This document shows positions 1 through 64,000 of a stretch of 64,000 bases of DNA, one piece after another. This DNA comes from a virus: UHGV virus genome UHGV-0211740. The stretch is one strand, 5' to 3'. The number at the start of each line of letters is the position of its first letter. The first letter of the stretch is position 1. The notes under the pieces were generated by a model. It was not told the origin of the DNA. It did not search any database and saw only the letters and a list, made by a program, of their open reading frames with translations. The position numbers were made by a program, and so were the translations under genes.

Positions 1-1810
1 ATGTAATTGTTTTATCTGCAACAATAAGGCAACTATGCAAACGAATGGCATGGCGCGACGGAGTCGCGACATAATATAAAAGCAGTAACCATCACCCCCG
101 TGATAGTTTGTCTGCAAACTATTAATCAGATCATAGTTGCCTTGTATTTAGTTAATCATGACATAACAAGCAAGGCAACTATAGATCTGCTAATAGTTGC
201 CCTGCTTTTATATTATGTCATATATTATTAACTTGTTAATTGTTTTCATGCAAACGAATGTCATGGCTGATTATTGGTGTGTAAATGGTCTATACGTGAA
301 CAGTGAGGCATGCAATAGTAACAGTCGTTATTGTGTCTAAAGTGTATAAGGTGTCAGACAAGTTTTTCTCCTCTTTGTCAAGTGCTGCATGAAAAATTTA
401 CAATCTGGTATGGTAGCATTTTTGCGGCCCTGTTTACATTCAGTAATGTATGTATAATCCTTGTTGTGTGGGCGTTTAGACGTCTAAATGGCTAGATGGC
501 TGCAGGTTAATATCTAATCTATTGGCTGCTAACTATATCCCCCACAAATAGTAAGAAATGCAATTGTTATATGCGTAAACAGTGTCACATGTTATCAATC
601 CTTGTATGTATCGCCAGTGGTGCGCATAATGGGTATTATGTTAAATTGCCAGTAGTGATAACAGTTCTCACAATGATAGGTATTCTCATTCACCCCCCAC
701 AAGATAGGTTGCAAATGTTGTGCCACTGTGTGAACGGCCTCACCTATTAATTTGCCTCACTGCCATGATATTTGAGAATCGTTATAAGAATGAGAAGTAT
801 TCCCATTCCGTCCGCCTGGCAGCACTCCTGTAGGACAAGCACAAAATCGTGGCATAACTGGACCCCCTTGGGATATTTCTGGCTGACTCTTCAGACTTGT
901 GTGGTAAAAGCCAACCCCCTCCGGCGGGGCAGGTGGTGTCTGCTGGAAAATTGCAGGTCAATTAAAAAATTTACGTGGTGTATGAAGCGCTCTTCAGGCA
1001 AGGAGTGTGTTATGGGATGAAACCCTCTTCAGGTGATGATATTTGTGGGTGTGATATTTGCTGGAAAGCCAGATATGACGGGACTCCCGGCGGGGGCAGG
1101 GGTAGTACAGGCAGGGAAAATGTGAGGATGTGGTGGGGTAATTTGATCAGACATGTAGAATATAGGATATGTTACAGGTATGTTAAATATGGAGGTTGAA
1201 TATCTGCAGGATTTGTGTGTAAAATCAAAGACTTAAGTGGTGTTGTGGTATTTTCTATAAATAATTCAGGTTTAATAGGTAATATTTGTCTCTATCCACT
1301 TTGTGTGGTAAACAGATTTAGATGAAATTGGTTTACAAGTGTATACATAATATACAAATTAAAGATACAAGAAACCCCCCTCCCCCTTCGGCTACCATTC
1401 ACCTTTTCCTCTGACTGGTACTTAAACACTTATTCAGACTCTTCAGGTTATCACCCATATACTATATGGCAGTGACTGGTGTCCTCCGGCCCCTCTTTCG
1501 TCACCCGTCCGCTTCGCCAAGCTAATGCCATAGCCAAAGGTTCGGTTGTTCACCCTGTTCACTCAGGTGTATCTCCATACCCCTTCAAACCGAAGAGAAC
1601 AGAAAACCCGAATTACTCGGTAAAAGAAAAGAGAAGAACTTAATTTTATCAGGATGGGCAAGAATGTCAAGGGATGACTGCTCACTAAACAAGCAAACAG
1701 TCATGTGTGGGAGGTAAGTGATTGTGGTGGTGGGAAATTTAGTTGGTGGGTATTATAGGTGCTTCCGGTACCTTATCTGAACAGTTAAACCTGCAAAGCA
1801 GGATTGTGTG

Positions 1811-2161
1811 TCAGTCCAGAGGTTCATCACCTATTTCACTGAAATCAATGTTCATAGTCTCTTCCCAACCATCAATTTCAGCACCTGAGTAGAGATCTTT
1901 AGGGTCTACATTAAGAGCTTCTGCAACAGCGTCCATGTTTAGCACATCTGGGAGGTAAGATTCATCAAATTCAAGGTAAATGAGGCCACGAGTGTTGTCA
2001 GCCCCACCAAATAGCTCTATCTTCATGAAATCTCCTCTGAAAATGAGAGTGTGAACAGGGTTTATACGTTCTGATATGCGTGGAATTATGCACGTTTGCC
2101 TCTTCAGGCCATGCTTTAGCATGAGAAACCTGTGTGGGCTCGGTGCTTCATAGTCTCCCAC
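1811..2161 (-). CDS. hypothetical protein
   Basis: 116-aa ORF at the distal end of the minus-strand block; no recognisable motif. Confidence 0.35.
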   Translation of the reverse strand: MGDYEAPSPHRFLMLKHGLKRQTCIIPRISERINPVHTLIFRGDFMKIELFGGADNTRGLIYLEFDESYLPDVLNMDAVAEALNVDPKDLYSGAEIDGWEETMNIDFSEIGDEPLD

Positions 2162-2534
2162 CTCTGAACCCTTCGTGATCAGGCATAACAGAGAACCGGA
2201 TATCTACGATGCCTTCCCACGTTAGGCCATCAGCCTCAGGATCACCCTGGGATTGCAGTAGGGTGGCTTCAGATATGCGTGTGTTGGTCATGCTCCGCCC
2301 GTGAGTATTCCGGCAACAGCCATTATGGACGTAATGATCATCAGGATCACCACTAAAACATCGGACAATGTTTTCATTGTGCACTCCATATTCTCCAGAC
2401 TATGTGTGGATACTATCACGGGAGGAGGAATGTGTCAACAGGAACGTCGCGAGGGTTTGGTTAAAATCCGAGCGTATGGTGATTTGGGTCAAAACGGACG
2501 TGCGTTCTCGCTACGCTCGAAATAAAAAGTATAC

Positions 2535-2756
2535 TTAAGGCTTTTTGCGGTCCAGTATCTGCTTACGCTGGATAAAGTGCATAAATGTCTCAGCCCATGA
2601 GCAATTCTGATACTCTCGGTACTTGTGCATTGCTTGACGACTCACACCGTACTCTGCAGCAAATGTAGAGACACGTAGAAAATCTGGCAGATCATCATCT
2701 TCAAAATATACCGTACTGAGAGCAATATCGTTATCGTCGTATAGAACAACTTTCAT
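2535..2756 (-). CDS. small protein, possible HTH DNA-binding
   Basis: 73-aa ORF; segment AAEYGVSRQAM resembles a helix-turn-helix recognition helix. Confidence 0.3.
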   Translation of the reverse strand: MKVVLYDDNDIALSTVYFEDDDLPDFLRVSTFAAEYGVSRQAMHKYREYQNCSWAETFMHFIQRKQILDRKKP

Positions 2757-3218
2757 AAATGATACCTCAAGATGTGGTGGTTTAGGGAAACAGTTAAATT
2801 CTTTCTAAAACGCTCTGTGATGAGATTAACTATCTAAGGTATGCAATCGTGCATCAGATAAAGAAAAGGACGCCACAGAGCGTCCTAGGTGCCTTAAATT
2901 CTATATTTTGCTATACCCATGAAGGTTTGTCCAGGTTAGAGTAGCTAAAAGGTGTCAAAAGGTGACTGTCAAAATCTTTCAAACTCTCCAGGTCTTTTTC
3001 CTCATCCTGACACCATCTGTGCCTACATTTATTGTTGTAGTGCATGGAATGCATGGCGTTCTGCAACTTAACAGGCACAAGTGATTCAGGAGCAGATAAT
3101 ACAGTAGGGTATGCCAGAACTACCTCAAACAGTGGAAACACATCAAAACTGAAGTCTATTTCTGCTGAGGTGGCTGGCATGTATGAGTATTTAGCTGTCT
3201 TTGTAGACATAATTCACC

Positions 3219-3545
3219 TCACACAGGTTTGATAATACCTTCACCGAATAGCTCTTCGTATCTAATCTTATCCGGATCCCACTCCTGGATAATTTCGAAG
3301 ACAATATCCAACCCAGGAATAATCACTTCTCCAGTGTCAAGCTTGGCAAGAACAAAACCAGAAGGCTGAATGGTTTCCCAGTTGCGACGATTGGAATAGA
3401 AGACCTCGAAAATATCACCGACCTTGATCTGTTGATCAAGATGTTCAAGATTCTCTTTCATATAGACACAGCGTATTTTTCGTGCAGGCCATAGACCACC
3501 TGCATCACGTTCATTCAATTCTTTTACAGTAATCGGCACACCCAT
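3219..3545 (-). CDS. hypothetical protein
   Basis: 108-aa ORF, tightly packed with neighbours on minus strand. Confidence 0.45.
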   Translation of the reverse strand: MGVPITVKELNERDAGGLWPARKIRCVYMKENLEHLDQQIKVGDIFEVFYSNRRNWETIQPSGFVLAKLDTGEVIIPGLDIVFEIIQEWDPDKIRYEELFGEGIIKPV

Positions 3546-3565
3546 CTCAAATCTCCTTCATAGAT

Positions 3566-3596
3566 AGTAAAAAAGAGGGGCCCAAGCCCCCCTCTT
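3566..3596 (-). terminator. putative rho-independent terminator
   Basis: GC hairpin AGAGGGG..CCCCTCT followed on the minus strand by a T-run; sits between two minus-strand genes. Confidence 0.4.
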
Positions 3597-3601
3597 TGTC
3601 A

Positions 3602-3907
3602 TTATTCTACAGAGCGTTTGAACAGAATGTCTGCCTCAGACATGTGTTCAACCTCTTCTTCGATTTTAGCTCGACGTTTTTCAGCCTCGTAGCGAATATC
3701 GAACTCGGTAGCCACCAGAGATTTGATGAATTTAGGAGAATACAGGTGATCCTGCTTCTCAACAAGGATGATATCCTTGATAGCATCTTTCAGATCTTTA
3801 ATCTGAAGCTGAAGTTCCACCAGCTCTTCAATTGTTTTACGGAGGCGATCACGCTCTGCGATGTCAGAAGGAAGAGAGGTGAACAGTTCAACTTTAGATT
3901 TAGCCAT
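3602..3907 (-). CDS. hypothetical protein (coiled-coil rich)
   Basis: 101-aa ORF, charged helical composition. Confidence 0.45.
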   Translation of the reverse strand: MAKSKVELFTSLPSDIAERDRLRKTIEELVELQLQIKDLKDAIKDIILVEKQDHLYSPKFIKSLVATEFDIRYEAEKRRAKIEEEVEHMSEADILFKRSVE

Positions 3908-3935
3908 AGTAAGGGTCTCCTTATATTGTTTTAAA

Positions 3936-4253
3936 TTAACGTTCTACAAAAATACCGTTCAGTTCGATGACCAGGAATTTCTGGTCTTCGCTATCGTCAC
4001 GTGCCAGAACCTCACAGACGTAGCGGTCATCCCCATCATCATCACAGTCAAATACAAGACTAAGGACTTTATCATGATAAATCTTCGCCACTACTGCCTC
4101 GTAAGTATTGCCGATTGTGAATCCAAGATAGTCCCCGATGCATTTGACAACAACATGGTCGCCAGCATTTAAGTCAATCTTCGTCATTACTGCGCTCCTT
4201 GGGTAATAATATGGTATGTAAAACTTTAACCAGAGATGTGAATAACGCCCCAA
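3936..4253 (-). CDS. hypothetical protein
   Basis: 105-aa ORF. Confidence 0.45.
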   Translation of the reverse strand: MGRYSHLWLKFYIPYYYPRSAVMTKIDLNAGDHVVVKCIGDYLGFTIGNTYEAVVAKIYHDKVLSLVFDCDDDGDDRYVCEVLARDDSEDQKFLVIELNGIFVER

Positions 4254-4342
4254 AACACACCGATAGCGCTAAAACAGACAAGGTCATCATTAAAGCTTCA
4301 GTAAAATCGGTCATTCCTCACCTCTTGTTAGTCACTATACTA

Positions 4343-4606
4343 TCATTTATCTTTGCCGTCAAGAACTTTTTTAAATCTTTCAGGGATATCCCCAGTTCTC
4401 AGGTAGTTCATGACCTCCCAAGGTTCCCACTTAAACTTCTTGCAGAGCAGGGCGGCTGAGATTGTTTCCTTGCGAAAAGAAAGGATATTGATATCCCACT
4501 CCGAGAACCCCAGCTTCCGAAGAGTAGCTATAGAAATCCTCACAGCAACCCAGCAAGAAAAACATGCAACAAACGCTACTGCTACAACCCACATCAGGAT
4601 GTTCAT
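4343..4606 (-). CDS. putative membrane protein
   Basis: 87-aa ORF with hydrophobic N-terminal segment WVVAVAFVACFSCWVAV. Confidence 0.4.
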   Translation of the reverse strand: MNILMWVVAVAFVACFSCWVAVRISIATLRKLGFSEWDINILSFRKETISAALLCKKFKWEPWEVMNYLRTGDIPERFKKVLDGKDK

Positions 4607-4695
4607 ACAAGCACCTTATTGAAATACGAGACACAGTGCCAAGGTTGCTGACCAGCAAATAATTAACAAGGCGGTTGCAACCTTGGCAAGATTTA

Positions 4696-4983
4696 TCATA
4701 GTGTCTCTAGGATTTCATATCCTTCTGGTCGGAAGACAAGCCACTCCGCTGATCCGTTAGGGCGATATGCTTTATACAGAACAACCTGATCTCGGCACAT
4801 GCACATGGCTACATAGTTTTCATCCACACCTGCAGCCTGCATTGCATCTTCTTCTCCGGCAACAGCTTTGCTTACAACTTCCTTGGTAGGCAGGTGTGCG
4901 ATCAGCTCGTCACCATCATTAATTCCAAAATGGCGAAGTTCTCCGTTTGTATCTTTGATCTTAATCTTAACCAGATCTTTCAT
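4696..4983 (-). CDS. hypothetical protein
   Basis: 95-aa ORF. Confidence 0.4.
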   Translation of the reverse strand: MKDLVKIKIKDTNGELRHFGINDGDELIAHLPTKEVVSKAVAGEEDAMQAAGVDENYVAMCMCRDQVVLYKAYRPNGSAEWLVFRPEGYEILETL

Positions 4984-5312
4984 TAATCTTTCTCCAAGTT
5001 CAAAGGCCCTAAGATCTCATAGCCCAGATTTGAAGTTACCAGAGGATCTTCCGCATCTTTTGTATTGTACCACCCGTGGATAACCAGAGTTCCACTACGT
5101 TTCATGTCTAACTGAAACTGTTCTGCCATTTCCTCATCCATCTCTAAGATCTCCATCAGGTATTTGATGTTAGGAAGGTAGGCAGCTGTTACAGTCCCCT
5201 CTACCAGGCCTTCGGGCCAACCTACATCTGGATGACAAGTAGGAACTAAAGAGGTCAGTTTAATGGTGTATGCTTTTTCTGCACGGGCTTTCAGTAACGG
5301 ATCAATCTTCAT
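4983..5312 (-). CDS. hypothetical protein
   Basis: 109-aa ORF, start overlaps upstream stop (translational coupling). Confidence 0.4.
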   Translation of the reverse strand: MKIDPLLKARAEKAYTIKLTSLVPTCHPDVGWPEGLVEGTVTAAYLPNIKYLMEILEMDEEMAEQFQLDMKRSGTLVIHGWYNTKDAEDPLVTSNLGYEILGPLNLEKD

Positions 5313-5662
5313 TATTCGTCCTCCTCTTCGGTGCCTGCTTCCAGGAGCAGGTTAAGAATATCTTCTGCACAAGGTTCATAGAAAGCTTGGCCTTCATAAT
5401 CTACGACTTGGTAGTCATCTCCACGAATAATCAGTGGATCACTCTCAAAATTATCAAGACCTTTAACAACTACAACACGGTCGATTGCCATCATCGTAAG
5501 AACTTTATCTACATTTTCCTCTGCCACACCATACTGCAGCAGGATGTCTTTGGTAGGAGGAACAGCATCAACCACAACACCGTTACCAAAACCTTCCGGC
5601 AATTTAGCTAAAATATCTTCCGGAACAGCATTCATATCAAAACCTGTGATTTCTACTTTCAT
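5312..5662 (-). CDS. hypothetical acidic small protein (paralog family B)
   Basis: 116-aa ORF; MKVEITG N-terminus and acidic C-terminus shared with 5663..5923 and 7087..7356. Confidence 0.45.
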   Translation of the reverse strand: MKVEITGFDMNAVPEDILAKLPEGFGNGVVVDAVPPTKDILLQYGVAEENVDKVLTMMAIDRVVVVKGLDNFESDPLIIRGDDYQVVDYEGQAFYEPCAEDILNLLLEAGTEEEDE

Positions 5663-5923
5663 TTACAGCACCTCTTCGTTAACTACTTCATAAAAATGGC
5701 TTGGGATTGCAATGGCGTTCTCGCCTTCACCTAAGAACACTGTCCCACTAACAATCAACATTAGAAGAACGTCTGCGATACCTTCCTCGGGGACGTTGCC
5801 AAAACCTTTAATCAGCTCGTAGGTTGGAATATTTACCTCTAAGATGTCGCCATCTTTAGAGCGGAAATCAACACCGTCCTGAATCTCTGCCGTTTCAAGG
5901 TTTTTCAATTTAATCTTCATCAA
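5663..5923 (-). CDS. hypothetical small protein (paralog family B)
   Basis: 86-aa ORF; MKIKL start and C-terminal YEVVNEE motif. Confidence 0.45.
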   Translation of the reverse strand: MMKIKLKNLETAEIQDGVDFRSKDGDILEVNIPTYELIKGFGNVPEEGIADVLLMLIVSGTVFLGEGENAIAIPSHFYEVVNEEVL

Positions 5924-5999
5924 TCAGTCTCCTATCTTGTTAAGATGAAGGTATTATTGCACACAGGGTTGGTGTTGTCAACACCTGTGTGGCATAAAA

Positions 6000-6395
6000 T
6001 TACTGAAACAGTGCAGATAAATTACCCTCTGGTGGGAACTTATCTGCCAAGAACGGTGTTAGAACAGTGGCCTTCTGAATATCTGGGGTCCACTCGTTGT
6101 TCAGAACATCCCAGTAGTACGCAATGTTGCTGTGTGGGTGCCGCATTACGAACTTTTTCCCCTCGTAGTCAGTTGAAACCTCTACAGAAGAAATAACAAC
6201 AGAATCTTCAAGGGTTTCTTCGTAGAAAGATCCTCCCTCAAATTTCCAACGAGATGCAAGAGATCCTGCCTTAAACGCTGCAGATAGTGGACTGTCGGCA
6301 AGAACATACATTTCTTGCACTCTGTCACTGCGATCTTTGCTTCTTACGTTGTATACAGTATCTGAGCTATACTCAACACGGTATAGACTTACCAT
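6000..6395 (-). CDS. hypothetical protein
   Basis: 131-aa ORF. Confidence 0.45.
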   Translation of the reverse strand: MVSLYRVEYSSDTVYNVRSKDRSDRVQEMYVLADSPLSAAFKAGSLASRWKFEGGSFYEETLEDSVVISSVEVSTDYEGKKFVMRHPHSNIAYYWDVLNNEWTPDIQKATVLTPFLADKFPPEGNLSALFQ

Positions 6396-6754
6396 TACCG
6401 CACCTCCTCGATAACTTCCACATCTGAGCCTACCACAAATGCAAAAGGGCAGGTTTCCTTAAAGATATCCGGATCACCGCCAAGTTTGCTAACTATCTCT
6501 CCACCATTAATAAATACAAGCTCACCGATATTCATCAGATTGCTGAAATAGTATCCATAATGGTTAAAGAATGCGGCGGGGTCAGGAAGACTGGTAGCCT
6601 CAAGCTCTACATCAGTTGAGGTTACTTTCTTATCATAACCTCTCGCCTTTTGAGATGCAAGATCTGCAGAATCTTCAGGAGACCGGAGATGTATAGGAAT
6701 TGTTTCACCAATAAAACGTACTTTCATATTCTCACCCAACAACCATAGCTTCAA
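6395..6754 (-). CDS. hypothetical small protein (paralog family A)
   Basis: 119-aa ORF; internal MKVRFIGE start and C-terminal GSDVEVIEE motif. Confidence 0.45.
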   Translation of the reverse strand: MKLWLLGENMKVRFIGETIPIHLRSPEDSADLASQKARGYDKKVTSTDVELEATSLPDPAAFFNHYGYYFSNLMNIGELVFINGGEIVSKLGGDPDIFKETCPFAFVVGSDVEVIEEVR

Positions 6755-7052
6755 AAGGTGTCATAAACGAATAAACGGCATCATCATCTGCTTCAGGGAA
6801 TGCTCCCAAAGACTTTATATCTGAGCCTTTGACAAACACAAGGTTCTGATCAAAAGCCTCTTGAGGATCAATCCGATACATATCTCGTAGGGTATCGCTT
6901 ACCTCCTCATCAAGAGGTGAGTATGCTGTGCACGTTTTTCCGATCAAGCTTTGAGAATCGGGGTATCCCCCTGAAGTTTTAAAATAGACAATCATATGGT
7001 ATAACCTCTGGTAAGGGATGGGGACTCCTTTCCCACAAATAATTACAAACAT
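6732..7052 (-). CDS. hypothetical protein
   Basis: 106-aa ORF. Confidence 0.4.
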   Translation of the reverse strand: MFVIICGKGVPIPYQRLYHMIVYFKTSGGYPDSQSLIGKTCTAYSPLDEEVSDTLRDMYRIDPQEAFDQNLVFVKGSDIKSLGAFPEADDDAVYSFMTPFEAMVVG

Positions 7053-7086
7053 TTCCTATAGAGGGAGTATGCTAACCCAAGTAGTA

Positions 7087-7356
7087 TTACTCTTCTACAA
7101 CCTCATACACATCCGGAGTTACAATCAGCTCTTCTCCGTTACCCGGCGCAACAAACACCACCAAACCTTCAGGAGTGTGCTTTTTAGCCATCTCGATAAC
7201 ATCTTCTCGTAAAGCTGGCTCCATCAGATCAAAACCCTCACCTAGGGCATCACGAACAACCTTCATGTAGTCCACTGGTTGTGCTTCAACGATCATGCCT
7301 TCAACCAGTCCACAGTTTTTGTCTGCCAGCTCAGTTTGGAATAATTTAATTTTCAT
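7087..7356 (-). CDS. hypothetical small protein (paralog family B)
   Basis: 89-aa ORF; MKIKLF start, C-terminal YEVVEE. Confidence 0.45.
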   Translation of the reverse strand: MKIKLFQTELADKNCGLVEGMIVEAQPVDYMKVVRDALGEGFDLMEPALREDVIEMAKKHTPEGLVVFVAPGNGEELIVTPDVYEVVEE

Positions 7357-7493
7357 TTAGAGGTCTCCTCAATTATTTGATATTAATAGCCGTAACCTAA
7401 CACATTAACTACAACTGCGATTGCAAACATAATTTCAAAGCATGCAATCTCTACACTTGGAACTAATTTCTTAATCACACCCATTGTAGCACC

Positions 7494-7811
7494 TCATTCT
7501 CCAAAGTCAATCTTTACTTTGCCTTTCCCCTTACCTTTCTTTCCACCACATTTAGCCAACTGACGTGCTGCAACATCTACCATACGATCAGTTGCCTCGT
7601 AAGCATCACTGCCTTTGGCTTTGGCAATAATCTCCTTCCCAGAAATGTCAAAGATGAATGCCCTCACTTCTTGGTGGTCATTTTCAACTTTTACACTTAC
7701 ACGTGCATGATTCACAGAAGGATGTAGACGCTCCAGTTTTGACATTTTGTGGGAAATGAAAGACACCATACCTTCAGTGATTTCTACGTTGCCAGTGATT
7801 TCAATTTGCAT
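7494..7811 (-). CDS. hpf: ribosome hibernation promoting factor (HPF/RaiA family) homolog
   Basis: 105 aa; N-terminus MQIEITGNVEITE and the overall pattern align with bacterial HPF/YfiA, including the RQLxK motif near the C-terminus. Confidence 0.75.
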   Translation of the reverse strand: MQIEITGNVEITEGMVSFISHKMSKLERLHPSVNHARVSVKVENDHQEVRAFIFDISGKEIIAKAKGSDAYEATDRMVDVAARQLAKCGGKKGKGKGKVKIDFGE

Positions 7812-7894
7812 AATGTGCTCCTTTTAAAGAAGGGGGAACCAACCCCCTCTTTGAAAACAATGATACTAAATCTGAAGCGTTGTGTCAACAGTTT

Positions 7895-8185
7895 TTACAA
7901 CTTGTTGTCGATAGTTTTTAAAATATCTACTGCAAGATCTGCCATTTTACGAACATACTCTGCAAACTCAACAGGATCCTTGATCAATGAGTTCACAGGG
8001 TCATACCCTAAAGCGTTTAAAATGGCTACAGCATCCACGACCTTCTCATCATTTGCGAAGATCTCACCGTCAAACTTGTAGGTCCATTTTGAGTCAATCT
8101 TGGCAGGGAAGGATTGGTCAATGCTTATTGCACCATCCTTTTTAAACGCTCCGGTGTTATCAGTGTCCAGAACTAAATCCATCAT
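7895..8185 (-). CDS. hypothetical protein
   Basis: 96-aa ORF. Confidence 0.45.
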   Translation of the reverse strand: MMDLVLDTDNTGAFKKDGAISIDQSFPAKIDSKWTYKFDGEIFANDEKVVDAVAILNALGYDPVNSLIKDPVEFAEYVRKMADLAVDILKTIDNKL

Positions 8186-8202
8186 GTTGGTACCTCACTA
8201 TT

Positions 8203-8616
8203 TCAGTTTAGCTTTTCTTCAACAACCCCGTAGCTTGGAGCAGAGTCAAGAGCTTTCTGGCTTAAAAGTGGTGTAGCAGAATCTGCAAACGGTGTCCAAG
8301 TTTTTGTTCTGGCATTCCAGTAATGCTTCACTCTAGAATCTGGATGCACTATAACAAAAACTTTTTCACTTGTCAACACATTAATTTCTTCCACACCCTT
8401 GCTAACAATTTCCCCATCATAGCCTCCAGTCTGGTAACCTTCGTACCAGGTCCTTGCATAAGCATATCCAGCCTGCCAGCATGCAGCCTCTTTAGAGGTG
8501 GAGACTACGTAGAAATCTTTCTCAAATTCAGGGATACGCCCTTGCTTTACGCTCCAGGCTCCGCGAATTTTCATGGTGACTTTGAAAAGTTTGTTCTTCA
8601 CACTACCGCTCCACAA
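8203..8616 (-). CDS. hypothetical protein
   Basis: 137-aa ORF. Confidence 0.45.
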   Translation of the reverse strand: MWSGSVKNKLFKVTMKIRGAWSVKQGRIPEFEKDFYVVSTSKEAACWQAGYAYARTWYEGYQTGGYDGEIVSKGVEEINVLTSEKVFVIVHPDSRVKHYWNARTKTWTPFADSATPLLSQKALDSAPSYGVVEEKLN

Positions 8617-8893
8617 TCTCTGCGTCTGTTCCTACACCAAAGGCATAGTAAGACTCTTCCCCAAAGTAATACTCTGGTGCACCTGCCTTAATTAAGTCTG
8701 AGCCGTAGATAAATACCACACTGTGGGATACAGTGGATTGCAGTGTGGAGTGCAGCTGACGAATAGGATCATCCTCAGGCAACTCTTCGAAGTATACAGC
8801 AGGTACTACCTTTCCCTTCAGAAAGGATTGCCCCAAGTAGAGGTTAGAGTCAAGAATTTTAACCTTCACAGTCGTCCTCCACGATCTCAACAT
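8603..8893 (-). CDS. hypothetical small protein (paralog family A)
   Basis: KVKILDSNLYLGQ N-terminus and GSDLIKAGA..AEIVE motifs shared with 8859..9083 and 12420..12683. Confidence 0.45.
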   Translation of the reverse strand: MLRSWRTTVKVKILDSNLYLGQSFLKGKVVPAVYFEELPEDDPIRQLHSTLQSTVSHSVVFIYGSDLIKAGAPEYYFGEESYYAFGVGTDAEIVER

Positions 8894-9083
8894 CTTCCCC
8901 TAAGGCAAAGTTGTAAGTCCACTGACTGTCAAAGCATTCCTGAGATGCGCCAGCGGCAATAAGATCTGACCCTTTTATTTTTAAAAGGTCAGGGTAATCT
9001 TCATTAGGAACAGCGGTAAACACTTTTCCAACTAAAGGCTCTTGACCAATATAGAAGTTTGAATCTAAAACTTTAACTTTCAT
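8859..9083 (-). CDS. hypothetical small protein (paralog family A)
   Basis: 74-aa ORF; MKVKVLDSNFYIGQ, GSDLIAAGA, VEIVED. Confidence 0.45.
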   Translation of the reverse strand: MKVKVLDSNFYIGQEPLVGKVFTAVPNEDYPDLLKIKGSDLIAAGASQECFDSQWTYNFALGEDVEIVEDDCEG

Positions 9084-9367
9084 CAGCGGTCTCCATCGGG
9101 CGGCTGTGGAACGTAAACACTGTTACGAATCTCGTCAGCAGTGTAGTAACAAGTTTTCCCCTCTCTGTCTCTGGCAGCAATGTATTCAGCTATACCAATA
9201 AGTGCCATAGACTTGGTGGCGTATCTTTTAAGCTCGTTAGCTCCCCAGCAAAATCTCTGCCAAAACGGTATGAAACCGAATAGGTACACTTTCTGTTTCA
9301 CTATCCAATAAGTGCCTTTACAGATCACTTTAAACTCTGCAGCACTGTTGCTAACACCATTGCTCAT
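9083..9367 (-). CDS. hypothetical protein
   Basis: 94-aa ORF. Confidence 0.4.
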   Translation of the reverse strand: MSNGVSNSAAEFKVICKGTYWIVKQKVYLFGFIPFWQRFCWGANELKRYATKSMALIGIAEYIAARDREGKTCYYTADEIRNSVYVPQPPDGDR

Positions 9368-9379
9368 TATTTTCTCCTT

Positions 9380-9664
9380 CTATTTTTCTGAATTTGGCAA
9401 GTATTGCACATTGGCAGGAGGAACACCGGATAGCTCCCAAACAACCAGAGTGCTGTACCCTGGCACACTTCTAACATTTAAAAGAGTAGGGGCACCAACA
9501 CATTTAAACTTCCTTTTCCCAAATCCGTTCTCCATCATAACCCAGTATCCGGTATCCTGATCACCGGGAATTTGTGTTCCATCATTGTCCACCCAGCGGA
9601 CGGTCCATTTCGACACAGCAACAGCTCTATACTTAAACTTTTTAAACCACTCAAAGAGTTTCAT
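9380..9664 (-). CDS. hypothetical protein
   Basis: 94-aa ORF. Confidence 0.4.
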   Translation of the reverse strand: MKLFEWFKKFKYRAVAVSKWTVRWVDNDGTQIPGDQDTGYWVMMENGFGKRKFKCVGAPTLLNVRSVPGYSTLVVWELSGVPPANVQYLPNSEK

Positions 9665-9849
9665 AATTCAGCCTCACTTGGCAACTCTTCCACCTTAACA
9701 TGCCGAAAAGTGTTACCGTAATGGTTGATCCATGCCATCAGCTCACTTTCTTGCTCTTCCTCTGGGATGAACTCTCGAATGCTGACAAGTTTTAAGAAAA
9801 CCCAATCACAATCTGCACCCATTCTACCGGACAGACAGTAGTGCTTCAT
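9661..9849 (-). CDS. hypothetical protein
   Basis: 62-aa ORF overlapping upstream stop. Confidence 0.35.
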   Translation of the reverse strand: MKHYCLSGRMGADCDWVFLKLVSIREFIPEEEQESELMAWINHYGNTFRHVKVEELPSEAEL

Positions 9850-9867
9850 AGAACCCTCCCCACCAGT

Positions 9868-10068
9868 TTAAAATACTGCCTCTTTTAGCGATCCAAGTAG
9901 CAGCAGGCGTGAAATCTGATCCACATTCATGTAAGATTCAATCTCCTCTCCTTTGAAAGGCTCTCGACAAAACAGTACTGCATTTGGGTTTTCGCTACGC
10001 ACTATATAATACAGATCGTTCAAATCATTCTCATAGTATGTATTAAATTTAAGAATTTTGTCACTCAT
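9868..10068 (-). CDS. hypothetical protein
   Basis: 66-aa ORF. Confidence 0.35.
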   Translation of the reverse strand: MSDKILKFNTYYENDLNDLYYIVRSENPNAVLFCREPFKGEEIESYMNVDQISRLLLLGSLKEAVF

Positions 10069-10352
10069 TTTCTGGTCCTCTTCTTGGATTTTTGTGGAGA
10101 AACGCTTTCTGCAATACGAGACAAACGTTCTTCCGAAGCCTTGCCTATTCCAGGTTTTTTGAGGGGATTATCTTTACGACCGCAATCCAATTGGATATCG
10201 GACACCTCTCCCGCTTTGTAAGTCAATTCTAACAAAAGGTTGTCGTCCTTGTCAAATGTTTTTACGGTAAATTTTTTATCGTCTTCCTTAACCTCATACC
10301 GTGTTCCTGCAGTGTATAGCATAGTTCCATCAGCATAGGATATCCAGATCAT
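10065..10352 (-). CDS. hypothetical protein
   Basis: 95-aa ORF. Confidence 0.4.
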   Translation of the reverse strand: MIWISYADGTMLYTAGTRYEVKEDDKKFTVKTFDKDDNLLLELTYKAGEVSDIQLDCGRKDNPLKKPGIGKASEERLSRIAESVSPQKSKKRTRK

Positions 10353-10696
10353 TGGGCCTTCTCCTGTTGCAACAGCATTAATTCCTTGTTGGATATTTTT
10401 ACTGCAGTTTTTATTGTACCATCTTCACGGAACCACGACCAGAACTCCACGGTGTCGCCACTATCAAGCAAAGCATGCCCGTGATAAAAGTCTTTGTCTT
10501 TCGATAGTTTCTTATCTATATCTGCATCAACACATTCGTGATCCATAGCATTCTGTCTGAATGCATCGGTTATGCCAACACATGCCTTGTTCTCAAGGCT
10601 GGTATATCCTACATCTTTTAATTCAGTTTCCCAAGTCCAGTAGCCTATAAAAGCTACAACAGCTACCCACATTAATAATGTTTTAATCTTTGGCAT
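10349..10696 (-). CDS. putative secreted or membrane-anchored protein
   Basis: 115-aa ORF with N-terminal hydrophobic segment LLMWVAVVAFIGYWTW. Confidence 0.4.
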   Translation of the reverse strand: MPKIKTLLMWVAVVAFIGYWTWETELKDVGYTSLENKACVGITDAFRQNAMDHECVDADIDKKLSKDKDFYHGHALLDSGDTVEFWSWFREDGTIKTAVKISNKELMLLQQEKAQ

Positions 10697-10758
10697 TCTC
10701 TCTACCTCTTTCTTAGTTTATTTCACTATGGCACATCCTTTGTGCCATATTTCACCCA

Positions 10759-11220
10759 CTACTTAAATAGTAGTTCAAAATAGTGCAAAATTAGCAGAAG
10801 TTGAACTACACCCAGTGCAACGGCGAGTATGTTAATCTTAGAATCGAAAAACTTCTTAACTTTTACTCTAAAGGGTTCCTTAATATCCTTTACGATTCTA
10901 TTTATAGATGATCTCACATCCCTGATTGCCATCCTAAACATGGGAGAAGGATCTTCCTTCTCTGTAACGGAATCGAAAACATACTCTCTTCGGTCATAAG
11001 GACCGCCAGCTCTGCGTATTAACCTCTCCACAGAGACCTCGAACGACACACCTGTAACGTAATCGTCTATAACAAGTAATGACGGGTCTTCACCATCAAG
11101 AGGTATCAAAGTTATCTTCCCAGATTTTGTTGAAATCTCTCCTTTTTCAAGCAAGGTGTACCAATGCTCTCTACCAAGACTGTTGAGGCACGTTTTTACA
11201 TATTTAACAAACATCGTCAC
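10759..11220 (-). CDS. hypothetical protein with C-terminal transmembrane segment
   Basis: 153-aa ORF ending ILAVALGVVQLLLILHYF. Confidence 0.4.
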   Translation of the reverse strand: MTMFVKYVKTCLNSLGREHWYTLLEKGEISTKSGKITLIPLDGEDPSLLVIDDYVTGVSFEVSVERLIRRAGGPYDRREYVFDSVTEKEDPSPMFRMAIRDVRSSINRIVKDIKEPFRVKVKKFFDSKINILAVALGVVQLLLILHYFELLFK

Positions 11221-11420
11221 CCCTCATCGCACGTCTGATATAACCATTCTATAAAATCTTGATACCACTCTCCCTCTGAGCGCTCCGTAGGCCAATAATC
11301 CTCACCTTCTCTTGCATTAAAATCTGAGTATTCAACTTTCCACTCTTTTACCAGCTTGTGGAGAAGGTTTTCAGCCTGTTCTAAAGATTTATTTTCTGTC
11401 ATTACTGTCCCCTTTTTCAA
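11217..11420 (-). CDS. hypothetical protein
   Basis: 67-aa ORF. Confidence 0.35.
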   Translation of the reverse strand: MKKGTVMTENKSLEQAENLLHKLVKEWKVEYSDFNAREGEDYWPTERSEGEWYQDFIEWLYQTCDEG

Positions 11421-11622
11421 GATAACTGTACATCAGCGCCGCGCCACCTAAAATGGCTACCAGCAGTAATACCCCCGAGAGCATTTCAATAAACATGGCT
11501 TGAAACACTAGAAGGCCTCCTCTAATTTAACGCACCATTTTAAATACATGTTCTTTTCCCACAAAGGTGCCTGGCTAAGATCTGCGTAGAATGCAATCTC
11601 TTTAAGAACAGTATAAACAGTT

Positions 11623-11859
11623 TTAGGTGAGGTCTCCATTCCTACTCTCCTTTTTCTCCTTACGGAGATTCTTGTAGTAGTCAACCAGGCACATTATCAC
11701 AATGAAGACAACAACAGGCCAAAAAGGTGCAGCAGTAATGATGGTGATAAAATCATCAAACTTCACCCTTCGTGTAGACACGACGCATATACCTGTCAAG
11801 ATTACTGCTGTTATAACGGCTATTACTAGGTAACCCATCAGTACAGCATCTATACTCAT
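11623..11859 (-). CDS. small two-TM membrane protein (holin-like topology)
   Basis: 78 aa; two hydrophobic helices followed by a charged C-terminal tail. Confidence 0.4.
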   Translation of the reverse strand: MSIDAVLMGYLVIAVITAVILTGICVVSTRRVKFDDFITIITAAPFWPVVVFIVIMCLVDYYKNLRKEKKESRNGDLT

Positions 11860-11889
11860 TGGATCCTCCTTTACAGGTTAAATTGTATA

Positions 11890-12423
11890 CTACAGATTGT
11901 TGCTGAGGGTGTCAAGAAAATTATCCCGTTCTTTCTCAGAGTTTTCATGGGTGTAGCTGAAAAACATATCGAGAATAACCTTATTGATATATTCCAGCTC
12001 CTCTGTATTCAGATACTTATCAGGATCTACAATGACTTCCCAAATATCGTACAGACCGCACTCATGATATCCCCAACGCCACTCAATTGTTAAACTGAGC
12101 GGCAAAGCTTTACCGTCACAAACAACCTTCCATCTACAGATGTTGGTATCTGGACGCACCTGTGCACGGTATACCTGTACAAAATCCAATTTGAATTTGA
12201 GGTACTCGTCATACAATTTAAGTACAAAGCTCTCGATTTGTGGAGACACTTTTGCAGCAAACTGTGCGTATTTGTACTTGCACTGGATGATCTTTCTGCG
12301 TTTTGCAGTTAAATTTTTTGCAGACAGTTGTTCTTCAGTGTACCTCCACCTACGGTCAACAAACGCAACAGGGTCTTTGTCCCCATAGAGGTCTTCCCAG
12401 TTAATCAGAAGCATACCTGTCAC
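11890..12423 (-). CDS. hypothetical protein
   Basis: 177-aa ORF. Confidence 0.45.
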   Translation of the reverse strand: MTGMLLINWEDLYGDKDPVAFVDRRWRYTEEQLSAKNLTAKRRKIIQCKYKYAQFAAKVSPQIESFVLKLYDEYLKFKLDFVQVYRAQVRPDTNICRWKVVCDGKALPLSLTIEWRWGYHECGLYDIWEVIVDPDKYLNTEELEYINKVILDMFFSYTHENSEKERDNFLDTLSNNL

Positions 12424-12683
12424 TCCTCCACAACTTCAAGGCCTTTACCGCCCCTCTCTGGAAGATTGCCGAGGGATAGGTAGTAAGTATAGTCTGGTGA
12501 GATTCTACCCGCTTGTGCCCCTGCAGCGATCAAATCTTTTCCAGTGATCATAACAACGTTTTTGTTTGCCGTCAACCGTTTTGCTACTACAATTTTACCG
12601 ACGCAATCGATCAGTGATGGATACCCTAAATCTGTAAGAAATTTAACTTTCATGCTACCTCCTACTTCTACCGTCCCTGGCAA
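12420..12683 (-). CDS. hypothetical small protein (paralog family A)
   Basis: Internal MKVKFL start and ITGKDLIAAGA..LEVVEE motifs. Confidence 0.45.
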   Translation of the reverse strand: MPGTVEVGGSMKVKFLTDLGYPSLIDCVGKIVVAKRLTANKNVVMITGKDLIAAGAQAGRISPDYTYYLSLGNLPERGGKGLEVVEE

Positions 12684-12692
12684 GATAAATTA

Positions 12693-13091
12693 TTACTGAA
12701 CAGAACGCGGAGCTGGGAAGGATAACTCTTCTAAAGAGAAGATTTCATTTCCTACCACCCAAGTTGCTGGATCATCTGGATCAACAGGTTGGATAATCAT
12801 TACCTCATCAACCTTGCACACACGTTTCCCACCTATGGTAGCGTCAGCCACTAACATACGCGGCTCTTCAGAAATGCACAGGTAGCCACCTCGGCCCACT
12901 GTTCCTTCTACAGGATCCTGCCCTTTGACAACGATGAATACCTTTTCTCCTGTGGCGATATTACTTTGCACACGGACAGTTTGACCAACTTTAGAGGTAC
13001 CTACCTTGGTGGCTTCAAACATTAAATCCCGAATTACTGTTGCATAGTTGCCGGAAACTTTCTTACCTTCTTTGGTGATCTCAATCTTCAT
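12693..13091 (-). CDS. hypothetical protein
   Basis: 132-aa ORF. Confidence 0.45.
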   Translation of the reverse strand: MKIEITKEGKKVSGNYATVIRDLMFEATKVGTSKVGQTVRVQSNIATGEKVFIVVKGQDPVEGTVGRGGYLCISEEPRMLVADATIGGKRVCKVDEVMIIQPVDPDDPATWVVGNEIFSLEELSFPAPRSVQ

Positions 13092-13360
13092 AATTTAGGC
13101 TCCTTAAATGAATCTATGTAGTCAATTAAATCCCAAGCATCGCGATGGGCTGTCAGAGGATATACTTCTCCGAGAGGGATCATAGCGGCAAGTCTATCAA
13201 AAACCCAGTCTGGACGCAACATTTTATGGTGATATTCCCACTCACCTTCTACAGACTTTTTCTGAGTGATCAGGATCTCTGTGTAGTGTTTAGCCTGTCT
13301 TGAGTAGATTGAAAATGACTTGTACATAAATGGCCCCTCTTGTTGAAAACAAGAATACAT
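13088..13360 (-). CDS. hypothetical protein
   Basis: 90-aa ORF. Confidence 0.4.
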   Translation of the reverse strand: MYSCFQQEGPFMYKSFSIYSRQAKHYTEILITQKKSVEGEWEYHHKMLRPDWVFDRLAAMIPLGEVYPLTAHRDAWDLIDYIDSFKEPKL

Positions 13361-13362
13361 AA

Positions 13363-13677
13363 CTACCAGGTCACTGTCAAGTAGGCAACTGTGTTATTTT
13401 TCTCTGGCGATATGCCAACAACATCCACTTGCAGACCCCCTGCCCTTAAATCTCCGACGATGTGTGGGAAGTAATCAGAGAGATGTGATGGAAGATTTAT
13501 CGAAAATCCGCACCCCAGAAAGCCTGCTAACGCTTTATTTTGTATCTCCCCTACAATCGCATCGTAAATAGCGTTAAGCTCGTCAGGAAGCGTCACAGGG
13601 CGTTTTAGCGCTAACCGGTGTAATTTGTCCTTAGCACTCATTTTCATTTCAGATCTACCTCTGGTGGTGCCAACCAC
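13363..13677 (-). CDS. hypothetical protein
   Basis: 104-aa ORF. Confidence 0.4.
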   Translation of the reverse strand: MVGTTRGRSEMKMSAKDKLHRLALKRPVTLPDELNAIYDAIVGEIQNKALAGFLGCGFSINLPSHLSDYFPHIVGDLRAGGLQVDVVGISPEKNNTVAYLTVTW

Positions 13678-14177
13678 ATAAATGGCGGCAAATCTAAGCG
13701 GTTTTTCTTATCCCACACAAAATATGCATATGCTTGCCCGTCAGTTCTGCCATTGGACTGGAATGATGGGCGCTTAGATATTGTAATCACTGTGGTAGGG
13801 GCATTTTCAAGCCACCACTCAAAACGTGCTTTACTTTCCAGGAAGTTGAGACGCAAAAGCATAATAACTACGTCAGCATCTTTCAACGCCTTTTCTACAA
13901 ACTCACGGGCCAGGCTGTAGGGAGGGTTGGTTATAATGCAGTCAACATGGTTGTATTCTGTATTCAAGTAGTCCACACCTTCTTGAATCTCTCCCCATGC
14001 AGATCCTAACGGCATACGGGAGTAGAATACCCCGTTAACACTGTTTCGGCACGGCTCCAGATAAGTCCAGTTCTCCGGGAAATCAATTAAGTTATATAGG
14101 CCTTCTGCACACCAATCTGGTGTAACATATTCATCATAAGCATTACGTTGTTCGTCAGGTTTTCTAGCGCAAGTCAT
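13644..14177 (-). CDS. phage-type DNA N6-adenine methyltransferase (small Dam-like)
   Basis: 177 aa with catalytic motif IV ITNPPY; size and motif fit the small phage Dam family. Confidence 0.65.
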   Translation of the reverse strand: MTCARKPDEQRNAYDEYVTPDWCAEGLYNLIDFPENWTYLEPCRNSVNGVFYSRMPLGSAWGEIQEGVDYLNTEYNHVDCIITNPPYSLAREFVEKALKDADVVIMLLRLNFLESKARFEWWLENAPTTVITISKRPSFQSNGRTDGQAYAYFVWDKKNRLDLPPFMWLAPPEVDLK

Positions 14178-14228
14178 GCAAATCTCCAGATCATAAAAGC
14201 CCTCCGAAGAGGGCTTTAAGATTAATAT

Positions 14229-15275
14229 TTAAGCTTCTTCGACAATTCCTGCACCCAGGATTTTTTCATTAAGCTCTTTTGCGGTTTTAATAATATTATC
14301 CACCAGACGCTTACGGGTCTTGTCTTTCACCTGAACCTCTTCGCCACCGTTCAGAGTAGTCTTCAATTGAGACAGAATATCCTGAAGTTCAACGACAGAG
14401 AATCGCTGCAGATCTTCTGAGGTAATCTCGCCGAGAGCGATCCGGACGGTCTCACCACTTTCCATCTGCAGATTCAGGAACACGGTGTGAACATCATCTT
14501 TCACACCATTTGCTTTTGCAGACTCGACAGCATGAACCAGTTCGTCCAGGGAGGTGCACTGGTGAATCTCTGGCAGACCTGCTTCACCTAGTACCCCTTC
14601 ATCACCTTTTGCCAGAAGCTTTTTCGGTTTCTGCCCGTTCTGGATACGCTGAATGTTTTCATCGTCCAGAATGATAGCTCCAGTTCTAGATGCCAGCTCC
14701 TCTCCGTCCAACCATACTTCTCCACCAGCTGTGATGGAGGCGATCTCATCTTCTGTCAGCACTCCACCGTAGTATTTTTCGATCAGACGTTCGAAACGTT
14801 TTTTCCAGTAGCTGACCTGAGTATTCATGTTCACACCGTTGCCATAAGTGCCACCTTGGTAGTAGTGGAACATAAATTCAGTATCTGGAGCCACAGTGCG
14901 TTCTTTGCAACCTAGCCATAAGATTGTTCCAGCAGAGCAGCACATCCCTTCAGCATGTACAACAACGCTTGCCTGAGACTCGCGGAATGCCTGCAGATAT
15001 GCCATTGCAATGTGCACGCAACCACCAGGGCTATTGATGATCACCCGAATGCTTTCTTCCGGCTGAGCCATACGGATCGTCTGCAGACGAGACATATGGT
15101 CTTGTAGGTCTTCCAAGTCGTCGATATAAAGAACGTGGTCAACAACAGGTGTTGGGTAGCTGTATGTTTCCATAATACCACCCGGCATACCAAACATTTT
15201 ATTACTCATCGGTTCGAAGCCGTTCTGTTTTTCTTTCATGCCGTGTACCATGGTGCTGCGAGGTGTTAAATTCAT
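14229..15275 (-). CDS. ClpP-like serine protease with C-terminal helical extension (possible prohead protease-scaffold fusion)
   Basis: INSPGG and MCCSAGT serine motif plus MFHYY histidine region match the ClpP/S14 fold; about 150 aa helical C-terminal tail. Confidence 0.7.
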   Translation of the reverse strand: MNLTPRSTMVHGMKEKQNGFEPMSNKMFGMPGGIMETYSYPTPVVDHVLYIDDLEDLQDHMSRLQTIRMAQPEESIRVIINSPGGCVHIAMAYLQAFRESQASVVVHAEGMCCSAGTILWLGCKERTVAPDTEFMFHYYQGGTYGNGVNMNTQVSYWKKRFERLIEKYYGGVLTEDEIASITAGGEVWLDGEELASRTGAIILDDENIQRIQNGQKPKKLLAKGDEGVLGEAGLPEIHQCTSLDELVHAVESAKANGVKDDVHTVFLNLQMESGETVRIALGEITSEDLQRFSVVELQDILSQLKTTLNGGEEVQVKDKTRKRLVDNIIKTAKELNEKILGAGIVEEA

Positions 15276-15336
15276 GTGAGGTCCTTAATGTTGGAAAATT
15301 AAAAGCGATTTATTTAAACCTGATTCTCATTTGCCT

Positions 15337-15648
15337 TTATTTGGCAATTACCATGGAATACTTGCAATTGTCAGAAGCATCACAGGTCAACGATTGCCAG
15401 TCTACCACATACCACGTGTCATTGTCAACAATTACTTTATCACCTGTTCTGTAAAAGGTGTTGCTTTCAATAACACGAGACTCAGTGAAGAATCGGTGTC
15501 TTCGCTCACGTAGTAGAGCCAAGTTGATTATATTACCACCGCTGTCCTTAATCCACACATTCTTGTATCCTTTATTTGCCAAAATTGTCTCGCCGTTATA
15601 GACAAACAGGCAGTAGATTTTATTCAATCTCTCTTGTATCGTAGCCAT
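15337..15648 (-). CDS. hypothetical protein
   Basis: 103-aa ORF. Confidence 0.4.
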   Translation of the reverse strand: MATIQERLNKIYCLFVYNGETILANKGYKNVWIKDSGGNIINLALLRERRHRFFTESRVIESNTFYRTGDKVIVDNDTWYVVDWQSLTCDASDNCKYSMVIAK

Positions 15649-15749
15649 ACTGTTCTTCTCCTCGTTTTGTCAGGCAATAATACCTAAAGCTTGTCTGTTT
15701 GTCAACAAGTGTTTTAGATATTCAAGGGTGGAATAACCACCCTTATATG

Positions 15750-16538
15750 TTACTCGGAAACAGGAGTCCAAATACGGTTTGCACGGTCCTCAATAAGATT
15801 GAGTGCAATCTGACGACCCAGCCCAGAACGAACAACATCGTCAGGACTATCAAAGCTAATCATCCCAACTTCAGGATCTGGATGGCGTGTAAAGAAATCT
15901 GTCACCCATGCAAGGCCAGATTTACCAGGGATGTCTCGTTGGCTATTGTCCCCCATAATTACAAGGGTGGCCTGATCGGAGATCCTTGTGATAATTGACA
16001 ACATTTCTTCAGGGTTAGTTTGCTGTGCCTCGTCAATTAGGACAAAGCATCGTTCATCGAAACTACGACCACGAATACTTTCAACTTCACAAATCTCTAT
16101 ACGGCTGTTCTGACCGTCTCCCAGCATTGCTGCAAAAGCACCTTTGCCAACACGACGACAAATCGTGTCCATCATACTCCGGAGATAGGGCCACAGTTTC
16201 TGCATTGCATTCCCGGGTTTAAATCCTGAAGTCTTTCCTGTCTGAACGTAAGGGCGTGCAACAATGATCTTATCAATCTCGTTTTTACGTAACAGATCTC
16301 CTGCATAGGCAGATGCCATAAATGTCTTACCAGACCCAAACACACCGTTTACGATAATAATCTTACGTGACCCTAAATAATCAAGATACTTTTGCTGCTT
16401 CTTATTCATCGGTCGGAGAGCTGGAGCTGTGTGCTCTCGTTCTTCAGAAAATTTCTCAGCAGCCTTACGCAAACGATCAGATTTACGAGCCTCTCTGGCT
16501 TCATCACGCATGCGTTTTGTTTCTTTAGCTCGACCCAT
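15750..16538 (-). CDS. phoH: PhoH-like ATPase
   Basis: Walker A GVFGSGKT and LIDEAQ motifs; 262 aa. Confidence 0.8.
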   Translation of the reverse strand: MGRAKETKRMRDEAREARKSDRLRKAAEKFSEEREHTAPALRPMNKKQQKYLDYLGSRKIIIVNGVFGSGKTFMASAYAGDLLRKNEIDKIIVARPYVQTGKTSGFKPGNAMQKLWPYLRSMMDTICRRVGKGAFAAMLGDGQNSRIEICEVESIRGRSFDERCFVLIDEAQQTNPEEMLSIITRISDQATLVIMGDNSQRDIPGKSGLAWVTDFFTRHPDPEVGMISFDSPDDVVRSGLGRQIALNLIEDRANRIWTPVSE

Positions 16539-16576
16539 GGTGGGACTCCTTTCAGATTGAGATGTGTCTGGAACTT

Positions 16577-16927
16577 TTATTGCAACAGTTTTTCGATAGC
16601 CGCTTCCATGCTGCTTGCAACAGCCTGAACTCGGATATTCATCTCTTCTTGGTGGATCAGTTCCTTAAGCTCTTTAACGGTAAATTCTTTAGAGAAACCT
16701 TCCACCATAATATTGTGTAAGGCTTCTTGCGTGTCTACTTGCAAGAACTTTTCCAGTTTGTTGGCAGAGGCTTCTAAATCGGCCCGAATACGAGGGTCAT
16801 CTGTGCGATTCAGCATTAGGCGTAAGCCATCGAGATTAGTAGAGATAGCGTCAGCATGTTGAGTAACTAACCGTGGCAAAATGAGATCTACAAACTTATT
16901 AGCCAAATCAATACGTTCTTGTGTCAC
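16577..16927 (-). CDS. hypothetical protein
   Basis: 116-aa ORF. Confidence 0.4.
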   Translation of the reverse strand: MTQERIDLANKFVDLILPRLVTQHADAISTNLDGLRLMLNRTDDPRIRADLEASANKLEKFLQVDTQEALHNIMVEGFSKEFTVKELKELIHQEEMNIRVQAVASSMEAAIEKLLQ

Positions 16928-17068
16928 TGTTGTACCCCCTCTTCATCCTCATGATGTTTCTTTTCACGCTTGTGTTTTTTCTTAAGCTCAAGCGCAATCT
17001 CTTTTTTGTACGCCTTCTTCAAGGCCTTTTTAGCCATTTGGCACCTCCTCTGCTTTCATTTTACGATA

Positions 17069-17098
17069 ATTATATCTGTCTAAACAAAGCTTTGTCAA
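17069..17098 (-). promoter_or_regulatory. putative sigma70-like promoter (minus strand)
   Basis: Minus-strand TTGACA (plus-strand TGTCAA) and TATAAT-like element separated by about 18 bp, upstream of 16577..16927. Confidence 0.35.
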
Positions 17099-17101
17099 CA
17101 A

Positions 17102-17593
17102 TTAATCTACCTGAACCCATCCGCCTGCTACCTTTTTAAACATTCTTTGGTTATCACTGCCTCGGAACGGTTTCTTGGTTGGCAAATCTTTTATATACTT
17201 ACCATCAATGATGATATCAGCCAGTTTAAGAACATCACTAGAGATATGGTCAAATGTGAACCCAGTATACACAAGAATAGTTTTCTTGTCACCGAATTTT
17301 TCCTTAATTTTCTCCATCAGGCTAATAATACCTGGCTCATTATAGTATGCCAAGGGTTCTCCACCCAGCAGAGAGATACCGCACACAGACGGGTTGTCCA
17401 AATCTGACAAGATTTTTTGCAAGTCTTCCTCGGTGAACTCTCTTCCCTTATCTTTTGACCAAAATGCCTGATTAAAGCAACTAGGGCAAGCGTGTGGGCA
17501 CCCAGATACCCACAAGGCAGTTCTAATACCTGGCCCTTCGGTGTAAGATATTTCTGTGTATCCGGCAATGTTCATAGATACTCCGCACCACAT
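17102..17593 (-). CDS. nrdG: anaerobic ribonucleotide reductase activating protein (radical SAM)
   Basis: CPHACPSC radical-SAM cysteine cluster; located immediately downstream of nrdD. Confidence 0.8.
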   Translation of the reverse strand: MWCGVSMNIAGYTEISYTEGPGIRTALWVSGCPHACPSCFNQAFWSKDKGREFTEEDLQKILSDLDNPSVCGISLLGGEPLAYYNEPGIISLMEKIKEKFGDKKTILVYTGFTFDHISSDVLKLADIIIDGKYIKDLPTKKPFRGSDNQRMFKKVAGGWVQVD

Positions 17594-17751
17594 TCAGGGC
17601 AATACCAAATAAAATCATCCAGCGCCTTGCACCAACGAAGATTACAATGGCAACCGCACTTGCAAATTTTATAAATACCTGTAGACATATTGCACCTCCT
17701 AGTTTACTGTGTACCAACAATATGCCACATCCTTGTGGCTTTTGTCAAGTA

Positions 17752-19875
17752 TCAGCAACCACAACTTCCGTAGTGCTTAACTCGCTCGATAACTTCAGCT
17801 TGCTTGCCTTTATTGTAAGGACGTGAGTTAGGACTGGAAAGGTATCCAGACACACGTCGAATTACACTGATCGTTCCCTCTTCGTGGTTTCCACAGTCTG
17901 GGCATACAAAGCCTTTAGCTGTTGCACTGAACTCACCAGAGAAACCGCACTTTAGACATTTATCCACTGGTTGGTTAATACCAAAATACATAATGTGTTT
18001 ATACCCGAAGTCAACAAGAGCCTCTAAAGCATCCAGGTTGTTTTTCAGGTTAGGTGTCTCTATGTATCCAATGTTGCCGCCAGAGGAGATCATAGCAAAA
18101 CCTTCTTCATACTTCCACTTATCAAAAGGTGAACTATTGATCCATACTGGTTGGTGGAAACTGTTGGTGATATATTCATGCTCGTGCTTCAATACCTCAG
18201 GATATTCACGATCCAGACAGGTTGCAGCTTTGTAGCATAAGCTTTCAGAAGGAGTGCCGTACAAGCTGAATGCCAGACCACTTTCCTTCTTATATCGCTC
18301 ACAAGCATCTTTCATGTGCTGAAGGATTCCAAGAGCTAAAGCCTTGTCTCCCTCTCTACCCAAAATCTGACAGGTTTCATACACACCAATATATCCAATA
18401 CTGATGGAAGCGTACCCGTCATAGAAGAGTTTATCAATACTCTCTTCAGGATCCAAGCGAGCAAGAGCGCCTTCACACCACATGATGGGGTTCTGACCTG
18501 CCTTAGTGCCTTTCAGACGGTTAACCCTTACAAGGTGAGCTTCATATGCCAAATCCAGATATTCGTCTAGAACTGTAAAGAAATCAACACCTTCTGTTTT
18601 AGCTTTTGCTGCAATCATTGGCAGGTTGAGGCTAACAACACCCAAGTTGAATCTGCCGAGGTATTTCTCCTCACCTGTTTCTAAGTCATTATATTTGCTA
18701 AGAAAACTCCGGCAACCCATGCTCGTTACTTTGCCATCTGTAGAACCTGTCACCTTACGATTTAGCGGAACAGAAACAAAGTCAGGATAAATTCGCTCTG
18801 CAGAGCATTCCAGAGCTAATCGTTTCAAATCATAGTTCGGATCCTCAGGGTTCATGTTGACACCCTCTTCTAAGAAGAACAGCACTTTAGGGAACACAGG
18901 TGTGATCCGTTCTTCACCAAGACCCATTTTGTGGACTTTCAGGTAGTTTTTGGTAATCATTCTACCAAATACCGAGGTATCAAGTCCTAAACTTAATGTT
19001 ATGAACGGAGTTTGCCCGTTGACAGAAGTTAACGTGTTGATTTGATAAAGCAACGTCTGCATACTGTCAAACACGTCTTTATCAGTCATCTGCATTGCAA
19101 CGCCTTCAGCATCCGGCAACCAATGCTCCTGACAAAATTTAAGGTTCTTCTCATAGGTAGCTTCAGCATACTGTGCCAGATAATGATCAATATGGCTCAT
19201 AGTCTGACCGCCGTATTGAGCACTAGCCACTGCACTAGAGATTTGGCTAAGGATTGTTGTTGCAACCCCTATTGACTTAGGCTTGCTGACATGGGCGTTA
19301 CCAATGTTGAATCCGTTTTCCAGCATATCTGGATAATTTACCAAACAACAGTTTGTTAGAGGGCTGATCAGATAGTCAAGATCATGCACATGGATGAAGC
19401 CTTTATTGTGCTCTTCGGAGACACGGTCTGGCAGGATCTGTGTTGATGCAAGGTGTTTGCTAAGGATGCCTGCAAGCAGGTCACGATGAGTGTGTACATG
19501 ATTGGTAGGCTTATTTGCATTTTCTTTTGTAAATTCATCACAAGTGCGATCCAAGAAGCCACTAATATCTGCAAGCAGTTTTCCACCTGCCTCTCTGTTA
19601 TTATCTCTTGTCTGCCTATACTGGATGTATTCTCTGGCTGCACATTTTAAACCCATATCCATGAGAGCGTCTTCAACAAGGATATGGATATTTTTTACAG
19701 AGATTGTGCACTGATTGGCTGGTAGATTGTTAGCAACAACTTCATTAACCGCGCAGGCGATCCGGTAAGCTTCTTCTTCAGTATGTCCAGACTCAAGTAA
19801 GGCGGACTCTGCCGCCTTGATCACCTTAATTCCGTTATAGACCTCTTCTCTACCGTCCCGTTTTACAACTTTCAC
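17752..19875 (-). CDS. nrdD: anaerobic ribonucleoside-triphosphate reductase
   Basis: 707 aa; N-terminal ATP-cone (KVVKRDGREE), C-terminal glycyl radical motif RRVSGYL with preceding Cys-rich Zn ribbon. Confidence 0.9.
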   Translation of the reverse strand: MKVVKRDGREEVYNGIKVIKAAESALLESGHTEEEAYRIACAVNEVVANNLPANQCTISVKNIHILVEDALMDMGLKCAAREYIQYRQTRDNNREAGGKLLADISGFLDRTCDEFTKENANKPTNHVHTHRDLLAGILSKHLASTQILPDRVSEEHNKGFIHVHDLDYLISPLTNCCLVNYPDMLENGFNIGNAHVSKPKSIGVATTILSQISSAVASAQYGGQTMSHIDHYLAQYAEATYEKNLKFCQEHWLPDAEGVAMQMTDKDVFDSMQTLLYQINTLTSVNGQTPFITLSLGLDTSVFGRMITKNYLKVHKMGLGEERITPVFPKVLFFLEEGVNMNPEDPNYDLKRLALECSAERIYPDFVSVPLNRKVTGSTDGKVTSMGCRSFLSKYNDLETGEEKYLGRFNLGVVSLNLPMIAAKAKTEGVDFFTVLDEYLDLAYEAHLVRVNRLKGTKAGQNPIMWCEGALARLDPEESIDKLFYDGYASISIGYIGVYETCQILGREGDKALALGILQHMKDACERYKKESGLAFSLYGTPSESLCYKAATCLDREYPEVLKHEHEYITNSFHQPVWINSSPFDKWKYEEGFAMISSGGNIGYIETPNLKNNLDALEALVDFGYKHIMYFGINQPVDKCLKCGFSGEFSATAKGFVCPDCGNHEEGTISVIRRVSGYLSSPNSRPYNKGKQAEVIERVKHYGSCGC

Positions 19876-20150
19876 TTTTTCTCTCCAAAACCATTCTTAA
19901 CAAAAGAAATGAAATCGTCGGCACCGCCTATATGGATACTTTCAAGATTGCCTTCTAAGAAGATCTGCGGCAACGTTCTGGGTACGATTGGACTGCACTT
20001 CTCGATAAGTTCTTCTTTTGTGTATCCCTCGCCAAGTGTCTTATATACAAAAGGCAGACCTTTACTGACTGCAAATTCTTTTGCTCTTACACAATGTGGG
20101 CAGTTATCTTTACCGTAAATGATAAAGAAAAAAGATTTTTCACAGCTCAT
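19872..20150 (-). CDS. glutaredoxin/thioredoxin-like redoxin
   Basis: 92 aa with CPHC active site; placed between nrdB and nrdD. Confidence 0.65.
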   Translation of the reverse strand: MSCEKSFFFIIYGKDNCPHCVRAKEFAVSKGLPFVYKTLGEGYTKEELIEKCSPIVPRTLPQIFLEGNLESIHIGGADDFISFVKNGFGEKK

Positions 20151-20153
20151 ATA

Positions 20154-21242
20154 TTAAAACTCCCAAATTTCTTCTTCAGCGTCGTTAACAGTTGTGTTGA
20201 CTCGGTAGTCAGTGTTCGACATTTCTTGGTTCGCCGTCTGTTGCAATGAAGGTTTCATCCACACCTGCATAAACGGTAGCGGGTCCTTTGTTGGCGGCAC
20301 AAAGTCTTTGTCGATGTCGTAGTAATCATAAATCGGTGAGCAGTTATAGTCAACCCATTCTTTAAGCAACGGTGAGTTAAGACCTATAATCGCTCTTCCT
20401 TCGCTGAAAATATAGTCACTCCAACCGTACTCCTTGGTTCGTACTTCATCAAGAATCTCTTTCAACTCCCCTTTTATCTCAAGGAAGCTTTTCTCCCACA
20501 CTGGATCATTGAGCAGGATATCAATGATGGCAAAATCACCTTTTGAATGCAGCATTTCGTCAAGCATGATTTTTTGAACAAGCTGCGCCACCTGAACAAA
20601 AATACCCTGTTCAGCTACTGCGAAAGTGCATGCAAAACTTGCAATAAACTCAATACTCTCCAGAGCTAAAAGTGCAAAAAGTGCTCTAAGAATGCATTTC
20701 CGTACAATATCTTCTTCAACACTGGAAGGATCCAGTCGGTATTTTGCACCAATAACCTCAAGCTCTTGCATATATTTGACAATAACCCCAGATCTGCTCA
20801 GCACGTTCTGGTTTTCCTGAATTTCTTCTATGATCTCGCGAGCATTAGGTAGGCACTGTCTAACAATCTCTGAGTAAGTAAGTGCGTGAAGAACTTCAAT
20901 CTCCGACTGCTTCATCAACAGAGCGAAAAGCTCACTATTAGTGATGAATGGTGAAAAGAGGCAGATGATTGATCTTGCCGCAACGCTATCAGCCTCCCAT
21001 TGCCACATCAAGGTCTGCACCATCACGTCATAAGTTGACTTTGAGCATGTTACAAAATCTGAAATAGATTGCGACAAATCCACTTCATCCTCTGCCCAAT
21101 CCTGTTCTTTTTGTTTTTTATACAGTTCAAACAGTTGTGGGTATTTTTTATTGATAGAGTCATACATCCCCATTTGCTGTCCTAGAAACAGCGGATAGTC
21201 ACCAGTTTTATGAGCGGTGTTCTCAGCATTAAATACAGCCAT
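20154..21242 (-). CDS. nrdB: ribonucleotide reductase class Ia beta subunit
   Basis: 362 aa; position downstream of nrdA, di-iron ferritin-like pattern. Confidence 0.85.
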   Translation of the reverse strand: MAVFNAENTAHKTGDYPLFLGQQMGMYDSINKKYPQLFELYKKQKEQDWAEDEVDLSQSISDFVTCSKSTYDVMVQTLMWQWEADSVAARSIICLFSPFITNSELFALLMKQSEIEVLHALTYSEIVRQCLPNAREIIEEIQENQNVLSRSGVIVKYMQELEVIGAKYRLDPSSVEEDIVRKCILRALFALLALESIEFIASFACTFAVAEQGIFVQVAQLVQKIMLDEMLHSKGDFAIIDILLNDPVWEKSFLEIKGELKEILDEVRTKEYGWSDYIFSEGRAIIGLNSPLLKEWVDYNCSPIYDYYDIDKDFVPPTKDPLPFMQVWMKPSLQQTANQEMSNTDYRVNTTVNDAEEEIWEF

Positions 21243-21281
21243 TAGTCTACCTCTAAAATGGGGCCGAAGCCCCTTTTAAAA

Positions 21282-23597
21282 TTACAGTGCACAACTTTCG
21301 CAATACGGATCTTCAACTGAACTATCTGCGATCAAAGGATAGTTCTTTCTGGTTTCATCTTCAGCATGTTTCTTGGCATGAAGTTCCTCTGCCAAGGAGT
21401 CACCAGCACCAACCCTAGAGTTTAAATAATACCATGTCTTCATCCCGAATTTAGTGGCACGGATAAGGTACCCTAGTTGCTCCTTCATTGAAATTTTACC
21501 ATCTTTCAACTTGGTGTAATCTATGTACAAATCCGCGCTGATTGCCTGACCTGTGAATTTTTGAATCACGGCATACATATCGATCATGTCGTTGGTATCA
21601 ACGTCCCAAGCCGAAGTGTAATACTCTTTCAACTCATCGTATTCAGGAACGATAAACAGCACCTGCCCTTGTGGCGACTTTTTAAAGATAATGTGCTCAC
21701 GGACAGGATAAACCCCGTTAGTGGTGTTTGTTGCCAGCGAAGAGCTTTCATTAGGCATATATGCTTCAAGAACGCTATTACGTATCCCACCATTTTCAAT
21801 GATTTGTTTACGTAACCCTTCCCAATCCTGTTTAAGAGAAGGATCTTTCACCACACTATCGACCTCTTTGTTATAGGTGTCGATTGGTAACCAACCTTCC
21901 GGGTATTTTGTTTTATGCATCCATTCGCAGACACCACGCTCTTTTGCCAATCGTAAACTTGCTTTGTGCAAGCTGTAGCTGTGAAGCTCTGCAAGATCAT
22001 GGACAAGCTGTTTACTTTCAGGAGATCCGTAAGTAACCTTGTGGCTGGCAATAAAATGTGCAACATTGGTAAGGCCAACCCCGATAGATCTGCGTTTTTT
22101 AACAGTGCTCTCCATATTTTCATACGGATATGTCATGATTTCCATAACATTGTCAATCATAAGCACCGTGTAGTATGCAACGTCCTCATACTCCTCTGTG
22201 GTAACCCTCCCAGCTACAAGAGATGATAGGAAGCACAATGCAACCTCACCATCATCAGCATCATACTTGAAGATATTACGCATATCTGAATAGCCTTTTG
22301 TCGGAAGGGCTATCTCTGCACACAGGTTGCTTGAATAGATTACATCTTTAAAAGGTGTATGTCTATTCATCTCATCTGTCCAGTATACGTACAGTCTTCC
22401 TACCTCAGTGCGCTGCGTGATAAGTTCAGCAGCAAGATCTCTAGCACGGATCCATGTTTTAGGAATACTGTCATCTTTAGCGATCCGATCAACCTCTGCA
22501 TCAAACTCTTCCATAGACATGGTGAAGATGCCTTCATGTAGCTGAGGTGCGTGCTTATAAGAAACAAGCATCCAATCTAAATTTTTAGCCACACGGTTGA
22601 TAAACGACCTATTAATACCTATGGAATAATCCATAGTGTTGATTCTTTTTGAAGCAACAGTCATAGGGTTTCTCAAACGGATTAGCTCATCAATCTGAGG
22701 ATCCAGTGCAAGGAATGACACTGTTGCCGAACCACCACGGGATTGTTGTCTATTCTCCTTAACCCCAGCATCAATACCACGATAATATGGGAGCTTGCCC
22801 ATATGCTTAATCGTGTTACCACGAACACCATCACCTGCAGATCTTGACGATAAATAGTAGCCAATGCCTGCTTGGTTAACCGTCATTGTGTACGCAACTT
22901 CACGTGCTACACCAATTGACTTTGCTGTATCGTCAGCTTTTATTACGCAACAAGATGCATACCCTGTCTTGCCTGTGCGTAGACCGTTTAAGTACGGTGT
23001 TGGGGCATTGATCTTTAAGTCTGACAGATAAGTGTATAATTTTACAACATCGTTAATACGGCGTTCTTTAGGCATATTCTTCATGACAGCCATTGCTATC
23101 CCCATAAACATCATCTGGGGAGATTCAAACAGGGTGTCTTTAAGAGTATCCTTGATCCCGTATTTGTCACGAAACTGTTTAAGGACTGCATAGCCATAAC
23201 CGAGATCTTTACTGTGATCAATAACAGTGTTTAAAGTATTTAACTCAGTAAAGCTATAACCCATATCCTCCCAATACCCTTTCTCAACCATGGTATTGTA
23301 GAATGAGGGTAAGGAAGGGATCTTTGTAAACCCTCCAAAAGCCTCTTTATAGATCTGACCAATAAGAACACGACCAGCCATACGGGAATGTGCTTCGTCT
23401 TTACGGCTAACACATGAATCTATAATAGCCTGGTTAACTTCTTTGGTTGTGCATCCATCATACAGACGTTTGTATGCATCCATTGCAATATGTGACCAAT
23501 TGCCGTTACCGTCGTCACCGAAAATAGCTGCCTTATTTAAACGTTCTGGATCGAATTCAACTTCACATCCGTTACTTTTAATTACTTTGGTGATCAA
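21282..23597 (-). CDS. nrdA: ribonucleotide reductase class Ia alpha subunit
   Basis: 771 aa; N-terminal ATP-cone, C-terminal CESC redox tail. Confidence 0.9.
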   Translation of the reverse strand: MITKVIKSNGCEVEFDPERLNKAAIFGDDGNGNWSHIAMDAYKRLYDGCTTKEVNQAIIDSCVSRKDEAHSRMAGRVLIGQIYKEAFGGFTKIPSLPSFYNTMVEKGYWEDMGYSFTELNTLNTVIDHSKDLGYGYAVLKQFRDKYGIKDTLKDTLFESPQMMFMGIAMAVMKNMPKERRINDVVKLYTYLSDLKINAPTPYLNGLRTGKTGYASCCVIKADDTAKSIGVAREVAYTMTVNQAGIGYYLSSRSAGDGVRGNTIKHMGKLPYYRGIDAGVKENRQQSRGGSATVSFLALDPQIDELIRLRNPMTVASKRINTMDYSIGINRSFINRVAKNLDWMLVSYKHAPQLHEGIFTMSMEEFDAEVDRIAKDDSIPKTWIRARDLAAELITQRTEVGRLYVYWTDEMNRHTPFKDVIYSSNLCAEIALPTKGYSDMRNIFKYDADDGEVALCFLSSLVAGRVTTEEYEDVAYYTVLMIDNVMEIMTYPYENMESTVKKRRSIGVGLTNVAHFIASHKVTYGSPESKQLVHDLAELHSYSLHKASLRLAKERGVCEWMHKTKYPEGWLPIDTYNKEVDSVVKDPSLKQDWEGLRKQIIENGGIRNSVLEAYMPNESSSLATNTTNGVYPVREHIIFKKSPQGQVLFIVPEYDELKEYYTSAWDVDTNDMIDMYAVIQKFTGQAISADLYIDYTKLKDGKISMKEQLGYLIRATKFGMKTWYYLNSRVGAGDSLAEELHAKKHAEDETRKNYPLIADSSVEDPYCESCAL

Positions 23598-23902
23598 TTT
23601 GCTTCCTCCACTTCATCAACGTATTTATCAAGGCAGGTATCAGTATCTTGCTGAGTAAAGGTATCCTCTTCTACAGAGATATTTATAATTTTACCTGTAT
23701 ACTCGTCATAATAAACATCATCATACATTTTAATATCGTTTGTCAGGCCGTTGAACCAAAGCCACCCAACATACTCTGTCCGACTTGCAAAACCAAGATC
23801 CTTCCACTTGGAATTATGACTCATCTTCACCACCTTAGCTTTCAATACCGAATAATTTTTCCAGGCGATGCAGATCTTCAAAATTGAAAGGTTCATCAAC
23901 AA
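23594..23902 (-). CDS. hypothetical protein
   Basis: 102-aa ORF. Confidence 0.4.
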   Translation of the reverse strand: MLMNLSILKICIAWKNYSVLKAKVVKMSHNSKWKDLGFASRTEYVGWLWFNGLTNDIKMYDDVYYDEYTGKIINISVEEDTFTQQDTDTCLDKYVDEVEEAN

Positions 23903-24296
23903 TATGAATATCTTCAGCCTTTTCAGATTGTTTTGTATACTTTCTTACATTAACACGATCCTCTACAGGGATATCGTATGGAAGATCTTGAACAAGCAGT
24001 GCCTCATCTGGCGTTTTATCCACATCTAAAATATCTACACCATTGTACATTTGTGGGTATCTAAAGTCAGCACGCATGACACCCGCAAATACATCTGCCT
24101 TTCGGTAATGGGTAGGCTTATTTTTGCATCTAACGTTTTTTCCACGAAGAACATCAATATTTTTTAAATCAAACCCCACAGCAAACAGTGCAGCTCGGAG
24201 ACCGTTTCGTGTACGAACGTTAAACCCAGGAACGGTAGATAGGAAATCTAAAGTAACTGAAATAAATGTCTTTTTAGGAATCATAACATCACTCAT
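23835..24296 (-). CDS. hypothetical protein
   Basis: 153-aa ORF. Confidence 0.4.
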   Translation of the reverse strand: MSDVMIPKKTFISVTLDFLSTVPGFNVRTRNGLRAALFAVGFDLKNIDVLRGKNVRCKNKPTHYRKADVFAGVMRADFRYPQMYNGVDILDVDKTPDEALLVQDLPYDIPVEDRVNVRKYTKQSEKAEDIHIVDEPFNFEDLHRLEKLFGIES

Positions 24297-24393
24297 ATCT
24301 GTCTCCTTTCTGGCTCACCAACAAAGTGAGCCATTATTATAGATCATCTGATACTGTTAGTCAACACAAAAGTTACCTATCGCTGTGATAGGA

Positions 24394-25377
24394 TTATCCT
24401 TTCATGAAGTGATTATTAAGAAGCTGTCGGTGCTGAACCCACCCACAAAAGTTGGCAGACCAGAATTTACCATCACGGTCTTGATGGGTCACACCTTCCT
24501 GCCAGACACAGCTGTCTTGTGTGATTTCACATGAAGACAGATAGTAGTTTAAACGTTCCATCACATTGTCGTGATCCATAGGAGTCGCCTGGTGCTCGTA
24601 AGGGCTTGCATGAATACGATCCCCACCAATCAATTTTTTAGCCACATTGTCTGCCTTTTCAAACGTGCTGTCAATATTGCGATAAGATACTTGTGCACAA
24701 CAGCTCGCGCTAATAGACAGAGCTTCTTCAGTATTGAGAACGCAGAGCTTTCCTTCTGCATCCCGTACAGCATAGTTAAACTCACCGTCCAAATAAATGT
24801 GCTCTACATATGGGGTGTGCCATTGACCAGGTTTAAGGATTTCAGGAGTACTATTAGCCATAGCCTCCCACATACAATTAGCCAACATCTGAATCGTAGG
24901 ATCCGCATCGTGCCAGCAACGGAGGTGGAAAAAATTATTCCACTCGGTGCTTGTTACAACTGTTTTCATGCGCTGAAACGGCTCTACTAAGCGGTTACAC
25001 ACCTGCTTATGGTATCCAGCAAGAGCAAACTTCTCAGCATGCCAGGCTGCATTTTTGGCAGCTTCTTTCCAGAACTCTTCAGGAGAGAACTCAAGATCAG
25101 TGTACTCGACACGGATCTTCTGATCGTGATCGCCACCATCCTCCATGCCTCGCTGGTTTACACCAAAACGAACTGGCATTGCAGGATTTTCCACAACCTG
25201 CTGCAGCATTTTGCTAACAGGTACTGCACGAGAGGACATTGCATTTCTGCTGAAAACTCGGTGTGTCATGAGTTCAGAGTGAATGATTCGAGGATACTCT
25301 AGCTCAAAAGTGGTGATACGCTTACCTTTCTCGGAAATGCTGTCAGCAATAATCTTTGCAGTGCACAGTTTTAGCAT
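24394..25377 (-). CDS. thyX: flavin-dependent thymidylate synthase-like protein (ThyX family)
   Basis: Segment THRVFSRNAMSSR matches the ThyX signature RHRx7-8S pattern in position and spacing. Confidence 0.6.
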   Translation of the reverse strand: MLKLCTAKIIADSISEKGKRITTFELEYPRIIHSELMTHRVFSRNAMSSRAVPVSKMLQQVVENPAMPVRFGVNQRGMEDGGDHDQKIRVEYTDLEFSPEEFWKEAAKNAAWHAEKFALAGYHKQVCNRLVEPFQRMKTVVTSTEWNNFFHLRCWHDADPTIQMLANCMWEAMANSTPEILKPGQWHTPYVEHIYLDGEFNYAVRDAEGKLCVLNTEEALSISASCCAQVSYRNIDSTFEKADNVAKKLIGGDRIHASPYEHQATPMDHDNVMERLNYYLSSCEITQDSCVWQEGVTHQDRDGKFWSANFCGWVQHRQLLNNHFMKG

Positions 25378-25577
25378 TATTTAGCTCTCCTTGTTTTAAT
25401 TTTGGAAATTTCGTCTGGGTTTATGTTGGCCTTAAATGCAAGGTACCTGTTAAACATATCAGAGCACATATCCTGGGTGATCCTGGAAGCATACACCAGC
25501 TTTCCATCCAGATTATATACCTCTAGCCAGTCTCCGTATCGGACTACAGGATCTCCCCCTTTAGAACATCTGCCCAT
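25377..25577 (-). CDS. hypothetical protein
   Basis: 66-aa ORF. Confidence 0.35.
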   Translation of the reverse strand: MGRCSKGGDPVVRYGDWLEVYNLDGKLVYASRITQDMCSDMFNRYLAFKANINPDEISKIKTRRAK

Positions 25578-25578
25578 T

Positions 25579-26172
25579 TCAAATACCTTCTAAAAACTTT
25601 CCTATTTTATACCAGCTATGAGTGGTATAGTCAACACTAACCTTTAACTCCTCGAATTGCTCATAAGGTGTGTCTTTTAAGATTTTAATAACTTCTGGTC
25701 GTGAAGCAAACTGGTTCAGGTACTCATGCCTGTCATCAATTATGACATCTACAGCCACATTCCCTTTGAAATGTGTGGCATAGAAGCCGTGTCCCTGAGA
25801 ATGATCGTCCAGATCCATAAAGTCGCTGGTCCAACGCTTTAAGAACCTTGATTTAGAAGCTAGGTGACCTTTCTTGCACACCGAGATAAATGCAAGCTTG
25901 TGACCACGGCCCACCAAGTCTTTCATAACCTCAATAGCACCCTCCTCAGGCTTAAGAAAGTCGTAAAGGAACGGGTCACTCCAGAAATCAAAAGGACCTA
26001 TGATGTTTTCTTTGGGACGGTCAGGCCAATACTTTGACAGATCGTAATACATCGTTCCGTTAGAAGGTTTATCTATTGTCTTGTTAGCTGGGCCATATAA
26101 ACGCTCTAGCCACTCCCACCATGCTGTTCCTGAGTCTACCAGTGTCAAATCTACATCAATTCCGATCAGCAT
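25579..26172 (-). CDS. HAD-superfamily phosphatase, probable 5-prime deoxyribonucleotidase
   Basis: N-terminal GIDVDLTLVD carries the HAD DxDxT motif. Confidence 0.5.
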   Translation of the reverse strand: MLIGIDVDLTLVDSGTAWWEWLERLYGPANKTIDKPSNGTMYYDLSKYWPDRPKENIIGPFDFWSDPFLYDFLKPEEGAIEVMKDLVGRGHKLAFISVCKKGHLASKSRFLKRWTSDFMDLDDHSQGHGFYATHFKGNVAVDVIIDDRHEYLNQFASRPEVIKILKDTPYEQFEELKVSVDYTTHSWYKIGKFLEGI

Positions 26173-26177
26173 TGCTC

Positions 26178-26780
26178 TCAGCCCTCTTTAGCATCAATAT
26201 ACTTGCACACAATCTCAGATGCACACTCCCAAGGTGCTCCCTCAGGGTTAACGACATCAAACTCGATACCTTTTATCCCGTTCTTCTCTAGGCTAAGGTA
26301 AGTTCTGGAATCATTTCCCCAATCATATCCTGCACGGTGTATACGGAACAATAGCAGATCTCCACCTGTGCGGTATGCGTACTCGCTAAGGCATGCCAGC
26401 TCCTCTTTGAAGCCACCATCAGAGTAAACAACAACCCCTTTACCTTCTGGGAAATCTTTCTCCAGAGAAGCAACACTGGCCTTTCCGAAAGCGTCGCTAC
26501 CGAATACAGGTTTAATAAGGGACTCGCTACAATGGATCATCCACTCGCGAGGAGAAACGTGCTTTCCATCGATCATCAAGAACGGGCACGGCTCTTCTTT
26601 GTAGCGGCGATCATAAAATGCATTCCACAACTGTGGTGAAATACCTGCTGCCTTAATTGCCACGCTGAATAGCATTTCCTTTACCTCGCGGTGATGCGAG
26701 TTTGGAATAGCTTCCAACAAAAGATCTGCGATATGGTCTTTTCCAGAGCTTGGTGGTGCATTAAGAACAATAATATCCAT
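26178..26780 (-). CDS. P-loop nucleotide kinase, probable dNMP kinase
   Basis: NAPPSSGKD P-loop resembles the T4 gp1 dNMP kinase motif. Confidence 0.45.
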   Translation of the reverse strand: MDIIVLNAPPSSGKDHIADLLLEAIPNSHHREVKEMLFSVAIKAAGISPQLWNAFYDRRYKEEPCPFLMIDGKHVSPREWMIHCSESLIKPVFGSDAFGKASVASLEKDFPEGKGVVVYSDGGFKEELACLSEYAYRTGGDLLLFRIHRAGYDWGNDSRTYLSLEKNGIKGIEFDVVNPEGAPWECASEIVCKYIDAKEG

Positions 26781-26983
26781 TAAAAACCTCCGTGATATTC
26801 TCCAACTGCATCAATAATACTTTTACACTTATCTACCAACTCGTTAGCTACTACAGCATCGTCCTCCCAAACAGCCTCCTCGATTTGATCAAGCAGTGAT
26901 CGCATCTTCTGCATCATTTCTGGGATAAAGTCTTCTGAAAAGCTATCTGGAATTATTAACTCTGGTGTCATTGCGGTCTCCAA
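26780..26983 (-). CDS. hypothetical protein
   Basis: 67-aa acidic ORF. Confidence 0.35.
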   Translation of the reverse strand: METAMTPELIIPDSFSEDFIPEMMQKMRSLLDQIEEAVWEDDAVVANELVDKCKSIIDAVGEYHGGF

Positions 26984-26998
26984 TCATACTGTGCGTTA

Positions 26999-27457
26999 TT
27001 AGAAGTTTGTTTTTACACGTCCCTTTTCATCGACTTCGTTGTTAGCTAGGAGCGTTACAAAGTCTGTAAAACGAACATGAAGAACTCTTTTCTTACCCAG
27101 GTACCCTAAAGCCACCCCTGAGAAATTTAGCATCAAAGGGGCTAAAGAAGCTCTGGCACTGAAATGCTGTTGTTCCACCCTTCCAACACCTTTAGTATAG
27201 GATGGGTTGAGATTATAAGTTCTGAATCCAAGTTTTGTTGGAGCTTTAGAGTTAAAAACAACTTTATAGCGTTTCTTACTCAGTTTATGCTCCAGGATAA
27301 GCATCCCCTTATCACCTTTGATAAGTTGAAAATCTGTAAAGTGCTCTTTTAAGACGAAAGGTAGTGCCAGCCCCATGGCCTGCCCCCTTTGAACCGCAGT
27401 CTCACCAAAAGCTTTTGCGTCAGTAAGTTCTTTAGTTAAGTCTATACTTTTGATCAT
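26999..27457 (-). CDS. hypothetical protein
   Basis: 152-aa ORF. Confidence 0.4.
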   Translation of the reverse strand: MIKSIDLTKELTDAKAFGETAVQRGQAMGLALPFVLKEHFTDFQLIKGDKGMLILEHKLSKKRYKVVFNSKAPTKLGFRTYNLNPSYTKGVGRVEQQHFSARASLAPLMLNFSGVALGYLGKKRVLHVRFTDFVTLLANNEVDEKGRVKTNF

Positions 27458-28268
27458 ACTGGGCCTCCAGAATGTATTGTAGTTCTTTCTTACCTATACT
27501 CTTCATTCCTGCGGTCTTACCCGCTTCTTCTTGAAAAGAAGAATAGCACTCGATAAACACTCTGTCAACACCATCAACCAAAGATTTTATGAAATATGTT
27601 GATTCTTTAGATTTTGGGTCATCCTCACCTAATACTTTTCCGGCATTATACCCAACACGCCTCACACAGAAGTCGTAGTCATCTGGTGTACTAAAAGAAA
27701 ATAGCTTATTCTCTCCAATCTCTACAGGACTTCTATTGCAGTCCTTTTTCTCCCAGATCTGGAAAACGCATGGCACGTCATAAGGTTTGCCACTGAGTAA
27801 AAAAGAATTCTTGGGGCACCTTTCGCTGTAAACAAGGTGCATCGACATATCCAGCTTGTTTGCAAAAAATATTTTTTCAAATGTTCGTGGTAAGATGAAG
27901 GCTATAGCCCCACCAAGCTCCAATAACGACGCACAGTGGTTAAAGAACTTGCAAGCTAAAGATGAATTCTTGCCAAATGGAGGGTTACCTATGAATACAT
28001 CTGCCTTGGGATACACCTCCAAAAAGTTTGCCTGAATGCACGGTGTTGGGCCTTCAAATTCAGGATCTGGGACCAAATCGTACGACAATATCTCTGAGAA
28101 CAGTTTTGAAAAAGAACCCTTTCCAGCAGAAGGCTCAACGTATGCACAATTTCCATACTTACCTTTTACTTTGCCAACAAGATATTTGGCATACTCGGGA
28201 TCTGTGTAATATTTGTCGTTGGACTCTTTCTTGCTCAAAGTGCCTCCAAAAAGGAAAGGGAGGCGCAA
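27432..28268 (-). CDS. DNA methyltransferase (NPPF motif, probably N6-adenine)
   Basis: Motif I-like EPSAGKGSF and motif IV FIGNPPFGK. Confidence 0.65.
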   Translation of the reverse strand: MRLPFLFGGTLSKKESNDKYYTDPEYAKYLVGKVKGKYGNCAYVEPSAGKGSFSKLFSEILSYDLVPDPEFEGPTPCIQANFLEVYPKADVFIGNPPFGKNSSLACKFFNHCASLLELGGAIAFILPRTFEKIFFANKLDMSMHLVYSERCPKNSFLLSGKPYDVPCVFQIWEKKDCNRSPVEIGENKLFSFSTPDDYDFCVRRVGYNAGKVLGEDDPKSKESTYFIKSLVDGVDRVFIECYSSFQEEAGKTAGMKSIGKKELQYILEAQYDQKYRLN

Positions 28269-28283
28269 GCCTCCCTCTAAGTG

Positions 28284-29267
28284 TTAGATTATCTGGATCA
28301 GGGTGTTTTTCATTTCTTCTCTGGTCCGGATGTTGTTACGATCACGAACAACAGACCCACAACCTTCGCAACGGTATGTTTTAAATGCACTCAGCTGAGT
28401 ATACGCCAAAGCTTCCTCTTCGTGAAGGTGTTCTCCACCGCAGCGTGGGCAACGAACTTTCGACTCCTCGTCCTGGTAGTACAGCGACATGTTGGGGTGC
28501 TGCTTAGCAAACGGGCGAGCCAGCAAGTACAGACCTTCCAGAGACAGAATATCCCCAACATTATACTCACGCATTTGTTTAAACGCCTCAAGATCACCAT
28601 GGACACACTTGATCCACATTTCAAATGTATGGTCAATCAGCTTCTGTCGGGCCAGTTGGAAGTATTTGCATGCATATTCCAAGGTGTTTGCATTCAAACG
28701 GAATGCCTTCTTAATCATCTTAAGGGTGTCAACCTCTTTGTAGGGACTTGTTGGCGGCAACCCGTGAAATGCAAATCGTTGGTTGGCCCACCCACAGTCA
28801 AAACCTGAATTGTGAGCTACTGCAACATCACATTTGTCCAGATAATACCACAGATCCTGAATCAACTCAAGATCGTTGTGAATATCCTCACCCCACATTT
28901 TGTAATCAGGAAGAGCACAGTCAACCACGCTAGGACTGTCTAACCACTTACCTGCAAAAGTTAGCATATAGGGCATAATTTCAATACCGCAGGTTTGAAT
29001 GTTGGTTTTATAGTGCCCAAAGAACCAGCCGTTTGTTGGAGATGTCTCTGTATCATACACCCAAACTTTGGCACCCTTGTGTTCCTCAAGGAAGCGCTCA
29101 GTTGCCTCTCCTACAATCTCTGACATATTTTCCTGTGCACGTTTAAGCTGTAGTCGGATCCAGCTCTCTCGTGACTCACGTCCTAAAAATTCACGAGCAA
29201 TTTGTCTATTAGTGTATCCCTGCTGCTTTAGTGTTAAAATTTGCTCAAGAGTTAACTTTGTCATCAT
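28284..29267 (-). CDS. DEDD-family 3-prime to 5-prime exonuclease with HTH and C-terminal Zn ribbon
   Basis: VYDTETS (Exo I) and AHNSGFD (Exo II) motifs; C-terminal CPRCGGEH..CEGCG; N-terminal GYTNRQIAREF. Confidence 0.6.
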   Translation of the reverse strand: MMTKLTLEQILTLKQQGYTNRQIAREFLGRESRESWIRLQLKRAQENMSEIVGEATERFLEEHKGAKVWVYDTETSPTNGWFFGHYKTNIQTCGIEIMPYMLTFAGKWLDSPSVVDCALPDYKMWGEDIHNDLELIQDLWYYLDKCDVAVAHNSGFDCGWANQRFAFHGLPPTSPYKEVDTLKMIKKAFRLNANTLEYACKYFQLARQKLIDHTFEMWIKCVHGDLEAFKQMREYNVGDILSLEGLYLLARPFAKQHPNMSLYYQDEESKVRCPRCGGEHLHEEEALAYTQLSAFKTYRCEGCGSVVRDRNNIRTREEMKNTLIQII

Positions 29268-29279
29268 CGTTAAGATTCC

Positions 29280-29501
29280 TTAGTAAAACTGAAGAATGTC
29301 TTTTAAAGCGAAGTCACGATATTCGCCCTTGTCTACATCAAAGGCATGCATCAACCACTGCTCTTCTTTATGATACTCTGTAGAACCAAACCATAAATTA
29401 GGTTCAGTAACGCAGCGATCTGCAACAACACCTTTCCAGTTACGGTATTTCATCCTGATCAGAACTGAATCGCAAGGATTGAATACCTTTTTCATCCCCA
29501 T
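29280..29501 (-). CDS. hypothetical protein
   Basis: 73-aa ORF. Confidence 0.35.
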   Translation of the reverse strand: MGMKKVFNPCDSVLIRMKYRNWKGVVADRCVTEPNLWFGSTEYHKEEQWLMHAFDVDKGEYRDFALKDILQFY

Positions 29502-30045
29502 AGAAGTCTCTCTCCTCAGTTTTCTTTATGAACTCCTGCATGTAGGCTTCAATAGCCTCATGCTTAGTGTGCTCTGGATTAATGACAAGATCGAGATCCG
29601 ATTCTGCTCGTGCAATAATTGTGGCTTTAGAGCATCTCCTCAAGAACTTTGTCATATCGTCTCTGTAGTTTTTGTGGAGCGGGAAGTCGCTGTAGTCTTT
29701 CTCCAGATAGTCAGCCATCCGGCGCAACGCCTCTGATAAACTGCAATCTGTATACTCGTTACAGTATTTCATCCAGTACTTAAGCACATACCCTTCAAAG
29801 GTATTAGTGAATTGGGACAAAACACCCCTGCAACGACCAGTCAGATGATCATGATCTAAACAAGGCTTACGAAGTGGCTCGCACAAGATCGGATCAAGGC
29901 CATCCTGCTCTTCTGACAATTCTTTCCGAAAGTTGGCTATGTCCTTAGAATCTTTTAGCCACCCGCTATGAACGGGGGCTTTGACAGCTTTCTTTCTTAT
30001 TTTACGCTTTGCGATAATCCCTCCAGATGTGCCCTGCCTATCCAA
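29440..30045 (-). CDS. Endonuclease VII-family (HNH-like) nuclease
   Basis: CLDHDHLTGRCRGVL matches the Endo VII Zn/HNH core. Confidence 0.6.
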   Translation of the reverse strand: MDRQGTSGGIIAKRKIRKKAVKAPVHSGWLKDSKDIANFRKELSEEQDGLDPILCEPLRKPCLDHDHLTGRCRGVLSQFTNTFEGYVLKYWMKYCNEYTDCSLSEALRRMADYLEKDYSDFPLHKNYRDDMTKFLRRCSKATIIARAESDLDLVINPEHTKHEAIEAYMQEFIKKTEERDFYGDEKGIQSLRFSSDQDEIP

Positions 30046-30626
30046 TAGGCATCTGCGAGATCGGCCTTACCTTGTACCAAATTGATCCCATCCAGAAACC
30101 CTGGTTCAGATACTTCACAGGCCTTAACCATTAACTTTTTATCCATCGTAACAGGTTTCTTCACAGTATGCTCTTTACCTGTCTTTTTGTCAAGCTTTTT
30201 CTTCTCCTCAAAAGCAAGTTCTTCAGGAAGATGACTACGAGCAAACTTTTTGGCGGTTGTCGGTGTTACTGTGTGGACCTTAAACAGGCCGTCATTTTCA
30301 CAATCTGCTAAAGCATCCCAAAGCATAACTTCGAGACCGTAAAACAGCCCAGCTAGTTCACGTGTGGCATCCCCGCGCGATCCAAATGAAAGACCTTCCA
30401 TAACCACCGTGTCGATGCCGTGTGTGTGGATATAATATCTGACCTGTTTGCAAATCCAGTCAATACGCTCAGCAGCTGTCGCAAAAGAAACCGTCCCTGG
30501 TTTCTTCTCTTTTGCAGATGAGCTTTGAGTGCGTAACACAACTTTATGAACAGGCTTTCCATCGTCCCATACAACGCAAGCTGTGTGTGTCAACGACTGG
30601 TCTATGGATAATAGACGCTCTCTCAT
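29997..30626 (-). CDS. RuvC-like Holliday junction resolvase
   Basis: N-terminal SIDQSLTHTACVVWDDG catalytic Asp region, MEG and ADAYWIG acidic positions typical of the RNase H-like RuvC fold. Confidence 0.6.
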   Translation of the reverse strand: MRERLLSIDQSLTHTACVVWDDGKPVHKVVLRTQSSSAKEKKPGTVSFATAAERIDWICKQVRYYIHTHGIDTVVMEGLSFGSRGDATRELAGLFYGLEVMLWDALADCENDGLFKVHTVTPTTAKKFARSHLPEELAFEEKKKLDKKTGKEHTVKKPVTMDKKLMVKACEVSEPGFLDGINLVQGKADLADAYWIGRAHLEGLSQSVK

Positions 30627-30955
30627 GCTTCCTCACCCTCCTCTCCTTCATCAGGAGCATAGGCCTTATCTTTGAACAGGACAAGAGAGCAAAGCTTGAC
30701 ATCTGTTTCCACACTGGTGAACATGCATAACCGCTCGCCCTCAATAAGCTCACAATCCTCTTTTAAAACAGCAGACCATACACGGTCATCTGCGTAATCA
30801 TCAGTATATAAGATGTATGAAATGGTGTCATCTTCATACAACCGCCACATACCTGTGGCAACAATAAATGTATTTTTTGTTTTAAGTGTCCCTGTTGTAT
30901 GATCATCCTCAAAAACAGCTTCCATAATTGCGTTATCTACAGCATTTTTAGTCAT
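30623..30955 (-). CDS. hypothetical protein
   Basis: 110-aa ORF. Confidence 0.4.
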   Translation of the reverse strand: MTKNAVDNAIMEAVFEDDHTTGTLKTKNTFIVATGMWRLYEDDTISYILYTDDYADDRVWSAVLKEDCELIEGERLCMFTSVETDVKLCSLVLFKDKAYAPDEGEEGEEA

Positions 30956-32094
30956 CAGATTGCTCCAACATTTCTAAGAACGTTAACAAGTTTTGTTTGA
31001 TCATTAAATGTCCGCTTCATATACAGACAGTCAAAAATTATACTCATCCATTGACCTACGGAAATTCTACGATCAATACCATTGAAGTCGGTATACTTAA
31101 CAACACCTTTCGGGAACCATTTCTTGTACTGATCGATAATAGCCACCCACATCTCCTTTGGAGTGTTGCACTGAGATAGCAGGTAGAATGCTGAGGCATC
31201 CCCGAATTTTCCTTTACCGATAAGTCCTTGATACGGCTTGATGTTATCAGCAGAGTCACCACACAGCATTTGGTATCCGAAGAACAGCATTCCGTAACCA
31301 CCAACTTCTCCATTAGGCTTCATGAAGATGTTCCCCATACCGTTATCGATCAGCATAGGAGTCTCTCTTACAAAATCTCCTTTATCGTTTCGCATGGGAT
31401 CGAACACAAGCCCAGGTAGTGTTCTTTGGTCCTTATCGATAGAGATAATAAACTTGTTGAACTTACCTGTTTTTTGGTAGTGGTTCCAACCTTCAAATTG
31501 CTGGATAGCTAACCAGTCGTCAGCCTCGATACCGTTGATCACTTGAGCATTATACTGCTTTTGGAGATACTGTCTTGCATCTCCAAGCAGCAGTGGTCGA
31601 AGAGTATTGTTACGGTTGGCTTTGTATCTTTCCGGCATTGGGAGATCTAGTCTGAAGTTACCTGTGCCTCCCAACACCCCGACACATCGATCTTCCGGAA
31701 TACCCAGGTAGTTAAGAACTGCATTTGCCTTACATTTGATTGTGTGCAAGCAGTTCTCTACAGGATCAGGCGTTTGGATATCCAAGACATCGAAATCTTC
31801 ACGTGTCCACGGAATAAACTCCTTACCAGACTTTTTACATGCGGCTTCACGGTTGGTATTCTCAGCTTTTAACCAACCACCAACGGTGTTCTTCTGCCGC
31901 CCCCAGAACTCTGTTCGTGTTTTAAACATCTTCTTACGTCCGGAGGCTTTGTGTGTTACCTCAATTGTCCTTTTTTCACAACTTGCCGCAGCTTGATATG
32001 CAACCTGGTCGAAGTCATAATAGACTATAGCGTCAGGTTCGAGAAGATCAGCAAGACAATCTACAGATTCAATAAGTGGATATTCTCTACTCAA
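30955..32094 (-). CDS. 5-prime to 3-prime exonuclease / flap endonuclease
   Basis: GIEADDW and GDSADNI motifs characteristic of the FEN / T5 D15 / T4 RNase H family. Confidence 0.7.
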   Translation of the reverse strand: MSREYPLIESVDCLADLLEPDAIVYYDFDQVAYQAAASCEKRTIEVTHKASGRKKMFKTRTEFWGRQKNTVGGWLKAENTNREAACKKSGKEFIPWTREDFDVLDIQTPDPVENCLHTIKCKANAVLNYLGIPEDRCVGVLGGTGNFRLDLPMPERYKANRNNTLRPLLLGDARQYLQKQYNAQVINGIEADDWLAIQQFEGWNHYQKTGKFNKFIISIDKDQRTLPGLVFDPMRNDKGDFVRETPMLIDNGMGNIFMKPNGEVGGYGMLFFGYQMLCGDSADNIKPYQGLIGKGKFGDASAFYLLSQCNTPKEMWVAIIDQYKKWFPKGVVKYTDFNGIDRRISVGQWMSIIFDCLYMKRTFNDQTKLVNVLRNVGAI

Positions 32095-32395
32095 AGCCCC
32101 TCCTGTTAGTTATTCTGCAAGATGGTTGGATGCTATAATGAAATGCATCATCACTCTCTGCGATAAGTGACTCAACATCCCAATACTTTTCAAAAAGGAA
32201 CGGATTAGAACCCCAGTGGTGTGTTATTTTCATCAGAGAGTCTGGTATAAGGTAGCCACAGATCTTAACTACATCACCAGGTTGAATTGTGTTTTCATGA
32301 AGGTTGTTTGCCTTCTTCAGAATCATACCTTTGTGATTCTCATTTGCATACAACTGGACAATATCTTTATCTTCAACAATAAAAATTTTAAGCAT
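32087..32395 (-). CDS. hypothetical protein
   Basis: 102-aa ORF. Confidence 0.4.
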   Translation of the reverse strand: MLKIFIVEDKDIVQLYANENHKGMILKKANNLHENTIQPGDVVKICGYLIPDSLMKITHHWGSNPFLFEKYWDVESLIAESDDAFHYSIQPSCRITNRRGFE

Positions 32396-32454
32396 ACCTG
32401 GTTCTCCTAGTTAATAAATAGTTAATTGATAATATCAGATTAGAGGCTCATTTG

Positions 32455-32748
32455 TCAAGACTTTTTGGTCTTTCTTGGAGAGCTTTTTGTTGATCTTTTC
32501 CTCTTGTGGTAAATTCCAAGTGCAGCATTTTCTTGGGCACACGTTTTAACAGTTTTTAGATCAGAGCTTTCAGCTCTGGACAGATTAAGCTCCCACCAAC
32601 CCAGCCAGTAAAGTTCTGATTCCGACAACTGCTCAGATTCAGCCTTCCGGTACAAGGCTTGCATCCCTCTGATGATATCGTCAAGAGGTGTATCGAATAC
32701 AAAAGCTGTCTTATCAAATTTCTCTTTTACAGGTTTCTTAGCCATCAA
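32455..32748 (-). CDS. hypothetical protein with basic C-terminus
   Basis: 97-aa ORF. Confidence 0.35.
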   Translation of the reverse strand: MMAKKPVKEKFDKTAFVFDTPLDDIIRGMQALYRKAESEQLSESELYWLGWWELNLSRAESSDLKTVKTCAQENAALGIYHKRKRSTKSSPRKTKKS

Positions 32749-33241
32749 GGTAACCCTCTATCCACGAAAAGTCAGTCTTCCATTCTGGAACTTTACTAAG
32801 CTCGCGCCACTCTGCAAAGCAGTCTCGGTAATAAGCTTCTGCCATACCCTTAGTGATTTTATTCACCTTAGCCAACTGATTAACTGCCTGAGCATACTTT
32901 CCACGAATATTTGCTAACCCTGGATGCACCGATGTGTGACAATCTGGGCACAACGCTATCAGCCCGACAAGCCGGATCACTCCATCTTCGAAAGTGTAAA
33001 GTTCATGACACTCAACTGGGTGTTTGCTGCCTTTACCGCCGCACACCTCACAAGTATAGTTGGCTTCTCTGTAGCACTTCTTACGGATCTTATCCCACTC
33101 ACTCTTCTTCACAGCGTTTCTGAGGTTATTATACCAAGCTGTTTCCGGGATCAGTTGCACAATAAGCCTGCGTTCAGACTTCATTAAACGTCCGTCTTCC
33201 ATCAGCCCTCCAATTTGACCATACAATGACCATCTTTCCAC
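32738..33241 (-). CDS. HNH endonuclease
   Basis: CEVCGGKGSKHPVECHE and CPDCH Zn/HNH motifs. Confidence 0.55.
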   Translation of the reverse strand: MERWSLYGQIGGLMEDGRLMKSERRLIVQLIPETAWYNNLRNAVKKSEWDKIRKKCYREANYTCEVCGGKGSKHPVECHELYTFEDGVIRLVGLIALCPDCHTSVHPGLANIRGKYAQAVNQLAKVNKITKGMAEAYYRDCFAEWRELSKVPEWKTDFSWIEGYLDG

Positions 33242-33420
33242 TTAGAAATCGATCTTTCGCCATTAGAGTAATAAACTTCAAGCTTAGCACGGTCATTCTT
33301 GATCTGTATGACCTTCGCTGTTTCTAGGGAACCATAACCGTAGTATACTGCAACAGTATCTCCCACATACACTGCACTCCCACGATAATCGTGAATATAA
33401 TCAGTGCCTTCTAAAGCCAT
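33202..33420 (-). CDS. hypothetical protein
   Basis: 72-aa ORF. Confidence 0.35.
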   Translation of the reverse strand: MALEGTDYIHDYRGSAVYVGDTVAVYYGYGSLETAKVIQIKNDRAKLEVYYSNGERSISKWKDGHCMVKLEG

Positions 33421-33430
33421 ATTACCACCC

Positions 33431-33637
33431 TTATTCGAAGAAGTGAGTCCGAGGACAAGATCCAGCCTCGCCTTGTTTCACAAGCTCGTAGAGCTCACCT
33501 TGGCTTGTTTCATAAAGGCAAATACGTTTACCATTGTCCCGATATACATCTACAAGATACGCTGTTTCACCTGCAAACACGACACCACAGGCAAAGCATG
33601 CTGCCATGAATAAAATTGCCAACAGAAAATCTTTCAT
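33431..33637 (-). CDS. small secreted protein or lipoprotein
   Basis: N-terminal signal-like AILFMAACFACG. Confidence 0.35.
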   Translation of the reverse strand: MKDFLLAILFMAACFACGVVFAGETAYLVDVYRDNGKRICLYETSQGELYELVKQGEAGSCPRTHFFE

Positions 33638-33700
33638 GGTTAAACTCTCCTTAACATTTTACTGGGTAACAATACCACATCCGTGTGGTCATGTCAATGA

Positions 33701-34171
33701 TTAATCCAGGACAACACCGCCTGACTTTTTAAACACCTCGATCAACTTTTCGATCTTCTGTTCGTGCTGACCATACCCTGCACCAGGAAGGCTTGCCCAT
33801 CGGGATCTGCAAAGATGGATGGCCTGATGAATACGACCTTCATCGATATCATCGAGCGCCTTGCACTCACGGATCAATTGTAGTGCGATCTTATCCTGAC
33901 TGGCAGGGCCAAAATCTGGTAATCCTAACTGTTTCATATAGTGTTTAGCAAACTTCTCCAAAACTTGGTAGCGCCCCGCAGCAGAGGAGGTAAGTTTAGC
34001 ATTTAGCTTAACGTACACACCTGGATGCTTACTGTAATCGCTAAACAGCTTGCCACCGACTATGACATCATAGCCCCGATCCTTGGTAGGTTGTCTACCA
34101 TTATCTGTACCTTCTGAATATGCGATCATATCTAAGAAAGCTTTTCGTTGAACATTTTTATCAAGTTTCAT
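33701..34171 (-). CDS. endolysin, lambda R-like lytic transglycosylase
   Basis: 156 aa near-collinear with lambda R: QRKAFLDM..SEGTDNGRQ..GYDVIVGG..WASLPGAGYGQ. Confidence 0.85.
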   Translation of the reverse strand: MKLDKNVQRKAFLDMIAYSEGTDNGRQPTKDRGYDVIVGGKLFSDYSKHPGVYVKLNAKLTSSAAGRYQVLEKFAKHYMKQLGLPDFGPASQDKIALQLIRECKALDDIDEGRIHQAIHLCRSRWASLPGAGYGQHEQKIEKLIEVFKKSGGVVLD

Positions 34172-34295
34172 TTTTCATACTCTCCAATTTACTCATAACT
34201 AACCCGATCAACAACACTGCATAATGTGGTTATGTAGGTGCCAATTGAAAAACCATCATTCAATTGGCTACCGTTACCTACTAAACCTTCCTACA

Positions 34296-35579
34296 TCATT
34301 CCAGAACCTCCCAAGTGTCAGGGTTAACATTTCGGACGCAGATGCCGACAGGGAATTGGTAGTTGTTGTCTTCTGTCCTTGCTTGATATTTGAAGGTGAC
34401 AAACTTGCCGATCATTTCCTGCATCCTGTCATAGCTACGCTCCTCGTGCGTGCCTTTCATCTTCATTTTAACAACGATACCTTCCTTGTCAACGCAGATA
34501 AGAACACCTTCATCATTCTTATCTTTCTCAACGTCAATAACTTTCACCTCAGCATCGTTGAACTTTTTCCATTTCAATGCTTCAGATGTTCGCTGACCAT
34601 ATTCATATTTACCGCAGAAGTTACGCATGATAGTACCTTCATATCCTTCTGACATGAATACACCAACAGATTCTTCGCAATGATCAACTGTGTACGCAAG
34701 CTCTGCGTCAACAACCTTGATATGGTCAAGCATCAGAGTGGTAATGGTATCTTCTGCATCCATAAGGTCCTTGCATCTTCCAGATTCTGTTTCCGGATCC
34801 CACCATACCTTGTCACTAGGGATGTCGAAAATATGATACTCTAAGTCATAGCTACAGTACCCTCCGTAACGCAAATCATCACGAACAGGCTCAACATCAA
34901 CAGGAATATCTACCTTATTGAAGTTTTTGTATGTTGATAAGCCTGCCTTAATTGCGGCATGACGGCGTTTTTTATCTGCCTCGTAGTCTTTATCTATCTC
35001 GGCCTGAATCTCTTCCTGTGTGCGCCACCGTTTAGCAAGAGACACTATTTTCTGCAGAGGCAGACCATGAATATAGATCTCTCCGTCGAGCTGTTTAATC
35101 CCGGTGGTGAAGTGGAAAGAACGAAGTTGCTCCAGAAGCTTTCCTTGAATAGGGTAGGACTTATTACCACGGGAAATAAATTTAGGCTCACCGTTTTGGA
35201 AAACAACCAGTAGACGAAGGCCATCTAACTTACGCAAGATCCAGCAAGGTAATTTAAGTGCCTTTCCACGCTTCAGGTAGTCATGCATCAGCATGGGTAA
35301 AAGGTCAACCCCCTGCTCGCAATCTTCCATATTTTCAACATACCCCAGACGGACTTGTTTTTCCCACTTACTGATCGCTTCCAGCTCAGCCTGTTGCTCA
35401 GCTGTAGTTTCATTGGCACGGCCCACGTTCTTAGGTGTGCAGATCGTCTCTTTGTATTGCAGTTTACCATCAAGCTTGCCAAACTCTACGATAACCTTAT
35501 CACCATCCGTGAATACTTTCCACTGTTGGTAGCTGCCATCTTTGTTCAGTGCGTACAGTGTTGTTTTGATCTGATGCAT
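34296..35579 (-). CDS. ATP-dependent DNA ligase
   Basis: Nucleotidyltransferase motif I KLDGLR, motif IV EGYEGTIM, motif V LKWKKF. Confidence 0.75.
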   Translation of the reverse strand: MHQIKTTLYALNKDGSYQQWKVFTDGDKVIVEFGKLDGKLQYKETICTPKNVGRANETTAEQQAELEAISKWEKQVRLGYVENMEDCEQGVDLLPMLMHDYLKRGKALKLPCWILRKLDGLRLLVVFQNGEPKFISRGNKSYPIQGKLLEQLRSFHFTTGIKQLDGEIYIHGLPLQKIVSLAKRWRTQEEIQAEIDKDYEADKKRRHAAIKAGLSTYKNFNKVDIPVDVEPVRDDLRYGGYCSYDLEYHIFDIPSDKVWWDPETESGRCKDLMDAEDTITTLMLDHIKVVDAELAYTVDHCEESVGVFMSEGYEGTIMRNFCGKYEYGQRTSEALKWKKFNDAEVKVIDVEKDKNDEGVLICVDKEGIVVKMKMKGTHEERSYDRMQEMIGKFVTFKYQARTEDNNYQFPVGICVRNVNPDTWEVLE

Positions 35580-35848
35580 TACTCAGCCTCTTCCTTAAAA
35601 ATTTTAAACATCTCTTCTTTGCTCATTACCAACCAGTCTCCCATAAAGTCAACTAACCAATCCCCTTGGTACAAGACCAGGTTACCAAACGGCTCGACAA
35701 GCTCACACATGCGAAGAATATCTCTGGTCCGAACAGGTGACGGTGTAAACACACCTGTATCAATCCACCGTTGCAGATCAGATACTGATGAAGAGCTTCC
35801 GTCAAACTGGTGTGCTTCTACAGGTTTAGCAAGATTAAATAACGGCAT
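35579..35848 (-). CDS. hypothetical protein
   Basis: 89-aa ORF. Confidence 0.4.
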   Translation of the reverse strand: MPLFNLAKPVEAHQFDGSSSSVSDLQRWIDTGVFTPSPVRTRDILRMCELVEPFGNLVLYQGDWLVDFMGDWLVMSKEEMFKIFKEEAE

Positions 35849-36143
35849 TGCAGTCCTCCTTCTCTAATAGGTCTTTTATCGGGTAAACAAGTAGGTGTGG
35901 ATCGTAATAATTTATAGTTTTATTCTGCCACACTATGAACTTAATTACAACTAAATTTACCACATCTTTATCTCCATGTAGTCCAACACACAGATTTGTC
36001 CATATTTTGTGGTTGAAGACCTTACTGTCGATGTAGATCTTAGTGTCAAACTTATCCTCTATCCTGCCTATAAGTTTAACCAATTCTTTCATCTGATCCC
36101 CAAACACAGCATCGTTTTCAAGATACCTAGAGTGCTTGTACAT
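35835..36143 (-). CDS. hypothetical protein
   Basis: 102-aa ORF. Confidence 0.4.
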   Translation of the reverse strand: MYKHSRYLENDAVFGDQMKELVKLIGRIEDKFDTKIYIDSKVFNHKIWTNLCVGLHGDKDVVNLVVIKFIVWQNKTINYYDPHLLVYPIKDLLEKEDCNAVI

Positions 36144-36206
36144 AACTAACTACCTCACTTTCCTACTTTCCACAACAGATAAAGCCGGGTGACCCCGGCT
36201 ATGTTG

Positions 36207-36920
36207 TTAAATATACTCTGTTACATCCTTGAAGCTTGAAGGCTTCATAATCTTACCTTTGCTGTCAAGGAAGATGATAACCTTATTACCGTTGTAGAAT
36301 TCTTCTTTAGCAACAAAACCTTCATATCTACCATCGAAGCGTCGCTCAAGATCTTTAATCTCTAACTCTACAAGTTGTTCAACAGGCATATCTGCACTGG
36401 CACCGTGTGAATACCGTAGATGGTTGACCCGTGCAAACTTGCTGTCATTAGATTTGAGAACCTTCCGCATCATCCCGCACACATCACCGCGAAGCTGGAA
36501 TAGCAAAGCTGTTGACAACTCCGCCAGGCGGTAAGCAGAAGCTTTTTGCTTGGAGGTGTTTTTTGCAGCGATCAGTGTGTCATAGAACTCACCGATCTTA
36601 AACTTAAGACCTCGCGGATTATCAAACAGGTTTGACCACTTTTCATGATTATCATTAACAAGATAAGCGGCATAGCTTGTAACAACATGAAGATCGCAGG
36701 CCTCTTTTAGCAGATGATCTCCACCATCACCTTTCTCCAGCTCTTCCAAAACCTCATTAAACTCTTCCTCAATGAAGCTAAGTTGTAATTCGAATGGTGT
36801 GTATGATTTTTTCACTTTAGCTGCCACACGGTTCCAGTTTTCCACCCAGTTGGCAGACCAAAGGTAGTTTTCAGGTTGGGACAGTTTTTCCAGATTGTCA
36901 ATTAACTTAGTATTCAGCAT
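36207..36920 (-). CDS. hypothetical protein, possible MazG-like nucleotide pyrophosphohydrolase
   Basis: 237 aa; acidic helix FIEEEFNEVLEELEK resembles the metal-binding EExxE motif of all-alpha NTP pyrophosphatases; weak. Confidence 0.3.
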   Translation of the reverse strand: MLNTKLIDNLEKLSQPENYLWSANWVENWNRVAAKVKKSYTPFELQLSFIEEEFNEVLEELEKGDGGDHLLKEACDLHVVTSYAAYLVNDNHEKWSNLFDNPRGLKFKIGEFYDTLIAAKNTSKQKASAYRLAELSTALLFQLRGDVCGMMRKVLKSNDSKFARVNHLRYSHGASADMPVEQLVELEIKDLERRFDGRYEGFVAKEEFYNGNKVIIFLDSKGKIMKPSSFKDVTEYI

Positions 36921-36933
36921 TAAAGGTCTCCTT

Positions 36934-37695
36934 TTAAAGTTCCATGAAGTTTTCTACAGTTTCAATCAATGTTTTATCAGAGAAAGCGTCAACCGCACCG
37001 TTAAACCAAACAGGAATGCCGCGATCCTCATACTGGTAAATGTCACTACGTGAAATGCCATTCTCCTCCAAATGCTGTGAGTCATATTTGTTAACAATCA
37101 ACAGCTTAGTTCCCTTGTTACAGGCAGGGAACAGCTCCCAGTTAAAATTGATAACTGTGTTTGAGCACCCTACAAGGATAACCATATCATTGCTTGTCAG
37201 AGAAGTCAACAGATCATACATGTCTGTATACTTTGGAGCAACTTCTCCGAAGAACACCACATTAGGCTTAACCCAAATATACTCGCCTGCATCTACCTCC
37301 GAATACCCAATGTCTTTAATGACATTGCTTCCTTCATCGTCCTCATAGACTATTTCTGGCAAATACCCGTGGACATGTAAAATATCTTCATGTTTTACAC
37401 CAGCACGCTCTAGCAAATCATCTACATTGGTGGTCAGGTTGATCACACGACCAGACCAACGAGAATACCACTCTGCGATCCGGAGATGTGCAAGATTAGG
37501 CTCAACACTGCCCAAAGCTATACGCCGTGCATTGTAAAAGTCATGCACCTTATAATAGTTCTTGGCAAAGGTGTGGATGTTACACACCTCATCGATGCTG
37601 AAATTCTCCCACATTGCAGTGCTACCAGATCGAAAGGTGGGGATACCGGATTCAGCACTCAAGCCAGCACCAGAGATAACAATCAGTCGTCGCAT
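36934..37695 (-). CDS. Sir2-family NAD-dependent protein (sirtuin-like)
   Basis: N-terminal GAGLSAESGIPTFR Rossmann motif and downstream HG catalytic dyad; no Zn-binding Cys pairs. Confidence 0.75.
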   Translation of the reverse strand: MRRLIVISGAGLSAESGIPTFRSGSTAMWENFSIDEVCNIHTFAKNYYKVHDFYNARRIALGSVEPNLAHLRIAEWYSRWSGRVINLTTNVDDLLERAGVKHEDILHVHGYLPEIVYEDDEGSNVIKDIGYSEVDAGEYIWVKPNVVFFGEVAPKYTDMYDLLTSLTSNDMVILVGCSNTVINFNWELFPACNKGTKLLIVNKYDSQHLEENGISRSDIYQYEDRGIPVWFNGAVDAFSDKTLIETVENFMEL

Positions 37696-37703
37696 AGGTG
37701 TCC

Positions 37704-38051
37704 TCAGTAAATGTTCTGTTTAATCTCTATTCCAAACTTTTTGAACGAATCTGCAGCAAGCATAAATTTACGAGCTGCCGATGGGTTAGAAGTATGCACG
37801 AAAATCTTCACGTTGTCAACCACAGGTGGCTTGCCAAATACAAATAGCTCTTCCAGTCTCAATAAAACAGCATATCCGTCTTGATCAGAGTCTTCACCCA
37901 AATCGTGGTCAAAGAACCACTCTGTCACTCTTCGATACATTTTAGCAGAATTATTAAGAAACTCCATAGCCTCTTGTGAGGTTTTAAACCAAATTGCATC
38001 TGCCTGTCCGTAGTCAGCTGGGTTACGCAAATCATCTATCCAAACTTTCAT
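37704..38051 (-). CDS. hypothetical protein
   Basis: 115-aa ORF immediately upstream of the Sir2 gene. Confidence 0.4.
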   Translation of the reverse strand: MKVWIDDLRNPADYGQADAIWFKTSQEAMEFLNNSAKMYRRVTEWFFDHDLGEDSDQDGYAVLLRLEELFVFGKPPVVDNVKIFVHTSNPSAARKFMLAADSFKKFGIEIKQNIY

Positions 38052-38059
38052 ACATACCT

Positions 38060-38668
38060 CTAAAAATTTTCTATCGGTGTTTTTGAAGATAAAGCTAAAA
38101 CTATCTTATTCTCAATTCTTCGTAATCCTAATAGCAACCTACTATCATCTACAGTTTTAATCAAGTCTCTAAGAAGTTGCAGTTTACATTCTAAGTATCT
38201 CATGTGTGCCTCAATCTGCGTGGGGAAGGTTCCAAGATAAACCTGCGTGTCCTTAACCCCATCTTTGCAATAGGCAGCAAAAGATGGGCCTTTTCTTCTT
38301 ACTCCCATCAAACACTCCCCTCTTTGCGGCATCCTTGCTACAAAGAAGTTGTTTATTTCCCGGGGAACAAAAATACACGCTTCTGGGCAGTATATAAGAT
38401 TATTCTCGAAGAGAATATCTTTATCTAAAAATTTATCCCGCCAATCTTGTTTTTCCATCCAACGCTTGAAGTTGCTGAAGATTTTCCATTCTTCACAAAC
38501 TTCTACCATAGCATAAGCTTCAAATTTCTTGTTTTTAAGGTAGCACCTCCCTAGCATATTTGACCACGTCATATAAAAAGGACACATTATTCTCTTTCCA
38601 GTATCCTTGTCCAAAACCCTGACAGGATAGTCTGCATCATTAACACCAACACCATGTACAAGTTTCAT
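38060..38668 (-). CDS. putative homing-endonuclease-like protein with AP2-type DNA-binding segment
   Basis: YLGTFPTQIEAHMRY resembles the AP2 domain found in phage HNH homing endonucleases; weak. Confidence 0.35.
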   Translation of the reverse strand: MKLVHGVGVNDADYPVRVLDKDTGKRIMCPFYMTWSNMLGRCYLKNKKFEAYAMVEVCEEWKIFSNFKRWMEKQDWRDKFLDKDILFENNLIYCPEACIFVPREINNFFVARMPQRGECLMGVRRKGPSFAAYCKDGVKDTQVYLGTFPTQIEAHMRYLECKLQLLRDLIKTVDDSRLLLGLRRIENKIVLALSSKTPIENF

Positions 38669-38712
38669 ACAGACCTCTTAAGCTGAAATGATTAAAAAGA
38701 ACTTCCCCTTCT

Positions 38713-39669
38713 TCATTGCATATAGTCCTCGTTGTGGAAATAGTAGTCAAGTATCTCACGACGTTCCTGCTCAAGGAGGCAGTTCCACACATCCTCTGTG
38801 TAGTTGTTACGAATGAAGTTTACCATGCCATAAAACTCTTCGTCAATACGTTTAAAGATATCCTCATCCCAAATCTTCCAAGCTCTCCCTCTCATTACGG
38901 CCTTCCGTGCCAGGTAGTATGGAGATTTGATCTTCAACTGCAGGTCATAAGGGTAGTAAGGATTACGGATCATGTACCCTTCGCCCCTTGTTTCTGCAGC
39001 TAATTCTTTTGCATAGCTGAACGGAATTTCACGCACAGTGTGAGGACGTTTTGCACCAAGATACTTGGCAATACCGTCTAAAGCCGCTTCTGGTAGCATT
39101 ATTCCAGAATCATTGTATCTACAACCTATCAAATACGCACCATGATCCTCATGAACAATATGCGGGTCTGAAGGGTGACAAATTTCAAACATAAATGTCA
39201 TGTTTTCATGGCCCATAACCTTCTTGATAAGATCTAAATTGCCACATTGCTCCTGAATGGTTTCCTTTGCAAGGTTACAATATGGAGAATCAAGAGACCC
39301 AGTCGTTGAGAATAATAGTTCACCTTTATGAGAGGATACCACGCCAAGGAACCCGTTCTTTTTCTCTACAGCCGTCACAAGCTTATTGTCAGGTAGGTTG
39401 GTTGAGTTTTCTCCCAAGTTAAACACTTTTGTGAAGGGCCATGCCACAACATTCCCCTCGTTACCGACAACAATGCCTCGGCACTCCAGTAGACGCGGAG
39501 AAAAATGCCATAAATTGTTGTAGAATACTTTTCTGGCATATTTGTAGATCTTTAATCCGAGATCTGGATAATACCGACTGGTTACAAGACCTTTATCCAC
39601 TAAATCATCTGCATTAAAATACTTCATCATGCGTTCCTCATTTGTCATTTTGTTCCACAATCTTCCCAC
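38713..39669 (-). CDS. RNA ligase, Rnl1 (T4 RnlA) family
   Basis: LLECRGIVV, KVFNLGEN, motif I VEKKNGF, motif IV EGYMIR and motif V LKIKS line up with T4 Rnl1. Confidence 0.75.
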   Translation of the reverse strand: MGRLWNKMTNEERMMKYFNADDLVDKGLVTSRYYPDLGLKIYKYARKVFYNNLWHFSPRLLECRGIVVGNEGNVVAWPFTKVFNLGENSTNLPDNKLVTAVEKKNGFLGVVSSHKGELLFSTTGSLDSPYCNLAKETIQEQCGNLDLIKKVMGHENMTFMFEICHPSDPHIVHEDHGAYLIGCRYNDSGIMLPEAALDGIAKYLGAKRPHTVREIPFSYAKELAAETRGEGYMIRNPYYPYDLQLKIKSPYYLARKAVMRGRAWKIWDEDIFKRIDEEFYGMVNFIRNNYTEDVWNCLLEQERREILDYYFHNEDYMQ

Positions 39670-39748
39670 ACAAACAGTATCATGTCAACACTTGAAATGC
39701 TCAAAAGAACACGGTATACTGTCGTTAAAATTAAAACGGAGGGTCGCT

Positions 39749-40159
39749 ATGTCTAAAATGCTATATATCGTGCGTGGTCTACCAGGGTCTGGCAAATCAA
39801 CACTGGCAAATGCGTTATCTTTAGAAGGTCTGTATCCACATTTTGAGAACGACATGTTCTGGTACGACGATGATGGAAATTACAACTGGGATGCAAGTAA
39901 AGTGACACTTGCTGCAAAATGGTGCAAAGATAATATAGAAGATATGATGCGTATGGGGTACGACCGTGTCGTGGTAAGCAACACATTCACAAAAGAAAAG
40001 CATGTGCAAGAGTATATTGACATGGCGATCCGTAATGGGTATAATTACACAGTAATCGTGGTGGAGAATCGCCACGGTAACAAAAGTATCCACAATGTTC
40101 CAGAAAAGGTTGTGGATCGTATGGAACGTGAACTGAAAAACTGTATTAAACTTAAATGA
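39749..40159 (+). CDS. P-loop kinase, putative polynucleotide 5-prime kinase
   Basis: Start refined to the ATG after a GGAGGG RBS; Walker A VRGLPGSGKST like the T4 Pnk kinase domain. Confidence 0.55.
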   Translation: MSKMLYIVRGLPGSGKSTLANALSLEGLYPHFENDMFWYDDDGNYNWDASKVTLAAKWCKDNIEDMMRMGYDRVVVSNTFTKEKHVQEYIDMAIRNGYNYTVIVVENRHGNKSIHNVPEKVVDRMERELKNCIKLK

Positions 40160-40166
40160 GGATAGT

Positions 40167-40721
40167 ATGAAATATTTTATAACAAGTGACACACACTTTC
40201 TCCACCAGCGTGTTATGGAGTTCGATTCTTGTCAAAAGCACAGATCGCAGTATAACCACGATCTTGATAGCATGAATGCAGGGATCATAGACAAGTGGAA
40301 CTCAATTGTGTCACCATGGGACACTGTGTTCCACTTGGGAGACATTGCATGCACTAAGGATAAGAATATCAACAACTTACTGCCTGAAATTCTAAATATG
40401 CTGAACGGACATATTATTCTTGTTCGTGGTAACCATGACACAAGGACGACTGTCAGAATTATGAAAGAGTTCTGTCATGAGGTTGTAGATTATTACGAGC
40501 TTCGCCACAACAAGAATCTGATCTGTATGAGCCATTACCAGTTTGCAACGTGGAACAGAAAGCCCCACGGATCAGTTCAACTGTTTGGTCATGCTCACGG
40601 AACCACACAACAGTTATTTGGCAGGCAGTTGGATGTTGGTTGGGATGTATGGGGTAGACTGTTACCACTAGAAGAGGCATACAGCCTTGCAATGAGTTTT
40701 GATATTGACAGCAGGGAGTAA
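40167..40721 (+). CDS. calcineurin-like metallophosphoesterase
   Basis: Motifs SDTHF, LGDIA, RGNHD and GHAHG of the binuclear metallophosphoesterase fold. Confidence 0.7.
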   Translation: MKYFITSDTHFLHQRVMEFDSCQKHRSQYNHDLDSMNAGIIDKWNSIVSPWDTVFHLGDIACTKDKNINNLLPEILNMLNGHIILVRGNHDTRTTVRIMKEFCHEVVDYYELRHNKNLICMSHYQFATWNRKPHGSVQLFGHAHGTTQQLFGRQLDVGWDVWGRLLPLEEAYSLAMSFDIDSRE

Positions 40722-40768
40722 TCCCTGCTATATTAAAGAAAATAGCCACACAAGGAGAATCAGGAGAT

Positions 40769-41119
40769 ATGAAAGATGAGGATAAGCTGCCCTATCTTAA
40801 AGTCCCACTTGGGATACTTTCTCTGTCGAAAGTTTTGAATACTACAACTGGAGAGGTGGTTATTCTTGATCTGTATGACAAGGTAGTATACTGCTACCTG
40901 CACAACTGGTATAAGCTTGGAGGAAATTCACGATTCACACCGAGCACAAGGAAAATTGCAGCTGATACAGGGATTAAGAAAACAAAAGCAGCAGAATGCG
41001 TTAGAACTTTAGAGTGTGCGGGGATAGTTGAAACTTCCACACAAGGGAGAGGGAAAAGATGCACATTTTCTAAAGTTTTACCACCAGAAGAAGTGATTCG
41101 CATGTCAACAACTGGTTAG
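40769..41119 (+). CDS. hypothetical protein, possible winged-helix DNA-binding protein
   Basis: 116 aa; STRKIAADTGIKKTKAAECVRTLECAGIV resembles a wHTH; lies just upstream of the palindrome array. Confidence 0.35.
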   Translation: MKDEDKLPYLKVPLGILSLSKVLNTTTGEVVILDLYDKVVYCYLHNWYKLGGNSRFTPSTRKIAADTGIKKTKAAECVRTLECAGIVETSTQGRGKRCTFSKVLPPEEVIRMSTTG

Positions 41120-41195
41120 ACCAGTAAAAACTTAAATATTTGTATTATAAAGGTATGTATGTTTTATGTCCACACCAGCACAAAGATTACAAACT

Positions 41196-41274
41196 GTCCG
41201 TGAGACGGACACTACTGTCCGCCACGCGGACACATCTGCCCGTAATACGGACACTAACTGTCCGTGATACGGAC
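41196..41274. promoter_or_regulatory. array of four 15-bp palindromic operator-like sites
   Basis: GTCCGTGAGACGGAC, GTCCGCCACGCGGAC, GCCCGTAATACGGAC and GTCCGTGATACGGAC at 41196, 41217, 41238 and 41260; 21-22 bp periodicity. Confidence 0.55.
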
Positions 41275-41779
41275 ACATAAAGAATATAACTAAAATAACT
41301 AAAGAATAAAAATAAAAAGATCTAGTACTTATTGTACTAAAGTGCATATACTTAACTTATGTAGAATATACTAGATCTAAAGTACTATGTTTTAAATTTA
41401 TTACTTACTGGTATAGTGTCGGCCCTTCATTGGCACTCGCCTATGAGGGGCGAGATGCCGGGCCTCCATAGTGCACACAATAACAGGCGTGCATACGTGC
41501 ATGGCTGTTCACATGTGTGGGAGCGAAGCTATAGCGCAGGCCAAAGGCCGAGCACTAATGTGGACCGCCGACGAAAGCTTGCCAGCGCAGTAAGGAGTCG
41601 GTTGGGAGTCTCCCGCGCGAGTTTGTTTAAAGTTTATGTGTGGAAACTGGCAAGAAGGCCTCTAAATCGCTCTACAGCTGTGTGAACTACACTGGGTAAG
41701 GCAATCACACCAGTTTGATAGAAAAGCTCGTTACAAAGCGATACAGTGAGTTTTTCTATAACCTGAAGAGGAGTCAGCT

Positions 41780-42358
41780 ATGAGCTCACGCAAACATGAC
41801 CGAGAAAAGATTGCAAAACGTTATCAGGATGAAGAACAGATGGAGAAAACTTTCAAGTGGAGGCCAGGTTTCCAGCGCAATCATTCGGACGCTCGTGATC
41901 GTAAGCATCCAGATAAGTGGTTAACACCGCCAAACGATGACATGCAAGTCGGTGATGAGAAGGAGTTGTCACCGGGGAAAGATGGCAACTACATTCGCAC
42001 TAAGGAAGCTGGTCCAAAGGATGACAGCTATCTTGTAGATAAGGTTCTTGCTAGTATTGATGTAGATGTTGATACTGTACGAGACACTTTCCTTGGTTGG
42101 TATCGCACAGGGTTTTTCGACATCAAGGCTATTCGTCGTGTTTGCGATATTAAAAAGTCTGCCTACGATGACGACTCTCTACATCGCACTCTAAGACAAT
42201 ATTCAGAGAGATACGGTCATCCAGTTATCACTCTTGACGATATTAACGAAGTGATGTATCATGTAGAGGTTGTTGCAGGTAGGTTCGGTGATGCATATCT
42301 CGGTATTCTTTCTGCAAAGGATGAGGTAATGTTAAATAAAATTTACTATGAACGCTGA
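41780..42358 (+). CDS. hypothetical protein
   Basis: 192-aa ORF, first long plus-strand ORF after the control region. Confidence 0.5.
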   Translation: MSSRKHDREKIAKRYQDEEQMEKTFKWRPGFQRNHSDARDRKHPDKWLTPPNDDMQVGDEKELSPGKDGNYIRTKEAGPKDDSYLVDKVLASIDVDVDTVRDTFLGWYRTGFFDIKAIRRVCDIKKSAYDDDSLHRTLRQYSERYGHPVITLDDINEVMYHVEVVAGRFGDAYLGILSAKDEVMLNKIYYER

Positions 42359-42557
42359 GGAGCGCTTAATGAACAACCCGGTAGCAAAGAACTGCAATAA
42401 GTTCAACAAGCCTGCAATTCACACTGACAGGAAAAAGAGCTGGTCTCCGGATATTGACGAGGAGCTTGAGGATTACTTCGAAGGCTTGGCCCTTAATGCA
42501 GATGAGATTGCGATTAAAGAGTACGCAGACAGGAAGGATAAGGCCGGAATCTGTTGA
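42348..42557 (+). CDS. hypothetical protein
   Basis: 69-aa ORF overlapping upstream stop. Confidence 0.35.
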   Translation: MNAEERLMNNPVAKNCNKFNKPAIHTDRKKSWSPDIDEELEDYFEGLALNADEIAIKEYADRKDKAGIC

Positions 42558-42582
42558 CAAAAACAGTGTTACCTGATAAGAT
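42554..42582 (+). promoter_or_regulatory. sigma70 consensus-like promoter
   Basis: TTGACA, 17-bp spacer, TAAGAT; upstream of 42634. Confidence 0.45.
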
Positions 42583-42633
42583 CTGCAATATGATGTGATG
42601 CAATTTTAACTTACGAGGTCTACAGGTAATGCT

Positions 42634-42876
42634 ATGTTTAAGGTTAAGCTCGTTTTTCGTTCCATGAATGAGGATTATTTAGAAGATGAAGGTGAATTTC
42701 GTGCGCTAGATGATGCAATAGATTTTGCCAACGACTTAGCTTGTATGAATACTGGATACGGGTTATGTTGTTGGGATGGCGGTGTTCAGATCGGTGACAG
42801 CAAGATTTTCTACTTCTACCCTGAGCCAGATAACAAACAAATTAAGTATGTTTTATTTATTTGCGCTTTACAATGA
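42634..42876 (+). CDS. hypothetical protein
   Basis: 80-aa ORF. Confidence 0.45.
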   Translation: MFKVKLVFRSMNEDYLEDEGEFRALDDAIDFANDLACMNTGYGLCCWDGGVQIGDSKIFYFYPEPDNKQIKYVLFICALQ

Positions 42877-43164
42877 GGTTGTTTTCATGTATGATGATGA
42901 ATATCCAATTTAAAGACGAATTTGATGGCTTTATCTCCGGATGCTTTGAAACAGGATTCGGAGAAGGCTGAGTTCCCCCTAGAGGGCTTGATAGTGCACC
43001 ACACTTAAAATGGTAGGGGCAGCCAGCACATGACGATGTGACCCCAGCCAACCTGTAATAAGGTCGAGCCCAAGCGCGGTAATGGGTCTCTGGTAACCCA
43101 CTTGTTGGGTCTTGCTGGTCCAGGACGCTGGACAAGTCGCAGGGAACACCACCCTGCGGCGAAC

Positions 43165-43193
43165 TTGACAATTAGTATCTGCCGTGATAAAAT
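43165..43193 (+). promoter_or_regulatory. sigma70 consensus-like promoter
   Basis: TTGACA, 17-bp spacer, TAAAAT; upstream of 43222. Confidence 0.45.
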
Positions 43194-43221
43194 CCACCTA
43201 TCACGTGATAATGGAGGAAAC

Positions 43222-43563
43222 ATGGCGGATACAACTAAAAAGCGTCGCCGTAGAGGCAGACCTCTGAAAGAGGAGTCCAACGCCATTCAGCTAGAGAAGA
43301 ACATTCTTGATATGAAGGAATCTTTTATAGCGATGGTTCCAGAAGCTCATAAAGTTCTAAGAGAGCTGATGTTGGATCCGAAAACCAAACAAAATATTCG
43401 TCAAAGCATTGCAGAGTATGTCCTTGACAAGGCAGACAGAATGCAGGAAGAATATGATGAGATGTTTGGTGAAGAGGAAGAAGAGGTGGTAGTAGAAGAG
43501 GCTGAAAAACCAGCACCTTTTATGCCGTTTACCACCGAAATACAGCCTGTTAGTAACAGTTAA
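43222..43563 (+). CDS. small DNA-binding protein with AT-hook-like motif
   Basis: Start refined to MADTTKK after a GGAGG RBS; KRRRRGRPLK AT-hook-like segment and acidic C-terminus. Confidence 0.45.
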   Translation: MADTTKKRRRRGRPLKEESNAIQLEKNILDMKESFIAMVPEAHKVLRELMLDPKTKQNIRQSIAEYVLDKADRMQEEYDEMFGEEEEEVVVEEAEKPAPFMPFTTEIQPVSNS

Positions 43564-43572
43564 AATATTTTC

Positions 43573-43601
43573 TTGACAAACTTTGCTTAACAGTGTAATA
43601 T
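43573..43601 (+). promoter_or_regulatory. sigma70 consensus promoter for the tRNA cluster
   Basis: TTGACA at 43573, 17-bp spacer, TAATAT at 43596. Confidence 0.5.
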
Positions 43602-43659
43602 TATAAATATGGTCTCCCACCTTTTCTGGCGGCTCAGGTGTAAAAGAAAGCCACCCAGT

Positions 43660-43734
43660 GCCCTGTTAGCTTAGTGGATAAAGCAGCGGCCTTCTAAGCC
43701 GTTGACACTGGTTCGAGTCCAGTACGGGGTGCCA
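43660..43734 (+). tRNA. tRNA-Arg (anticodon TCT)
   Basis: 7-bp acceptor stem, T-arm CTGGTTCGAGTCCAG, anticodon loop CTTCTAA, 3-prime CCA encoded. Confidence 0.75.
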
Positions 43735-43738
43735 AATC

Positions 43739-43825
43739 GGGGAGTTATACCGTAGAGGTAGCGGTGTAGACTGTAAATCTATTGTCATTGCGACTCGGGT
43801 GGTTCGACTCCATCACTCCCCACCA
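43739..43825 (+). tRNA. tRNA-Tyr (anticodon GTA)
   Basis: Acceptor GGGGAGT/ACTCCCC, anticodon loop CTGTAAA, long variable arm, T-loop GGTTCGACTCC, CCA encoded. Confidence 0.75.
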
Positions 43826-43936
43826 AAATCCCATATTTGTGATAAATAATATAGATAATGACATTGATGTTTATCGTCGTTTATACTAGTCCCTAACTGT
43901 TCGAAAATCAGTGTCATTATCAGTGTTGTTTATAAA

Positions 43937-44026
43937 AGAGAGTAGGGAGCATGGTGCTCAAGCGGTCTTGAAAACCGTCCCGTTGAGATATCCTCGATGA
44001 TGGTTCGATTCCATTACTCTCTGCCA
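43937..44026 (+). tRNA. tRNA-Ser (anticodon TGA)
   Basis: Perfect 7-bp acceptor AGAGAGT/ACTCTCT, anticodon loop CTTGAAA, long variable arm, T-loop TTCGATT, CCA encoded. Confidence 0.75.
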
Positions 44027-44124
44027 GATCGTGGATCATGAAATTAAGCGAGCGCCGGAAGCAGAACCGGATTAACAAATGTTACAGTCGTCATCGCCGA
44101 CTAGCAGCATGATCCACATAATAT

Positions 44125-44221
44125 GCTAGGTAAGCCCTTTGGCAAGGGCGAGGATTTTTAATCCTGAAAATAGACGAAGCAGTCGTTGAATACATAGGTG
44201 GTTCGATTCCATCGCCTAGCA
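44125..44221 (+). tRNA. atypical 97-nt tRNA-like gene (possible pseudo-tRNA or non-canonical tRNA)
   Basis: Perfect acceptor stem GCTAGGT/GCCTAGC and canonical T-arm GGTGGTTCGATTCCATC, but no clean 5-bp anticodon stem with 7-nt loop (closest is AGGA/TCCT with loop TTTTTAA) plus about 30 nt of extra internal sequence; no encoded CCA. Confidence 0.35.
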
Positions 44222-44228
44222 CCTTTTT

Positions 44229-44304
44229 GCTGATGTAGCACAATTGGTAGTGCAATTGATTTGTAATCAATAGGTTGCAGGTTCAAGTCCTGCCATCAGC
44301 ACCA
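44229..44304 (+). tRNA. tRNA-Thr (anticodon TGT)
   Basis: Acceptor GCTGATG/CATCAGC, anticodon stem-loop ATTGA-TTTGTAA-TCAAT, T-loop GGTTCAAGTCC, CCA encoded. Confidence 0.8.
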
Positions 44305-44305
44305 T

Positions 44306-44380
44306 GTCCCTGTAGCTGGAAGGTTCAAGCAAGCGACTCATAATCGCCAGACGGTGGTTCAATTCCACCCAGGGCCACCA
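44306..44380 (+). tRNA. tRNA-Met or Ile2 (anticodon CAT)
   Basis: Acceptor GTCCCTG/CAGGGCC with one mismatch, anticodon loop CTCATAA, T-arm GGTGGTTCAATTCCACC, CCA encoded. Confidence 0.7.
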
Positions 44381-44391
44381 AATTATAAATA

Positions 44392-44468
44392 CTCCGCGTA
44401 GCTCAGCTTGGTAGAGCGCCTGATTTGGGATCAGGAGGTCGAGTGTTCGAATCACTCCGTGGAGACCA
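44392..44468 (+). tRNA. tRNA-Pro (anticodon TGG)
   Basis: C1-G72 acceptor CTCCGCG/CGTGGAG, D-arm AGCTCAGCTTGGTAGAGC, anticodon loop TTTGGGA, T-loop GTTCGAATC, CCA encoded. Confidence 0.8.
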
Positions 44469-44511
44469 ATTTCACTATACCTTAAACATATATACAAAAG
44501 GAATCCTAAAA

Positions 44512-44781
44512 ATGTATACACTTAAAATTGTAGAACGTGTAAATCCAACCCATACTGTAGATTTTCGTGACGATTTCAACCCTCTTGCTGTAAATCTTCG
44601 AGAGTCGTATCATGAACTAAGCTGCGATGCAGTAGTGGTCTTCTTTGAAGACAACTCTGAAGGGGCAGTAGCTTGTGTTGTCGATAGCGAGCAGAAGTTT
44701 TATATTTACAGAGATGTGGATGCTTACTTGATGAATGAGAATGCAGTTACTGTTAGAATCATCCACCGAGTGCCTCGATAA
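44512..44781 (+). CDS. hypothetical protein
   Basis: Start refined to the internal ATG (MYTLKIV) immediately after tRNA-Pro; 89 aa. Confidence 0.45.
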   Translation: MYTLKIVERVNPTHTVDFRDDFNPLAVNLRESYHELSCDAVVVFFEDNSEGAVACVVDSEQKFYIYRDVDAYLMNENAVTVRIIHRVPR

Positions 44782-44886
44782 GTATTAGTCTCCTTTTAGT
44801 TAGTTTAGATCTATTTAGGTTACTCAATTTTAACCCGCCCCGTTAGCTGTATGGCTGCGGGGTTTTTTCGTTTCTGGAGCCGTAAA

Positions 44887-45285
44887 ATGATTTCAGTTTT
44901 AACATGGCTGGGCAGGTATAAAGGGGTCATAAAAGGTTTAGTTTTTGCAGCAACTCTTGGTATAGCCTATCTTGGTGCCGTATATTGGTTTAATTCTAAG
45001 CTTGACACTGCTTACCAGGAGGGTGTGACAGCAACAGAGTTGAAGTGGGAACGGATCCTTGATCAGCAACAAAAGCAAGCTGACAGGATTAAAATGGGCC
45101 ATGCAGAGGAGGTTAAAAACCTTGAAAAATCCCTTTCTGACCTGCAGGATAAATTAAGTATAGCTGAGAAGGCAGGTAAAGAAAAGCAGATTATTTACCT
45201 CCAATCGCCTGAAGGTAAGAAGTCAACACTTCCTGATCAGCTTATAGAGATTTATAATGAGAGTATCAATCAGGAGGGTCGATGA
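44887..45285 (+). CDS. putative i-spanin (Rz-like)
   Basis: Start refined downstream of a terminator-like hairpin; N-terminal TM VIKGLVFAATLGIAYLGAVYWF followed by a coiled-coil periplasmic domain. Confidence 0.5.
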   Translation: MISVLTWLGRYKGVIKGLVFAATLGIAYLGAVYWFNSKLDTAYQEGVTATELKWERILDQQQKQADRIKMGHAEEVKNLEKSLSDLQDKLSIAEKAGKEKQIIYLQSPEGKKSTLPDQLIEIYNESINQEGR

Positions 45286-45569
45286 GAGTTGCTGCACTAC
45301 TTATTATGTGCTTGTTATTATGTGGGTGTACAACCAGCGTTGAGAGAGAATACAAGATTGACCCTCCGGATGTAGGGAGGTTGATTGTTAAACCACCAGA
45401 GGGTGCCATGAAACCACCTGCTAAAGCCGTGCCTTTGAAGAAGGGTGCCCCGGATGCGGTGAATTCTGGCATTATGAGGGATAATAACCTATCTTGCAGT
45501 AATGATAGAGCTAAATTAATCATTTTGCAAGACTATATTAGAACACTGTTTCCAAAGGAGAGAGGTTAA
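45282..45569 (+). CDS. putative o-spanin (Rz1-like lipoprotein)
   Basis: Lipobox LLLCGC near the N-terminus, proline-rich mature region, overlaps i-spanin stop. Confidence 0.55.
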   Translation: MRVAALLIMCLLLCGCTTSVEREYKIDPPDVGRLIVKPPEGAMKPPAKAVPLKKGAPDAVNSGIMRDNNLSCSNDRAKLIILQDYIRTLFPKERG

Positions 45570-45994
45570 TGTCTAAGATTTACGGACCGTGTTCTGAAAA
45601 GCAGAAGATGATCCTGGAAAATGATGCAGATATTTTGGTAATTGGCGGGGCTGCAGGATCTGGCAAGTCATTCCTCTTGCAGCTAATGCCGCTTAAAATT
45701 ATTGATGACCCGCACAGCTCTGTGGTTATGTTCCGAAGAACAACCCCACAGTTGGAAGGTGAGGGGGGACTATGGCCTAAAGCAGTAGCTATTTATAGTG
45801 ATCTGCCAGAAAACATTAAGCCAAAGTTTAGAGAGAAGGATCATAAGTTCATTTTTCCACGGTTTGATCCGAGCACTGGCAAGTGGGACAGGAGCAAAAA
45901 GGGAGCTGTTGTAAAATACTGCCACATGGAATATGTCCAAGATAAGCTTAACCATCAGGGTTTGGAATACACCATGGTTTGCTTCGATGAGGGT
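45569..45994 (+). CDS. terL: terminase large subunit, exon 1 (ATPase N-terminal part)
   Basis: Walker A GGAAGSGKS and Walker B MVCFDE; reading frame terminates at a TAA that begins the intron. Confidence 0.75.
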
Positions 45995-46877
45995 TAATTT
46001 GTAGCTCTCGTAAAACCTCCCTAATTGCGGGGAAATCTTTATTATTGACACCACCAATCTGTCATGGTAACATGATAGAGGCTTCGAAGAGAGATCGAAG
46101 GTATGGTAACAGTGTGTTAATTTAGATAATCCGCAGCGAAGCATCCGAGAGGATGAACGTTCAACGACTAGTCGAAAGACGTAGAATCAAGCGATTCGAA
46201 ACGGGAGGGTGCATGTGTAATACTAAAAAATGTATGGATTGCCAAAGAGTTCTACCTATTGATGATTTCTTTTTATCATCTAAGAGCAAGGATGGATACT
46301 CAGGTACATGCAAGGAATGCTATATGTACTACAGGAAGGGTGGATCTCGTAAAAACAAAAATATGGTTAAGAGAGATGACGCAGCATTGTTTATTCAAGA
46401 CTTGCTGAAGAAAGGTGAACTTTTTGAATGCAAATCTTGTCATAAAAGTATGCTCGCTGATAGTTTTTACACAAAACGTGACTATGGCAAAGTATATCTG
46501 GTTACGAACAGGTGTAAGATGTGTGAAAAGTTTTATCAGATTGAGAAGAAATTTCACATAACAAAAGATGAATACTATCGTCTACTCTCAGATCAAGATC
46601 ATAAGTGTGCCATTTGTAGAATATCTCTTGATGAGTATAGGACGCAAGGGTACAGAGATTTCTTTTGTGTTGATCATGACCATAAAACTGGTGCTGTAAG
46701 AGGGTTGCTTTGTGATAAATGCAACAGAGCTTTAGGCTTCTTCCAAGAAGATGAGGAAACTATTCTTAAAGCGGCAGAATATTTACACATTCATAAGATA
46801 TAGTCTGGTCTGCATGGAGACATGCAGCTGCCTGAAAATGGCGGGGCAAGACTAGCGACCTTGCCCGAACATAAACG
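45995..46877 (+). mobile_element. group I self-splicing intron carrying a homing endonuclease ORF (3-prime boundary approximate)
   Basis: Core elements in canonical order: P AATTGCGGGGAAA (~46030), Q AATCCGCAGC (46128), R GTTCAACGACTAGTC (46159), S AAGATATAGTCTGG (46795); internal guide GCTCTC pairs with exon end GAGGGT. Confidence 0.65.
46153..46803 (+). CDS. intron-encoded homing endonuclease, Endonuclease VII/HNH-like
   Basis: Cys-rich N-terminus and CVDHDHKTGAVRGLLCDKCN Endo VII core; ORF lies between intron R and S elements; true start may be an internal ATG. Confidence 0.65.
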   Translation: MNVQRLVERRRIKRFETGGCMCNTKKCMDCQRVLPIDDFFLSSKSKDGYSGTCKECYMYYRKGGSRKNKNMVKRDDAALFIQDLLKKGELFECKSCHKSMLADSFYTKRDYGKVYLVTNRCKMCEKFYQIEKKFHITKDEYYRLLSDQDHKCAICRISLDEYRTQGYRDFFCVDHDHKTGAVRGLLCDKCNRALGFFQEDEETILKAAEYLHIHKI

Positions 46878-47999
46878 ACACAATTCGAATGGGAGCAGAT
46901 AGACTATCTGATGTCTCGTTTGCGATCTCAGTCAAAGTATCCATCAAGAATGGTTATCAGCTGTAACCCCGACTCAGAGCATATGCTTGCCAAACTGGTT
47001 AGATGGTGGCTGGACGATGAAGGGTATCCAGATCCGGAGAAATGTGGCAAGAAAAGATATTTTATCCGGCGTGACGGTGAATTTATTTGGGGAGACTCTA
47101 AAGAGGAGTTGATAGAGAAATACACCACAGTTAATGGACTGGGTGTGGAGATCAAGCCAAGACCGTTGTCATTCTCGTTTATAGGCGCAACAATATTCGA
47201 TAATCCTGTCTGCTTGAGAGACAACCCAGAATACCTTGCTTTCCTTGAAGGTCTGCCAGAACTGGAAAAAGCTCAGCTTCTTCATGGTAACTGGTTTGCC
47301 AAACCTGAGGGTGCGAACTACTTTCAAAGATCTTTCCTTCGTGATGCCGACAGCGTACCTTTAGGGTCTGTGTCTTGCAGGGCATGGGATAAAGCTGGAA
47401 CTGAAAGAACTTCAGGTAATAAATTCCCTGACTTTACTGCCAGTGTCAAGGTAAGTAAAGATAGTGATGGATTCTACTACCTGTCAGGAGATTATTGTCC
47501 GGAGAACGTGGATGACGGGAGATATTCCACAGGTCTGGAAGGCAAGTTCTGTAAAAAGGCTGGCGAACGAGATGTGATCATCAGGAAACAGGCGCAGTTT
47601 GATGGTGATGATTGTATAATCGTATTCTCTGTGGACCCCGGTCAGGCAGGTAAGAGTGAGTTCTTAACCTCATCCAGATCCTTGCTCGCCGAAGGTTTCA
47701 GGGTTGAAGAAGACCCAATGCCTTCCAACAAATCTAAACTGACAAGGTTCTCACCTTTTGCCAATCTTGCCCAACAAGGGATGGTGAGGATTGTAAAATC
47801 CAGTTTCCATCCTGATACTTTGGAAGCATTTCTGACTGAACTTGAAAAGTTCAACGGGGAAAGATCAACATTTAACAGAAAAGACGACTGGGCCGACTGT
47901 GTAGCATCTGCGATTAATTTCCTGGAGAAAGAGGAGGTAGCACTGCCTTGTGTGATCCCATCAATATCATCACCTTCTATGTTTAAGCGTTTTATCTAA
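46878..47999 (+). CDS. terL: terminase large subunit, exon 2 (ATPase C-motif and nuclease domain); exon start approximate
   Basis: In-frame continuation with no stops from 46875; contains VISCNP coupling-motif-like segment and C-terminal nuclease-like acidic residues; possible splice acceptors after G at 46877, 46892, 46895 or 46898. Confidence 0.65.
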   Translation, partial: TQFEWEQIDYLMSRLRSQSKYPSRMVISCNPDSEHMLAKLVRWWLDDEGYPDPEKCGKKRYFIRRDGEFIWGDSKEELIEKYTTVNGLGVEIKPRPLSFSFIGATIFDNPVCLRDNPEYLAFLEGLPELEKAQLLHGNWFAKPEGANYFQRSFLRDADSVPLGSVSCRAWDKAGTERTSGNKFPDFTASVKVSKDSDGFYYLSGDYCPENVDDGRYSTGLEGKFCKKAGERDVIIRKQAQFDGDDCIIVFSVDPGQAGKSEFLTSSRSLLAEGFRVEEDPMPSNKSKLTRFSPFANLAQQGMVRIVKSSFHPDTLEAFLTELEKFNGERSTFNRKDDWADCVASAINFLEKEEVALPCVIPSISSPSMFKRFI

Positions 48000-48099
48000 G
48001 TGTTGCCAATCTTGATCAGATGTGGTACAATAGAGTAATTGGAGATACTAGCCCTCTGACGAGGGCTATTTTGTTATACTGTTTTGAGGGGTAAAGCTT

Positions 48100-49656
48100 G
48101 TGTCCAAAAAGAACCGCAGGAAACACAACGCCACAGCCAAAACTGTGAATAAATCTGGGAACGCAGGCGCACCAACTCATAATGTTCGTATGAGTGAGAT
48201 CGGTTCTGGCGCACTTTCCCAAATTATGGCAGAATCGCAATCTATGATGGTTGAGGAATTGCGTTGGCCTCAGCTGATTGCCACAGTGGAGACTATGAAA
48301 TGTGATTCCACAGTTGCTACTGCCTTAGATACAAAATATGTTTTCATCACGAAAGCATTTAATGATTTTAAGATCCTTTATAATGTTAAAAGTGAAGACT
48401 CTAAGAAAGCTGCCGAGCTTATAGAGTATTCTTTGCATAATTTGGCAAACCAACAAACTCTTCGAGATATTGCAAGAAGCGCAGCTACCTTTAACGAGTA
48501 TGGTTTTTCACTGTTTGAGAAAGTATACCGCAGAGAGAAAGAAGGTAAATACGCCGGGATGCTTCTTATTGATAAAATTGCATTCCGACCTCAGGCCAGT
48601 CTGTCCAGATCAGAGCCGTTTGTCTTTGACAAGAACAGTAGAACACTGACAGGTATTTATCAGTCACCTAATGCATTTCTAAACAATCAGAATGCACGCT
48701 GGGCTGGACCTCTTGCTGCAATGCCTTCAAAAGGCTTTAATGAGCCTGAAATTTTCATTCCTGCTAAAAAGCTTATGCTCATGACCCTGTCAGGAACAGA
48801 ATCTAATCCTGCAGGTGTGTCACCGATGATAGGTTGCTACAGATCTTTCCGTGAGAAAGTTCTGATTGAAAACCTTGAGGTTGTTGGCTGCTCCAAAGAC
48901 CTTGGTGGTGTGCTTGAGCTGAAAATTCCTTCCAATATTTTGAATAAGGCCAGTATTGACCCGAATTCGATGGAAGGGAGAATGGTTGCAGATCTGATGC
49001 TTGACGCAGCAAACGCCCACAGTGGTGAGCAAAGTTTCTTTATACTTCCGTCTGATAGGGATAAATCTGGTAAAGAGCTTTACTCTATGACCCTGAAGGG
49101 GGTTGATGGTATTGGTAAGCAGTATTCCACTAAAGATCTGATTGATGCCCGTAAGAAGGCGATTCTTGACCGTTTCGGTGCTGGCTTTATTAACCTCGGT
49201 AACGATAACGTTGGATCCTTCTCTCTGTCTGAGTCAAAACAATCTATCCATGGTCATTTTGTTCAGCGTGATATAGATATTATCACCGAGGCCTTCAATA
49301 AAGATCTTATTCCACAGCTTCTGGCATTGAATGGTATCATCCTTGAAGATGATGATATGCCTAAACTGAAACCCGGTCTGATTGAAGAAGTGGACATGGA
49401 GAGCTTCTCCAAGTTTGTCCAGAGGATCGGTGCTGTAGGTTACTTGCCAAAAACTCCTGCAGTAATTAATAAGATTCTTGAAGTAGGCGGGTTTGATGAA
49501 AGATTTGACGAGGACATGGATCAGGAAGAGCTGATGAAGCTCTTGGGCCAGGATATCAGCAGGGCTGGTGATGGAATGGCTGCAGGATCCACTGGAAACG
49601 GCACTTCTAAGATGTCATCAACCAGAGATAATTCCGTATCCAACATGGAAAATTAA
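48100..49656 (+). CDS. portal protein
   Basis: 518-aa ORF (GTG start) immediately downstream of terminase; size and position typical of portal. Confidence 0.65.
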   Translation: MSKKNRRKHNATAKTVNKSGNAGAPTHNVRMSEIGSGALSQIMAESQSMMVEELRWPQLIATVETMKCDSTVATALDTKYVFITKAFNDFKILYNVKSEDSKKAAELIEYSLHNLANQQTLRDIARSAATFNEYGFSLFEKVYRREKEGKYAGMLLIDKIAFRPQASLSRSEPFVFDKNSRTLTGIYQSPNAFLNNQNARWAGPLAAMPSKGFNEPEIFIPAKKLMLMTLSGTESNPAGVSPMIGCYRSFREKVLIENLEVVGCSKDLGGVLELKIPSNILNKASIDPNSMEGRMVADLMLDAANAHSGEQSFFILPSDRDKSGKELYSMTLKGVDGIGKQYSTKDLIDARKKAILDRFGAGFINLGNDNVGSFSLSESKQSIHGHFVQRDIDIITEAFNKDLIPQLLALNGIILEDDDMPKLKPGLIEEVDMESFSKFVQRIGAVGYLPKTPAVINKILEVGGFDERFDEDMDQEELMKLLGQDISRAGDGMAAGSTGNGTSKMSSTRDNSVSNMEN

Positions 49657-49724
49657 AAAATTATCAACACAGGGGGTTGCAAAACCTCCTTTGGCGTGAT
49701 AAAATAATCCACATGGGGAATAAG

Positions 49725-50144
49725 ATGCCACAGGAAGAAATGATTTCCTACGAAATCATCTACGAACCTGACACTAAAGATGCTCACGGTGAGTGGATGA
49801 GTAAAGACACCATCAAAAAGGCTAAAGACAACTGGGACGCAGCATACGCCGCAGGACTGGTTTCTGAAAACCTCTTTCACTTGACTTCTACAGATGCTTT
49901 CACTATTGAAAAAACGTGGATTCAAGAAGAGTTTGATGTTGTAGTAATTGGCACTGAGCAGGTCATCAAGGCTGGCTCTTGGGTTGCTAAAGTTAAATAC
50001 AATAATCCTGAGTTATGGGAAGCTAAGAAGGCTGGCATTGTTGGTGGCCTAAGTATTCAGGCAACTGGTAATGTTGATGAAGAAACTGGAGAGATCACCA
50101 ACGTAAATTTCGGGATCAGTGTTGTAGAAGAGGGCAATGAGTAA
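49725..50144 (+). CDS. head-module protein of unknown function
   Basis: Start refined to MPQEEM after a GGGG RBS; located between portal and scaffold. Confidence 0.4.
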   Translation: MPQEEMISYEIIYEPDTKDAHGEWMSKDTIKKAKDNWDAAYAAGLVSENLFHLTSTDAFTIEKTWIQEEFDVVVIGTEQVIKAGSWVAKVKYNNPELWEAKKAGIVGGLSIQATGNVDEETGEITNVNFGISVVEEGNE

Positions 50145-51124
50145 TGTCTGAAAAAACAATCACTATTAAAGAGAAAGGGATTGCCCTGTGCCATAAGGCG
50201 CAAGGCTATAGCGCTAACAATCGACCTGTATCTCTTTTAATGAAGAGCGATCTTCAGCCTGAGCAGTTGACAGAGGATATTGTTAAGGCTCTTCGCCAAG
50301 TCACTGTGGAGCTTAGTTTTGAAGAATACCTGCGTCGTTTCTTCGATATGTGGTATGACGATGCTAAGGCACTGGCTCACCTGCTCGGGTTCGAGATTGA
50401 GGAAGAAGCTTGGGCAAAAGAACACCCAGATTGGGAGTGGGCGCAGGCTGATGCAGAGGCTTGTGTGCAGTGGTTAGAAGAACGTTGTGACAACGTAACC
50501 ATTCACAAAGCTGCTAAAGAAGGTAAAGATTTAAGTATTGTTGACCAATACACTCTGTTAAAAACCCAACAAGTTTTTGAGCAGATGACCGCTGATCTCT
50601 TCGATGAAGAAGGGAAACTTATTAAAGCGGCACAGGAAACCACAGAAGAGGTTGTTACTGATGCTGTGGACAATGTTGATAAATCCGCAAATACCGAGGA
50701 GAATCCGGTGGAAGACGTAACCAAGTCTCAAGAGTACCTGGACCTGCTGAAACAGTTCGAAGAACTGAAGGCTACCAATGAAAAAGCTGAAGAAATCATC
50801 AAGGCTCAGGTAGAAGTTGAAAAAGCTAAAATGCTGGAAAAAGCTCAAGCGTTAAGCTTCGCTACTGAAGAAGATCACACAACTCTGGTCGAATTCATGC
50901 TGGACAAAGCTAATGCTTCTGTTGTTGCATTGCTGGAAAAAGCCCAAGCTCGTATTGCTGAACTGGAAGCTGAAGTTGAAAAAGCTAAAGATGAGTTCGC
51001 AACTACCGAGCAAGGCAAAGATGGTGATGTCGTAGTAGATGACATTGCTAAATCTGCTGAAGATATTATTGCTGAAAACGTCGCTAAAGCTCTGGCTCGT
51101 GCACGTAAAGAATCTAATAAATAA
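50144..51124 (+). CDS. putative scaffolding protein
   Basis: 326 aa, highly acidic, long coiled-coil stretch (AELEAEVEKAKDEF); position between portal and capsid genes. Confidence 0.5.
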   Translation: MSEKTITIKEKGIALCHKAQGYSANNRPVSLLMKSDLQPEQLTEDIVKALRQVTVELSFEEYLRRFFDMWYDDAKALAHLLGFEIEEEAWAKEHPDWEWAQADAEACVQWLEERCDNVTIHKAAKEGKDLSIVDQYTLLKTQQVFEQMTADLFDEEGKLIKAAQETTEEVVTDAVDNVDKSANTEENPVEDVTKSQEYLDLLKQFEELKATNEKAEEIIKAQVEVEKAKMLEKAQALSFATEEDHTTLVEFMLDKANASVVALLEKAQARIAELEAEVEKAKDEFATTEQGKDGDVVVDDIAKSAEDIIAENVAKALARARKESNK

Positions 51125-51142
51125 TTTGCGTAATAGGGGAAA

Positions 51143-51520
51143 ATGATGATCACCACTCAATATTCTGATATCGTGCTCGGCAAAGTAGATGCAAGCGATG
51201 CAGGTTTCAACTTTAAAGAGATTGAAATTACCCTTACTGCTGATCACGTTGCTGGCGCAGTAGTTACCAAAACTGGCACTCTGGCTAATCAAGATGGCAC
51301 AGATACCTTTGGTGTACTGGTTGACCGCGCTCTTCTGCCTGACGATTCTGGTAAAGTTAATCTGGCAGAGCCTCTGAAAGTTGGCGAGAAGTATAAACTG
51401 GTTGTTGCTGTTCGTGGCGTTACTTTCGCTAAAAAACATCTGAAAGTGGCTGGCGGTACGGCTGCACCTGCTGCAGTTCTGGAAGCTCTCGAAGCCAAAG
51501 GCAACAAAGTTCAGGAATAA
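51143..51520 (+). CDS. putative head decoration protein
   Basis: 125 aa directly upstream of the major capsid gene, as for lambda gpD; host-optimised codon usage. Confidence 0.45.
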   Translation: MMITTQYSDIVLGKVDASDAGFNFKEIEITLTADHVAGAVVTKTGTLANQDGTDTFGVLVDRALLPDDSGKVNLAEPLKVGEKYKLVVAVRGVTFAKKHLKVAGGTAAPAAVLEALEAKGNKVQE

Positions 51521-51555
51521 TCCTAGATCTTTGGGAAACAAAATTTTAAAGTTAT

Positions 51556-52569
51556 TTGGAGAAAATAATGCGTAAAGATGATTTTGGTATTGTTGATTTA
51601 GGTGCTACTCTTGAACTGGTTCCGCGCCAATATCGCCTGATTACTGGTATGGATCTGTTTGAAACCCATCTCGGCACCTCAACAATTGCACAGATCGAAC
51701 GTGTTGATGAGGTGGTTGGTGATATTGCCGCTCGTCGTCGTGGTGGTGAACGTAACTACGTTGATAGCGAACGTTCACAGATCAAAAACCTGAACATCCC
51801 GTTCTTCCCACTGGATAAGGGAATCACTGCTGCGGACGTTCAGAACTTCCGTCGCTACTTCACTCCGGATGCACCGAAAACTGTGCAAGACGTGGTTACT
51901 CGTGTAGTTCGTCGTATTCGTCTGAGCCACGAAACCTTGCGTGAAAAAGCTCTTTTTGCTGCAGTTCTGGGTAAATCCTATGCACCTGGTGATGCAACCT
52001 GTCAGTATGACTATTACAAACTGTGGGGCGTTTCCCAGAAATCTATCGAAATCGATCCTAAAAATGCAGCACAGGACCCGATGGAAGTAATCGAAGATGC
52101 ACGTCTGCACATTGCTCTGCAGGCTGGTGACAACGCTGGTGCTTACAACATCATCGCGCTGTGCTCTCCGAAATTCTTCTCTGCACTGGTTCATCATCCG
52201 CTGGTAGAGCTGGCTTACACCTACTACAGCTCTTCTCAGGAACCGCTGCGTCGTCGTCTGGGTGCAGGTGGCGAACAGAGCATTTACCGTGTGTTTGAAC
52301 ACAAAGGCATGACCTTCATCGAAGACATCTCTGGCAACATTCCGGACGGTGAGGCTCGCCTGATGCCTATGGGTATTGACCAGATGTTCCAGCTGCACTT
52401 TGCTCCTGCTGACACTGTGGAAGATGCAAATACCCCAGCTCAAGAACTGTATATGTGGTATAAACACTCTGCCTACCTGAGAGAACAGAAAATCGAATCT
52501 GAAACCTCTATGCTGGCAGTTAACACCCGTCCAGAGCTGGTTGTTAAAGCAACTCTGAAAAGTGAATAA
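51556..52569 (+). CDS. major capsid protein
   Basis: 337 aa, highest GC and strongest codon bias in the window, followed by a strong terminator; position in head module. Confidence 0.6.
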   Translation: MEKIMRKDDFGIVDLGATLELVPRQYRLITGMDLFETHLGTSTIAQIERVDEVVGDIAARRRGGERNYVDSERSQIKNLNIPFFPLDKGITAADVQNFRRYFTPDAPKTVQDVVTRVVRRIRLSHETLREKALFAAVLGKSYAPGDATCQYDYYKLWGVSQKSIEIDPKNAAQDPMEVIEDARLHIALQAGDNAGAYNIIALCSPKFFSALVHHPLVELAYTYYSSSQEPLRRRLGAGGEQSIYRVFEHKGMTFIEDISGNIPDGEARLMPMGIDQMFQLHFAPADTVEDANTPAQELYMWYKHSAYLREQKIESETSMLAVNTRPELVVKATLKSE

Positions 52570-52593
52570 TCACTAAGGTGATTCATCCCATAT

Positions 52594-52624
52594 GGGGAGG
52601 GGGTTCTCCCCTCCCCTTTTTATT
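52594..52624 (+). terminator. rho-independent terminator
   Basis: GGGGAGGGGG-TTCT-CCCCTCCCC hairpin followed by TTTTTATTT. Confidence 0.6.
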
Positions 52625-52649
52625 TATTAGGGTTTAACAGGAGTGTCCC

Positions 52650-53492
52650 GTGAAGAGAGCCGTATATCCAGTCGAGTATGATCCTCTATTAAGAGTTTTC
52701 AATAACCAGTTAAGTTTTTATCAATTTTTAGCACAATATAACCCAGAAATCAATGTTGGTTTATCAGCCCTGCTGCCACCAACAGAATTCGTTATTGGCA
52801 GTGTTCATTACCCGTGCAGAACAATTGTAGACTTCTTCAAGAAGATTGCAAAACATACGGGCCTGCCAATCGATACTGGTATTTCAACTATCCGTATGGG
52901 TGTTATTCTTCTGTTCTTCACAGAGAACCTTGATGAAAGCACTTTAACACTGCAAAGCGGTGATGTCAATATCACACTCACCCCGTCAGTCTTTAAAGAA
53001 GTAGATGCTGCTTTCAAGGTTTCCGTGGCAGAAGGTTATCTGTGGGATCCTGAAGGGATGCCTAAAAAAGTGACCATAAACGATGAGCAATGCGATGTTG
53101 TTTATGCAGCTGATACCCAAACTTTCACCATTGAGTGGCCTAAGAAACGTTCTCAGGTTGTAAATCTTGGTTTGACCTCTACAGTGGCACCGGAACCAGC
53201 TCCACCTGTGCCGCCTGTAGGTCCTACTGAACCTGGTGGTGGTGAAGAATCCCAAGGTCCGACTGTACCGGAGGAAGGCACTGAGCAGGATCCTGAACAG
53301 GCACAAGAATCAAGATCTTCTCGTAGTGATGTTGATGCCGTGCTACAGCAGGCCGCAGCTCTTAACAACGAAGATGACAAAAGTGGTTCAAAAGATGCAC
53401 TCCAAACCTTCGCCAAAGAGCACGGTGTTACCTTAAGTAAGGCAAAAACTTTCCAAAATATGATGAAAGATTTTGAGGCTGCACTGGCATAA
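52650..53492 (+). CDS. hypothetical structural protein
   Basis: 280 aa with Pro/Glu-rich linker; head-tail joining region. Confidence 0.4.
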   Translation: MKRAVYPVEYDPLLRVFNNQLSFYQFLAQYNPEINVGLSALLPPTEFVIGSVHYPCRTIVDFFKKIAKHTGLPIDTGISTIRMGVILLFFTENLDESTLTLQSGDVNITLTPSVFKEVDAAFKVSVAEGYLWDPEGMPKKVTINDEQCDVVYAADTQTFTIEWPKKRSQVVNLGLTSTVAPEPAPPVPPVGPTEPGGGEESQGPTVPEEGTEQDPEQAQESRSSRSDVDAVLQQAAALNNEDDKSGSKDALQTFAKEHGVTLSKAKTFQNMMKDFEAALA

Positions 53493-53551
53493 TTTTGTTA
53501 AGGCCCCTTCCAAATCAGGAATGGGGCTTTATTTTTATGAGGTATTTTCAA

Positions 53552-54172
53552 ATGGCATGGTATGAAGATGAAGAGATTATCCCGTCCCCTCCTAACCATG
53601 ATGGTGTAGTCGATACCCCAGAAGATCCACCAAAAGAAGATCCTGTGCCTCCAGAACCTGATCCGGACCAACCTCTTATTGATATTATGAGGTTATTGCT
53701 TGGCAATGTTGATGAGGAAACACTACCCGATGAGGTAATTAAAACATTCCTCGACATGGAGAAGCTGAAACTAAATTACCCGGCAAACCCTGATAAGCTA
53801 CCTCTGCTTAAGTACAATGTGCTTGTGCAGCTTGTGCGGTGGCTGATGATGCAAGAAGTGTCCAGCGGTAATGCAAGTATAACTTCCCGTCTGGAAAAAA
53901 TAGGTGATGAGACCATAGAGATTCGTGGTGGATCTTCCTACGCCCAGTGGAAAGATTTCCTTGATTGGCTGCTGGCACACCCCGACTATGTAGATTCTGA
54001 TCTGGATGCTTATAGCAGAATGATCATTATCGGTGGTGTTCGTGTAGACGAAGGAGTTCGGGTTAAATTTAATGAAAACAGTAACGGCCCGTTCGATGTT
54101 CAGGGGATTACACCTATTAGTGGTCTAAATAATCAACCTCCTCGCCACCCAAGACGCAAACGCAGTTTTTAA
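53552..54172 (+). CDS. hypothetical structural protein
   Basis: Start refined to the internal ATG (MAWYEDEE) downstream of a hairpin. Confidence 0.4.
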   Translation: MAWYEDEEIIPSPPNHDGVVDTPEDPPKEDPVPPEPDPDQPLIDIMRLLLGNVDEETLPDEVIKTFLDMEKLKLNYPANPDKLPLLKYNVLVQLVRWLMMQEVSSGNASITSRLEKIGDETIEIRGGSSYAQWKDFLDWLLAHPDYVDSDLDAYSRMIIIGGVRVDEGVRVKFNENSNGPFDVQGITPISGLNNQPPRHPRRKRSF

Positions 54173-54226
54173 AAATTGTTGCTTTTGATGCATCTTTGTG
54201 GTAAAATACATTAGTGAGGAATAATA

Positions 54227-54691
54227 ATGCTAAAGGTTAAATGTCAAACAAGGTTCAACCTAAAGCGTTTAGATCGCTTTTACAAAGAACTTGTGAAACT
54301 TGAGAGCAAAACAATAACCTACGGCTTTTATGACGAACCTCACCCTTCGGGCTTAAATATGGCGACATTGGCAGCTATTCACAACTTCGGTTGGAACGGG
54401 CTGCCTGTTCGCAATTTTATGGAGACAGCCTTTGCATTTCACAGCACTCAGCTGCAGACCTTAACAGAAAAATTGTTGAGAGCTATGGCTAGAGGGTCAA
54501 ATGCAGAGGCCATTCTTAGGCAGATGGGGGATACAGGGGCCAAAGCTATCCAGTTTGTTATTGAGGCTGGGCAGTTTAGTAATCCTACGGTTAGTGAGCA
54601 GTGGGCACAAGAGAAGGGCTTCAACGAAGCTATGCGGCATTATGATGTGCTGCTTGAATCTGCAACCTTTAAAATTGGACAGCAAAAATAA
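54227..54691 (+). CDS. putative head-tail connector/neck protein
   Basis: 154-aa ORF in neck region. Confidence 0.4.
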   Translation: MLKVKCQTRFNLKRLDRFYKELVKLESKTITYGFYDEPHPSGLNMATLAAIHNFGWNGLPVRNFMETAFAFHSTQLQTLTEKLLRAMARGSNAEAILRQMGDTGAKAIQFVIEAGQFSNPTVSEQWAQEKGFNEAMRHYDVLLESATFKIGQQK

Positions 54692-54700
54692 GGGGGTTGA

Positions 54701-55126
54701 GTGGCAGCAGGTTATAGGCTGATAGGAAAGAACAGGCTAATACCTCGTAAAACATTCAAAGGTCGCCACAGAGTGTATAACAAAACAATTGGTGGGCCTT
54801 TTGTCAACGAGGGGTTAGAACTTGAATATGAAGAGTTTGATGTCTTAGAGTGTGTTGTGCAGCCGTTGACAGGAAGGGCAGCTAAAGATTACTCCTCTCA
54901 AATAAACCCTGAGGGTGACAGACAGTATGAGGCTTTTACAGTTTACTCATCAACCAAGTTGTATAGTCCGGATGAAGGAACGTATGCAATGGCTGATCAA
55001 ATTCAACTGCCTGACATACGTGGTGACTTGAAATGGTTTACCGTTTTAAAGTGTGATGCATATGTCACGTCTGGTGGGGGAAGATATAGATTTTTTGTGG
55101 TAGAAGAGCCTGAAGGAGAAAACTAA
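54701..55126 (+). CDS. putative neck or tail completion protein
   Basis: 141-aa ORF. Confidence 0.4.
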   Translation: MAAGYRLIGKNRLIPRKTFKGRHRVYNKTIGGPFVNEGLELEYEEFDVLECVVQPLTGRAAKDYSSQINPEGDRQYEAFTVYSSTKLYSPDEGTYAMADQIQLPDIRGDLKWFTVLKCDAYVTSGGGRYRFFVVEEPEGEN

Positions 55127-55677
55127 TGGAAGCTTTCGAAAAAGTTTTTTCTGATCTTGAAACCACTATTGCTAAACTCGTCAAGGTTGCTACAGGAAGA
55201 ACTGTGGTTCTGGCAGAAAGTTCTACCATACCGAAGCCGGAAGGTGAGTTTGTACTTTTACAAACATTGGCGATCAATCCTACCACTTGGGAAGACAATG
55301 AGTTTCAAGATGCGGAGGGTAATGCTTACGTCACCCACAGTTACACTGTTACTTATCTGTTAACAGCTTATCGTGGCAGGGCATATGCTGCACTGAGTAG
55401 AGTACTGCAAGCAATCAATCTCCCAATGTTTTATGACAAGTATTTCCCTCTGGGATCGTGCTTTGCCTACTCTAACAATTCAACAATCTCACCTCAAAGG
55501 GTGCCGTTGAATAAGCAGACGTATGAAAATAGAGCCACTGTAATGTTGACATTTAACGTAAGGTTTGTTGAGACAGACATTGGGGCTTTTGAAGATCTCC
55601 AGGGAATCAAGGCTGAAGTAACCACACATTTCCCTTCACCCGATGCTGGTCAAGCGGTTACAGACAGCGGTCAGTAA
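55126..55677 (+). CDS. putative tail terminator or completion protein
   Basis: 183-aa ORF immediately upstream of the major tail gene. Confidence 0.4.
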   Translation: MEAFEKVFSDLETTIAKLVKVATGRTVVLAESSTIPKPEGEFVLLQTLAINPTTWEDNEFQDAEGNAYVTHSYTVTYLLTAYRGRAYAALSRVLQAINLPMFYDKYFPLGSCFAYSNNSTISPQRVPLNKQTYENRATVMLTFNVRFVETDIGAFEDLQGIKAEVTTHFPSPDAGQAVTDSGQ

Positions 55678-55749
55678 TCGTTATAATTGTGTAGTGTAAT
55701 GATTACACTGCGTGTTTGATATCCGTGCACAGATATTAAGAGGAAACAA

Positions 55750-57126
55750 ATGCCATATTTAGATAAAGTGGTAGATGTTACAGTTAACCTCGGAACCCAG
55801 CCTATTGACACTGTAGGTTTCGAAACTCCCCTGTTCATCGCTATCCACAATAACTTTACTGAGCGAGCTCGCGTATATGCTGAGCTGGACCAGATGGTGG
55901 AAGATGGTTTCGCACAAGGCTCTGCAGCATATGAGTTTGCAGCAAAAGCTTTTGGTGGTGTATTCCCTCCACAATATGTTATGATCGGCAGACAAGCCAA
56001 AGAAAAAACCACTGTAGATTTTAAAGGTATTGCTGCCGCAGCCGATACCGATGTCGTAATGACTATTGCAAAAGGTGACTACAATACTGCCTTGATAGTC
56101 CCTGTTTCTGGTGGAACAGCTGCAACTCAGATTGCAGAATCAATGAAGACCAAAATTGAAGCAGATGATAGCTTGAACGATATCACTGTAGTGGCTTCTG
56201 AAGGTGTTCTCACCATCACTGGTGACTGCACTGTTGGTTATCATACTGGTAACTATACCATTAAGAATGTCCCTAATGCTGAAAAACCTTCTACAGTAAT
56301 TGACAAGATCAATGCTGAGCGAGACAATTGGTACTTCCTGTGCCATGAAGACCACACTGACATTGAAGCGTGTGCTAAGTGGGCTCAGGCTAACTACAAG
56401 TTGCATGTCTACTCTACTTCAGAAGATGTAACTGGTAAAGACAGCAACATCGCCGCTAAACTGAAAGCTGCAAAATATGACAGTGTTGGTATGTACGACC
56501 CTCGCGCCGACAAAGACTTCCCAGAGGGCGGTATTATCGGTGCTATGGCATCCAACGACCCATCTTACGGCGACAGCTTACACTTAAAACAGATGCCTGG
56601 TGTGCTTGCACCATCACTGACATTGACCCAGCGCATGGCGATTTGGGAGAACAACATTAACTTCTACAGAACAATCAACGGTGTTGGTGCTTTCTGGGAA
56701 GGTAAATGTGCCTCTGGTCAGTATGCAGATGCTATCCGCTTCGCTCACTGGATTAAGTTTAGATCTGAAGAGTCCATGTTCGGATATATGCACCGCCGCT
56801 CTAATATGGGCCTGAGCATGAAGATGTCTGATGATGATCTGCCAGTTATCAAGTCTGTTCTGATGAACAACCCGATCAATACGGGCATTAAGAACGGTGC
56901 GATCCTGACAGGTTTTGACGAAGACAATAATGTATTCTACGACCCGATCATTACAGTTCCAAAACGTGCAGAAATCCCGACCAACCAGTTGGCTGCTCGT
57001 GTTCTGGAAGGTGTGAAAGTAGAACTGGTGTATAACAACGCTCTGCACTTCGTTCGTATCCGGATCAACGTTCTTCTGGACAAAGTTGGTTCTAAATCCA
57101 CCAATGCTGTTGCAATGACTGAATAA
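55750..57126 (+). CDS. major tail protein (tail sheath likely; sipho-type tube not excluded)
   Basis: 458 aa, followed by a 157-aa tube-like protein, a frameshifted chaperone pair and the tape measure gene. Confidence 0.5.
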   Translation: MPYLDKVVDVTVNLGTQPIDTVGFETPLFIAIHNNFTERARVYAELDQMVEDGFAQGSAAYEFAAKAFGGVFPPQYVMIGRQAKEKTTVDFKGIAAAADTDVVMTIAKGDYNTALIVPVSGGTAATQIAESMKTKIEADDSLNDITVVASEGVLTITGDCTVGYHTGNYTIKNVPNAEKPSTVIDKINAERDNWYFLCHEDHTDIEACAKWAQANYKLHVYSTSEDVTGKDSNIAAKLKAAKYDSVGMYDPRADKDFPEGGIIGAMASNDPSYGDSLHLKQMPGVLAPSLTLTQRMAIWENNINFYRTINGVGAFWEGKCASGQYADAIRFAHWIKFRSEESMFGYMHRRSNMGLSMKMSDDDLPVIKSVLMNNPINTGIKNGAILTGFDEDNNVFYDPIITVPKRAEIPTNQLAARVLEGVKVELVYNNALHFVRIRINVLLDKVGSKSTNAVAMTE

Positions 57127-57136
57127 GGAATACTAG

Positions 57137-57610
57137 ATGGAAACTCAAATTTTAACTCCTTATGCGTATGACCCTAAAAAGGTCAAACTGTATCTGATGC
57201 AGCAGCGTGTCACTGGCTTCGCTGCTGACACCAAGATCGTTGTTTCAAGAAATGAAGACAACATCTACCCTCACGTCGGTGTGGATGGCGAAATGTCTGC
57301 GGCTCTGTCTCGTAACCAATCCGGTGTTATGACTGTATCTTTGCAGAACACTTCTGTATGGAACGCCTACCTTTCTGACTGGCAGAAACAGGCATCAATC
57401 ACTGGTCTGGTATTCTTCCCGGTTCTGTTGGAAGGTAGCCAGGGTCCTGGTATTGCCACAATCGGTTGGATCCAGAAACAGCCCGACCTGACTTATGGAA
57501 CCGAAGTAGGTCAGCTGGACTGGGATATCGGTATCCTGGATGCATGGCTCAACCGTGACAACATCACTGGTGCTCTCACTGGCCTCGCAGGTCTTGCAGG
57601 TATTATCTAA
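57137..57610 (+). CDS. putative tail tube protein
   Basis: 157-aa ORF between the major tail gene and the chaperone genes. Confidence 0.45.
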   Translation: METQILTPYAYDPKKVKLYLMQQRVTGFAADTKIVVSRNEDNIYPHVGVDGEMSAALSRNQSGVMTVSLQNTSVWNAYLSDWQKQASITGLVFFPVLLEGSQGPGIATIGWIQKQPDLTYGTEVGQLDWDIGILDAWLNRDNITGALTGLAGLAGII

Positions 57611-57627
57611 GAGCACACTTCAGCATA

Positions 57628-57658
57628 AGCCTCACCTTCAGGTGGGGCTTTTTGCTTT
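57628..57658 (+). terminator. rho-independent terminator
   Basis: AGCCTCACC-TTCA-GGTGGGGCT hairpin then TTTTTGCTTTT. Confidence 0.5.
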
Positions 57659-57700
57659 TATGGTTCTGACACACGTTCTTGAATTGCTTGAAAGGTTAAA

Positions 57701-57729
57701 TTGACAATGCACCATAATCATGGTAAAAT
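57701..57729 (+). promoter_or_regulatory. sigma70 consensus-like promoter
   Basis: TTGACA, 17-bp spacer, TAAAAT upstream of the tail chaperone gene. Confidence 0.45.
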
Positions 57730-57772
57730 ACACAAATATGGTGCACAACATGACTAATAAGGATGCTATAAA

Positions 57773-58246
57773 ATGGCTATAAACTTTAGACCTACAACAG
57801 AGATTGACTTAGCAGGGCACAACTTCGTGATCACCCACTGGGGGCCGATGAAGGCAATGAAAAACATGCCTAAGATTGGCAAGATTGTGGCTGTCCCGTT
57901 GGGTGCTATCGGTGGATCTATTATCTCAGGCGGTCAGAATATGGCAGAGGTCCTTCCTACTGCTCTGGCCTACCTGTTCCAGGAACTTGATGATAACTCT
58001 ATTGAAGAGTTATTTAAAATCTTGTTCGAAGATATTACTGTAGACGGTGTGGATAGGCTTAATCCCGATGTCGTGTTTGCAGGGCATCTGCTGGAAATGA
58101 TTAAACTGGCAGGTAAGGTTCTGGAGGTTAACTACGGCTGTTTTTTCACACAAGACGGTTTAGGAAGCCTTCTGGAGATGTTACAGCAGATGGGTATGAT
58201 TCAGCAGGTGAACAATCTGGATCAGACTCCGGAAGAGCAGGAATAA
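57773..58246 (+). CDS. tail assembly chaperone (upstream frame)
   Basis: 157-aa acidic protein immediately upstream of the tape measure gene; contains slippery TTTTTTC near its 3-prime end. Confidence 0.5.
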   Translation: MAINFRPTTEIDLAGHNFVITHWGPMKAMKNMPKIGKIVAVPLGAIGGSIISGGQNMAEVLPTALAYLFQELDDNSIEELFKILFEDITVDGVDRLNPDVVFAGHLLEMIKLAGKVLEVNYGCFFTQDGLGSLLEMLQQMGMIQQVNNLDQTPEEQE

Positions 58247-58506
58247 GCAAAGTTGTTGTGAGAGCCAGTGAGTGGGCAGCTAAGAATAGCTCACTTAACT
58301 GGTTCGACTTTCTTTGGTGTAGGGTGCTCAAGAACTTTAAAGGGGAAAATTTTGAATCGCTTAATCTTGCAGATATGGCGTATTTCCTCAAGCTCTGTGA
58401 GTATCTTGATATCGAAGAATTCCTAGATACCGTCCAAAACAGGGAAATGGAGCGGGAGCAGAAGGCTGCCGCAGCTGCTGCGAAAGCTAAGCGCAGGAGA
58501 GGATAA
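58141..58506 (+). CDS. tail assembly chaperone -1 frameshift extension
   Basis: The -1 frame is open from the slippery heptamer at 58141 through the annotated 58258..58506 ORF. Confidence 0.45.
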   Translation, partial: FFHTRRFRKPSGDVTADGYDSAGEQSGSDSGRAGISKVVVRASEWAAKNSSLNWFDFLWCRVLKNFKGENFESLNLADMAYFLKLCEYLDIEEFLDTVQNREMEREQKAAAAAAKAKRRRG

Positions 58507-58511
58507 TCTAA

Positions 58512-58547
58512 GGGCCGGATTCCTTTTCTGGGATCTGGCCCTTTTTA
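58512..58547 (+). terminator. putative terminator or attenuator hairpin
   Basis: GGGCCGGAT..ATCTGGCCC hairpin followed by TTTTTATT. Confidence 0.4.
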
Positions 58548-58560
58548 TTATGAGGAAAAC

Positions 58561-60900
58561 ATGGCTACAAATAAGATAGTTGCCACAACAGTCAACAAGA
58601 TTGGCTTTGAGATAGAGAACTCCTCCTACAAAAAAGCTGTAGAGAAAATTCGCAGTATCGGGAAGGAGTTCAGGAAACTGGGCGAGGATTTTAACTCAGC
58701 CAACCCCATGAGCAGATGGCAGGCAGTGGCTGTTAAAACTCAGCAGACAATGCAACGTGTTGCCAGACAGCAATCCCAAGCAAATGCTAAACTACACAGG
58801 GAGAGCGTTGCTCAGGCCAAGAAAGAGGCTGCAGTAAAGGCTGCAATAGAGCGCAGGGAGAATGCAAGACGTAAGCAAGCTGTAGGCAATCTTACCGCCA
58901 AAAACCCAGAGATGGCTAGGATGCGTAAGTTCTACCAGCAGCAAGCTAAAGAGGCCAAAAAAGCTGCCAAATCTGCACCAGTATCCTATGGTGGTTATAA
59001 GGCACCTAAGGCAAGAGTTCTTGCTAACGCCAAGTCTTTCAGATATATTCCCGGCAACCCTAACATGGGTGGGGTGGCTTCAGATCCTAATCTTGTGAAA
59101 GCCCAGACTGCTGCCATGAACCGTTATCACAGACAGCTAAGAAGGGACAGCAAGGCTGGGATGGATAATAGGCTTATGGCAGATCGTGAGGCAAGGAGAA
59201 CCCACCTCTACAACTCTGCGATAAGACTTTCTGCTAAATATGGTGCCGGATTCCGTGGCAGATTGTCTGGGTATTCGGAGTTAGAGTCCCGATTTGCTCG
59301 CGGGGAAATGAGTAAGTCAACCTTTAACGCCCACCTGTCTGCGTTGCAGTCTGGATTCAAAAGTGCCACCAGCCAAACTCTGACCCTCGGTGATGCTATG
59401 AGGGATTTGCGTAGATCTGTGATCAACGCTACAGCTGCGTATACAGCTTTTTCTGGATTTGCTGCAGTTAACAGATCCGGTCATATGATGGAGGGGGCAA
59501 GTGCTGCTCTTACTGCTGTTACTGGAGATCCAAACAAAGCCAACAGTGAAGTTGCGTTTGTCCAGCAGGAGGCTATGCGTCTTGGTTTTGACCTCAAGTC
59601 TGGTCTTCAGGGTTATTCTCAGATGGCGGTAAACGCCAAAAATCAGATGACAAACCAAGAGGTGCATGAGCTATTCTCTGCATACTCCCAATATGCTGCT
59701 GCTTACGGTGCCGATGAGGTAAAATACCAGCGCGGTATTATGGCAATCCAGCAAATGCTCGGTAAAGGGCAAGTAATGTCCGAAGAACTGAAGCAACAAC
59801 TTGCTGAAGCATTACCTGGTGCATACGAACCTTTTATCAAAGCTACCCAAGAGGCTTTTGGTCTTGCTGAGCTCTCCATGGATCAGTTCATGGACATGAT
59901 GAAAAAAGGTGAAGTTAAAACAGCCAAGATAATGAAGTATGTGGCTAAGTACATGAATGAGGCATCTGCAGCTGGTTATGAAAGAATGCAGAAGTCTAAC
60001 GTACTGGCAGAAAACAGACTGAAAACCTTCATCGAACTGTCCCGTCAGAAACTGTTCACACGTTGGGCAGATGAACTGACAGAGTTCTACTACACCCTGA
60101 TCCGCACAGGGGAAACTTTCCAGTTCCTATGGGACGCTTCTGGTGACTTTGTCAGCGGATTTGTGAGAGGTTTGAACTGGGTTGTTGGTGAACTAAACAA
60201 CACTATAGTTAAGATCCGTTTGTTTTTCCTTGAATGGGGAATTAAATGGGGGCTCATAACCGCCAAGACGAAGGAATATTCTGAAGAGATACATGACACC
60301 TTTAGCATGGCTAAATGGGCAGGGTATGCTGCTGCAATCATGCTGGTAGTGAACGCCCTTACAAAAGGGTTTGTTATGGCATCCATGCTTGTAAAAACAT
60401 TTAAGTTCCTCAGCAACCTGAGAGGTGCAGCTGGAGCTGCAGGTGCTGGTGCAGTAACCGCAGACGGCTCTGGAGGAGGAGCAGCCGGAAAAGGTGGTGG
60501 TGGCCTCAAGACACCTGGTGGCAAAGTTGGTCTGCTCGGTAAGCTGGGCATTATCGGTACAATACTAAGCGCCGGGGAATTATTTAATGACCGTTTCAAC
60601 CCGCTGAGTGAAAGAAATCAACAGCTGGATACCATCGGCGATATGATTCGTAAAGACATCATATCTGGAGGTAACGGGTTTGTTGATCCTCTAAGCACCT
60701 TGCCGGGAGGTACTCTTCCGTTACCAGGTGGCCCTGGTTTTGCTTCTCAGTTAAGAACTATGGAAATGCTACCTTTAGAGATCAGTGATGGTAAAATCAC
60801 GATTTCAATAGATGAGGGCGAGTTTAGCAAAATATTTGATGCAAAACTTGAGTGGGAGAACAGTAAAGATATCAACTTTATGTCCACAGATCTTTGGTAA
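58561..60900 (+). CDS. tail tape measure protein
   Basis: 779 aa, helical with Gly/Ala-rich segment (AAGAAGAGAVTADGSGGGAAGKGGGG), downstream of the chaperone pair. Confidence 0.75.
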   Translation: MATNKIVATTVNKIGFEIENSSYKKAVEKIRSIGKEFRKLGEDFNSANPMSRWQAVAVKTQQTMQRVARQQSQANAKLHRESVAQAKKEAAVKAAIERRENARRKQAVGNLTAKNPEMARMRKFYQQQAKEAKKAAKSAPVSYGGYKAPKARVLANAKSFRYIPGNPNMGGVASDPNLVKAQTAAMNRYHRQLRRDSKAGMDNRLMADREARRTHLYNSAIRLSAKYGAGFRGRLSGYSELESRFARGEMSKSTFNAHLSALQSGFKSATSQTLTLGDAMRDLRRSVINATAAYTAFSGFAAVNRSGHMMEGASAALTAVTGDPNKANSEVAFVQQEAMRLGFDLKSGLQGYSQMAVNAKNQMTNQEVHELFSAYSQYAAAYGADEVKYQRGIMAIQQMLGKGQVMSEELKQQLAEALPGAYEPFIKATQEAFGLAELSMDQFMDMMKKGEVKTAKIMKYVAKYMNEASAAGYERMQKSNVLAENRLKTFIELSRQKLFTRWADELTEFYYTLIRTGETFQFLWDASGDFVSGFVRGLNWVVGELNNTIVKIRLFFLEWGIKWGLITAKTKEYSEEIHDTFSMAKWAGYAAAIMLVVNALTKGFVMASMLVKTFKFLSNLRGAAGAAGAGAVTADGSGGGAAGKGGGGLKTPGGKVGLLGKLGIIGTILSAGELFNDRFNPLSERNQQLDTIGDMIRKDIISGGNGFVDPLSTLPGGTLPLPGGPGFASQLRTMEMLPLEISDGKITISIDEGEFSKIFDAKLEWENSKDINFMSTDLW

Positions 60901-60979
60901 TTAAACTATGTGGGGGGGCTCTGGCCCCCTTTATTTTATCAGTGTTGTAAAAACGGCTATTTTATGATACAATATCTAA

Positions 60980-61891
60980 ATGGTATCGGAGTGTCCTGGA
61001 GAGGTTATGCCAAGTAATATAGTTGATGAAAAAGACCTGTACAAGCCTCAAGAGGTTAAATCTCCAAAGGCTGAAAAGGCAGAGCAGCAAACTGAAAGTG
61101 ATGTAAAGTATACTATGTTTGTCAGCGGTCTTAACTACGGCGGTCGCAATATAGAGATGAAGGGTAAAAACTTCACTAACGACCTTGCCATTATCTTCGA
61201 TCAGGTTGAGAATTATTCTTTTAAACAAACGGTCGATAAGTCAGATTTTGCAGTAGAAGATAAGTCTACCCTGTCAGATCATGCAGTGGTTAAGGATGGG
61301 GTATTTTCTTTCACTGGTCGGGTAAATACATCCCCTCATATAATTTATGAGCAAAACTACATTGATAGAAACACTGACTCCAAAAACCCTGCAGCGTCTA
61401 TGCGACCTGGTGCGGCATTAGAAGCTTTGACAGAGATCATTAATAAGCGACAGTTGGTTTCTTTAGTTACCGAGGAGAGACTCCTTGAAAACTACATTAT
61501 AACCAGTCTTTCTGCCAACAAGTCTGTTGGTGAAGGTGCTGCAATGGTGTTTGATGTGGAACTTACAGAATTCCGCACATTCTACTTGAACAAGGTTGTT
61601 AATGCAACTGTATACAGCAATCCTAAGAAGGTCGGCAAGACTCAGCAAAAAGGTGCTGTCAACGATTGCAAGAATGGTAGTAACGTAGGTAACAAGAGAG
61701 ACACAGGGGCATTTGCAGACACCGCGTCCACAAATGCTGCAGAAGAGTGGCAGCCATACAAATCTATGATGTGGACAGATGAAAACGGTGTTACCCAATC
61801 GGCTGCAGATTGGTACTATCAGGAATATGGAAGACCTTCCACCATAGTCCCATCTGAGCAGGGAAACTACAACAAAGTTAACGGAAAATAA
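60980..61891 (+). CDS. putative tail/baseplate protein
   Basis: 303-aa ORF after the tape measure gene. Confidence 0.4.
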   Translation: MVSECPGEVMPSNIVDEKDLYKPQEVKSPKAEKAEQQTESDVKYTMFVSGLNYGGRNIEMKGKNFTNDLAIIFDQVENYSFKQTVDKSDFAVEDKSTLSDHAVVKDGVFSFTGRVNTSPHIIYEQNYIDRNTDSKNPAASMRPGAALEALTEIINKRQLVSLVTEERLLENYIITSLSANKSVGEGAAMVFDVELTEFRTFYLNKVVNATVYSNPKKVGKTQQKGAVNDCKNGSNVGNKRDTGAFADTASTNAAEEWQPYKSMMWTDENGVTQSAADWYYQEYGRPSTIVPSEQGNYNKVNGK

Positions 61892-61903
61892 GGGGAGCGT
61901 GTA

Positions 61904-62284
61904 ATGGAGCTTAAAGATTGGTGCGTAATCACCTTTGTGTGGGACATTGACGGCTTTCCTGATCAGACTATGCGTGTGGTTTTAGATAATGAAACCTATG
62001 AAATGCGTATGCAATGGAACGAGAGGGATGAGTCCTGGTGGTTATCTCTTGGTCCAGTAGGCGACAGTCCTTTAGTAACCAGAAAAGTAACAGCTTGTCA
62101 AGACATTTTAGACGGGCTGCATTACAGAGACGATTTACCGAAGGGTAGGCTAATGGCTCTGTCGTTTAAAGACGATCAATATTGGGGCAGGGTTGGAAGA
62201 TACAACCTTGGGGCCAGATCTGAGCTACAACTTGTATACGGCACCCCGGTTGATCTTTACAAGGAACAGCAAGGGTTAGACTAA
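61904..62284 (+). CDS. putative tail/baseplate protein
   Basis: 126-aa ORF. Confidence 0.4.
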   Translation: MELKDWCVITFVWDIDGFPDQTMRVVLDNETYEMRMQWNERDESWWLSLGPVGDSPLVTRKVTACQDILDGLHYRDDLPKGRLMALSFKDDQYWGRVGRYNLGARSELQLVYGTPVDLYKEQQGLD

Positions 62285-63288
62285 TGGCAGAGTATAGACG
62301 TAGAACATGGCGATTGTTGTTTGGTCGCCCTGTAGAACATGGCGGAAAATCAAAAACCAATATCCCAAAATCTGTTGAAAAGAAAGGAGAAAGTGATTCT
62401 GGAGTTTATGAGGTTAGCTCAGACACAGGTGCTGCCAATATAGAGTTCGACATACAAAAGGATAACACCAAAGAGCCAAACAAAGGCTATGTGATAGTTT
62501 ACAACCTGTCTGACGATACGGTTAACTATCTGGACATGCACCAAGCTGATGCTCTTGCAGTGATGTTTGAGGCTGGCTATGATAATGAGAACCAGTTGAT
62601 ATTCTCAGGAACTGTAGAGTTTGTTGAAGATAGGTGGGAAGGCCCGACTAGGAAAACTAAGTTCATCTTCGGAGACGGCACTGAGAATATCATTAAGTGC
62701 CAAAGCACCAGATCTTATCAGAAAGGCACACCTCTGGACTCTGTGCTTAATGACCTCCTGAAGGATATGAACTTACCAAAAGGTAGGGTTGTTGGTTTTG
62801 GAAACCAAACTTTGCAATACTCTATGGCTTTCTCTGGGAACACTGCAGAGAACCTCCGCAGATTTGCAAGACTGACCAACTCAACATTTAGCGTTCAGGA
62901 TGGGGCTTTGTATTGGACCAAGGTTGGGAAAAGGTTCAAGGACTCTGTATTTGAAATCAGTGCAGAGTCTGGGATGCACGGATCGCCCACCCCTAAAAAC
63001 CCAGAGCCTGCGAGAAAACGAAAAGCTAAAGCTGCTGCAAAAGGCGGTTCAACATCTAAAAAGAAAAAGAAAAACCCGAAAGAGGACGTTGGTCTTACCG
63101 TGACAACATGTCTTAACGGGGCTATCCTCCCAGAGTCAACCATCTATCTTAAGAGCAGGCAATATACAGGCTTCTACAAGGTGATCACAGTGCACCACAA
63201 GGGCACCATCGAAGGAGGTGATTACATTACAGAGCTTGGACTTGGGGAAGCTGTTGGTGGGGTTGTTGACAAAACTGAGGAGGTATAA
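62284..63288 (+). CDS. putative baseplate hub or tail protein
   Basis: 334-aa ORF, translationally coupled to neighbours. Confidence 0.4.
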   Translation: MAEYRRRTWRLLFGRPVEHGGKSKTNIPKSVEKKGESDSGVYEVSSDTGAANIEFDIQKDNTKEPNKGYVIVYNLSDDTVNYLDMHQADALAVMFEAGYDNENQLIFSGTVEFVEDRWEGPTRKTKFIFGDGTENIIKCQSTRSYQKGTPLDSVLNDLLKDMNLPKGRVVGFGNQTLQYSMAFSGNTAENLRRFARLTNSTFSVQDGALYWTKVGKRFKDSVFEISAESGMHGSPTPKNPEPARKRKAKAAAKGGSTSKKKKKNPKEDVGLTVTTCLNGAILPESTIYLKSRQYTGFYKVITVHHKGTIEGGDYITELGLGEAVGGVVDKTEEV

Positions 63289-63965
63289 TGGCAATAAACA
63301 GGAAAGATGCTGCTGTAAGATCCTTTATAGAAAAGATAATGAGGGACTACCACACCAGTATTAGAGCCAGAGTTGTCAGTGTAGATTACAGTATCCCCTC
63401 TGCAGCCGTGCAGCCAATAGCCGAAACCATGTTTGACGATGGGGATGTAGAAAGGTACCCTCTTATCTATGATGTCCCAATTCAGGTGATGTCTGCAAAT
63501 GGTGGTAAGGCAAGGTTAACACTTCCTATTAAAGCTGGTGATGTTGTAGGGCTGCAATTTTCAGAGAGAAATGAAAACAATAACGATGACCAGCAAACCC
63601 ACGGCCTGTTTCCAGGATGGGCTATCACCTCTGTTCATTCTGACTCTAATGCCTTGCAGATCGACCCTGATAATGTAGAGTTATGGAACGACAGGGTTTA
63701 TTTTAAACTAACACCTTCTGGTGATTTTGAGCTTCAAACACCGGGCGGAACATTACGGTGCGACAGTAGCGGGGAGTTTTCTTTTACTAACGGAGCTGCC
63801 AATTTACGCGCTGCCGTAGATGGGAATATTAGAATGAATGGTGCCACAATAGATCCGTCAGGTAGAATCATAACGGCTGCTGGTGTGGATTTGGATTCAT
63901 TCTATGCAGAATATAAAGGTCATACTCACTCTTGCCCTGATGGCGAGACCAGTGGACCGCACTAA
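63288..63965 (+). CDS. putative baseplate/spike assembly protein
   Basis: 225-aa ORF, translationally coupled. Confidence 0.4.
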   Translation: MAINRKDAAVRSFIEKIMRDYHTSIRARVVSVDYSIPSAAVQPIAETMFDDGDVERYPLIYDVPIQVMSANGGKARLTLPIKAGDVVGLQFSERNENNNDDQQTHGLFPGWAITSVHSDSNALQIDPDNVELWNDRVYFKLTPSGDFELQTPGGTLRCDSSGEFSFTNGAANLRAAVDGNIRMNGATIDPSGRIITAAGVDLDSFYAEYKGHTHSCPDGETSGPH

Positions 63966-64000
63966 TAGAGGGCTTGCATGGCTACGCTTTATAGTGATAT

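Follow-up and report, generated by a model that had tools for sequence, protein, structure and literature searches.

Two orphan N6-adenine DNA methyltransferases in a Vequintavirus: a probable GATC enzyme and a candidate GTAC enzyme

Two stand-alone methyltransferase genes in an rV5-like phage

The virus genome UHGV-0211740, of which a stretch of 64,000 nucleotides (the window) was analysed, is that of a Vequintavirus (rV5-like), an E. coli phage, and carries two genes, ORF A and ORF B, for predicted N6-adenine DNA methyltransferases. We consider it likely (probability about 0.6) that both are orphan enzymes acting on DNA, ORF A at GATC and ORF B at GTAC, with anti-restriction as the likely benefit and retron triggering and toxicity as the known cost. 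Phages commonly carry orphan methyltransferases, and as such the two genes are ordinary and largely known already; both are present in about 120 relatives (more than 100), in most of which the label is "putative N6-adenine methyltransferase". The features discussed below are:

13644..14177, minus strand: ORF A, 177-aa minimal N6-adenine DNA methyltransferase (NPPY, PHROG 799, ortholog of bas51_0176)
14195..14217, minus strand: terminator-like hairpin in the gap between the ClpP-like gene and ORF A (-15.7 kcal/mol, z -3.2)
27432..28238, minus strand: ORF B, predicted 268-aa gamma-class N6-adenine DNA methyltransferase (revised start; NPPF)
28255..28278, minus strand: terminator-like hairpin in the gap between the DnaQ-like exonuclease gene and ORF B (-19.8 kcal/mol, z -3.2)

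A preliminary description of this DNA had reported two orphan DNA methyltransferases, with NPPY (13644..14177) and NPPF (27432..28268) motifs and no adjacent restriction endonuclease. Both ORFs are present on the minus strand with these motifs, and no other ORF of 100 aa or more in the window has the pattern [NDS]PP[YFW]. The count of two holds for the window, but not for the phage type, which has four methyltransferases; the genes for the other two, an adenine enzyme resembling Type III Mod and a C5-cytosine enzyme, lie outside the window. The two are not recent paralogs, as BLASTP gave E=0.19 and the cross-profile matches were weak.

ORF A and ORF B lie among replication, recombination and nucleotide-metabolism genes, with a ClpP-like protease, a dNMP kinase, a DnaQ-like exonuclease, endonuclease VII and small proteins of no assigned function as neighbours. 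No restriction enzyme was found among these neighbours. A profile of the nuclease-like partner that accompanies bacterial relatives of ORF B (see below) had no match in a six-frame translation of the window or of the whole genome of the related phage Bas51, and its hhalign comparison with the downstream gene gave a probability of 0.1%. The neighbour identities and the empty profile search bear out the claimed lack of an adjacent restriction endonuclease, and neither locus has the adjacent cognate endonuclease that defines a complete Type II restriction-modification system. Orphan DNA methyltransferases are thus a fitting term for both, for ORF A by experiment on a 95%-identical ortholog and for ORF B by well-supported inference.

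ORF A is a minimal enzyme distinct from the Dam family

The catalytic motif of ORF A, in the context ...DCIITNPPYSLA..., is part of a gamma-class motif order (YxTP, EPC, D69, NPPY), with motif X at Y17-x-TP, a motif I remnant at E41-P42, D69, D79 and T83-NPPY87. N84, P85 and P86 are invariant, and D69 and T83 are at least 90% conserved. The protein matches PHROG 799 ("DNA methyltransferase") over residues 1-172 with E=2.5e-66, while every Pfam and NCBIfam match was below its cut-off, and neither ORF A nor ORF B had a meaningful sequence match among PDB chains. The structural model (pLDDT 88) has the Rossmann fold of N6-adenine methyltransferases, and Foldseek matched it to M.BseCI, CamA and HsdM, and also to KsgA/DIMT1. 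There is no recognition domain. With 177 residues, ORF A would be among the smallest sequence-specific DNA methyltransferases.

ORF A had been described as Dam-like, which is apt for its target, GATC, but not for its family: there was no match to the alpha-class Dam family (PF02086) at E<=1, and Dam structures were absent from the top 50 Foldseek matches. Alpha-class Dam enzymes such as those of E. coli and T4 have the G(m6A)TC product and orphan status in common with ORF A, but ORF A belongs to another family, has a gamma-like motif order and has no separate DNA-binding domain. The small phage Dam proteins of PF05869/TIGR01712 resemble it in size (~165-170 aa), phage origin and an aligned NPPY region, and a 48%-identical homolog has a precomputed PF05869 match. 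ORF A itself scored 20.0 bits against PF05869 (cut-off 28.1) and 18.4 bits against TIGR01712 (cut-off 97.05), both below threshold; PHROG 799 fits better, and these proteins are at best a distant sister group. Membership in the non-specific Hia5/Hin1523/Nma1821 type was rejected, as those enzymes are beta-class with DPPY before FxGxG.

The hairpin at 14195..14217, AAAGCCCUC-UUCG-GAGGGCUUUU, is followed by a GATC site, a GGAG sequence and the ATG of ORF A.

The GATC mark is written by the ortholog of ORF A

In Bas51 (Escherichia phage WalterGehring), bas51_0176 is 95% identical to ORF A across all 177 residues without gaps. None of the nine substitutions lies at a mutated or invariant position, D69, D79 and T83 are common to both, and the neighbours also correspond, with a ClpP-like protease upstream and a "glycosidase" ~1.2 kb downstream. 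The large Bas51 enzyme has Q, A and I where ORF A has D69, D79 and T83.

According to a 2025 paper, bas51_0176 writes the m6A of GATC sites in phage DNA, its expression alone is toxic to E. coli, and it triggers the retrons Asa1 and Squ1; variants D69G, D79G and T83P abolished retron triggering, and nanopore sequencing showed the loss of GATC m6A in T83P (PMC12548924). Methylation profiling, which the preliminary description had proposed as a check, is thus already published for the ortholog of ORF A, in wild type and mutant (PMC12548924). The Figure 4f source data list 1405 m6A calls at GATC, 509 at GTAC and 576 at other positions for the wild type, and 35, 511 and 349, respectively, for T83P (PMC12548924). 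Some 230 calls outside GATC depend on the small enzyme.

The Bas51 genome has 703 GATC sites (1406 adenines) and 258 GTAC sites (516 adenines). Comparing these counts with the m6A calls, both motifs are ~99% methylated. With 35 of 1406 GATC adenines still called in T83P, the input of host Dam is nearly nil, and GATC methylation of the virion DNA is essentially all the work of the phage enzyme. The GTAC mark, with 509 calls in the wild type and 511 in T83P, is independent of the ORF A ortholog. By its identity with bas51_0176, for which the activity has been shown, ORF A is a predicted G(m6A)TC writer. That published source data and site counts together show near-complete methylation of both motifs and a nearly irrelevant host Dam is modestly useful. 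The sensing by retrons and the toxicity of the small enzyme are the one demonstrated biological consequence of either gene, and had been missed in the preliminary description.

ORF B is a predicted gamma-class enzyme with a revised start

The ORF and motif at 27432..28268 were confirmed, but the start is more likely at 28238. The TTG at 28268 lies within the loop of the hairpin at 28255..28278 (stem of 9-10 bp with six GC pairs, followed by a U-run), while another TTG in the same frame, at 28238, lies 4 nt behind a GGAGG Shine-Dalgarno sequence and gives the 268-aa length annotated in relatives. Hence, we use 27432..28238.

ORF B matches PHROG 5172 with E=2.1e-125. Its catalytic motif, in the context ...DVFIGNPPFGKN..., completes a gamma-class motif order (YYTxP, EPSAGxGSF, D54, GNPPFG), and the C-terminal part has the conserved motifs RRVG..AGK and NTAG..S.SK.EL. 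The model is confident (pLDDT 92.8), and Foldseek gave a probability of 1.0 to 2okc, CamA, M.BseCI and M.TaqI, with HsdM also matched. These gamma-class enzymes, including Type I HsdM, have the catalytic fold and the X-I-II-IV order with NPPF as in ORF B, and the core of ORF A matches them as well; identities are 12-21%. They differ in the recognition region, which comprises ~90 aa in ORF B compared with domains of ~170-300 aa in M.TaqI and CamA. This C-terminal region is confidently modelled and had no counterpart among solved domains (TM over the query ~0.45). Some ORF B homologs have a precomputed Pfam domain, PF26055; searched against a Pfam set that does not contain PF26055, they gave no matches.

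ORF B as the candidate writer of GTAC

GTAC is the second fully methylated motif of the phage type, and the leading candidate for its GT(m6A)C writer is ORF B, whose ortholog in Bas51 is bas51_0200. This product would be the same as that of M.HpyAXII, M.CviQI and M.PabI. By its published description, M.HpyAXII from H. pylori resembles ORF B in being gamma-class and in the position of motif IV, having an N-terminal catalytic domain with motif IV near residue 87 (PMC2588503). It differs in its length of 331 aa and in its partner, a "half-pipe" enzyme of the PabI family; the partner of the ORF B homologs is another protein, without a PabI match.

It is also conceivable, though unlikely, that ORF B actively methylates adenine in DNA at another target and that GTAC is methylated by the ortholog of bas51_0070, the Type III Mod-like enzyme. 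The target of ORF B would then be hidden among the "other" m6A calls, or its activity in the laboratory would be poor. Bas51 has three annotated adenine methyltransferases, and T83P retains 349 m6A calls outside GATC and GTAC, both of which leave room for such an assignment. In the literature searched on RsaI, KpnI, MboI and DpnI digests or methylomes of rV5 and Vequintavirus, no direct assignment of GTAC was found; the relative CB7 has a ClaI pattern in line with Dam methylation. However, bas51_0070 is beta-class, and its closest solved relatives are Type III Mod subunits. Such subunits usually mark one strand of asymmetric sites of 5-6 bp, which would fit the "other" class of calls, although, with a 4-bp palindrome, methylation of each strand by a Type III Mod-like enzyme is conceivable. 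Members of the ORF B family, in contrast, have a small nuclease-like gene beside them, an arrangement like that of Type II systems, for which short palindromes are typical. ORF B therefore remains our preferred candidate, one that is specific and cheaply testable.

Anti-restriction and other roles of the methylation

We propose that ORF A and ORF B would be expressed from the early/middle nucleotide-metabolism arm of the phage and would act as SAM-dependent stand-alone enzymes, methylating the replicating genome to near completion, ORF A to G(m6A)TC and ORF B to GT(m6A)C. The expected benefit would be immunity to enzymes cutting unmethylated GATC (DpnII/MboI type) and GTAC-containing sites (RsaI, KpnI, PabI type), and the known cost lies in the toxicity of the GATC enzyme and its detection by retron abortive-infection systems. 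Toxicity and retron triggering are experimental results; the rest of this balance of benefit and cost we infer.

GTAC is depleted in the phage, with an observed/expected ratio of 0.52-0.59 compared with 0.90 in E. coli, while GATC is not. This phage-specific depletion suggests a restriction pressure directed at GTAC. Its persistence despite full methylation is unexpected if methylation alone protected sufficiently. The BASEL study tested restriction-modification systems against Vequintavirinae and found these phages "exceptionally susceptible" (PMC8594841), hence a protective benefit would be narrow at most. Self-protection, as had been suggested for the two enzymes, is plausible against GATC- and GTAC-specific enzymes only. 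Roles in the regulation of gene expression and in packaging, suggested alongside it, have no support from the sequence, in which the sites are not clustered: no P1-pac-like grouping of GATC or GTAC exceeded the chance expectation in the window or in Bas51, and a nominal GTAC cluster at 11841..12340 (P ~0.01, uncorrected) was not reproduced in Bas51.

A main role of the methylation in phage DNA metabolism instead of anti-restriction, for example in blocking MutH nicks at unmethylated GATC during recombination-dependent replication, in timing expression or as a packaging mark, appears improbable to us. The location of both genes among replication, recombination and nucleotide-metabolism genes would agree with it, as would the inactivity of host Dam on the phage DNA, which would otherwise leave unmethylated GATC abundant. 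The titres of the methyltransferase point mutants, ~2-3-fold below wild type on a host without retrons (Figure 4c source data, PMC12548924), point the same way. Yet these mutants are viable and form good plaques (PMC12548924), clusters as in P1 pac or Dam-regulated promoters are absent, and the GTAC depletion speaks for restriction pressure.

Bacterial relatives of ORF B and a nuclease-like partner

At 19 of 80 bacterial loci, the ORF B homolog is followed on the same strand, with a median gap of 16 nt, by a conserved gene of 210-230 aa, and this tight operon recurs in unrelated bacteria. In Poseidonibacter ostreae, for example, the pair occupies positions 5001-5795 and 5805-6404 of the locus, and the partner has 199 aa. 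The partner has PD-(D/E)xK-like invariant residues (E15, D47, S-I-K57, KIDSKxQRRLQCS), from which nuclease activity may be predicted. Searches with the single sequence and with the profile gave no matches in Pfam, NCBIfam or the PDB, so that an assignment to PabI/HpyAXII-type enzymes or another named family was rejected, and all 615 partner homologs are labelled "hypothetical". The 80 loci included none from Helicobacter or Campylobacter upsaliensis. GTAC observed/expected ratios were 0.80 for bacteria with the methyltransferase-nuclease pair and 0.88 for those with a solitary methyltransferase, and no palindrome stood out, so the comparison does not point to a recognition site.

The combined evidence on fold, motifs and gene pairing supports DNA as the predicted target of ORF B. 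NPPF/NPPY motifs also occur in N6-adenine and N2-guanine methyltransferases of rRNA and tRNA and in HemK, but an RNA or protein methyltransferase is very improbable: the weak sub-threshold matches to PF05175 (rRNA methyltransferase small domain) and Erm, the label "predicted RNA methylase" given to homologs by some sources, and the presence of Trm5 and putative RNA methyltransferases further down the Foldseek ranking are set against best structural matches to DNA adenine methyltransferases, an X-I-IV order with YYTxP and EPSAGxGSF as in M.TaqI, a recurrent operon with a PD-(D/E)xK-like gene as is typical of restriction-modification, and a DNA m6A motif in the phage type that has no assigned enzyme.

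ORF B, as a DNA methyltransferase, seems to correspond to the methylase of a Type II-like restriction-modification pair of bacteria, carried without the nuclease. More tentatively, and at somewhat less than even odds, its family may represent a widespread, uncharacterised Type II restriction-modification system, composed of a ~260-aa methyltransferase and a ~215-aa PD-(D/E)xK-like nuclease directed at GTAC, of which the phage has captured the antidote. If this is true, hundreds of bacterial gene pairs now labelled "hypothetical" would gain a specificity. The partners of the ORF B relatives may be a new family of restriction enzymes.

Two orphan methyltransferase genes in an rV5-like phage

The preliminary description had placed two methyltransferase genes in the window, and both reading frames are present on the minus strand with the motifs claimed for them.

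13644..14177, minus strand: ORF A, 177 aa, ...DCIITNPPYS...
27432..28268 as first given, minus strand: ORF B, ...DVFIGNPPFG...
14217..14195, minus strand: hairpin before ORF A, -15.7 kcal/mol, z -3.2
28278..28255, minus strand: terminator-like hairpin before ORF B, -19.8 kcal/mol, z -3.2
11890..12423, minus strand: ortholog of the Bas51 'putative glycosidase', ~1.2 kb downstream of ORF A

Among window ORFs of at least 100 aa, ORF A and ORF B are the sole carriers of an [NDS]PP[YFW] motif. Their Pfam and NCBIfam matches are all under cut-off; ORF A matches PHROG 799 'DNA methyltransferase' (E=2.5e-66), ORF B matches PHROG 5172 'unknown function' (E=2.1e-125), and in many relatives both genes already bear the label 'putative (DNA) N6-adenine methyltransferase'. 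The start of ORF B requires revision: TTG 28268 lies in the loop of the terminator-like hairpin, beyond the stop codon with which the upstream DnaQ-like exonuclease gene ends, and the in-frame TTG 28238, with GGAGG 4 nt upstream and a 268 aa product as annotated in relatives, fits better. The designation as orphans is correct, as the genes flanking the two ORFs (ClpP-like protease, small unknowns, dNMP kinase, DnaQ-like exonuclease, endonuclease VII) include no restriction endonuclease.

The window belongs to an rV5-like Escherichia myovirus of the genus Vequintavirus, with 99% identity to OX460980, a record without annotation, and about 91-93% identity to ~120 sequenced relatives. In Escherichia phage WalterGehring (Bas51, MZ501111) it maps to ~94,950 to 140,659 and then to 1 to 19,128, crossing the arbitrary end/start point of this linear record at window position 44886/44887; a tRNA cluster (Bas51 annotation) lies on one side of the junction, spanin and terminase genes on the other. 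Three Bas51 genes are annotated as N6 adenine methyltransferase; besides the counterparts of ORF A and ORF B, this phage type has two methyltransferases beyond the window, the third adenine enzyme among them.

L008:14456-15781 (Bas51 genome piece): Type III Mod-like beta-class adenine enzyme, bas51_0070
L008:17042-17806: annotated Dcm-like C5-cytosine enzyme, matching no Pfam or NCBIfam model

As the complement of this phage type includes these two, speaking of two orphan methyltransferases understates the genome's set.

ORF A and GATC methylation

Bas51 mutants escaping two retrons were all mutated in 'an N6 adenine methyltransferase', and the re-engineered mutants D69G, D79G and T83P abolished defence (Nakamura et al., PLoS Biol 2025; PMC12548924). 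In the same study, nanopore 6mA calling on wild-type phage DNA picked up a GATC motif, almost gone in T83P, and expression of the methyltransferase in E. coli was toxic. Aligned with ORF A, the Bas51 protein bas51_0176 shows 95% identity and zero gaps, and D69, D79 and T83 are found in both, whereas bas51_0200, the ORF B ortholog, has Q, A and I at these positions. This correspondence makes ORF A orthologous to an enzyme shown to write G(m6A)TC, and ORF A is effectively CHARACTERISED. In the alignment of its family (53 members), D69 and T83 are conserved at at least 90% and N84-P85-P86 is invariant.

The term 'Dam-like' holds for the target, GATC, and not for the family. The alpha-class Dam family gave no match to ORF A, whose AlphaFold model (pLDDT 88) consists of a Rossmann core alone, without a separate recognition domain, and comes closest to KsgA/DIMT1 and gamma-class DNA methyltransferases; only the target site is common to both.

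For the Bas51 ortholog, the demonstrated consequence of the activity is harmful to the phage, as it triggers retron abortive infection. In retron escapers a premature stop, R87*, in the 'putative glycosidase' turned up alongside methyltransferase mutations; by itself, this stop relieved the defence by Retron-Asa1 (PMC12548924). Directly before each methyltransferase gene stands a stable GC-rich hairpin with a tetraloop and a trailing U-run, terminator-like and with z about -3.2 in both cases. With these hairpins, both genes may be expressed at a low level by read-through, which would be in line with the GATC enzyme being toxic.

A second mark, GTAC, and its writer

The methods of PMC12548924 mention GTAC, and its Figure 4f source data hold m6A calls of 1405 (GATC), 509 (GTAC) and 576 (other) for the wild type and of 35, 511 and 349 for T83P. 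The Bas51 genome, assembled here for site counts, contains 703 GATC sites (1406 adenines) and 258 GTAC sites (516 adenines), hence about 99% of the adenines in each motif carry the mark, on both strands. GTAC methylation does not depend on the ORF A ortholog, with 509 calls in the wild type and 511 in T83P. With 35 of the 1406 GATC adenines still methylated in T83P, host Dam would add almost nothing, assuming a dam+ propagation host. E. coli K-12 is not known to have a GTAC methyltransferase, so this mark must come from an enzyme of the phage. Calls beyond the two motifs dropped from 576 to 349 upon inactivation of the ORF A ortholog (PMC12548924 data), and therefore ~230 of them depend on it, which hints at a relaxed specificity in keeping with the toxicity. 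The Type III Mod-like enzyme possibly accounts, through a motif of its own, for the remaining 349.

Two candidates for the GTAC writer are bas51_0200 and, beyond the window, bas51_0070. That ORF B writes GTAC is the best-supported reading, with a probability of roughly 0.6, based on a Type II-like pairing of its homologs, its gamma-class DNA methyltransferase fold and the better fit of bas51_0070 to the other calls. A bacterial scan for ORF B homologs, with one genome per species, returned 80 loci, 19 of which carry a conserved 210-230 aa gene downstream of the homolog, on the same strand at a median of 16 nt.

L010:5805-6404 (bacterial locus): partner gene
L034:4788-5444 (bacterial locus): partner gene
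17 further loci: partner genes

The paired loci come from unrelated lineages (Poseidonibacter, Paracoccaceae, Sphingomonadales, Verrucomicrobiae, Gammaproteobacteria). The partner alignment has invariant E15, D47 and S55-I-K57, a PD-(D/E)xK-like pattern, and a KIDSKxQRRLQCS motif; no relatives were found in Pfam, NCBIfam or the PDB, and all 615 homologs are labelled 'hypothetical'. The arrangement is that of a Type II restriction-modification pair, which argues that the ORF B family acts on DNA, probably on a short palindrome. The putative partner family may constitute an uncharacterised restriction endonuclease family; its gene is absent from the phage.

The ORF B family is compact (about 260 aa, 782 matches) and conserved end to end, including the C-terminal motifs RRVG..AGK and NTAG..S.SK.EL. 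The confident model (pLDDT 92.8, pTM 0.88) best matches the gamma-class DNA adenine methyltransferases Type I HsdM, CamA, M.BseCI and M.TaqI, each with probability 1.0, while the structural search found no solved counterpart for the C-terminal third. That bas51_0070, likewise an adenine enzyme, writes GTAC instead would be the less likely reading. It is a beta-class PF01555 enzyme, and the solved structures nearest to it are those of Type III Mod subunits (6k0w, EcoP15I Mod). As a rule, such subunits methylate a single strand of asymmetric 5-6 bp sites, a habit that suits the residual class of calls better than a fully methylated palindrome.

Role of the methylation

The self-protective, anti-restriction role first proposed is plausible but narrow. 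GATC shows no depletion, with O/E values of 1.03 (window) and 0.98 (Bas51). Among the 4-bp palindromes only one is more strongly depleted than GTAC, whose O/E is 0.52 for the window and 0.59 for Bas51 against 0.90 for E. coli K-12 (50-kb sample); this phage-specific depletion suggests that GTAC-directed restriction of the RsaI, KpnI or PabI type acted upon the phage lineage. In Bas51, GTAC avoidance coexists with the nearly complete methylation of this site. RsaI is blocked by m6A (PMC2588503). In the BASEL study, Vequintavirinae proved 'exceptionally susceptible' to restriction-modification systems (PMC8594841), which speaks neither for nor against protection at GATC or GTAC.

For the suggested regulation of gene expression and packaging, the sequence offers no support: the largest GATC clusters are within random placement (P >= 0.84 in every test, window and Bas51), and the window's one nominal GTAC cluster (7 sites within 500 bp, inside the glycosidase ortholog) did not recur in Bas51.

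The observation of two orphan methyltransferases is confirmed with minor corrections, and support for its first interpretation is partial. As a finding it is ordinary and for the most part known already; what value remains comes from an explicit test of which enzyme writes GTAC and from an unnamed nuclease-like partner family of bacteria.

Follow-up and report, generated by a model that had tools for sequence, protein, structure and literature searches.

A gene for a ClpP-like serine peptidase in an rV5-like (Vequintavirus) E. coli myophage raises the question of whether it supplies the phage's prohead protease from a distance or serves some other purpose. Within the 64,000-nt stretch of phage DNA analyzed here (the window), the gene lies in a minus-strand nucleotide-metabolism block together with PhoH, NrdD/NrdG, and a DNA methyltransferase, 33 to 36 kb from the portal and capsid genes, which are on the opposite strand. 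An earlier note, made from the sequence alone, had correctly described this placement (as about 35 kb from the head genes) and had left two readings standing, a remotely encoded prohead protease or a protease with a nonstructural role. We argue that the gene likely encodes a nonstructural accessory ClpP-fold serine peptidase and not a capsid-maturation enzyme, with head maturation carried out by an XkdF-type protease.

The gene itself is already known. Its counterparts are rV5 gp122 and the BASEL "ClpP-like protease," the ClpP-like annotation dates from 2013, and its product is 97 to 99.7% identical to Vequintavirus proteins carrying the annotation "ClpP-like protease." We consider rV5 gp122, bas54_0171, bas55_0174, and PHROG 5410 to be the same gene, with the same neighbors (methyltransferase, 103-aa open reading frame, PhoH, and NrdG/NrdD), promoter, and terminator; bas54_0171 is taken as the ortholog because synteny is shared, the gene lengths are the same, and the protein is 97% identical to those of sister BASEL phages. 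There is no substantive difference between the rV5 and BASEL entries and the gene described here, and their annotation was made by homology. We found no functional study of a phage "ClpP-like protease" in the literature searched. The gene and the parts of its product are as follows.

14229-15275, minus strand: ClpP-like serine peptidase gene, 348 aa (open reading frame and translation)
15141-15275, minus strand: N-terminal region, aa 1-45, predicted to be disordered (pLDDT <50 for aa 1-42)
14664-15140, minus strand: ClpP-fold core, aa 46-204 (AlphaFold pLDDT 85-93)
14934-14936, minus strand: catalytic Ser114, invariant in family alignments
14865-14867, minus strand: catalytic His137, invariant in family alignments
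14718-14720, minus strand: Glu186, where ClpP has the triad Asp
14490-14663, minus strand: post-core helix, linker, and one helix (family alignments and AlphaFold)
14232-14489, minus strand: family-specific C-terminal domain, aa 263-348 (pLDDT 78 in a tail-only model)

The reading frame is preceded by a good ribosome-binding site (AAGGA, 6 nt, ATG), and the ClpP motifs that the earlier note had picked out are present at aa 80-85 (INSPGG), aa 111-117 (MCCSAGT), and aa 135-139 (MFHYY). The protein clears the Pfam CLP_protease cut-off of 20 bits with a score of 49 (7.5e-13), and PHROG 5410, the long form of a phage "ATP-dependent protease," matches it over its full length including the tail (E 2.4e-153, with residues 24-344 of 348 aligned to profile positions 4-322 of 323). 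The AlphaFold model of the core has a ClpP/crotonase-like fold in which the handle helix is present, and a Foldseek comparison with solved ClpPs returned an E value of ∼3e-9 and a TM score of ∼0.7 over 159 to 175 aligned columns. Family alignments also reveal a conserved motif, FG-x-PG ... YSYP, in the N-terminal region. Neither the family nor a wider clade shows any change at Ser114, His137, or the INSPGG oxyanion motif. The residue at the third triad position varies: this protein has Glu, most close relatives have Gln, and members of the wider clade have Asp or Glu. Departure from Asp at this position could be taken to mean that the protein is catalytically inactive, a ClpP-like pseudo-enzyme that serves as a structural decoy, but the invariance of the Ser, the His, and the oxyanion motif, together with the Asp or Glu retained at the third position by the remaining members, makes such a decoy extremely improbable.

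The transcriptional setting of this peptidase can be read from its immediate surroundings, which comprise the following features.

15750-16538, minus strand: PhoH-like P-loop ATPase gene (PHROG 170, 5e-75; NCBIfam PhoH, 4e-40, below that model's curated cut-off)
15677-15705, minus strand: sigma-70-type promoter, TTGACA-17-TATTAT, equivalent to rV5 P121 (rV5 Table S4)
15337-15648, minus strand: 103-aa open reading frame (PHROG 5456), upstream of and cotranscribed with the ClpP-like gene
14193-14214, minus strand: intrinsic terminator, GCCCTC-TTCG-GAGGGC-TTTTAT, equivalent to rV5 t122 (rV5 Table S4)
13644-14177, minus strand: N6-adenine DNA methyltransferase-like gene (PHROG 799, 2.5e-66), a conserved downstream neighbor

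The promoter serves the 103-aa open reading frame and the ClpP-like gene, and the terminator starts 15 nt past the ClpP-like stop codon, so that the layout of this unit is identical to that of rV5 P121 and t122. The methyltransferase adjoins the ClpP-like gene in 14 of 15 long-form loci, and the PhoH-like gene is a conserved upstream neighbor of ClpP-like genes in many phages. The metabolism block is early/middle. In the phage ICP1, the nucleotide-metabolism range gp176-gp211, whose last member is the ClpP-like homologue gp211, contains the genes peaking at 12 min, and structural genes peak at 16 min. A dedicated sigma-70 promoter and terminator, residence in the metabolism block, and linkage to PhoH in distant phages all support the nonstructural role that the earlier note had offered as its second option. 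A PADLOC search yielded nothing meaningful that would link the gene to defense or anti-defense.

The case for a remote prohead protease had drawn on the apparent lack of any protease between the portal and scaffold genes, and here the earlier note was mistaken. The head module contains the following.

48020-48032: late-promoter motif upstream of the portal gene, matching rV5 P064
48100-49656, plus strand: portal protein gene (PHROG 113, Pfam Portal_Mu)
49725-50144, plus strand: Peptidase_S78_2 (XkdF-type) protease gene, 139 aa (Pfam score 65 bits, cut-off 24; E 6e-18)
50144-51124, plus strand: candidate scaffold protein gene, 326 aa; the protein is acidic and its C-terminal half coiled-coil-like
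51556-52569, plus strand: major capsid protein gene (Phage_cap_E, lambda gpE-like; Pfam 3.4e-40)

The 139-aa protein belongs to the same family as the XkdF-type prohead proteases (PF14550, Peptidase_S78_2), small His/Ser enzymes that have no sequence relation to the ClpP-like protein, and it also matches the head maturation protease family PHROG 3017 (9e-14). It carries the motifs DAHGEW (with the His) and GGLSIQ (with the Ser); its residues D23, H25, and S114 do not vary within the family, in which distant relatives are 60 to 78% identical. The gene sits between portal and scaffold, and its stop codon overlaps the scaffold ATG (TAATG). It corresponds to rV5 gp63 by gene order and to bas54_0006 of Bas54 by position and by gene length, the start codon having been picked so that the gene has the 420 nt annotated for it in Bas54 and L001. 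The scaffold candidate was likewise matched to the 325-aa rV5 gp62 by gene order and length. Judged by sequence, the 139-aa protein is the candidate head-maturation protease of this phage, forming with the scaffold gene a canonical protease-scaffold pair. This pair lies under the late-promoter motif of the structural module; the ClpP-like gene does not.

Published data on two relatives bear directly on the division of labor between these proteases. Mass spectrometry of rV5 virions did not find gp122 among the 19 proteins detected. This absence is by itself compatible with a prohead role, because maturation proteases often exit the capsid. Scaffold gp62 accounted for 2 spectra in the same virions, against 2030 for the capsid protein. 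The earlier note had looked to processed capsid N-termini as a sign of prohead protease action, but the rV5 capsid protein keeps its N-terminus, with the peptide R.KDEFGIVDLGATLDLVPR starting at residue 3. We also considered whether gp133, an unexpected abundant protein of rV5 virions, might be the ClpP-like protein, and it is not, the latter being gp122.

Transposon data for Bas54 (HIDEN-SEQ; bioRxiv 10.1101/2025.11.20.689424) speak to the requirement for each gene in phage production. The prohead protease gene was disrupted at 1 of 24 TA sites and the portal, scaffold, and capsid genes at none (0/84, 0/51, and 0/47, respectively), all four being classed as Essential. The ClpP-like gene was disrupted at 28 of 44 TA sites (64%), with ∼127 mean reads per site, and was classed as Intermediate; it is not required for producing infectious particles, as a ClpP-related head maturation protease would be. 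The PhoH gene, the small open reading frame (bas54_0172, equivalent to the 103-aa frame), and the methyltransferase gene were Non-essential in the same data set. That the ClpP-like gene was called Intermediate and not Non-essential indicates that it makes some contribution to fitness. Because an essential protease gene follows the portal gene, the ClpP-like protein is not a missing capsid-maturation protease.

The C-terminal tail had been described in the earlier note as a roughly 150-aa helical extension resembling those of prohead protease-scaffold fusions. An extension does exist, 144 aa long (aa 205-348) and following the core, but its likeness to a scaffold does not hold up: what follows the core is a linker and a small domain specific to the family. 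A conserved post-core helix (LLDxxNIxRxQxGQxP, aa 200-217) leads into a variable, low-confidence linker of 30 to 50 residues and a single helix (aa 243-255), and the terminal domain is modeled as a compact unit of a β-hairpin and two or three helices with conserved residues F292, E296, L297, R321, and L324. The tail-only model had no fold match in the PDB (best Foldseek E value, 0.29), and its single significant BFVD match is a 303-aa protein that may be a family member. An exhaustive profile search of 1.84 billion representative proteins recovered no tail relatives outside the ClpP-like family, its 8 matches being family members or fragments except for 2 repeat-protein artefacts. These two are a Cna-B surface protein and a fiber-like repeat protein. 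Among 701 six-frame open reading frames of the window the tail profile found only itself, with no similarity to the scaffold, and the tail alone matched only PHROG 5410 when searched against Pfam and PHROG. With no scaffold similarity, no PDB fold match, and matches confined to the family, we rejected a scaffold or capsid-targeting domain, and, for lack of an in-frame ATG with a Shine-Dalgarno sequence in the tail, also a nested Nu3-like product. Fusions of the lambda C/Nu3 type have a coiled-coil scaffold domain or a nested in-frame gene, neither of which is found in this tail, and unlike in those fusions the scaffold is here a separate gene of 326 aa.

Comparison with curated protein models places the ClpP-like protein nearer to phage head proteases than to cellular ClpP. 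Its best-scoring curated models are NF045542 ("head maturation protease, ClpP-related"; 62 bits) and NF045540 (54 bits), although it reaches the cut-off of neither (120 and 475, respectively), and several PHROG "head maturation protease" families match it as well (PHROG 1684 at 2e-23). The curated models of cellular ClpP are not passed either, with 33 bits against 309 for TIGR00493 and 41 against 228 for PRK12553. An evolutionary link to head proteases is plausible because the NF045542 score exceeds those of the cellular models and because of the PHROG head maturation matches. The NF045542 head proteases and the NF045540 proteins (ClpP-like protease-capsid or -scaffold fusions) share a phage origin with the ClpP-like protein, but, unlike theirs, its gene is outside the head module and is dispensable in Bas54.

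This relatedness also speaks for a reading in which the ClpP-like protein would enter the procapsid by way of its tail and digest the scaffold, alone or as a second maturation protease. The Intermediate call in Bas54 would be in keeping with such a role, and a C-terminal extension could in principle target the capsid. We nonetheless regard a remote prohead protease as very unlikely: the head module has an S78_2 protease gene, essential in Bas54, that is coupled to the one for the scaffold, the ClpP-like gene tolerates disruption at most of its TA sites and is transcribed from a sigma-70 promoter to its own terminator within the metabolism block, the NF045542 cut-off is missed, and the tail has neither scaffold similarity nor a nested start. 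In addition, none of the 11 other phage lineages examined has its ClpP-like gene within the head module, and ICP1 and the Rheinheimera Barba phages each possess a separate head-cluster protease. The remote encoding suggested in the earlier note is therefore contradicted by the protease-scaffold pair, by the essentiality data, and by the composition of rV5 virions.

If the ClpP-like protein is a nonstructural peptidase, one candidate mode of action is that of cellular ClpP (MEROPS S14, PF00574, TIGR00493), with which it has in common the fold, the handle helix, the catalytic Ser and His, and the motifs INSPGG and SAG. Its ring might then dock host ClpX or ClpA, or mix with host ClpP, and so redirect or block ATP-dependent proteolysis of host or phage proteins as an alternative core for host unfoldases, in line with the traditional annotation "ATP-dependent Clp protease subunit" and with a jumbo-phage survey (PMC7824862) that suggests host proteins as possible targets of phage ClpP. 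The surfaces needed for this are, however, altered. The hydrophobic apical pocket by which cellular ClpP receives the IGF/IGL loops of ClpX and ClpA is not kept: in a gap-free alignment, E. coli ClpP residues Y60, Y62, F82, I90, and M92 are replaced by R77, I79, E99, H107, and E109, and R77, E99, H107, and E109 are invariant in the ClpP-like family. The N-terminal axial loop and helix αA of cellular ClpP have no alignable counterpart, the triad Asp is Glu or Gln in the family, and the 144-aa tail is an addition. Scores against cellular ClpP models are 33 to 41 bits where the cut-offs are 228 to 308, only the broad Pfam domain model being passed, and clpX, clpA, and clpP go unmentioned in a Keio-collection screen done with LL12, a V5-like phage, which weighs weakly in the same direction. 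Overall, we find service as a core for host unfoldases distinctly unlikely.

Other phages provide a different perspective on the partners of this protein. The orphan ClpP-like proteins ICP1 gp211, Otagovirus phiPsa267_047, UAVern uav_123, and Curvibacter P26059A_0116 (PHROG 1827) are 30 to 38% identical to it in the core and are encoded in nucleotide-metabolism regions, not head modules, usually just downstream of PhoH. Many orphan phage ClpP-like proteins are merely 180 to 230 aa long; several also have C-terminal extensions, which align with the rV5-type tail only in Acinetobacter ABPH49. Linkage to PhoH was found in at least 8 of the 11 phage lineages examined, with PhoH upstream on the same strand in seven and adjacent to the ClpP-like gene in an eighth, the Rheinheimera Barba phages (Barba18A), for which the strand was not reported. 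The same-strand upstream position is seen in rV5-like phages, ICP1, Vibrio 277E43-1, Acinetobacter ABPH49, Otagovirus, UAVern, and Curvibacter P26059A. The PhoH and ClpP-like stop and start codons overlap by 8 nt in phiPsa267 and by 4 nt in UAVern. In IMG/VR, PhoH is upstream in 14 of 15 long-form loci and was not detectable with one seed in 65 short ClpP-like loci. Pakpunavirus, a T5-like Klebsiella phage, and a T4-like Vibrio phage lack the linkage.

This recurrent arrangement could mean that the ClpP-like protein and the PhoH-like ATPase act in one complex or pathway, for example in ATPase-coupled turnover of proteins or ribonucleoproteins, and the loss of canonical docking features would leave room for such a partner. 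Against this, a sigma-70 promoter and a hairpin stand between PhoH and the ClpP-like unit in the window, three lineages lack the linkage, PhoH is not an AAA+ unfoldase, and the linkage could reflect mere comembership in a metabolism module. We therefore hold a shared complex or pathway to be unlikely, and put forward only tentatively, as an improbable proposal, that the genes for the PhoH-like ATPase and the ClpP-like peptidase are a conserved phage pair with functionally coupled products.

Returning to the accessory peptidase that we favor, the ClpP-like protein would form ClpP-type rings that act within the infected cell in the early-to-middle phase, cutting peptides or proteins recruited to them. 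With the ClpX/ClpA docking pocket and the N-terminal loops lost, canonical use of the host unfoldases is improbable. The C-terminal domain would start where ClpP's own C-terminus meets the docking pocket, and, flexibly tethered there, it may act as a partner- or substrate-recruiting or regulatory module.

With an ordinary protease-scaffold pair present, and essential in Bas54, the puzzle of a protease-less head module dissolves. Orphan ClpP-like proteases are widespread in large virulent phages, and their function becomes more tractable through the lost ClpX/ClpA docking surfaces, the rV5-type C-terminal domain, and the repeated linkage to PhoH. The Vequintavirinae are targeted by a protease-sensing CBASS, and it therefore matters that two proteases are encoded; it is an improbable further possibility that the ClpP-like protease, and not the prohead protease, is the trigger sensed by CBASS EcCdnG. 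PhoH is among the commonest phage genes without a known role. If its coupling to the ClpP-like peptidase were true, phage PhoH would gain a concrete biochemical context, in which a non-AAA+ ATPase works with a ClpP-fold protease that has no canonical docking surface and carries its own recruiting domain.

By megablast, positions 13000-17000 and 44000-56000 of the window are 92-99% identical to sequences of more than 100 E. coli myophages of the Vequintavirus (rV5-like) type. Metabolism and replication genes occupy the minus-strand half, to ~40 kb, and the structural module the plus-strand half. Positions 13000-17000 are also ~92% identical to nineteen GenBank records that carry the name "Campylobacter phage", those listed being without annotation; their host label looks doubtful. 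An endonuclease VII/HNH-type ORF stands between the two parts of a split large terminase gene (45569-45997, 46153-46803 and 46911-47999, plus strand), the same intron/homing-endonuclease arrangement as has been reported for rV5 and as the Bas54 annotation shows.

The minus-strand ORF at 14229-15275 (348 aa) has a good ribosome-binding site. Residues 59-168 match Pfam CLP_protease (49 bits, cut-off 20), PHROG 5410 ("ATP-dependent protease") covers the full length (2.4e-153), and an AlphaFold2 model built from 41 family sequences places aa 46-200 in a confidently predicted ClpP core (pLDDT 85-93), which can be superposed on solved ClpPs (E ~3e-9, TM ~0.7) and is followed by 144 further residues. 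Given these matches and the extra residues in the model, the gene, motifs, C-terminal extension and location described in the earlier note are all real, and the gene was rightly recognised as ClpP-like. Neither Ser114 nor His137 varies within the family or across the wider clade; where ClpP has its triad Asp, the window protein has Glu, most close relatives have Gln, and the others have Asp or Glu.

The same note saw no obvious protease between portal and scaffold, leaving open a remotely encoded prohead protease, a puzzle that arose because an XkdF-type gene was overlooked in the head module:

48100-49656, plus strand: portal gene, with the XkdF-type ORF directly downstream
49725-50144, plus strand: XkdF-type protease gene
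50144-51124, plus strand: scaffold candidate

The ORF directly 3' of the portal gene matches Pfam Peptidase_S78_2, "putative phage serine protease XkdF" (65 bits, cut-off 24, E 6e-18), and PHROG 3017, "head maturation protease", and is named "putative serine protease" in one relative's annotation and "prohead protease" in BASEL. Its homologues in distant phages are 60-78% identical, and in none of them does the Asp/His (DAHGEW) or the Ser (GGxSI) change. We used the start at 49725 (139 aa), as in relatives, with which the TAA stop overlaps the start codon of the scaffold candidate (TAATG). In an alignment of the family with this protein (window 49677-50144, plus strand), many relatives have ~208 aa against 139 here, their conserved ~60-aa N-terminal extension (ADLPxS...QK...LKxAN...) being missing from the window phage. 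The next gene encodes the scaffold candidate (326 aa, acidic, C-terminal half coiled-coil-like), followed downstream by decoration and lambda-E-type capsid genes, and the late-promoter motif defined in rV5 (TGGTAAAATA-like) precedes the portal and is also present at other places in the structural module. The 280-aa ORF that immediately follows the capsid gene (52650-53492, plus strand) has a ~45-aa C-terminal stretch that matches PHROG 1051 (3e-7), the T4 Inh-like "minor head protein inhibitor of protease"; this ORF, whose Bas54 counterpart bas54_0010 is called Essential (bioRxiv 10.1101/2025.11.20.689424), could encode a protein that regulates the head protease or is cleaved by it.

Data from relatives likewise speak against a remote head protease. 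Shotgun mass spectrometry of rV5 virions identified 19 proteins, among which neither gp122, the rV5 name of the ClpP-like protein, nor gp63, the XkdF-type counterpart by gene order, appears, and the 325-aa scaffold candidate gp62 accounts for 2 spectra, the capsid protein for 2030. Capsid peptide R.KDEFGIVDLGATLDLVPR starts at residue 3 and coverage extends almost to the C-terminus; the rV5 capsid protein therefore has no cleaved N-terminal propeptide. The decisive data come from the transposon-insertion map of Bas54 (bioRxiv 10.1101/2025.11.20.689424), a Vequintavirinae phage whose genes agree with those of the window in order and length, and for which orthology was assigned by synteny, gene lengths and 97% identity to sister phages Bas50, Bas55, Bas56 and Bas57.

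Transposon insertions in Bas54 genes, as TA sites hit out of total, with the published call (bioRxiv 10.1101/2025.11.20.689424)
Portal: 0/84, Essential
Prohead protease bas54_0006: 1/24, Essential
Scaffold: 0/51, Essential
Decoration: 1/22, Essential
Capsid: 0/47, Essential
ClpP-like bas54_0171: 28/44 (mean ~127 reads/site), Intermediate
Methyltransferase: 33/34 (0.97), Non-essential
103-aa ORF: 25/27 (0.93), Non-essential
PhoH: 30/32 (0.94), Non-essential

If the phage had only one maturation protease, its gene should resemble bas54_0006 (1/24). The ClpP-like bas54_0171 is hit at 28/44 sites and has no conditional requirement in a clinical isolate (bioRxiv 10.1101/2025.11.20.689424). It is alone in its neighbourhood in having lowered saturation (0.64 versus 0.93-0.97 in its immediate neighbours).

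The transcription signals around the ClpP-like gene are as follows:

17069-17098, minus strand: sigma-70 promoter TTGACA-18-TATAAT (consensus 12/12), upstream of a 116-aa ORF (16577-16927) and the PhoH gene
15705-15677, minus strand: sigma-70-type promoter TTGACA-17-TATTAT, before the 103-aa ORF and then the ClpP-like gene
14214-14193, minus strand: GC-rich hairpin and T-run, 3' of the ClpP-like stop codon

The promoter at 15705-15677 and the terminator were likewise predicted by the rV5 authors, as P121 and t122, and from these motifs the 103-aa ORF and ClpP-like gene are predicted to be a discrete host-polymerase-class unit, not a late one. In ICP1, structural genes peak at 16 min and the capsid cluster has its own predicted protease, gp125.

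By tblastn, the full-length form occurs only in Vequintavirinae-like phages and the core alone (25-38% identity) in many large virulent phages; in none of 11 such lineages inspected is the gene part of a head module. PhoH precedes it in the same orientation in ICP1, Vibrio 277E43-1, Acinetobacter ABPH49, Otagovirus phiPsa267, Pseudomonas UAVern and Curvibacter P26059A, and it adjoins the gene in Rheinheimera Barba phages (strand not given in the source), which encode another peptidase between portal and capsid. The two genes are not neighbours in Pakpunavirus, a T5-like Klebsiella phage or a T4-like Vibrio phage. Among 15 IMG/VR long-form loci, PhoH lies ≤2 kb upstream in 14 and a methyltransferase immediately downstream in 14. 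The stop codon of one gene overlaps the start codon of the other in phiPsa267 (8 nt) and UAVern (4 nt), which suggests that the two are translationally coupled there. The same-strand pair recurs in phage records from several unrelated genera (L005, 4148-5513; L092, 4153-5492; L093, 3972-5549; L002, 4214-6912; L094, 3977-5954).

The protein falls outside both named families by the criteria tested, cellular ClpP and ClpP-related head maturation protease. The top NCBIfam model, "head maturation protease, ClpP-related", scores 62 bits (cut-off 120) and cellular ClpP models 33-41 bits (cut-offs 228-308); by these curated profiles it is therefore a member of a distinct phage clade in the ClpP superfamily, which may share ancestry with head proteases. 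Against authentic E. coli ClpP, aligned gap-free from the PGG to the SAG motif, residues Y60, Y62, F82, I90 and M92, which line the ClpX/ClpA docking pocket, correspond to R77, I79, E99, H107 and E109, four of the five being invariant and charged or polar in the family. Neither alignment nor model contains a counterpart of the ClpP N-terminal axial loop or helix alpha-A; residues 1-42 are predicted disordered and bear a different conserved motif.

The tail, which the first reading likened to a scaffold, comprises a conserved helix adjoining the core (LLDxxNIxRxQxGQxP), a linker that varies and is modelled with low confidence, and a predicted compact ~85-aa domain (beta-hairpin and two long helices) with conserved F292, E296, L297, R321 and L324. 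It resembles nothing else in the window, no other family in Pfam or PHROGs and nothing in the PDB; BFVD gave one significant match, an unnamed 303-aa protein, and among 1.84 billion representative proteins a profile of the tail retrieved family members only, plus two repeat artefacts. On these results, and with no nested in-frame start, the tail is not a scaffold domain. The short "F-T/S-V-x-E-L" motif that it shares with the 116-aa ORF at 16577-16927 (minus strand; hmmsearch E ~0.1) is probably chance. Since the C-terminus of ClpP ends beside the docking pocket, to which L189 belongs, we hypothesize that the tail would occupy or replace this surface and might serve recruitment or regulation.

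An accessory, non-structural ClpP-fold peptidase is the best-supported reading. Literature searches found no functional study of this clade. CBASS activated by proteolytic cleavage defends against Bas48-59, which are Vequintavirinae (bioRxiv 10.64898/2026.03.04.709575). This protease-sensing CBASS against Vequintavirinae is a lead, not a result, as are the linkage to PhoH and the loss of the docking surface.

Follow-up and report, generated by a model that had tools for sequence, protein, structure and literature searches.

In phage lambda, Rz/Rz1 come after the endolysin gene R within a single late operon, and in the lambdoid phages homologues of this lysin adjoin S holins. The lysis genes of T4 have been noted as unclustered, and the spanin families of rv5 were listed in the same work (Kongari 2018). 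The genome paper of phage rV5, in its section on lysis, names Gp89 as the lysin, with a match to PF00959.14, and reports no holin homologue (Kropinski et al. 2013, PMC3606486). The 78-aa gp129, the only protein with two transmembrane domains (TMDs) by both TMHMM and Phobius, is given there and in Table S3 as the "putative holin" (2 TMD), and is described as a "putative holin separated from the lysin as in T4" (PMC3606486). According to the CB7 paper, the spanin pair of CB7, rV5 and PVP-SE1 adjoins the large terminase, outside any lysis cassette.

LysECP26, the endolysin of the related phage vB_EcoM-ECP26, has been purified from E. coli; it is muralytic and lyses Gram-negative cells only after EDTA treatment. 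Phages of the rV5-like group are widely used for the biocontrol of E. coli O157 and are present in commercial phage products. To our knowledge, none of these phages has a demonstrated holin; identification of the membrane protein that acts as one would complete their lysis pathway and could add another holin family to those described.

The genome and its lysis genes

The window, by which is meant the whole stretch of 64,000 nucleotides of viral DNA that was analysed (UHGV virus genome UHGV-0211740), contains an endolysin gene within a long minus-strand block. Over a 2-kb stretch around this gene the identity to Escherichia phage NHEP1 is 99.4%, more than 100 other Vequintavirus (rV5-like) genomes match this stretch at 90% or more, and the endolysin locus is common to 122 phage records. 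Judged by these matches, the window is part of the genome of a Vequintavirus, an rV5-like myophage of E. coli. The strand bias flips near 40 kb. Genes of nucleic-acid metabolism and many small ORFs occupy the minus-strand block from 1 to 39.7 kb; tRNAs, spanins, terminase and structural genes lie in the plus-strand block. The "early" character of the block around the lysin is read from its gene content (ligase, exonuclease, RNase H, Sir2, RNA ligase). Features bearing on lysis are collected in Table 1.

Table 1. Positions of the lysis-related features and of their neighbours in the window
Feature	Position	Strand	Description
78-aa ORF, rV5 gp129 orthologue	11623..11859	minus	two TMDs, K/R-rich tail; best holin candidate
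68-aa ORF, rV5 gp90	33431..33637	minus	predicted Sec signal peptide; two conserved Cys in the mature part (about 45 aa)
Sigma-70-like promoter	33669..33697	minus	TTGACA-17-TATTGT, TG before -10; between lysin stop and 68-aa ORF
Endolysin, rV5 gp89 orthologue	33701..34171	minus	156 aa, soluble; predicted lambda-R-type lytic transglycosylase
Ligase-lysin spacer	34172..34295	minus	124 nt
Strong hairpin in spacer	~34234..34281	minus	GTAGGT..GCCAATTGA-loop-TCAATTGGCACCTAC; no U-tract behind
DNA ligase, ATP-dependent	34296..35579	minus	upstream of endolysin; Pfam DNA_ligase_A_M and OB_2
i-spanin	44887..45285	plus	132 aa, N-terminal TMD; phrog_4297 Rz-like spanin, E=6e-46
o-spanin	45282..45569	plus	95 aa, lipoprotein signal ...LLLCG|C; phrog_1267, E=3e-23

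A signal-less endolysin of the lambda R type

Residues 4-154 of the endolysin align with residues 3-153 of lambda R (phmmer, PDB 1am7/3d3d, E=3.2e-56), and the protein matches phrog_90 "endolysin" with E=5e-55. These PDB and PHROGs matches, on which the family assignment rests, bear out the original reading of the enzyme as lambda R-like. Identity with lambda R is about 63% by tblastn; the S-E-G-T motif is kept (AYSEGT, against AWSEGT in lambda R) and the catalytic Glu is conserved, E20 of the endolysin corresponding to E19 of lambda R. The transglycosylase chemistry of the enzyme, that of family GH104, is predicted from this homology. Scans against Pfam (E<=0.01) and NCBIfam returned no family match. 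Because PF00959 was recorded for the rV5 lysin in 2013, the missing match looks like a gap in the coverage of the current models and not like evidence against homology. The protein shares 97% of its amino acids with rV5 gp89 and 95% with LysECP26. Among the virion proteins of rV5 flagged by mass spectrometry in Table S3, gp89 is absent.

An export signal on the endolysin, named beforehand as counting against the proposed scheme, was not present. The maximum 19-residue Kyte-Doolittle hydropathy is 0.42, where 1.6 was the cut-off for a membrane segment, and the N-terminal windows are all negative. There being no hydrophobic segment, the enzyme is therefore without a signal or SAR domain. The gene is best read as encoding a canonical signal-less lambda-R-type endolysin in its usual, genus-wide position (probability about 0.85). 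By analogy with lambda R, an endolysin of this type would accumulate folded in the cytoplasm and would reach the cell wall only once an unlinked holin had opened the inner membrane; the two-component spanin encoded before TerL would then disrupt the outer membrane. The same analogy would make the rV5-like endolysin dependent on a holin.

Outside the genus, the lysin has its closest homologues in Salmonella siphophages, at about 69% identity, and, at 63-66%, in lambdoid phages. Shigella phage CM1 carries, at the equivalent locus, a mosaic lysin allele with 51% overall identity, which agrees exactly with the window protein in its first 14 and its last 6 residues and diverges in the core. Acinetobacter phage ABPH49 has its R-like lysin elsewhere in the genome, next to RNR genes and flanked by a non-membrane ORF and PhoH. 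The GC content of the lysin gene (0.446) and its GC3 (0.42), used as a composition test for recent transfer, equal those of the neighbouring genes, and any transfer would then probably be old. In these comparisons the lysin behaves like an exchangeable module placed among genes of DNA metabolism.

Surroundings of the endolysin and spanin genes

The layout first described for the window holds. The endolysin was placed between DNA ligase and small minus-strand ORFs, the spanins 11 kb away on the plus strand directly before the terminase, and no holin beside either; all of this was found, the neighbours of lysin and spanins matching no known holin family, and lysin, spanins and holin candidate do lie at unlinked loci.

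Downstream of the endolysin come the 68-aa ORF, a 72-aa DUF7205 protein and then an HNH endonuclease. The DUF7205 ORF is missing from some relatives. Among ORFs of at least 20 aa around the lysin and spanin loci, on both strands, a hydrophobic segment was seen only in the two spanins, in the 68-aa ORF and in ORFs running antisense within the ligase and HNH genes. On the coding strand from 33638 to 36200 there is no ORF with a TMD. A lambdoid holin-endolysin-spanin cassette is absent on both sides, DNA ligase standing upstream where the holin would be expected and the spanins, on the downstream side, being found at 44887..45569 on the opposite strand.

The spacer between ligase and lysin shows 97% column identity in four Vequintavirus genomes, with two substitutions in the stem of its hairpin that are not compensatory. 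The minimum free energy fold of the 171-nt stretch 34130..34300, which contains the hairpin, has z = -2.4, and Rfam held no family match for it.

The two spanin genes overlap by 4 nt, and the stop of the o-spanin overlaps by one base the start codon of TerL, which begins at 45569. A TMD in the i-spanin, a lipoprotein signal with its Cys in the o-spanin and overlapping genes together mark a two-component spanin; the CPT annotation of phage Murica likewise gives an i-spanin and an o-spanin. For the i-spanin, 44887 is the most likely start, which yields the same length as in Murica, 132 aa. The start of the longer ORF, 44851, falls within a terminator hairpin, and GGAG precedes the ATG at 44887. 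This hairpin lies about 20 nt before the i-spanin start, and the spanins are therefore probably transcribed by read-through from upstream.

Candidates for the holin

Two small membrane proteins had been put forward as holin candidates. The one at 4343..4606 has a single N-terminal hydrophobic segment. The other, the 78-aa ORF, had been credited with two TM helices and a charged tail, and both features are confirmed; it is the gp129 proposed by the rV5 authors, to which it is 83% identical. Its hydrophobic segments comprise residues 11-29 and 40-58 (Kyte-Doolittle 2.6 and 2.5), and its tail has 6 K/R and 4 D/E in 19 residues. The general features of a holin, that is, at least one TMD, small size and a charged C-terminus, are all present.

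No holin family in Pfam, PHROGs or NCBIfam matched the 78-aa ORF. In 18 members of its family TMD2 and the preceding KFDDF are almost invariant, and TMD1 and the tail vary. A word-indexed search returned Vequintavirus proteins only. A profile search of 1.84 billion representatives, a library that carries no names or annotation, added just three remote relatives of 72-75 aa with the same architecture. To judge from these searches, the family is nearly confined to rV5-like phages. No viral locus was obtained for two of the three remote relatives; the third recurs in viral contigs of 118-140 kb in IMG/VR. On one of these (L013) the order is a 171-aa ORF, the two-TMD ORF, small ORFs and a 151-aa protein with a C-terminal TMD, which is the local gene order around the 78-aa ORF as well. 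The counterpart of the 151-aa protein in rV5 is gp133, whose presence in the virion is supported by mass spectrometry. In this contig, the one examined, no lysis gene was found near the two-TMD ORF.

Proteus phage Mydo and Cronobacter phage GAP31 also encode a small protein with two hydrophobic segments upstream of their gp133 homologue. These positional analogues share a D..(F/W)P motif with the 78-aa ORF, at a similarity that hhalign does not find significant (probability 0.2%). The succession of a two-TMD gene and, a few genes on, a gp133-type virion protein is conserved in the IMG/VR relatives, Mydovirus and Seunavirus, in none of which does a lysis gene lie close to it. The 78-aa ORF thus appears to be a conserved membrane protein of the genome backbone, which is compatible with an essential role. 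The argument from linkage failed, the family never adjoining a lysis gene. Directly upstream of the gene, at 11915..11887, there is a possible sigma-70-like promoter (TTGACA-17-TAGTAT), of a kind whose 10/12 matches occur barely above the chance rate; if real, it would not fit late expression. That the 78-aa ORF is the holin is a tentative proposal, to which we give rather less than an even chance.

Other membrane proteins were surveyed in the same way. The small proteins with hydrophobic segments encoded in the window and in the rest of NHEP1 matched no holin family in Pfam and PHROGs, nor did a selection of them in NCBIfam. Among the TMD-bearing small proteins of the window and the remaining NHEP1, none matched the families of the T4 holin T or of the antiholins RI/RIII. 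NHEP1 encodes at 60435..60803 a 122-aa two-TMD protein of the rV5 gp183 type ("1-2 TMD" in the rV5 table), and its region of unknown function holds several further small membrane proteins, without a match to a holin family.

A second muralytic gene in close relatives

Had a canonical holin been encoded next to a different lysin immediately beyond the window, the picture of a lysin without an adjacent holin would have changed. Another such enzyme is present in close relatives, beyond the part that corresponds to the window: NHEP1 and rV5 (gp2) encode a 166-aa SleB-like protein of the Hydrolase_2 family (PF07486, E=2e-19), immediately upstream of rIIA-rIIB; a signal-like segment lies at its N-terminus. 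On inspection, the genes on its two sides code for no membrane-spanning protein, and the original prediction stands on this point too. Conservation of the SleB-like protein extends over Vequintavirinae genera, T5-like phages and Pakpunaviruses, and records often label it "endolysin". A typical SFA|K site closes the signal of the Certrevirus homologue.

With this signal-peptide-bearing protein in the same genomes, the R-like enzyme may not be the sole, or even an essential, lysin, and a complete lysis model for these phages must account for the exported SleB-like enzyme. One such model would have two arms, a swappable cytoplasmic R-type endolysin released by an uncatalogued holin of the gp129 type, and a Sec-exported SleB-like hydrolase that stays inactive until the membrane is depolarised. 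The position of the gp129 type and its D..(F/W)P motif recur across Vequintavirinae genera. If the model were true, a membrane protein without relation to the known holins would determine when lysis occurs. As a whole this model is unlikely.

Another reading makes the Sec-exported SleB-like hydrolase the principal, ancestral lysis enzyme, already outside the membrane and activated by depolarisation, and the lambda-R-like gene a later, horizontally acquired accessory or redundant lysin. The toxicity of a SleB-like protein on expression, reported in the CB7 paper, agrees with this. So do the place of the gene directly before rIIA-rIIB and its broad conservation, set against an R-like lysin that differs in allele and locus between relatives. 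The SleB-like gene is, however, present in T5 too, and T5 lyses with a different, holin-linked endolysin, which counts against the SleB-like protein as the principal lysin. The CB7 paper credits the genus of CB7 with one more peptidoglycan hydrolase in addition to the SleB-like one, and PVP-SE1 has its own characterised endolysin, both of which suggest another role for the SleB-like protein. The R-like gene, moreover, is kept in essentially all Vequintavirus genomes at 87-100% identity, CM1 with its 51% being the one exception seen. We consider a principal SleB-like lysin quite improbable.

The 68-aa ORF beside the lysin

A hydrophobic segment not mentioned in the original prediction is found at residues 4-22 of the 68-aa ORF downstream of the lysin. 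The ORF matches phrog_4641, of function unknown, and is 95-100% conserved within the genus. The segment is followed by a signal-peptidase-type site, which reads VFA|G in the window; Salmonella phage SSBI34 and ABPH49 have homologues with AHA|G or AHA|S at this place. The mature part has two invariant Cys, kept in both homologues, and no basic tail. The sigma-70-like promoter between the lysin stop and this ORF, found by scanning, is the P090 of rV5 (rV5 Table S4), and in phage Gotham a promoter is predicted at the equivalent place.

Its position made this ORF a candidate for the missing holin or antiholin, with the lysin as part of a small cassette. It adjoins the lysin on the same strand across a gap of 63 nt, begins with a strong hydrophobic segment, and is annotated "putative membrane protein" in several genomes. 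Against this, the hydrophobic segment is single and starts at residue 4, ahead of a cleavage-type site, two Cys and a tail that is not basic; the ORF has a sigma-70-like promoter of its own; and in CM1 an additional gene, of the HNH type, parts it from the lysin. The homologues in SSBI34 and ABPH49, furthermore, occupy a ligase-exonuclease interval in which no R-like match and no gene named lysin was found. The signal-peptide features and the content of this interval speak against the ORF as a holin, and we hold a role for it as holin or antiholin to be very improbable. Its sequence most likely denotes a Sec-secreted periplasmic peptide with two cysteines, part of the backbone of the subfamily, and it is probably not a lysis gene.

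Self-export of the endolysin through a signal or SAR domain, which would need only a pinholin or none, is refuted at the sequence level and found no point in its favour: the peak hydropathy of the enzyme is far under the cut-off, its N-terminus (MKLDKNVQRKAFLDM...) is collinear with the cytoplasmic lambda R from residue 4, and TMD1 of the 78-aa candidate is strongly hydrophobic, unlike that of a SAR-type pinholin.

Regulation and lysis timing

From the scattered genes an unusual regulation of lysis timing had been suggested. This was not borne out, the layout being genus-wide (122 records), described in 2013 and likened to T4 even then. The "late promoter" motif of rV5, TGGTAAAATA, occurs at 17 sites in the window against 6.3 expected, a count that no shuffle reached. 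It is absent upstream of the lysin (in the ligase-lysin spacer), of the spanins and of the 78-aa gene. Masking of translation in the manner of T4 e was rejected for the lysin: folding of its 5' region gave a strong upstream hairpin and no stable pairing of the SD or the AUG. A literature search for transcriptomics of Vequintavirus found nothing usable, and a paper on the holin of UE-M6 was set aside as concerning an unrelated phage. Nothing in these results speaks for a special timing control of lysis, or against one.

Comparison with known lysis systems

The dispersed layout is already known from the 2013 genome paper of rV5, which describes it together with the same holin candidate (PMC3606486). 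In rV5 and ECP26 the lysin likewise follows DNA ligase and precedes the 68-aa ORF, and rV5 has unlinked spanins and a 78-aa "putative holin" as in the window, its lysin differing by few substitutions. What is added here is the SleB-like hydrolase flagged in relatives, the observation that the gp129 family never adjoins a lysis gene, and the reading of the 68-aa neighbour as most likely a secreted peptide, argued against as a holin.

With lambda R the endolysin shares fold family, length, catalytic Glu and the absence of a signal sequence. The surroundings differ. The lysin of lambda and the lambdoid phages adjoins an S holin, whereas here it is flanked by DNA ligase and the gene of the predicted secreted peptide; the spanins are 11 kb off on the other strand, and no S-like holin was found in Pfam and PHROGs scans.

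The 78-aa ORF resembles class II holins (two TMDs, N-in/C-in, such as S of phage 21) in its two helices, short loop and basic tail. Unlike them, it has no sequence relation to the families catalogued in Pfam, PHROGs and NCBIfam and does not lie next to the lysin. Its TMD1 is strongly hydrophobic and not SAR-like, and three positive charges in the loop (RRxK) make its topology ambiguous.

From T4 the locus departs in that its endolysin is of the lambda R family and not of the T4 E family, and in that neither a T4-like late promoter nor a hairpin masking the ribosome-binding site was seen ahead of the lysin; homologues of gp33/45/55 are absent according to the rV5 paper (PMC3606486). In overall plan the two are alike. 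Both are large virulent myophages in which endolysin, holin (in the window a candidate) and spanins of the separated type lie at unlinked loci, the scattered lysis genes of T4 being e, t, rI, rIII and pseT.3/pseT.2, and rIIA/rIIB occur in close relatives of the window phage too. That the lysis genes are scattered reflects an inherited genome organisation of the T4 kind and is not evidence of special timing. The significance of the locus lies mainly in annotation, its layout being the documented norm of Vequintavirus and resembling that of T4.

Lysin locus and possible lysis genes

Beyond the limits of the window, close relatives have a gene for a SleB-like Hydrolase_2 protein that carries a Sec-type signal at its N-terminus (coordinates of this and the other features are in the table). 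The gene has a T5.083 homologue on its upstream side and is directly followed by rIIA-rIIB. T5-like phages share the hydrolase, as do many other virulent phages. The protein may contribute to lysis.

In the Shigella phage CM1, the 14 N-terminal and 6 C-terminal residues of the lysin are identical to those of the window lysin, the core is divergent (51% identity overall), and an additional 253-aa HNH-type ORF follows the gene. The mosaic allele, together with this extra ORF, suggests an exchange at the lysin locus tied to a homing endonuclease.

Downstream of the lysin lies a 68-aa ORF, and members of its family carry a signal-peptide-like N-terminus with an AxA-type cleavage site, leaving a mature peptide of ~45 aa with two invariant Cys residues. 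The ligase-exonuclease interval is the conserved place of this family across Vequintavirinae genera, and the 68-aa ORF has a sigma-70-like promoter of its own. The product may be a periplasmic effector. On the other side of the lysin, the 124-nt spacer from the ligase gene is 97% conserved among the four genomes compared and contains a strong hairpin that lacks a U-tract and has no Rfam match; the stem showed two substitutions among these genomes, neither of them compensatory.

The gene for the 78-aa holin candidate is the first in a row of tightly coupled small genes. The 39-aa product has one TMD and an acidic tail, and the 153-aa product, an orthologue of rV5 gp133, has a TMD at its C-terminus. 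Mass spectrometry found rV5 gp133 in virions, an odd location for a tail-anchored membrane protein.

Strand-switch region, spanins and terminase

The genes surrounding the divergent strand-switch region, with names borrowed from the Murica and Gotham annotations, could form an RNA-repair or NAD-related counter-defence set.

At every locus queried in the phage database, about 20 GenBank records titled 'Campylobacter phage' (MG0656xx, host C. jejuni) were near-identical to E. coli Vequintavirus genomes, which looks like a database labelling or contamination problem.

Features in the window and in related phages
Feature	Location	Strand	Remark
Small-gene run	10759..11859	-	78 aa (two TMDs), ~43 aa, 39 aa, ~60 aa, 153 aa, in this order
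Late-type motif TGGTAAAAGA	11344..11353		upstream of 153-aa gene
68-aa ORF	33431..33637	-	
Homologue, relative's locus L005	2465..2683		
Homologue, relative's locus L006	2501..2713		
Hairpin	34234..34281	-	6 bp plus 10 bp, 7-nt bulge; in spacer 34172..34295
MazG/NTP-pyrophosphohydrolase-like ORF	36207..36920	-	
Sir2-like NAD-dependent deacetylase	36934..37695	-	
T4 RnlA-like RNA ligase	38713..39669	-	
Kinase/phosphatase-like ORFs	39629..40721	+	
Six tRNA genes (Arg, Tyr, Ser, Thr, Met, Pro)	43660..44468	+	followed by 118-aa ORF
Rho-independent-type terminator	~44833..44869		after 118-aa ORF
TerL gene	45569..47999		
TerL 5' part	45569..45994		Murica TerL residues 1-142
Insertion	45995..46877		883 nt
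HNH endonuclease ORF	46153..46803		inside insertion
TerL 3' part	46878..47996		Murica TerL residues 143-515
SleB-like Hydrolase_2 gene	L003 (NHEP1) 34020..34520	-	NHEP1 88719..89219
CM1 mosaic lysin allele and HNH-type ORF	L008 (CM1) 2001..3314		

The terminator beyond the tRNA genes ends ~20 nt 5' of the i-spanin start codon, a gap too short to hold a promoter, so expression of the spanin-TerL genes probably depends on read-through. The TerL gene itself is split in two by an insertion, its parts being 99% identical to Murica TerL. This insertion, with its HNH ORF, is consistent with the intron-plus-homing-endonuclease arrangement reported in rV5 and LL12.
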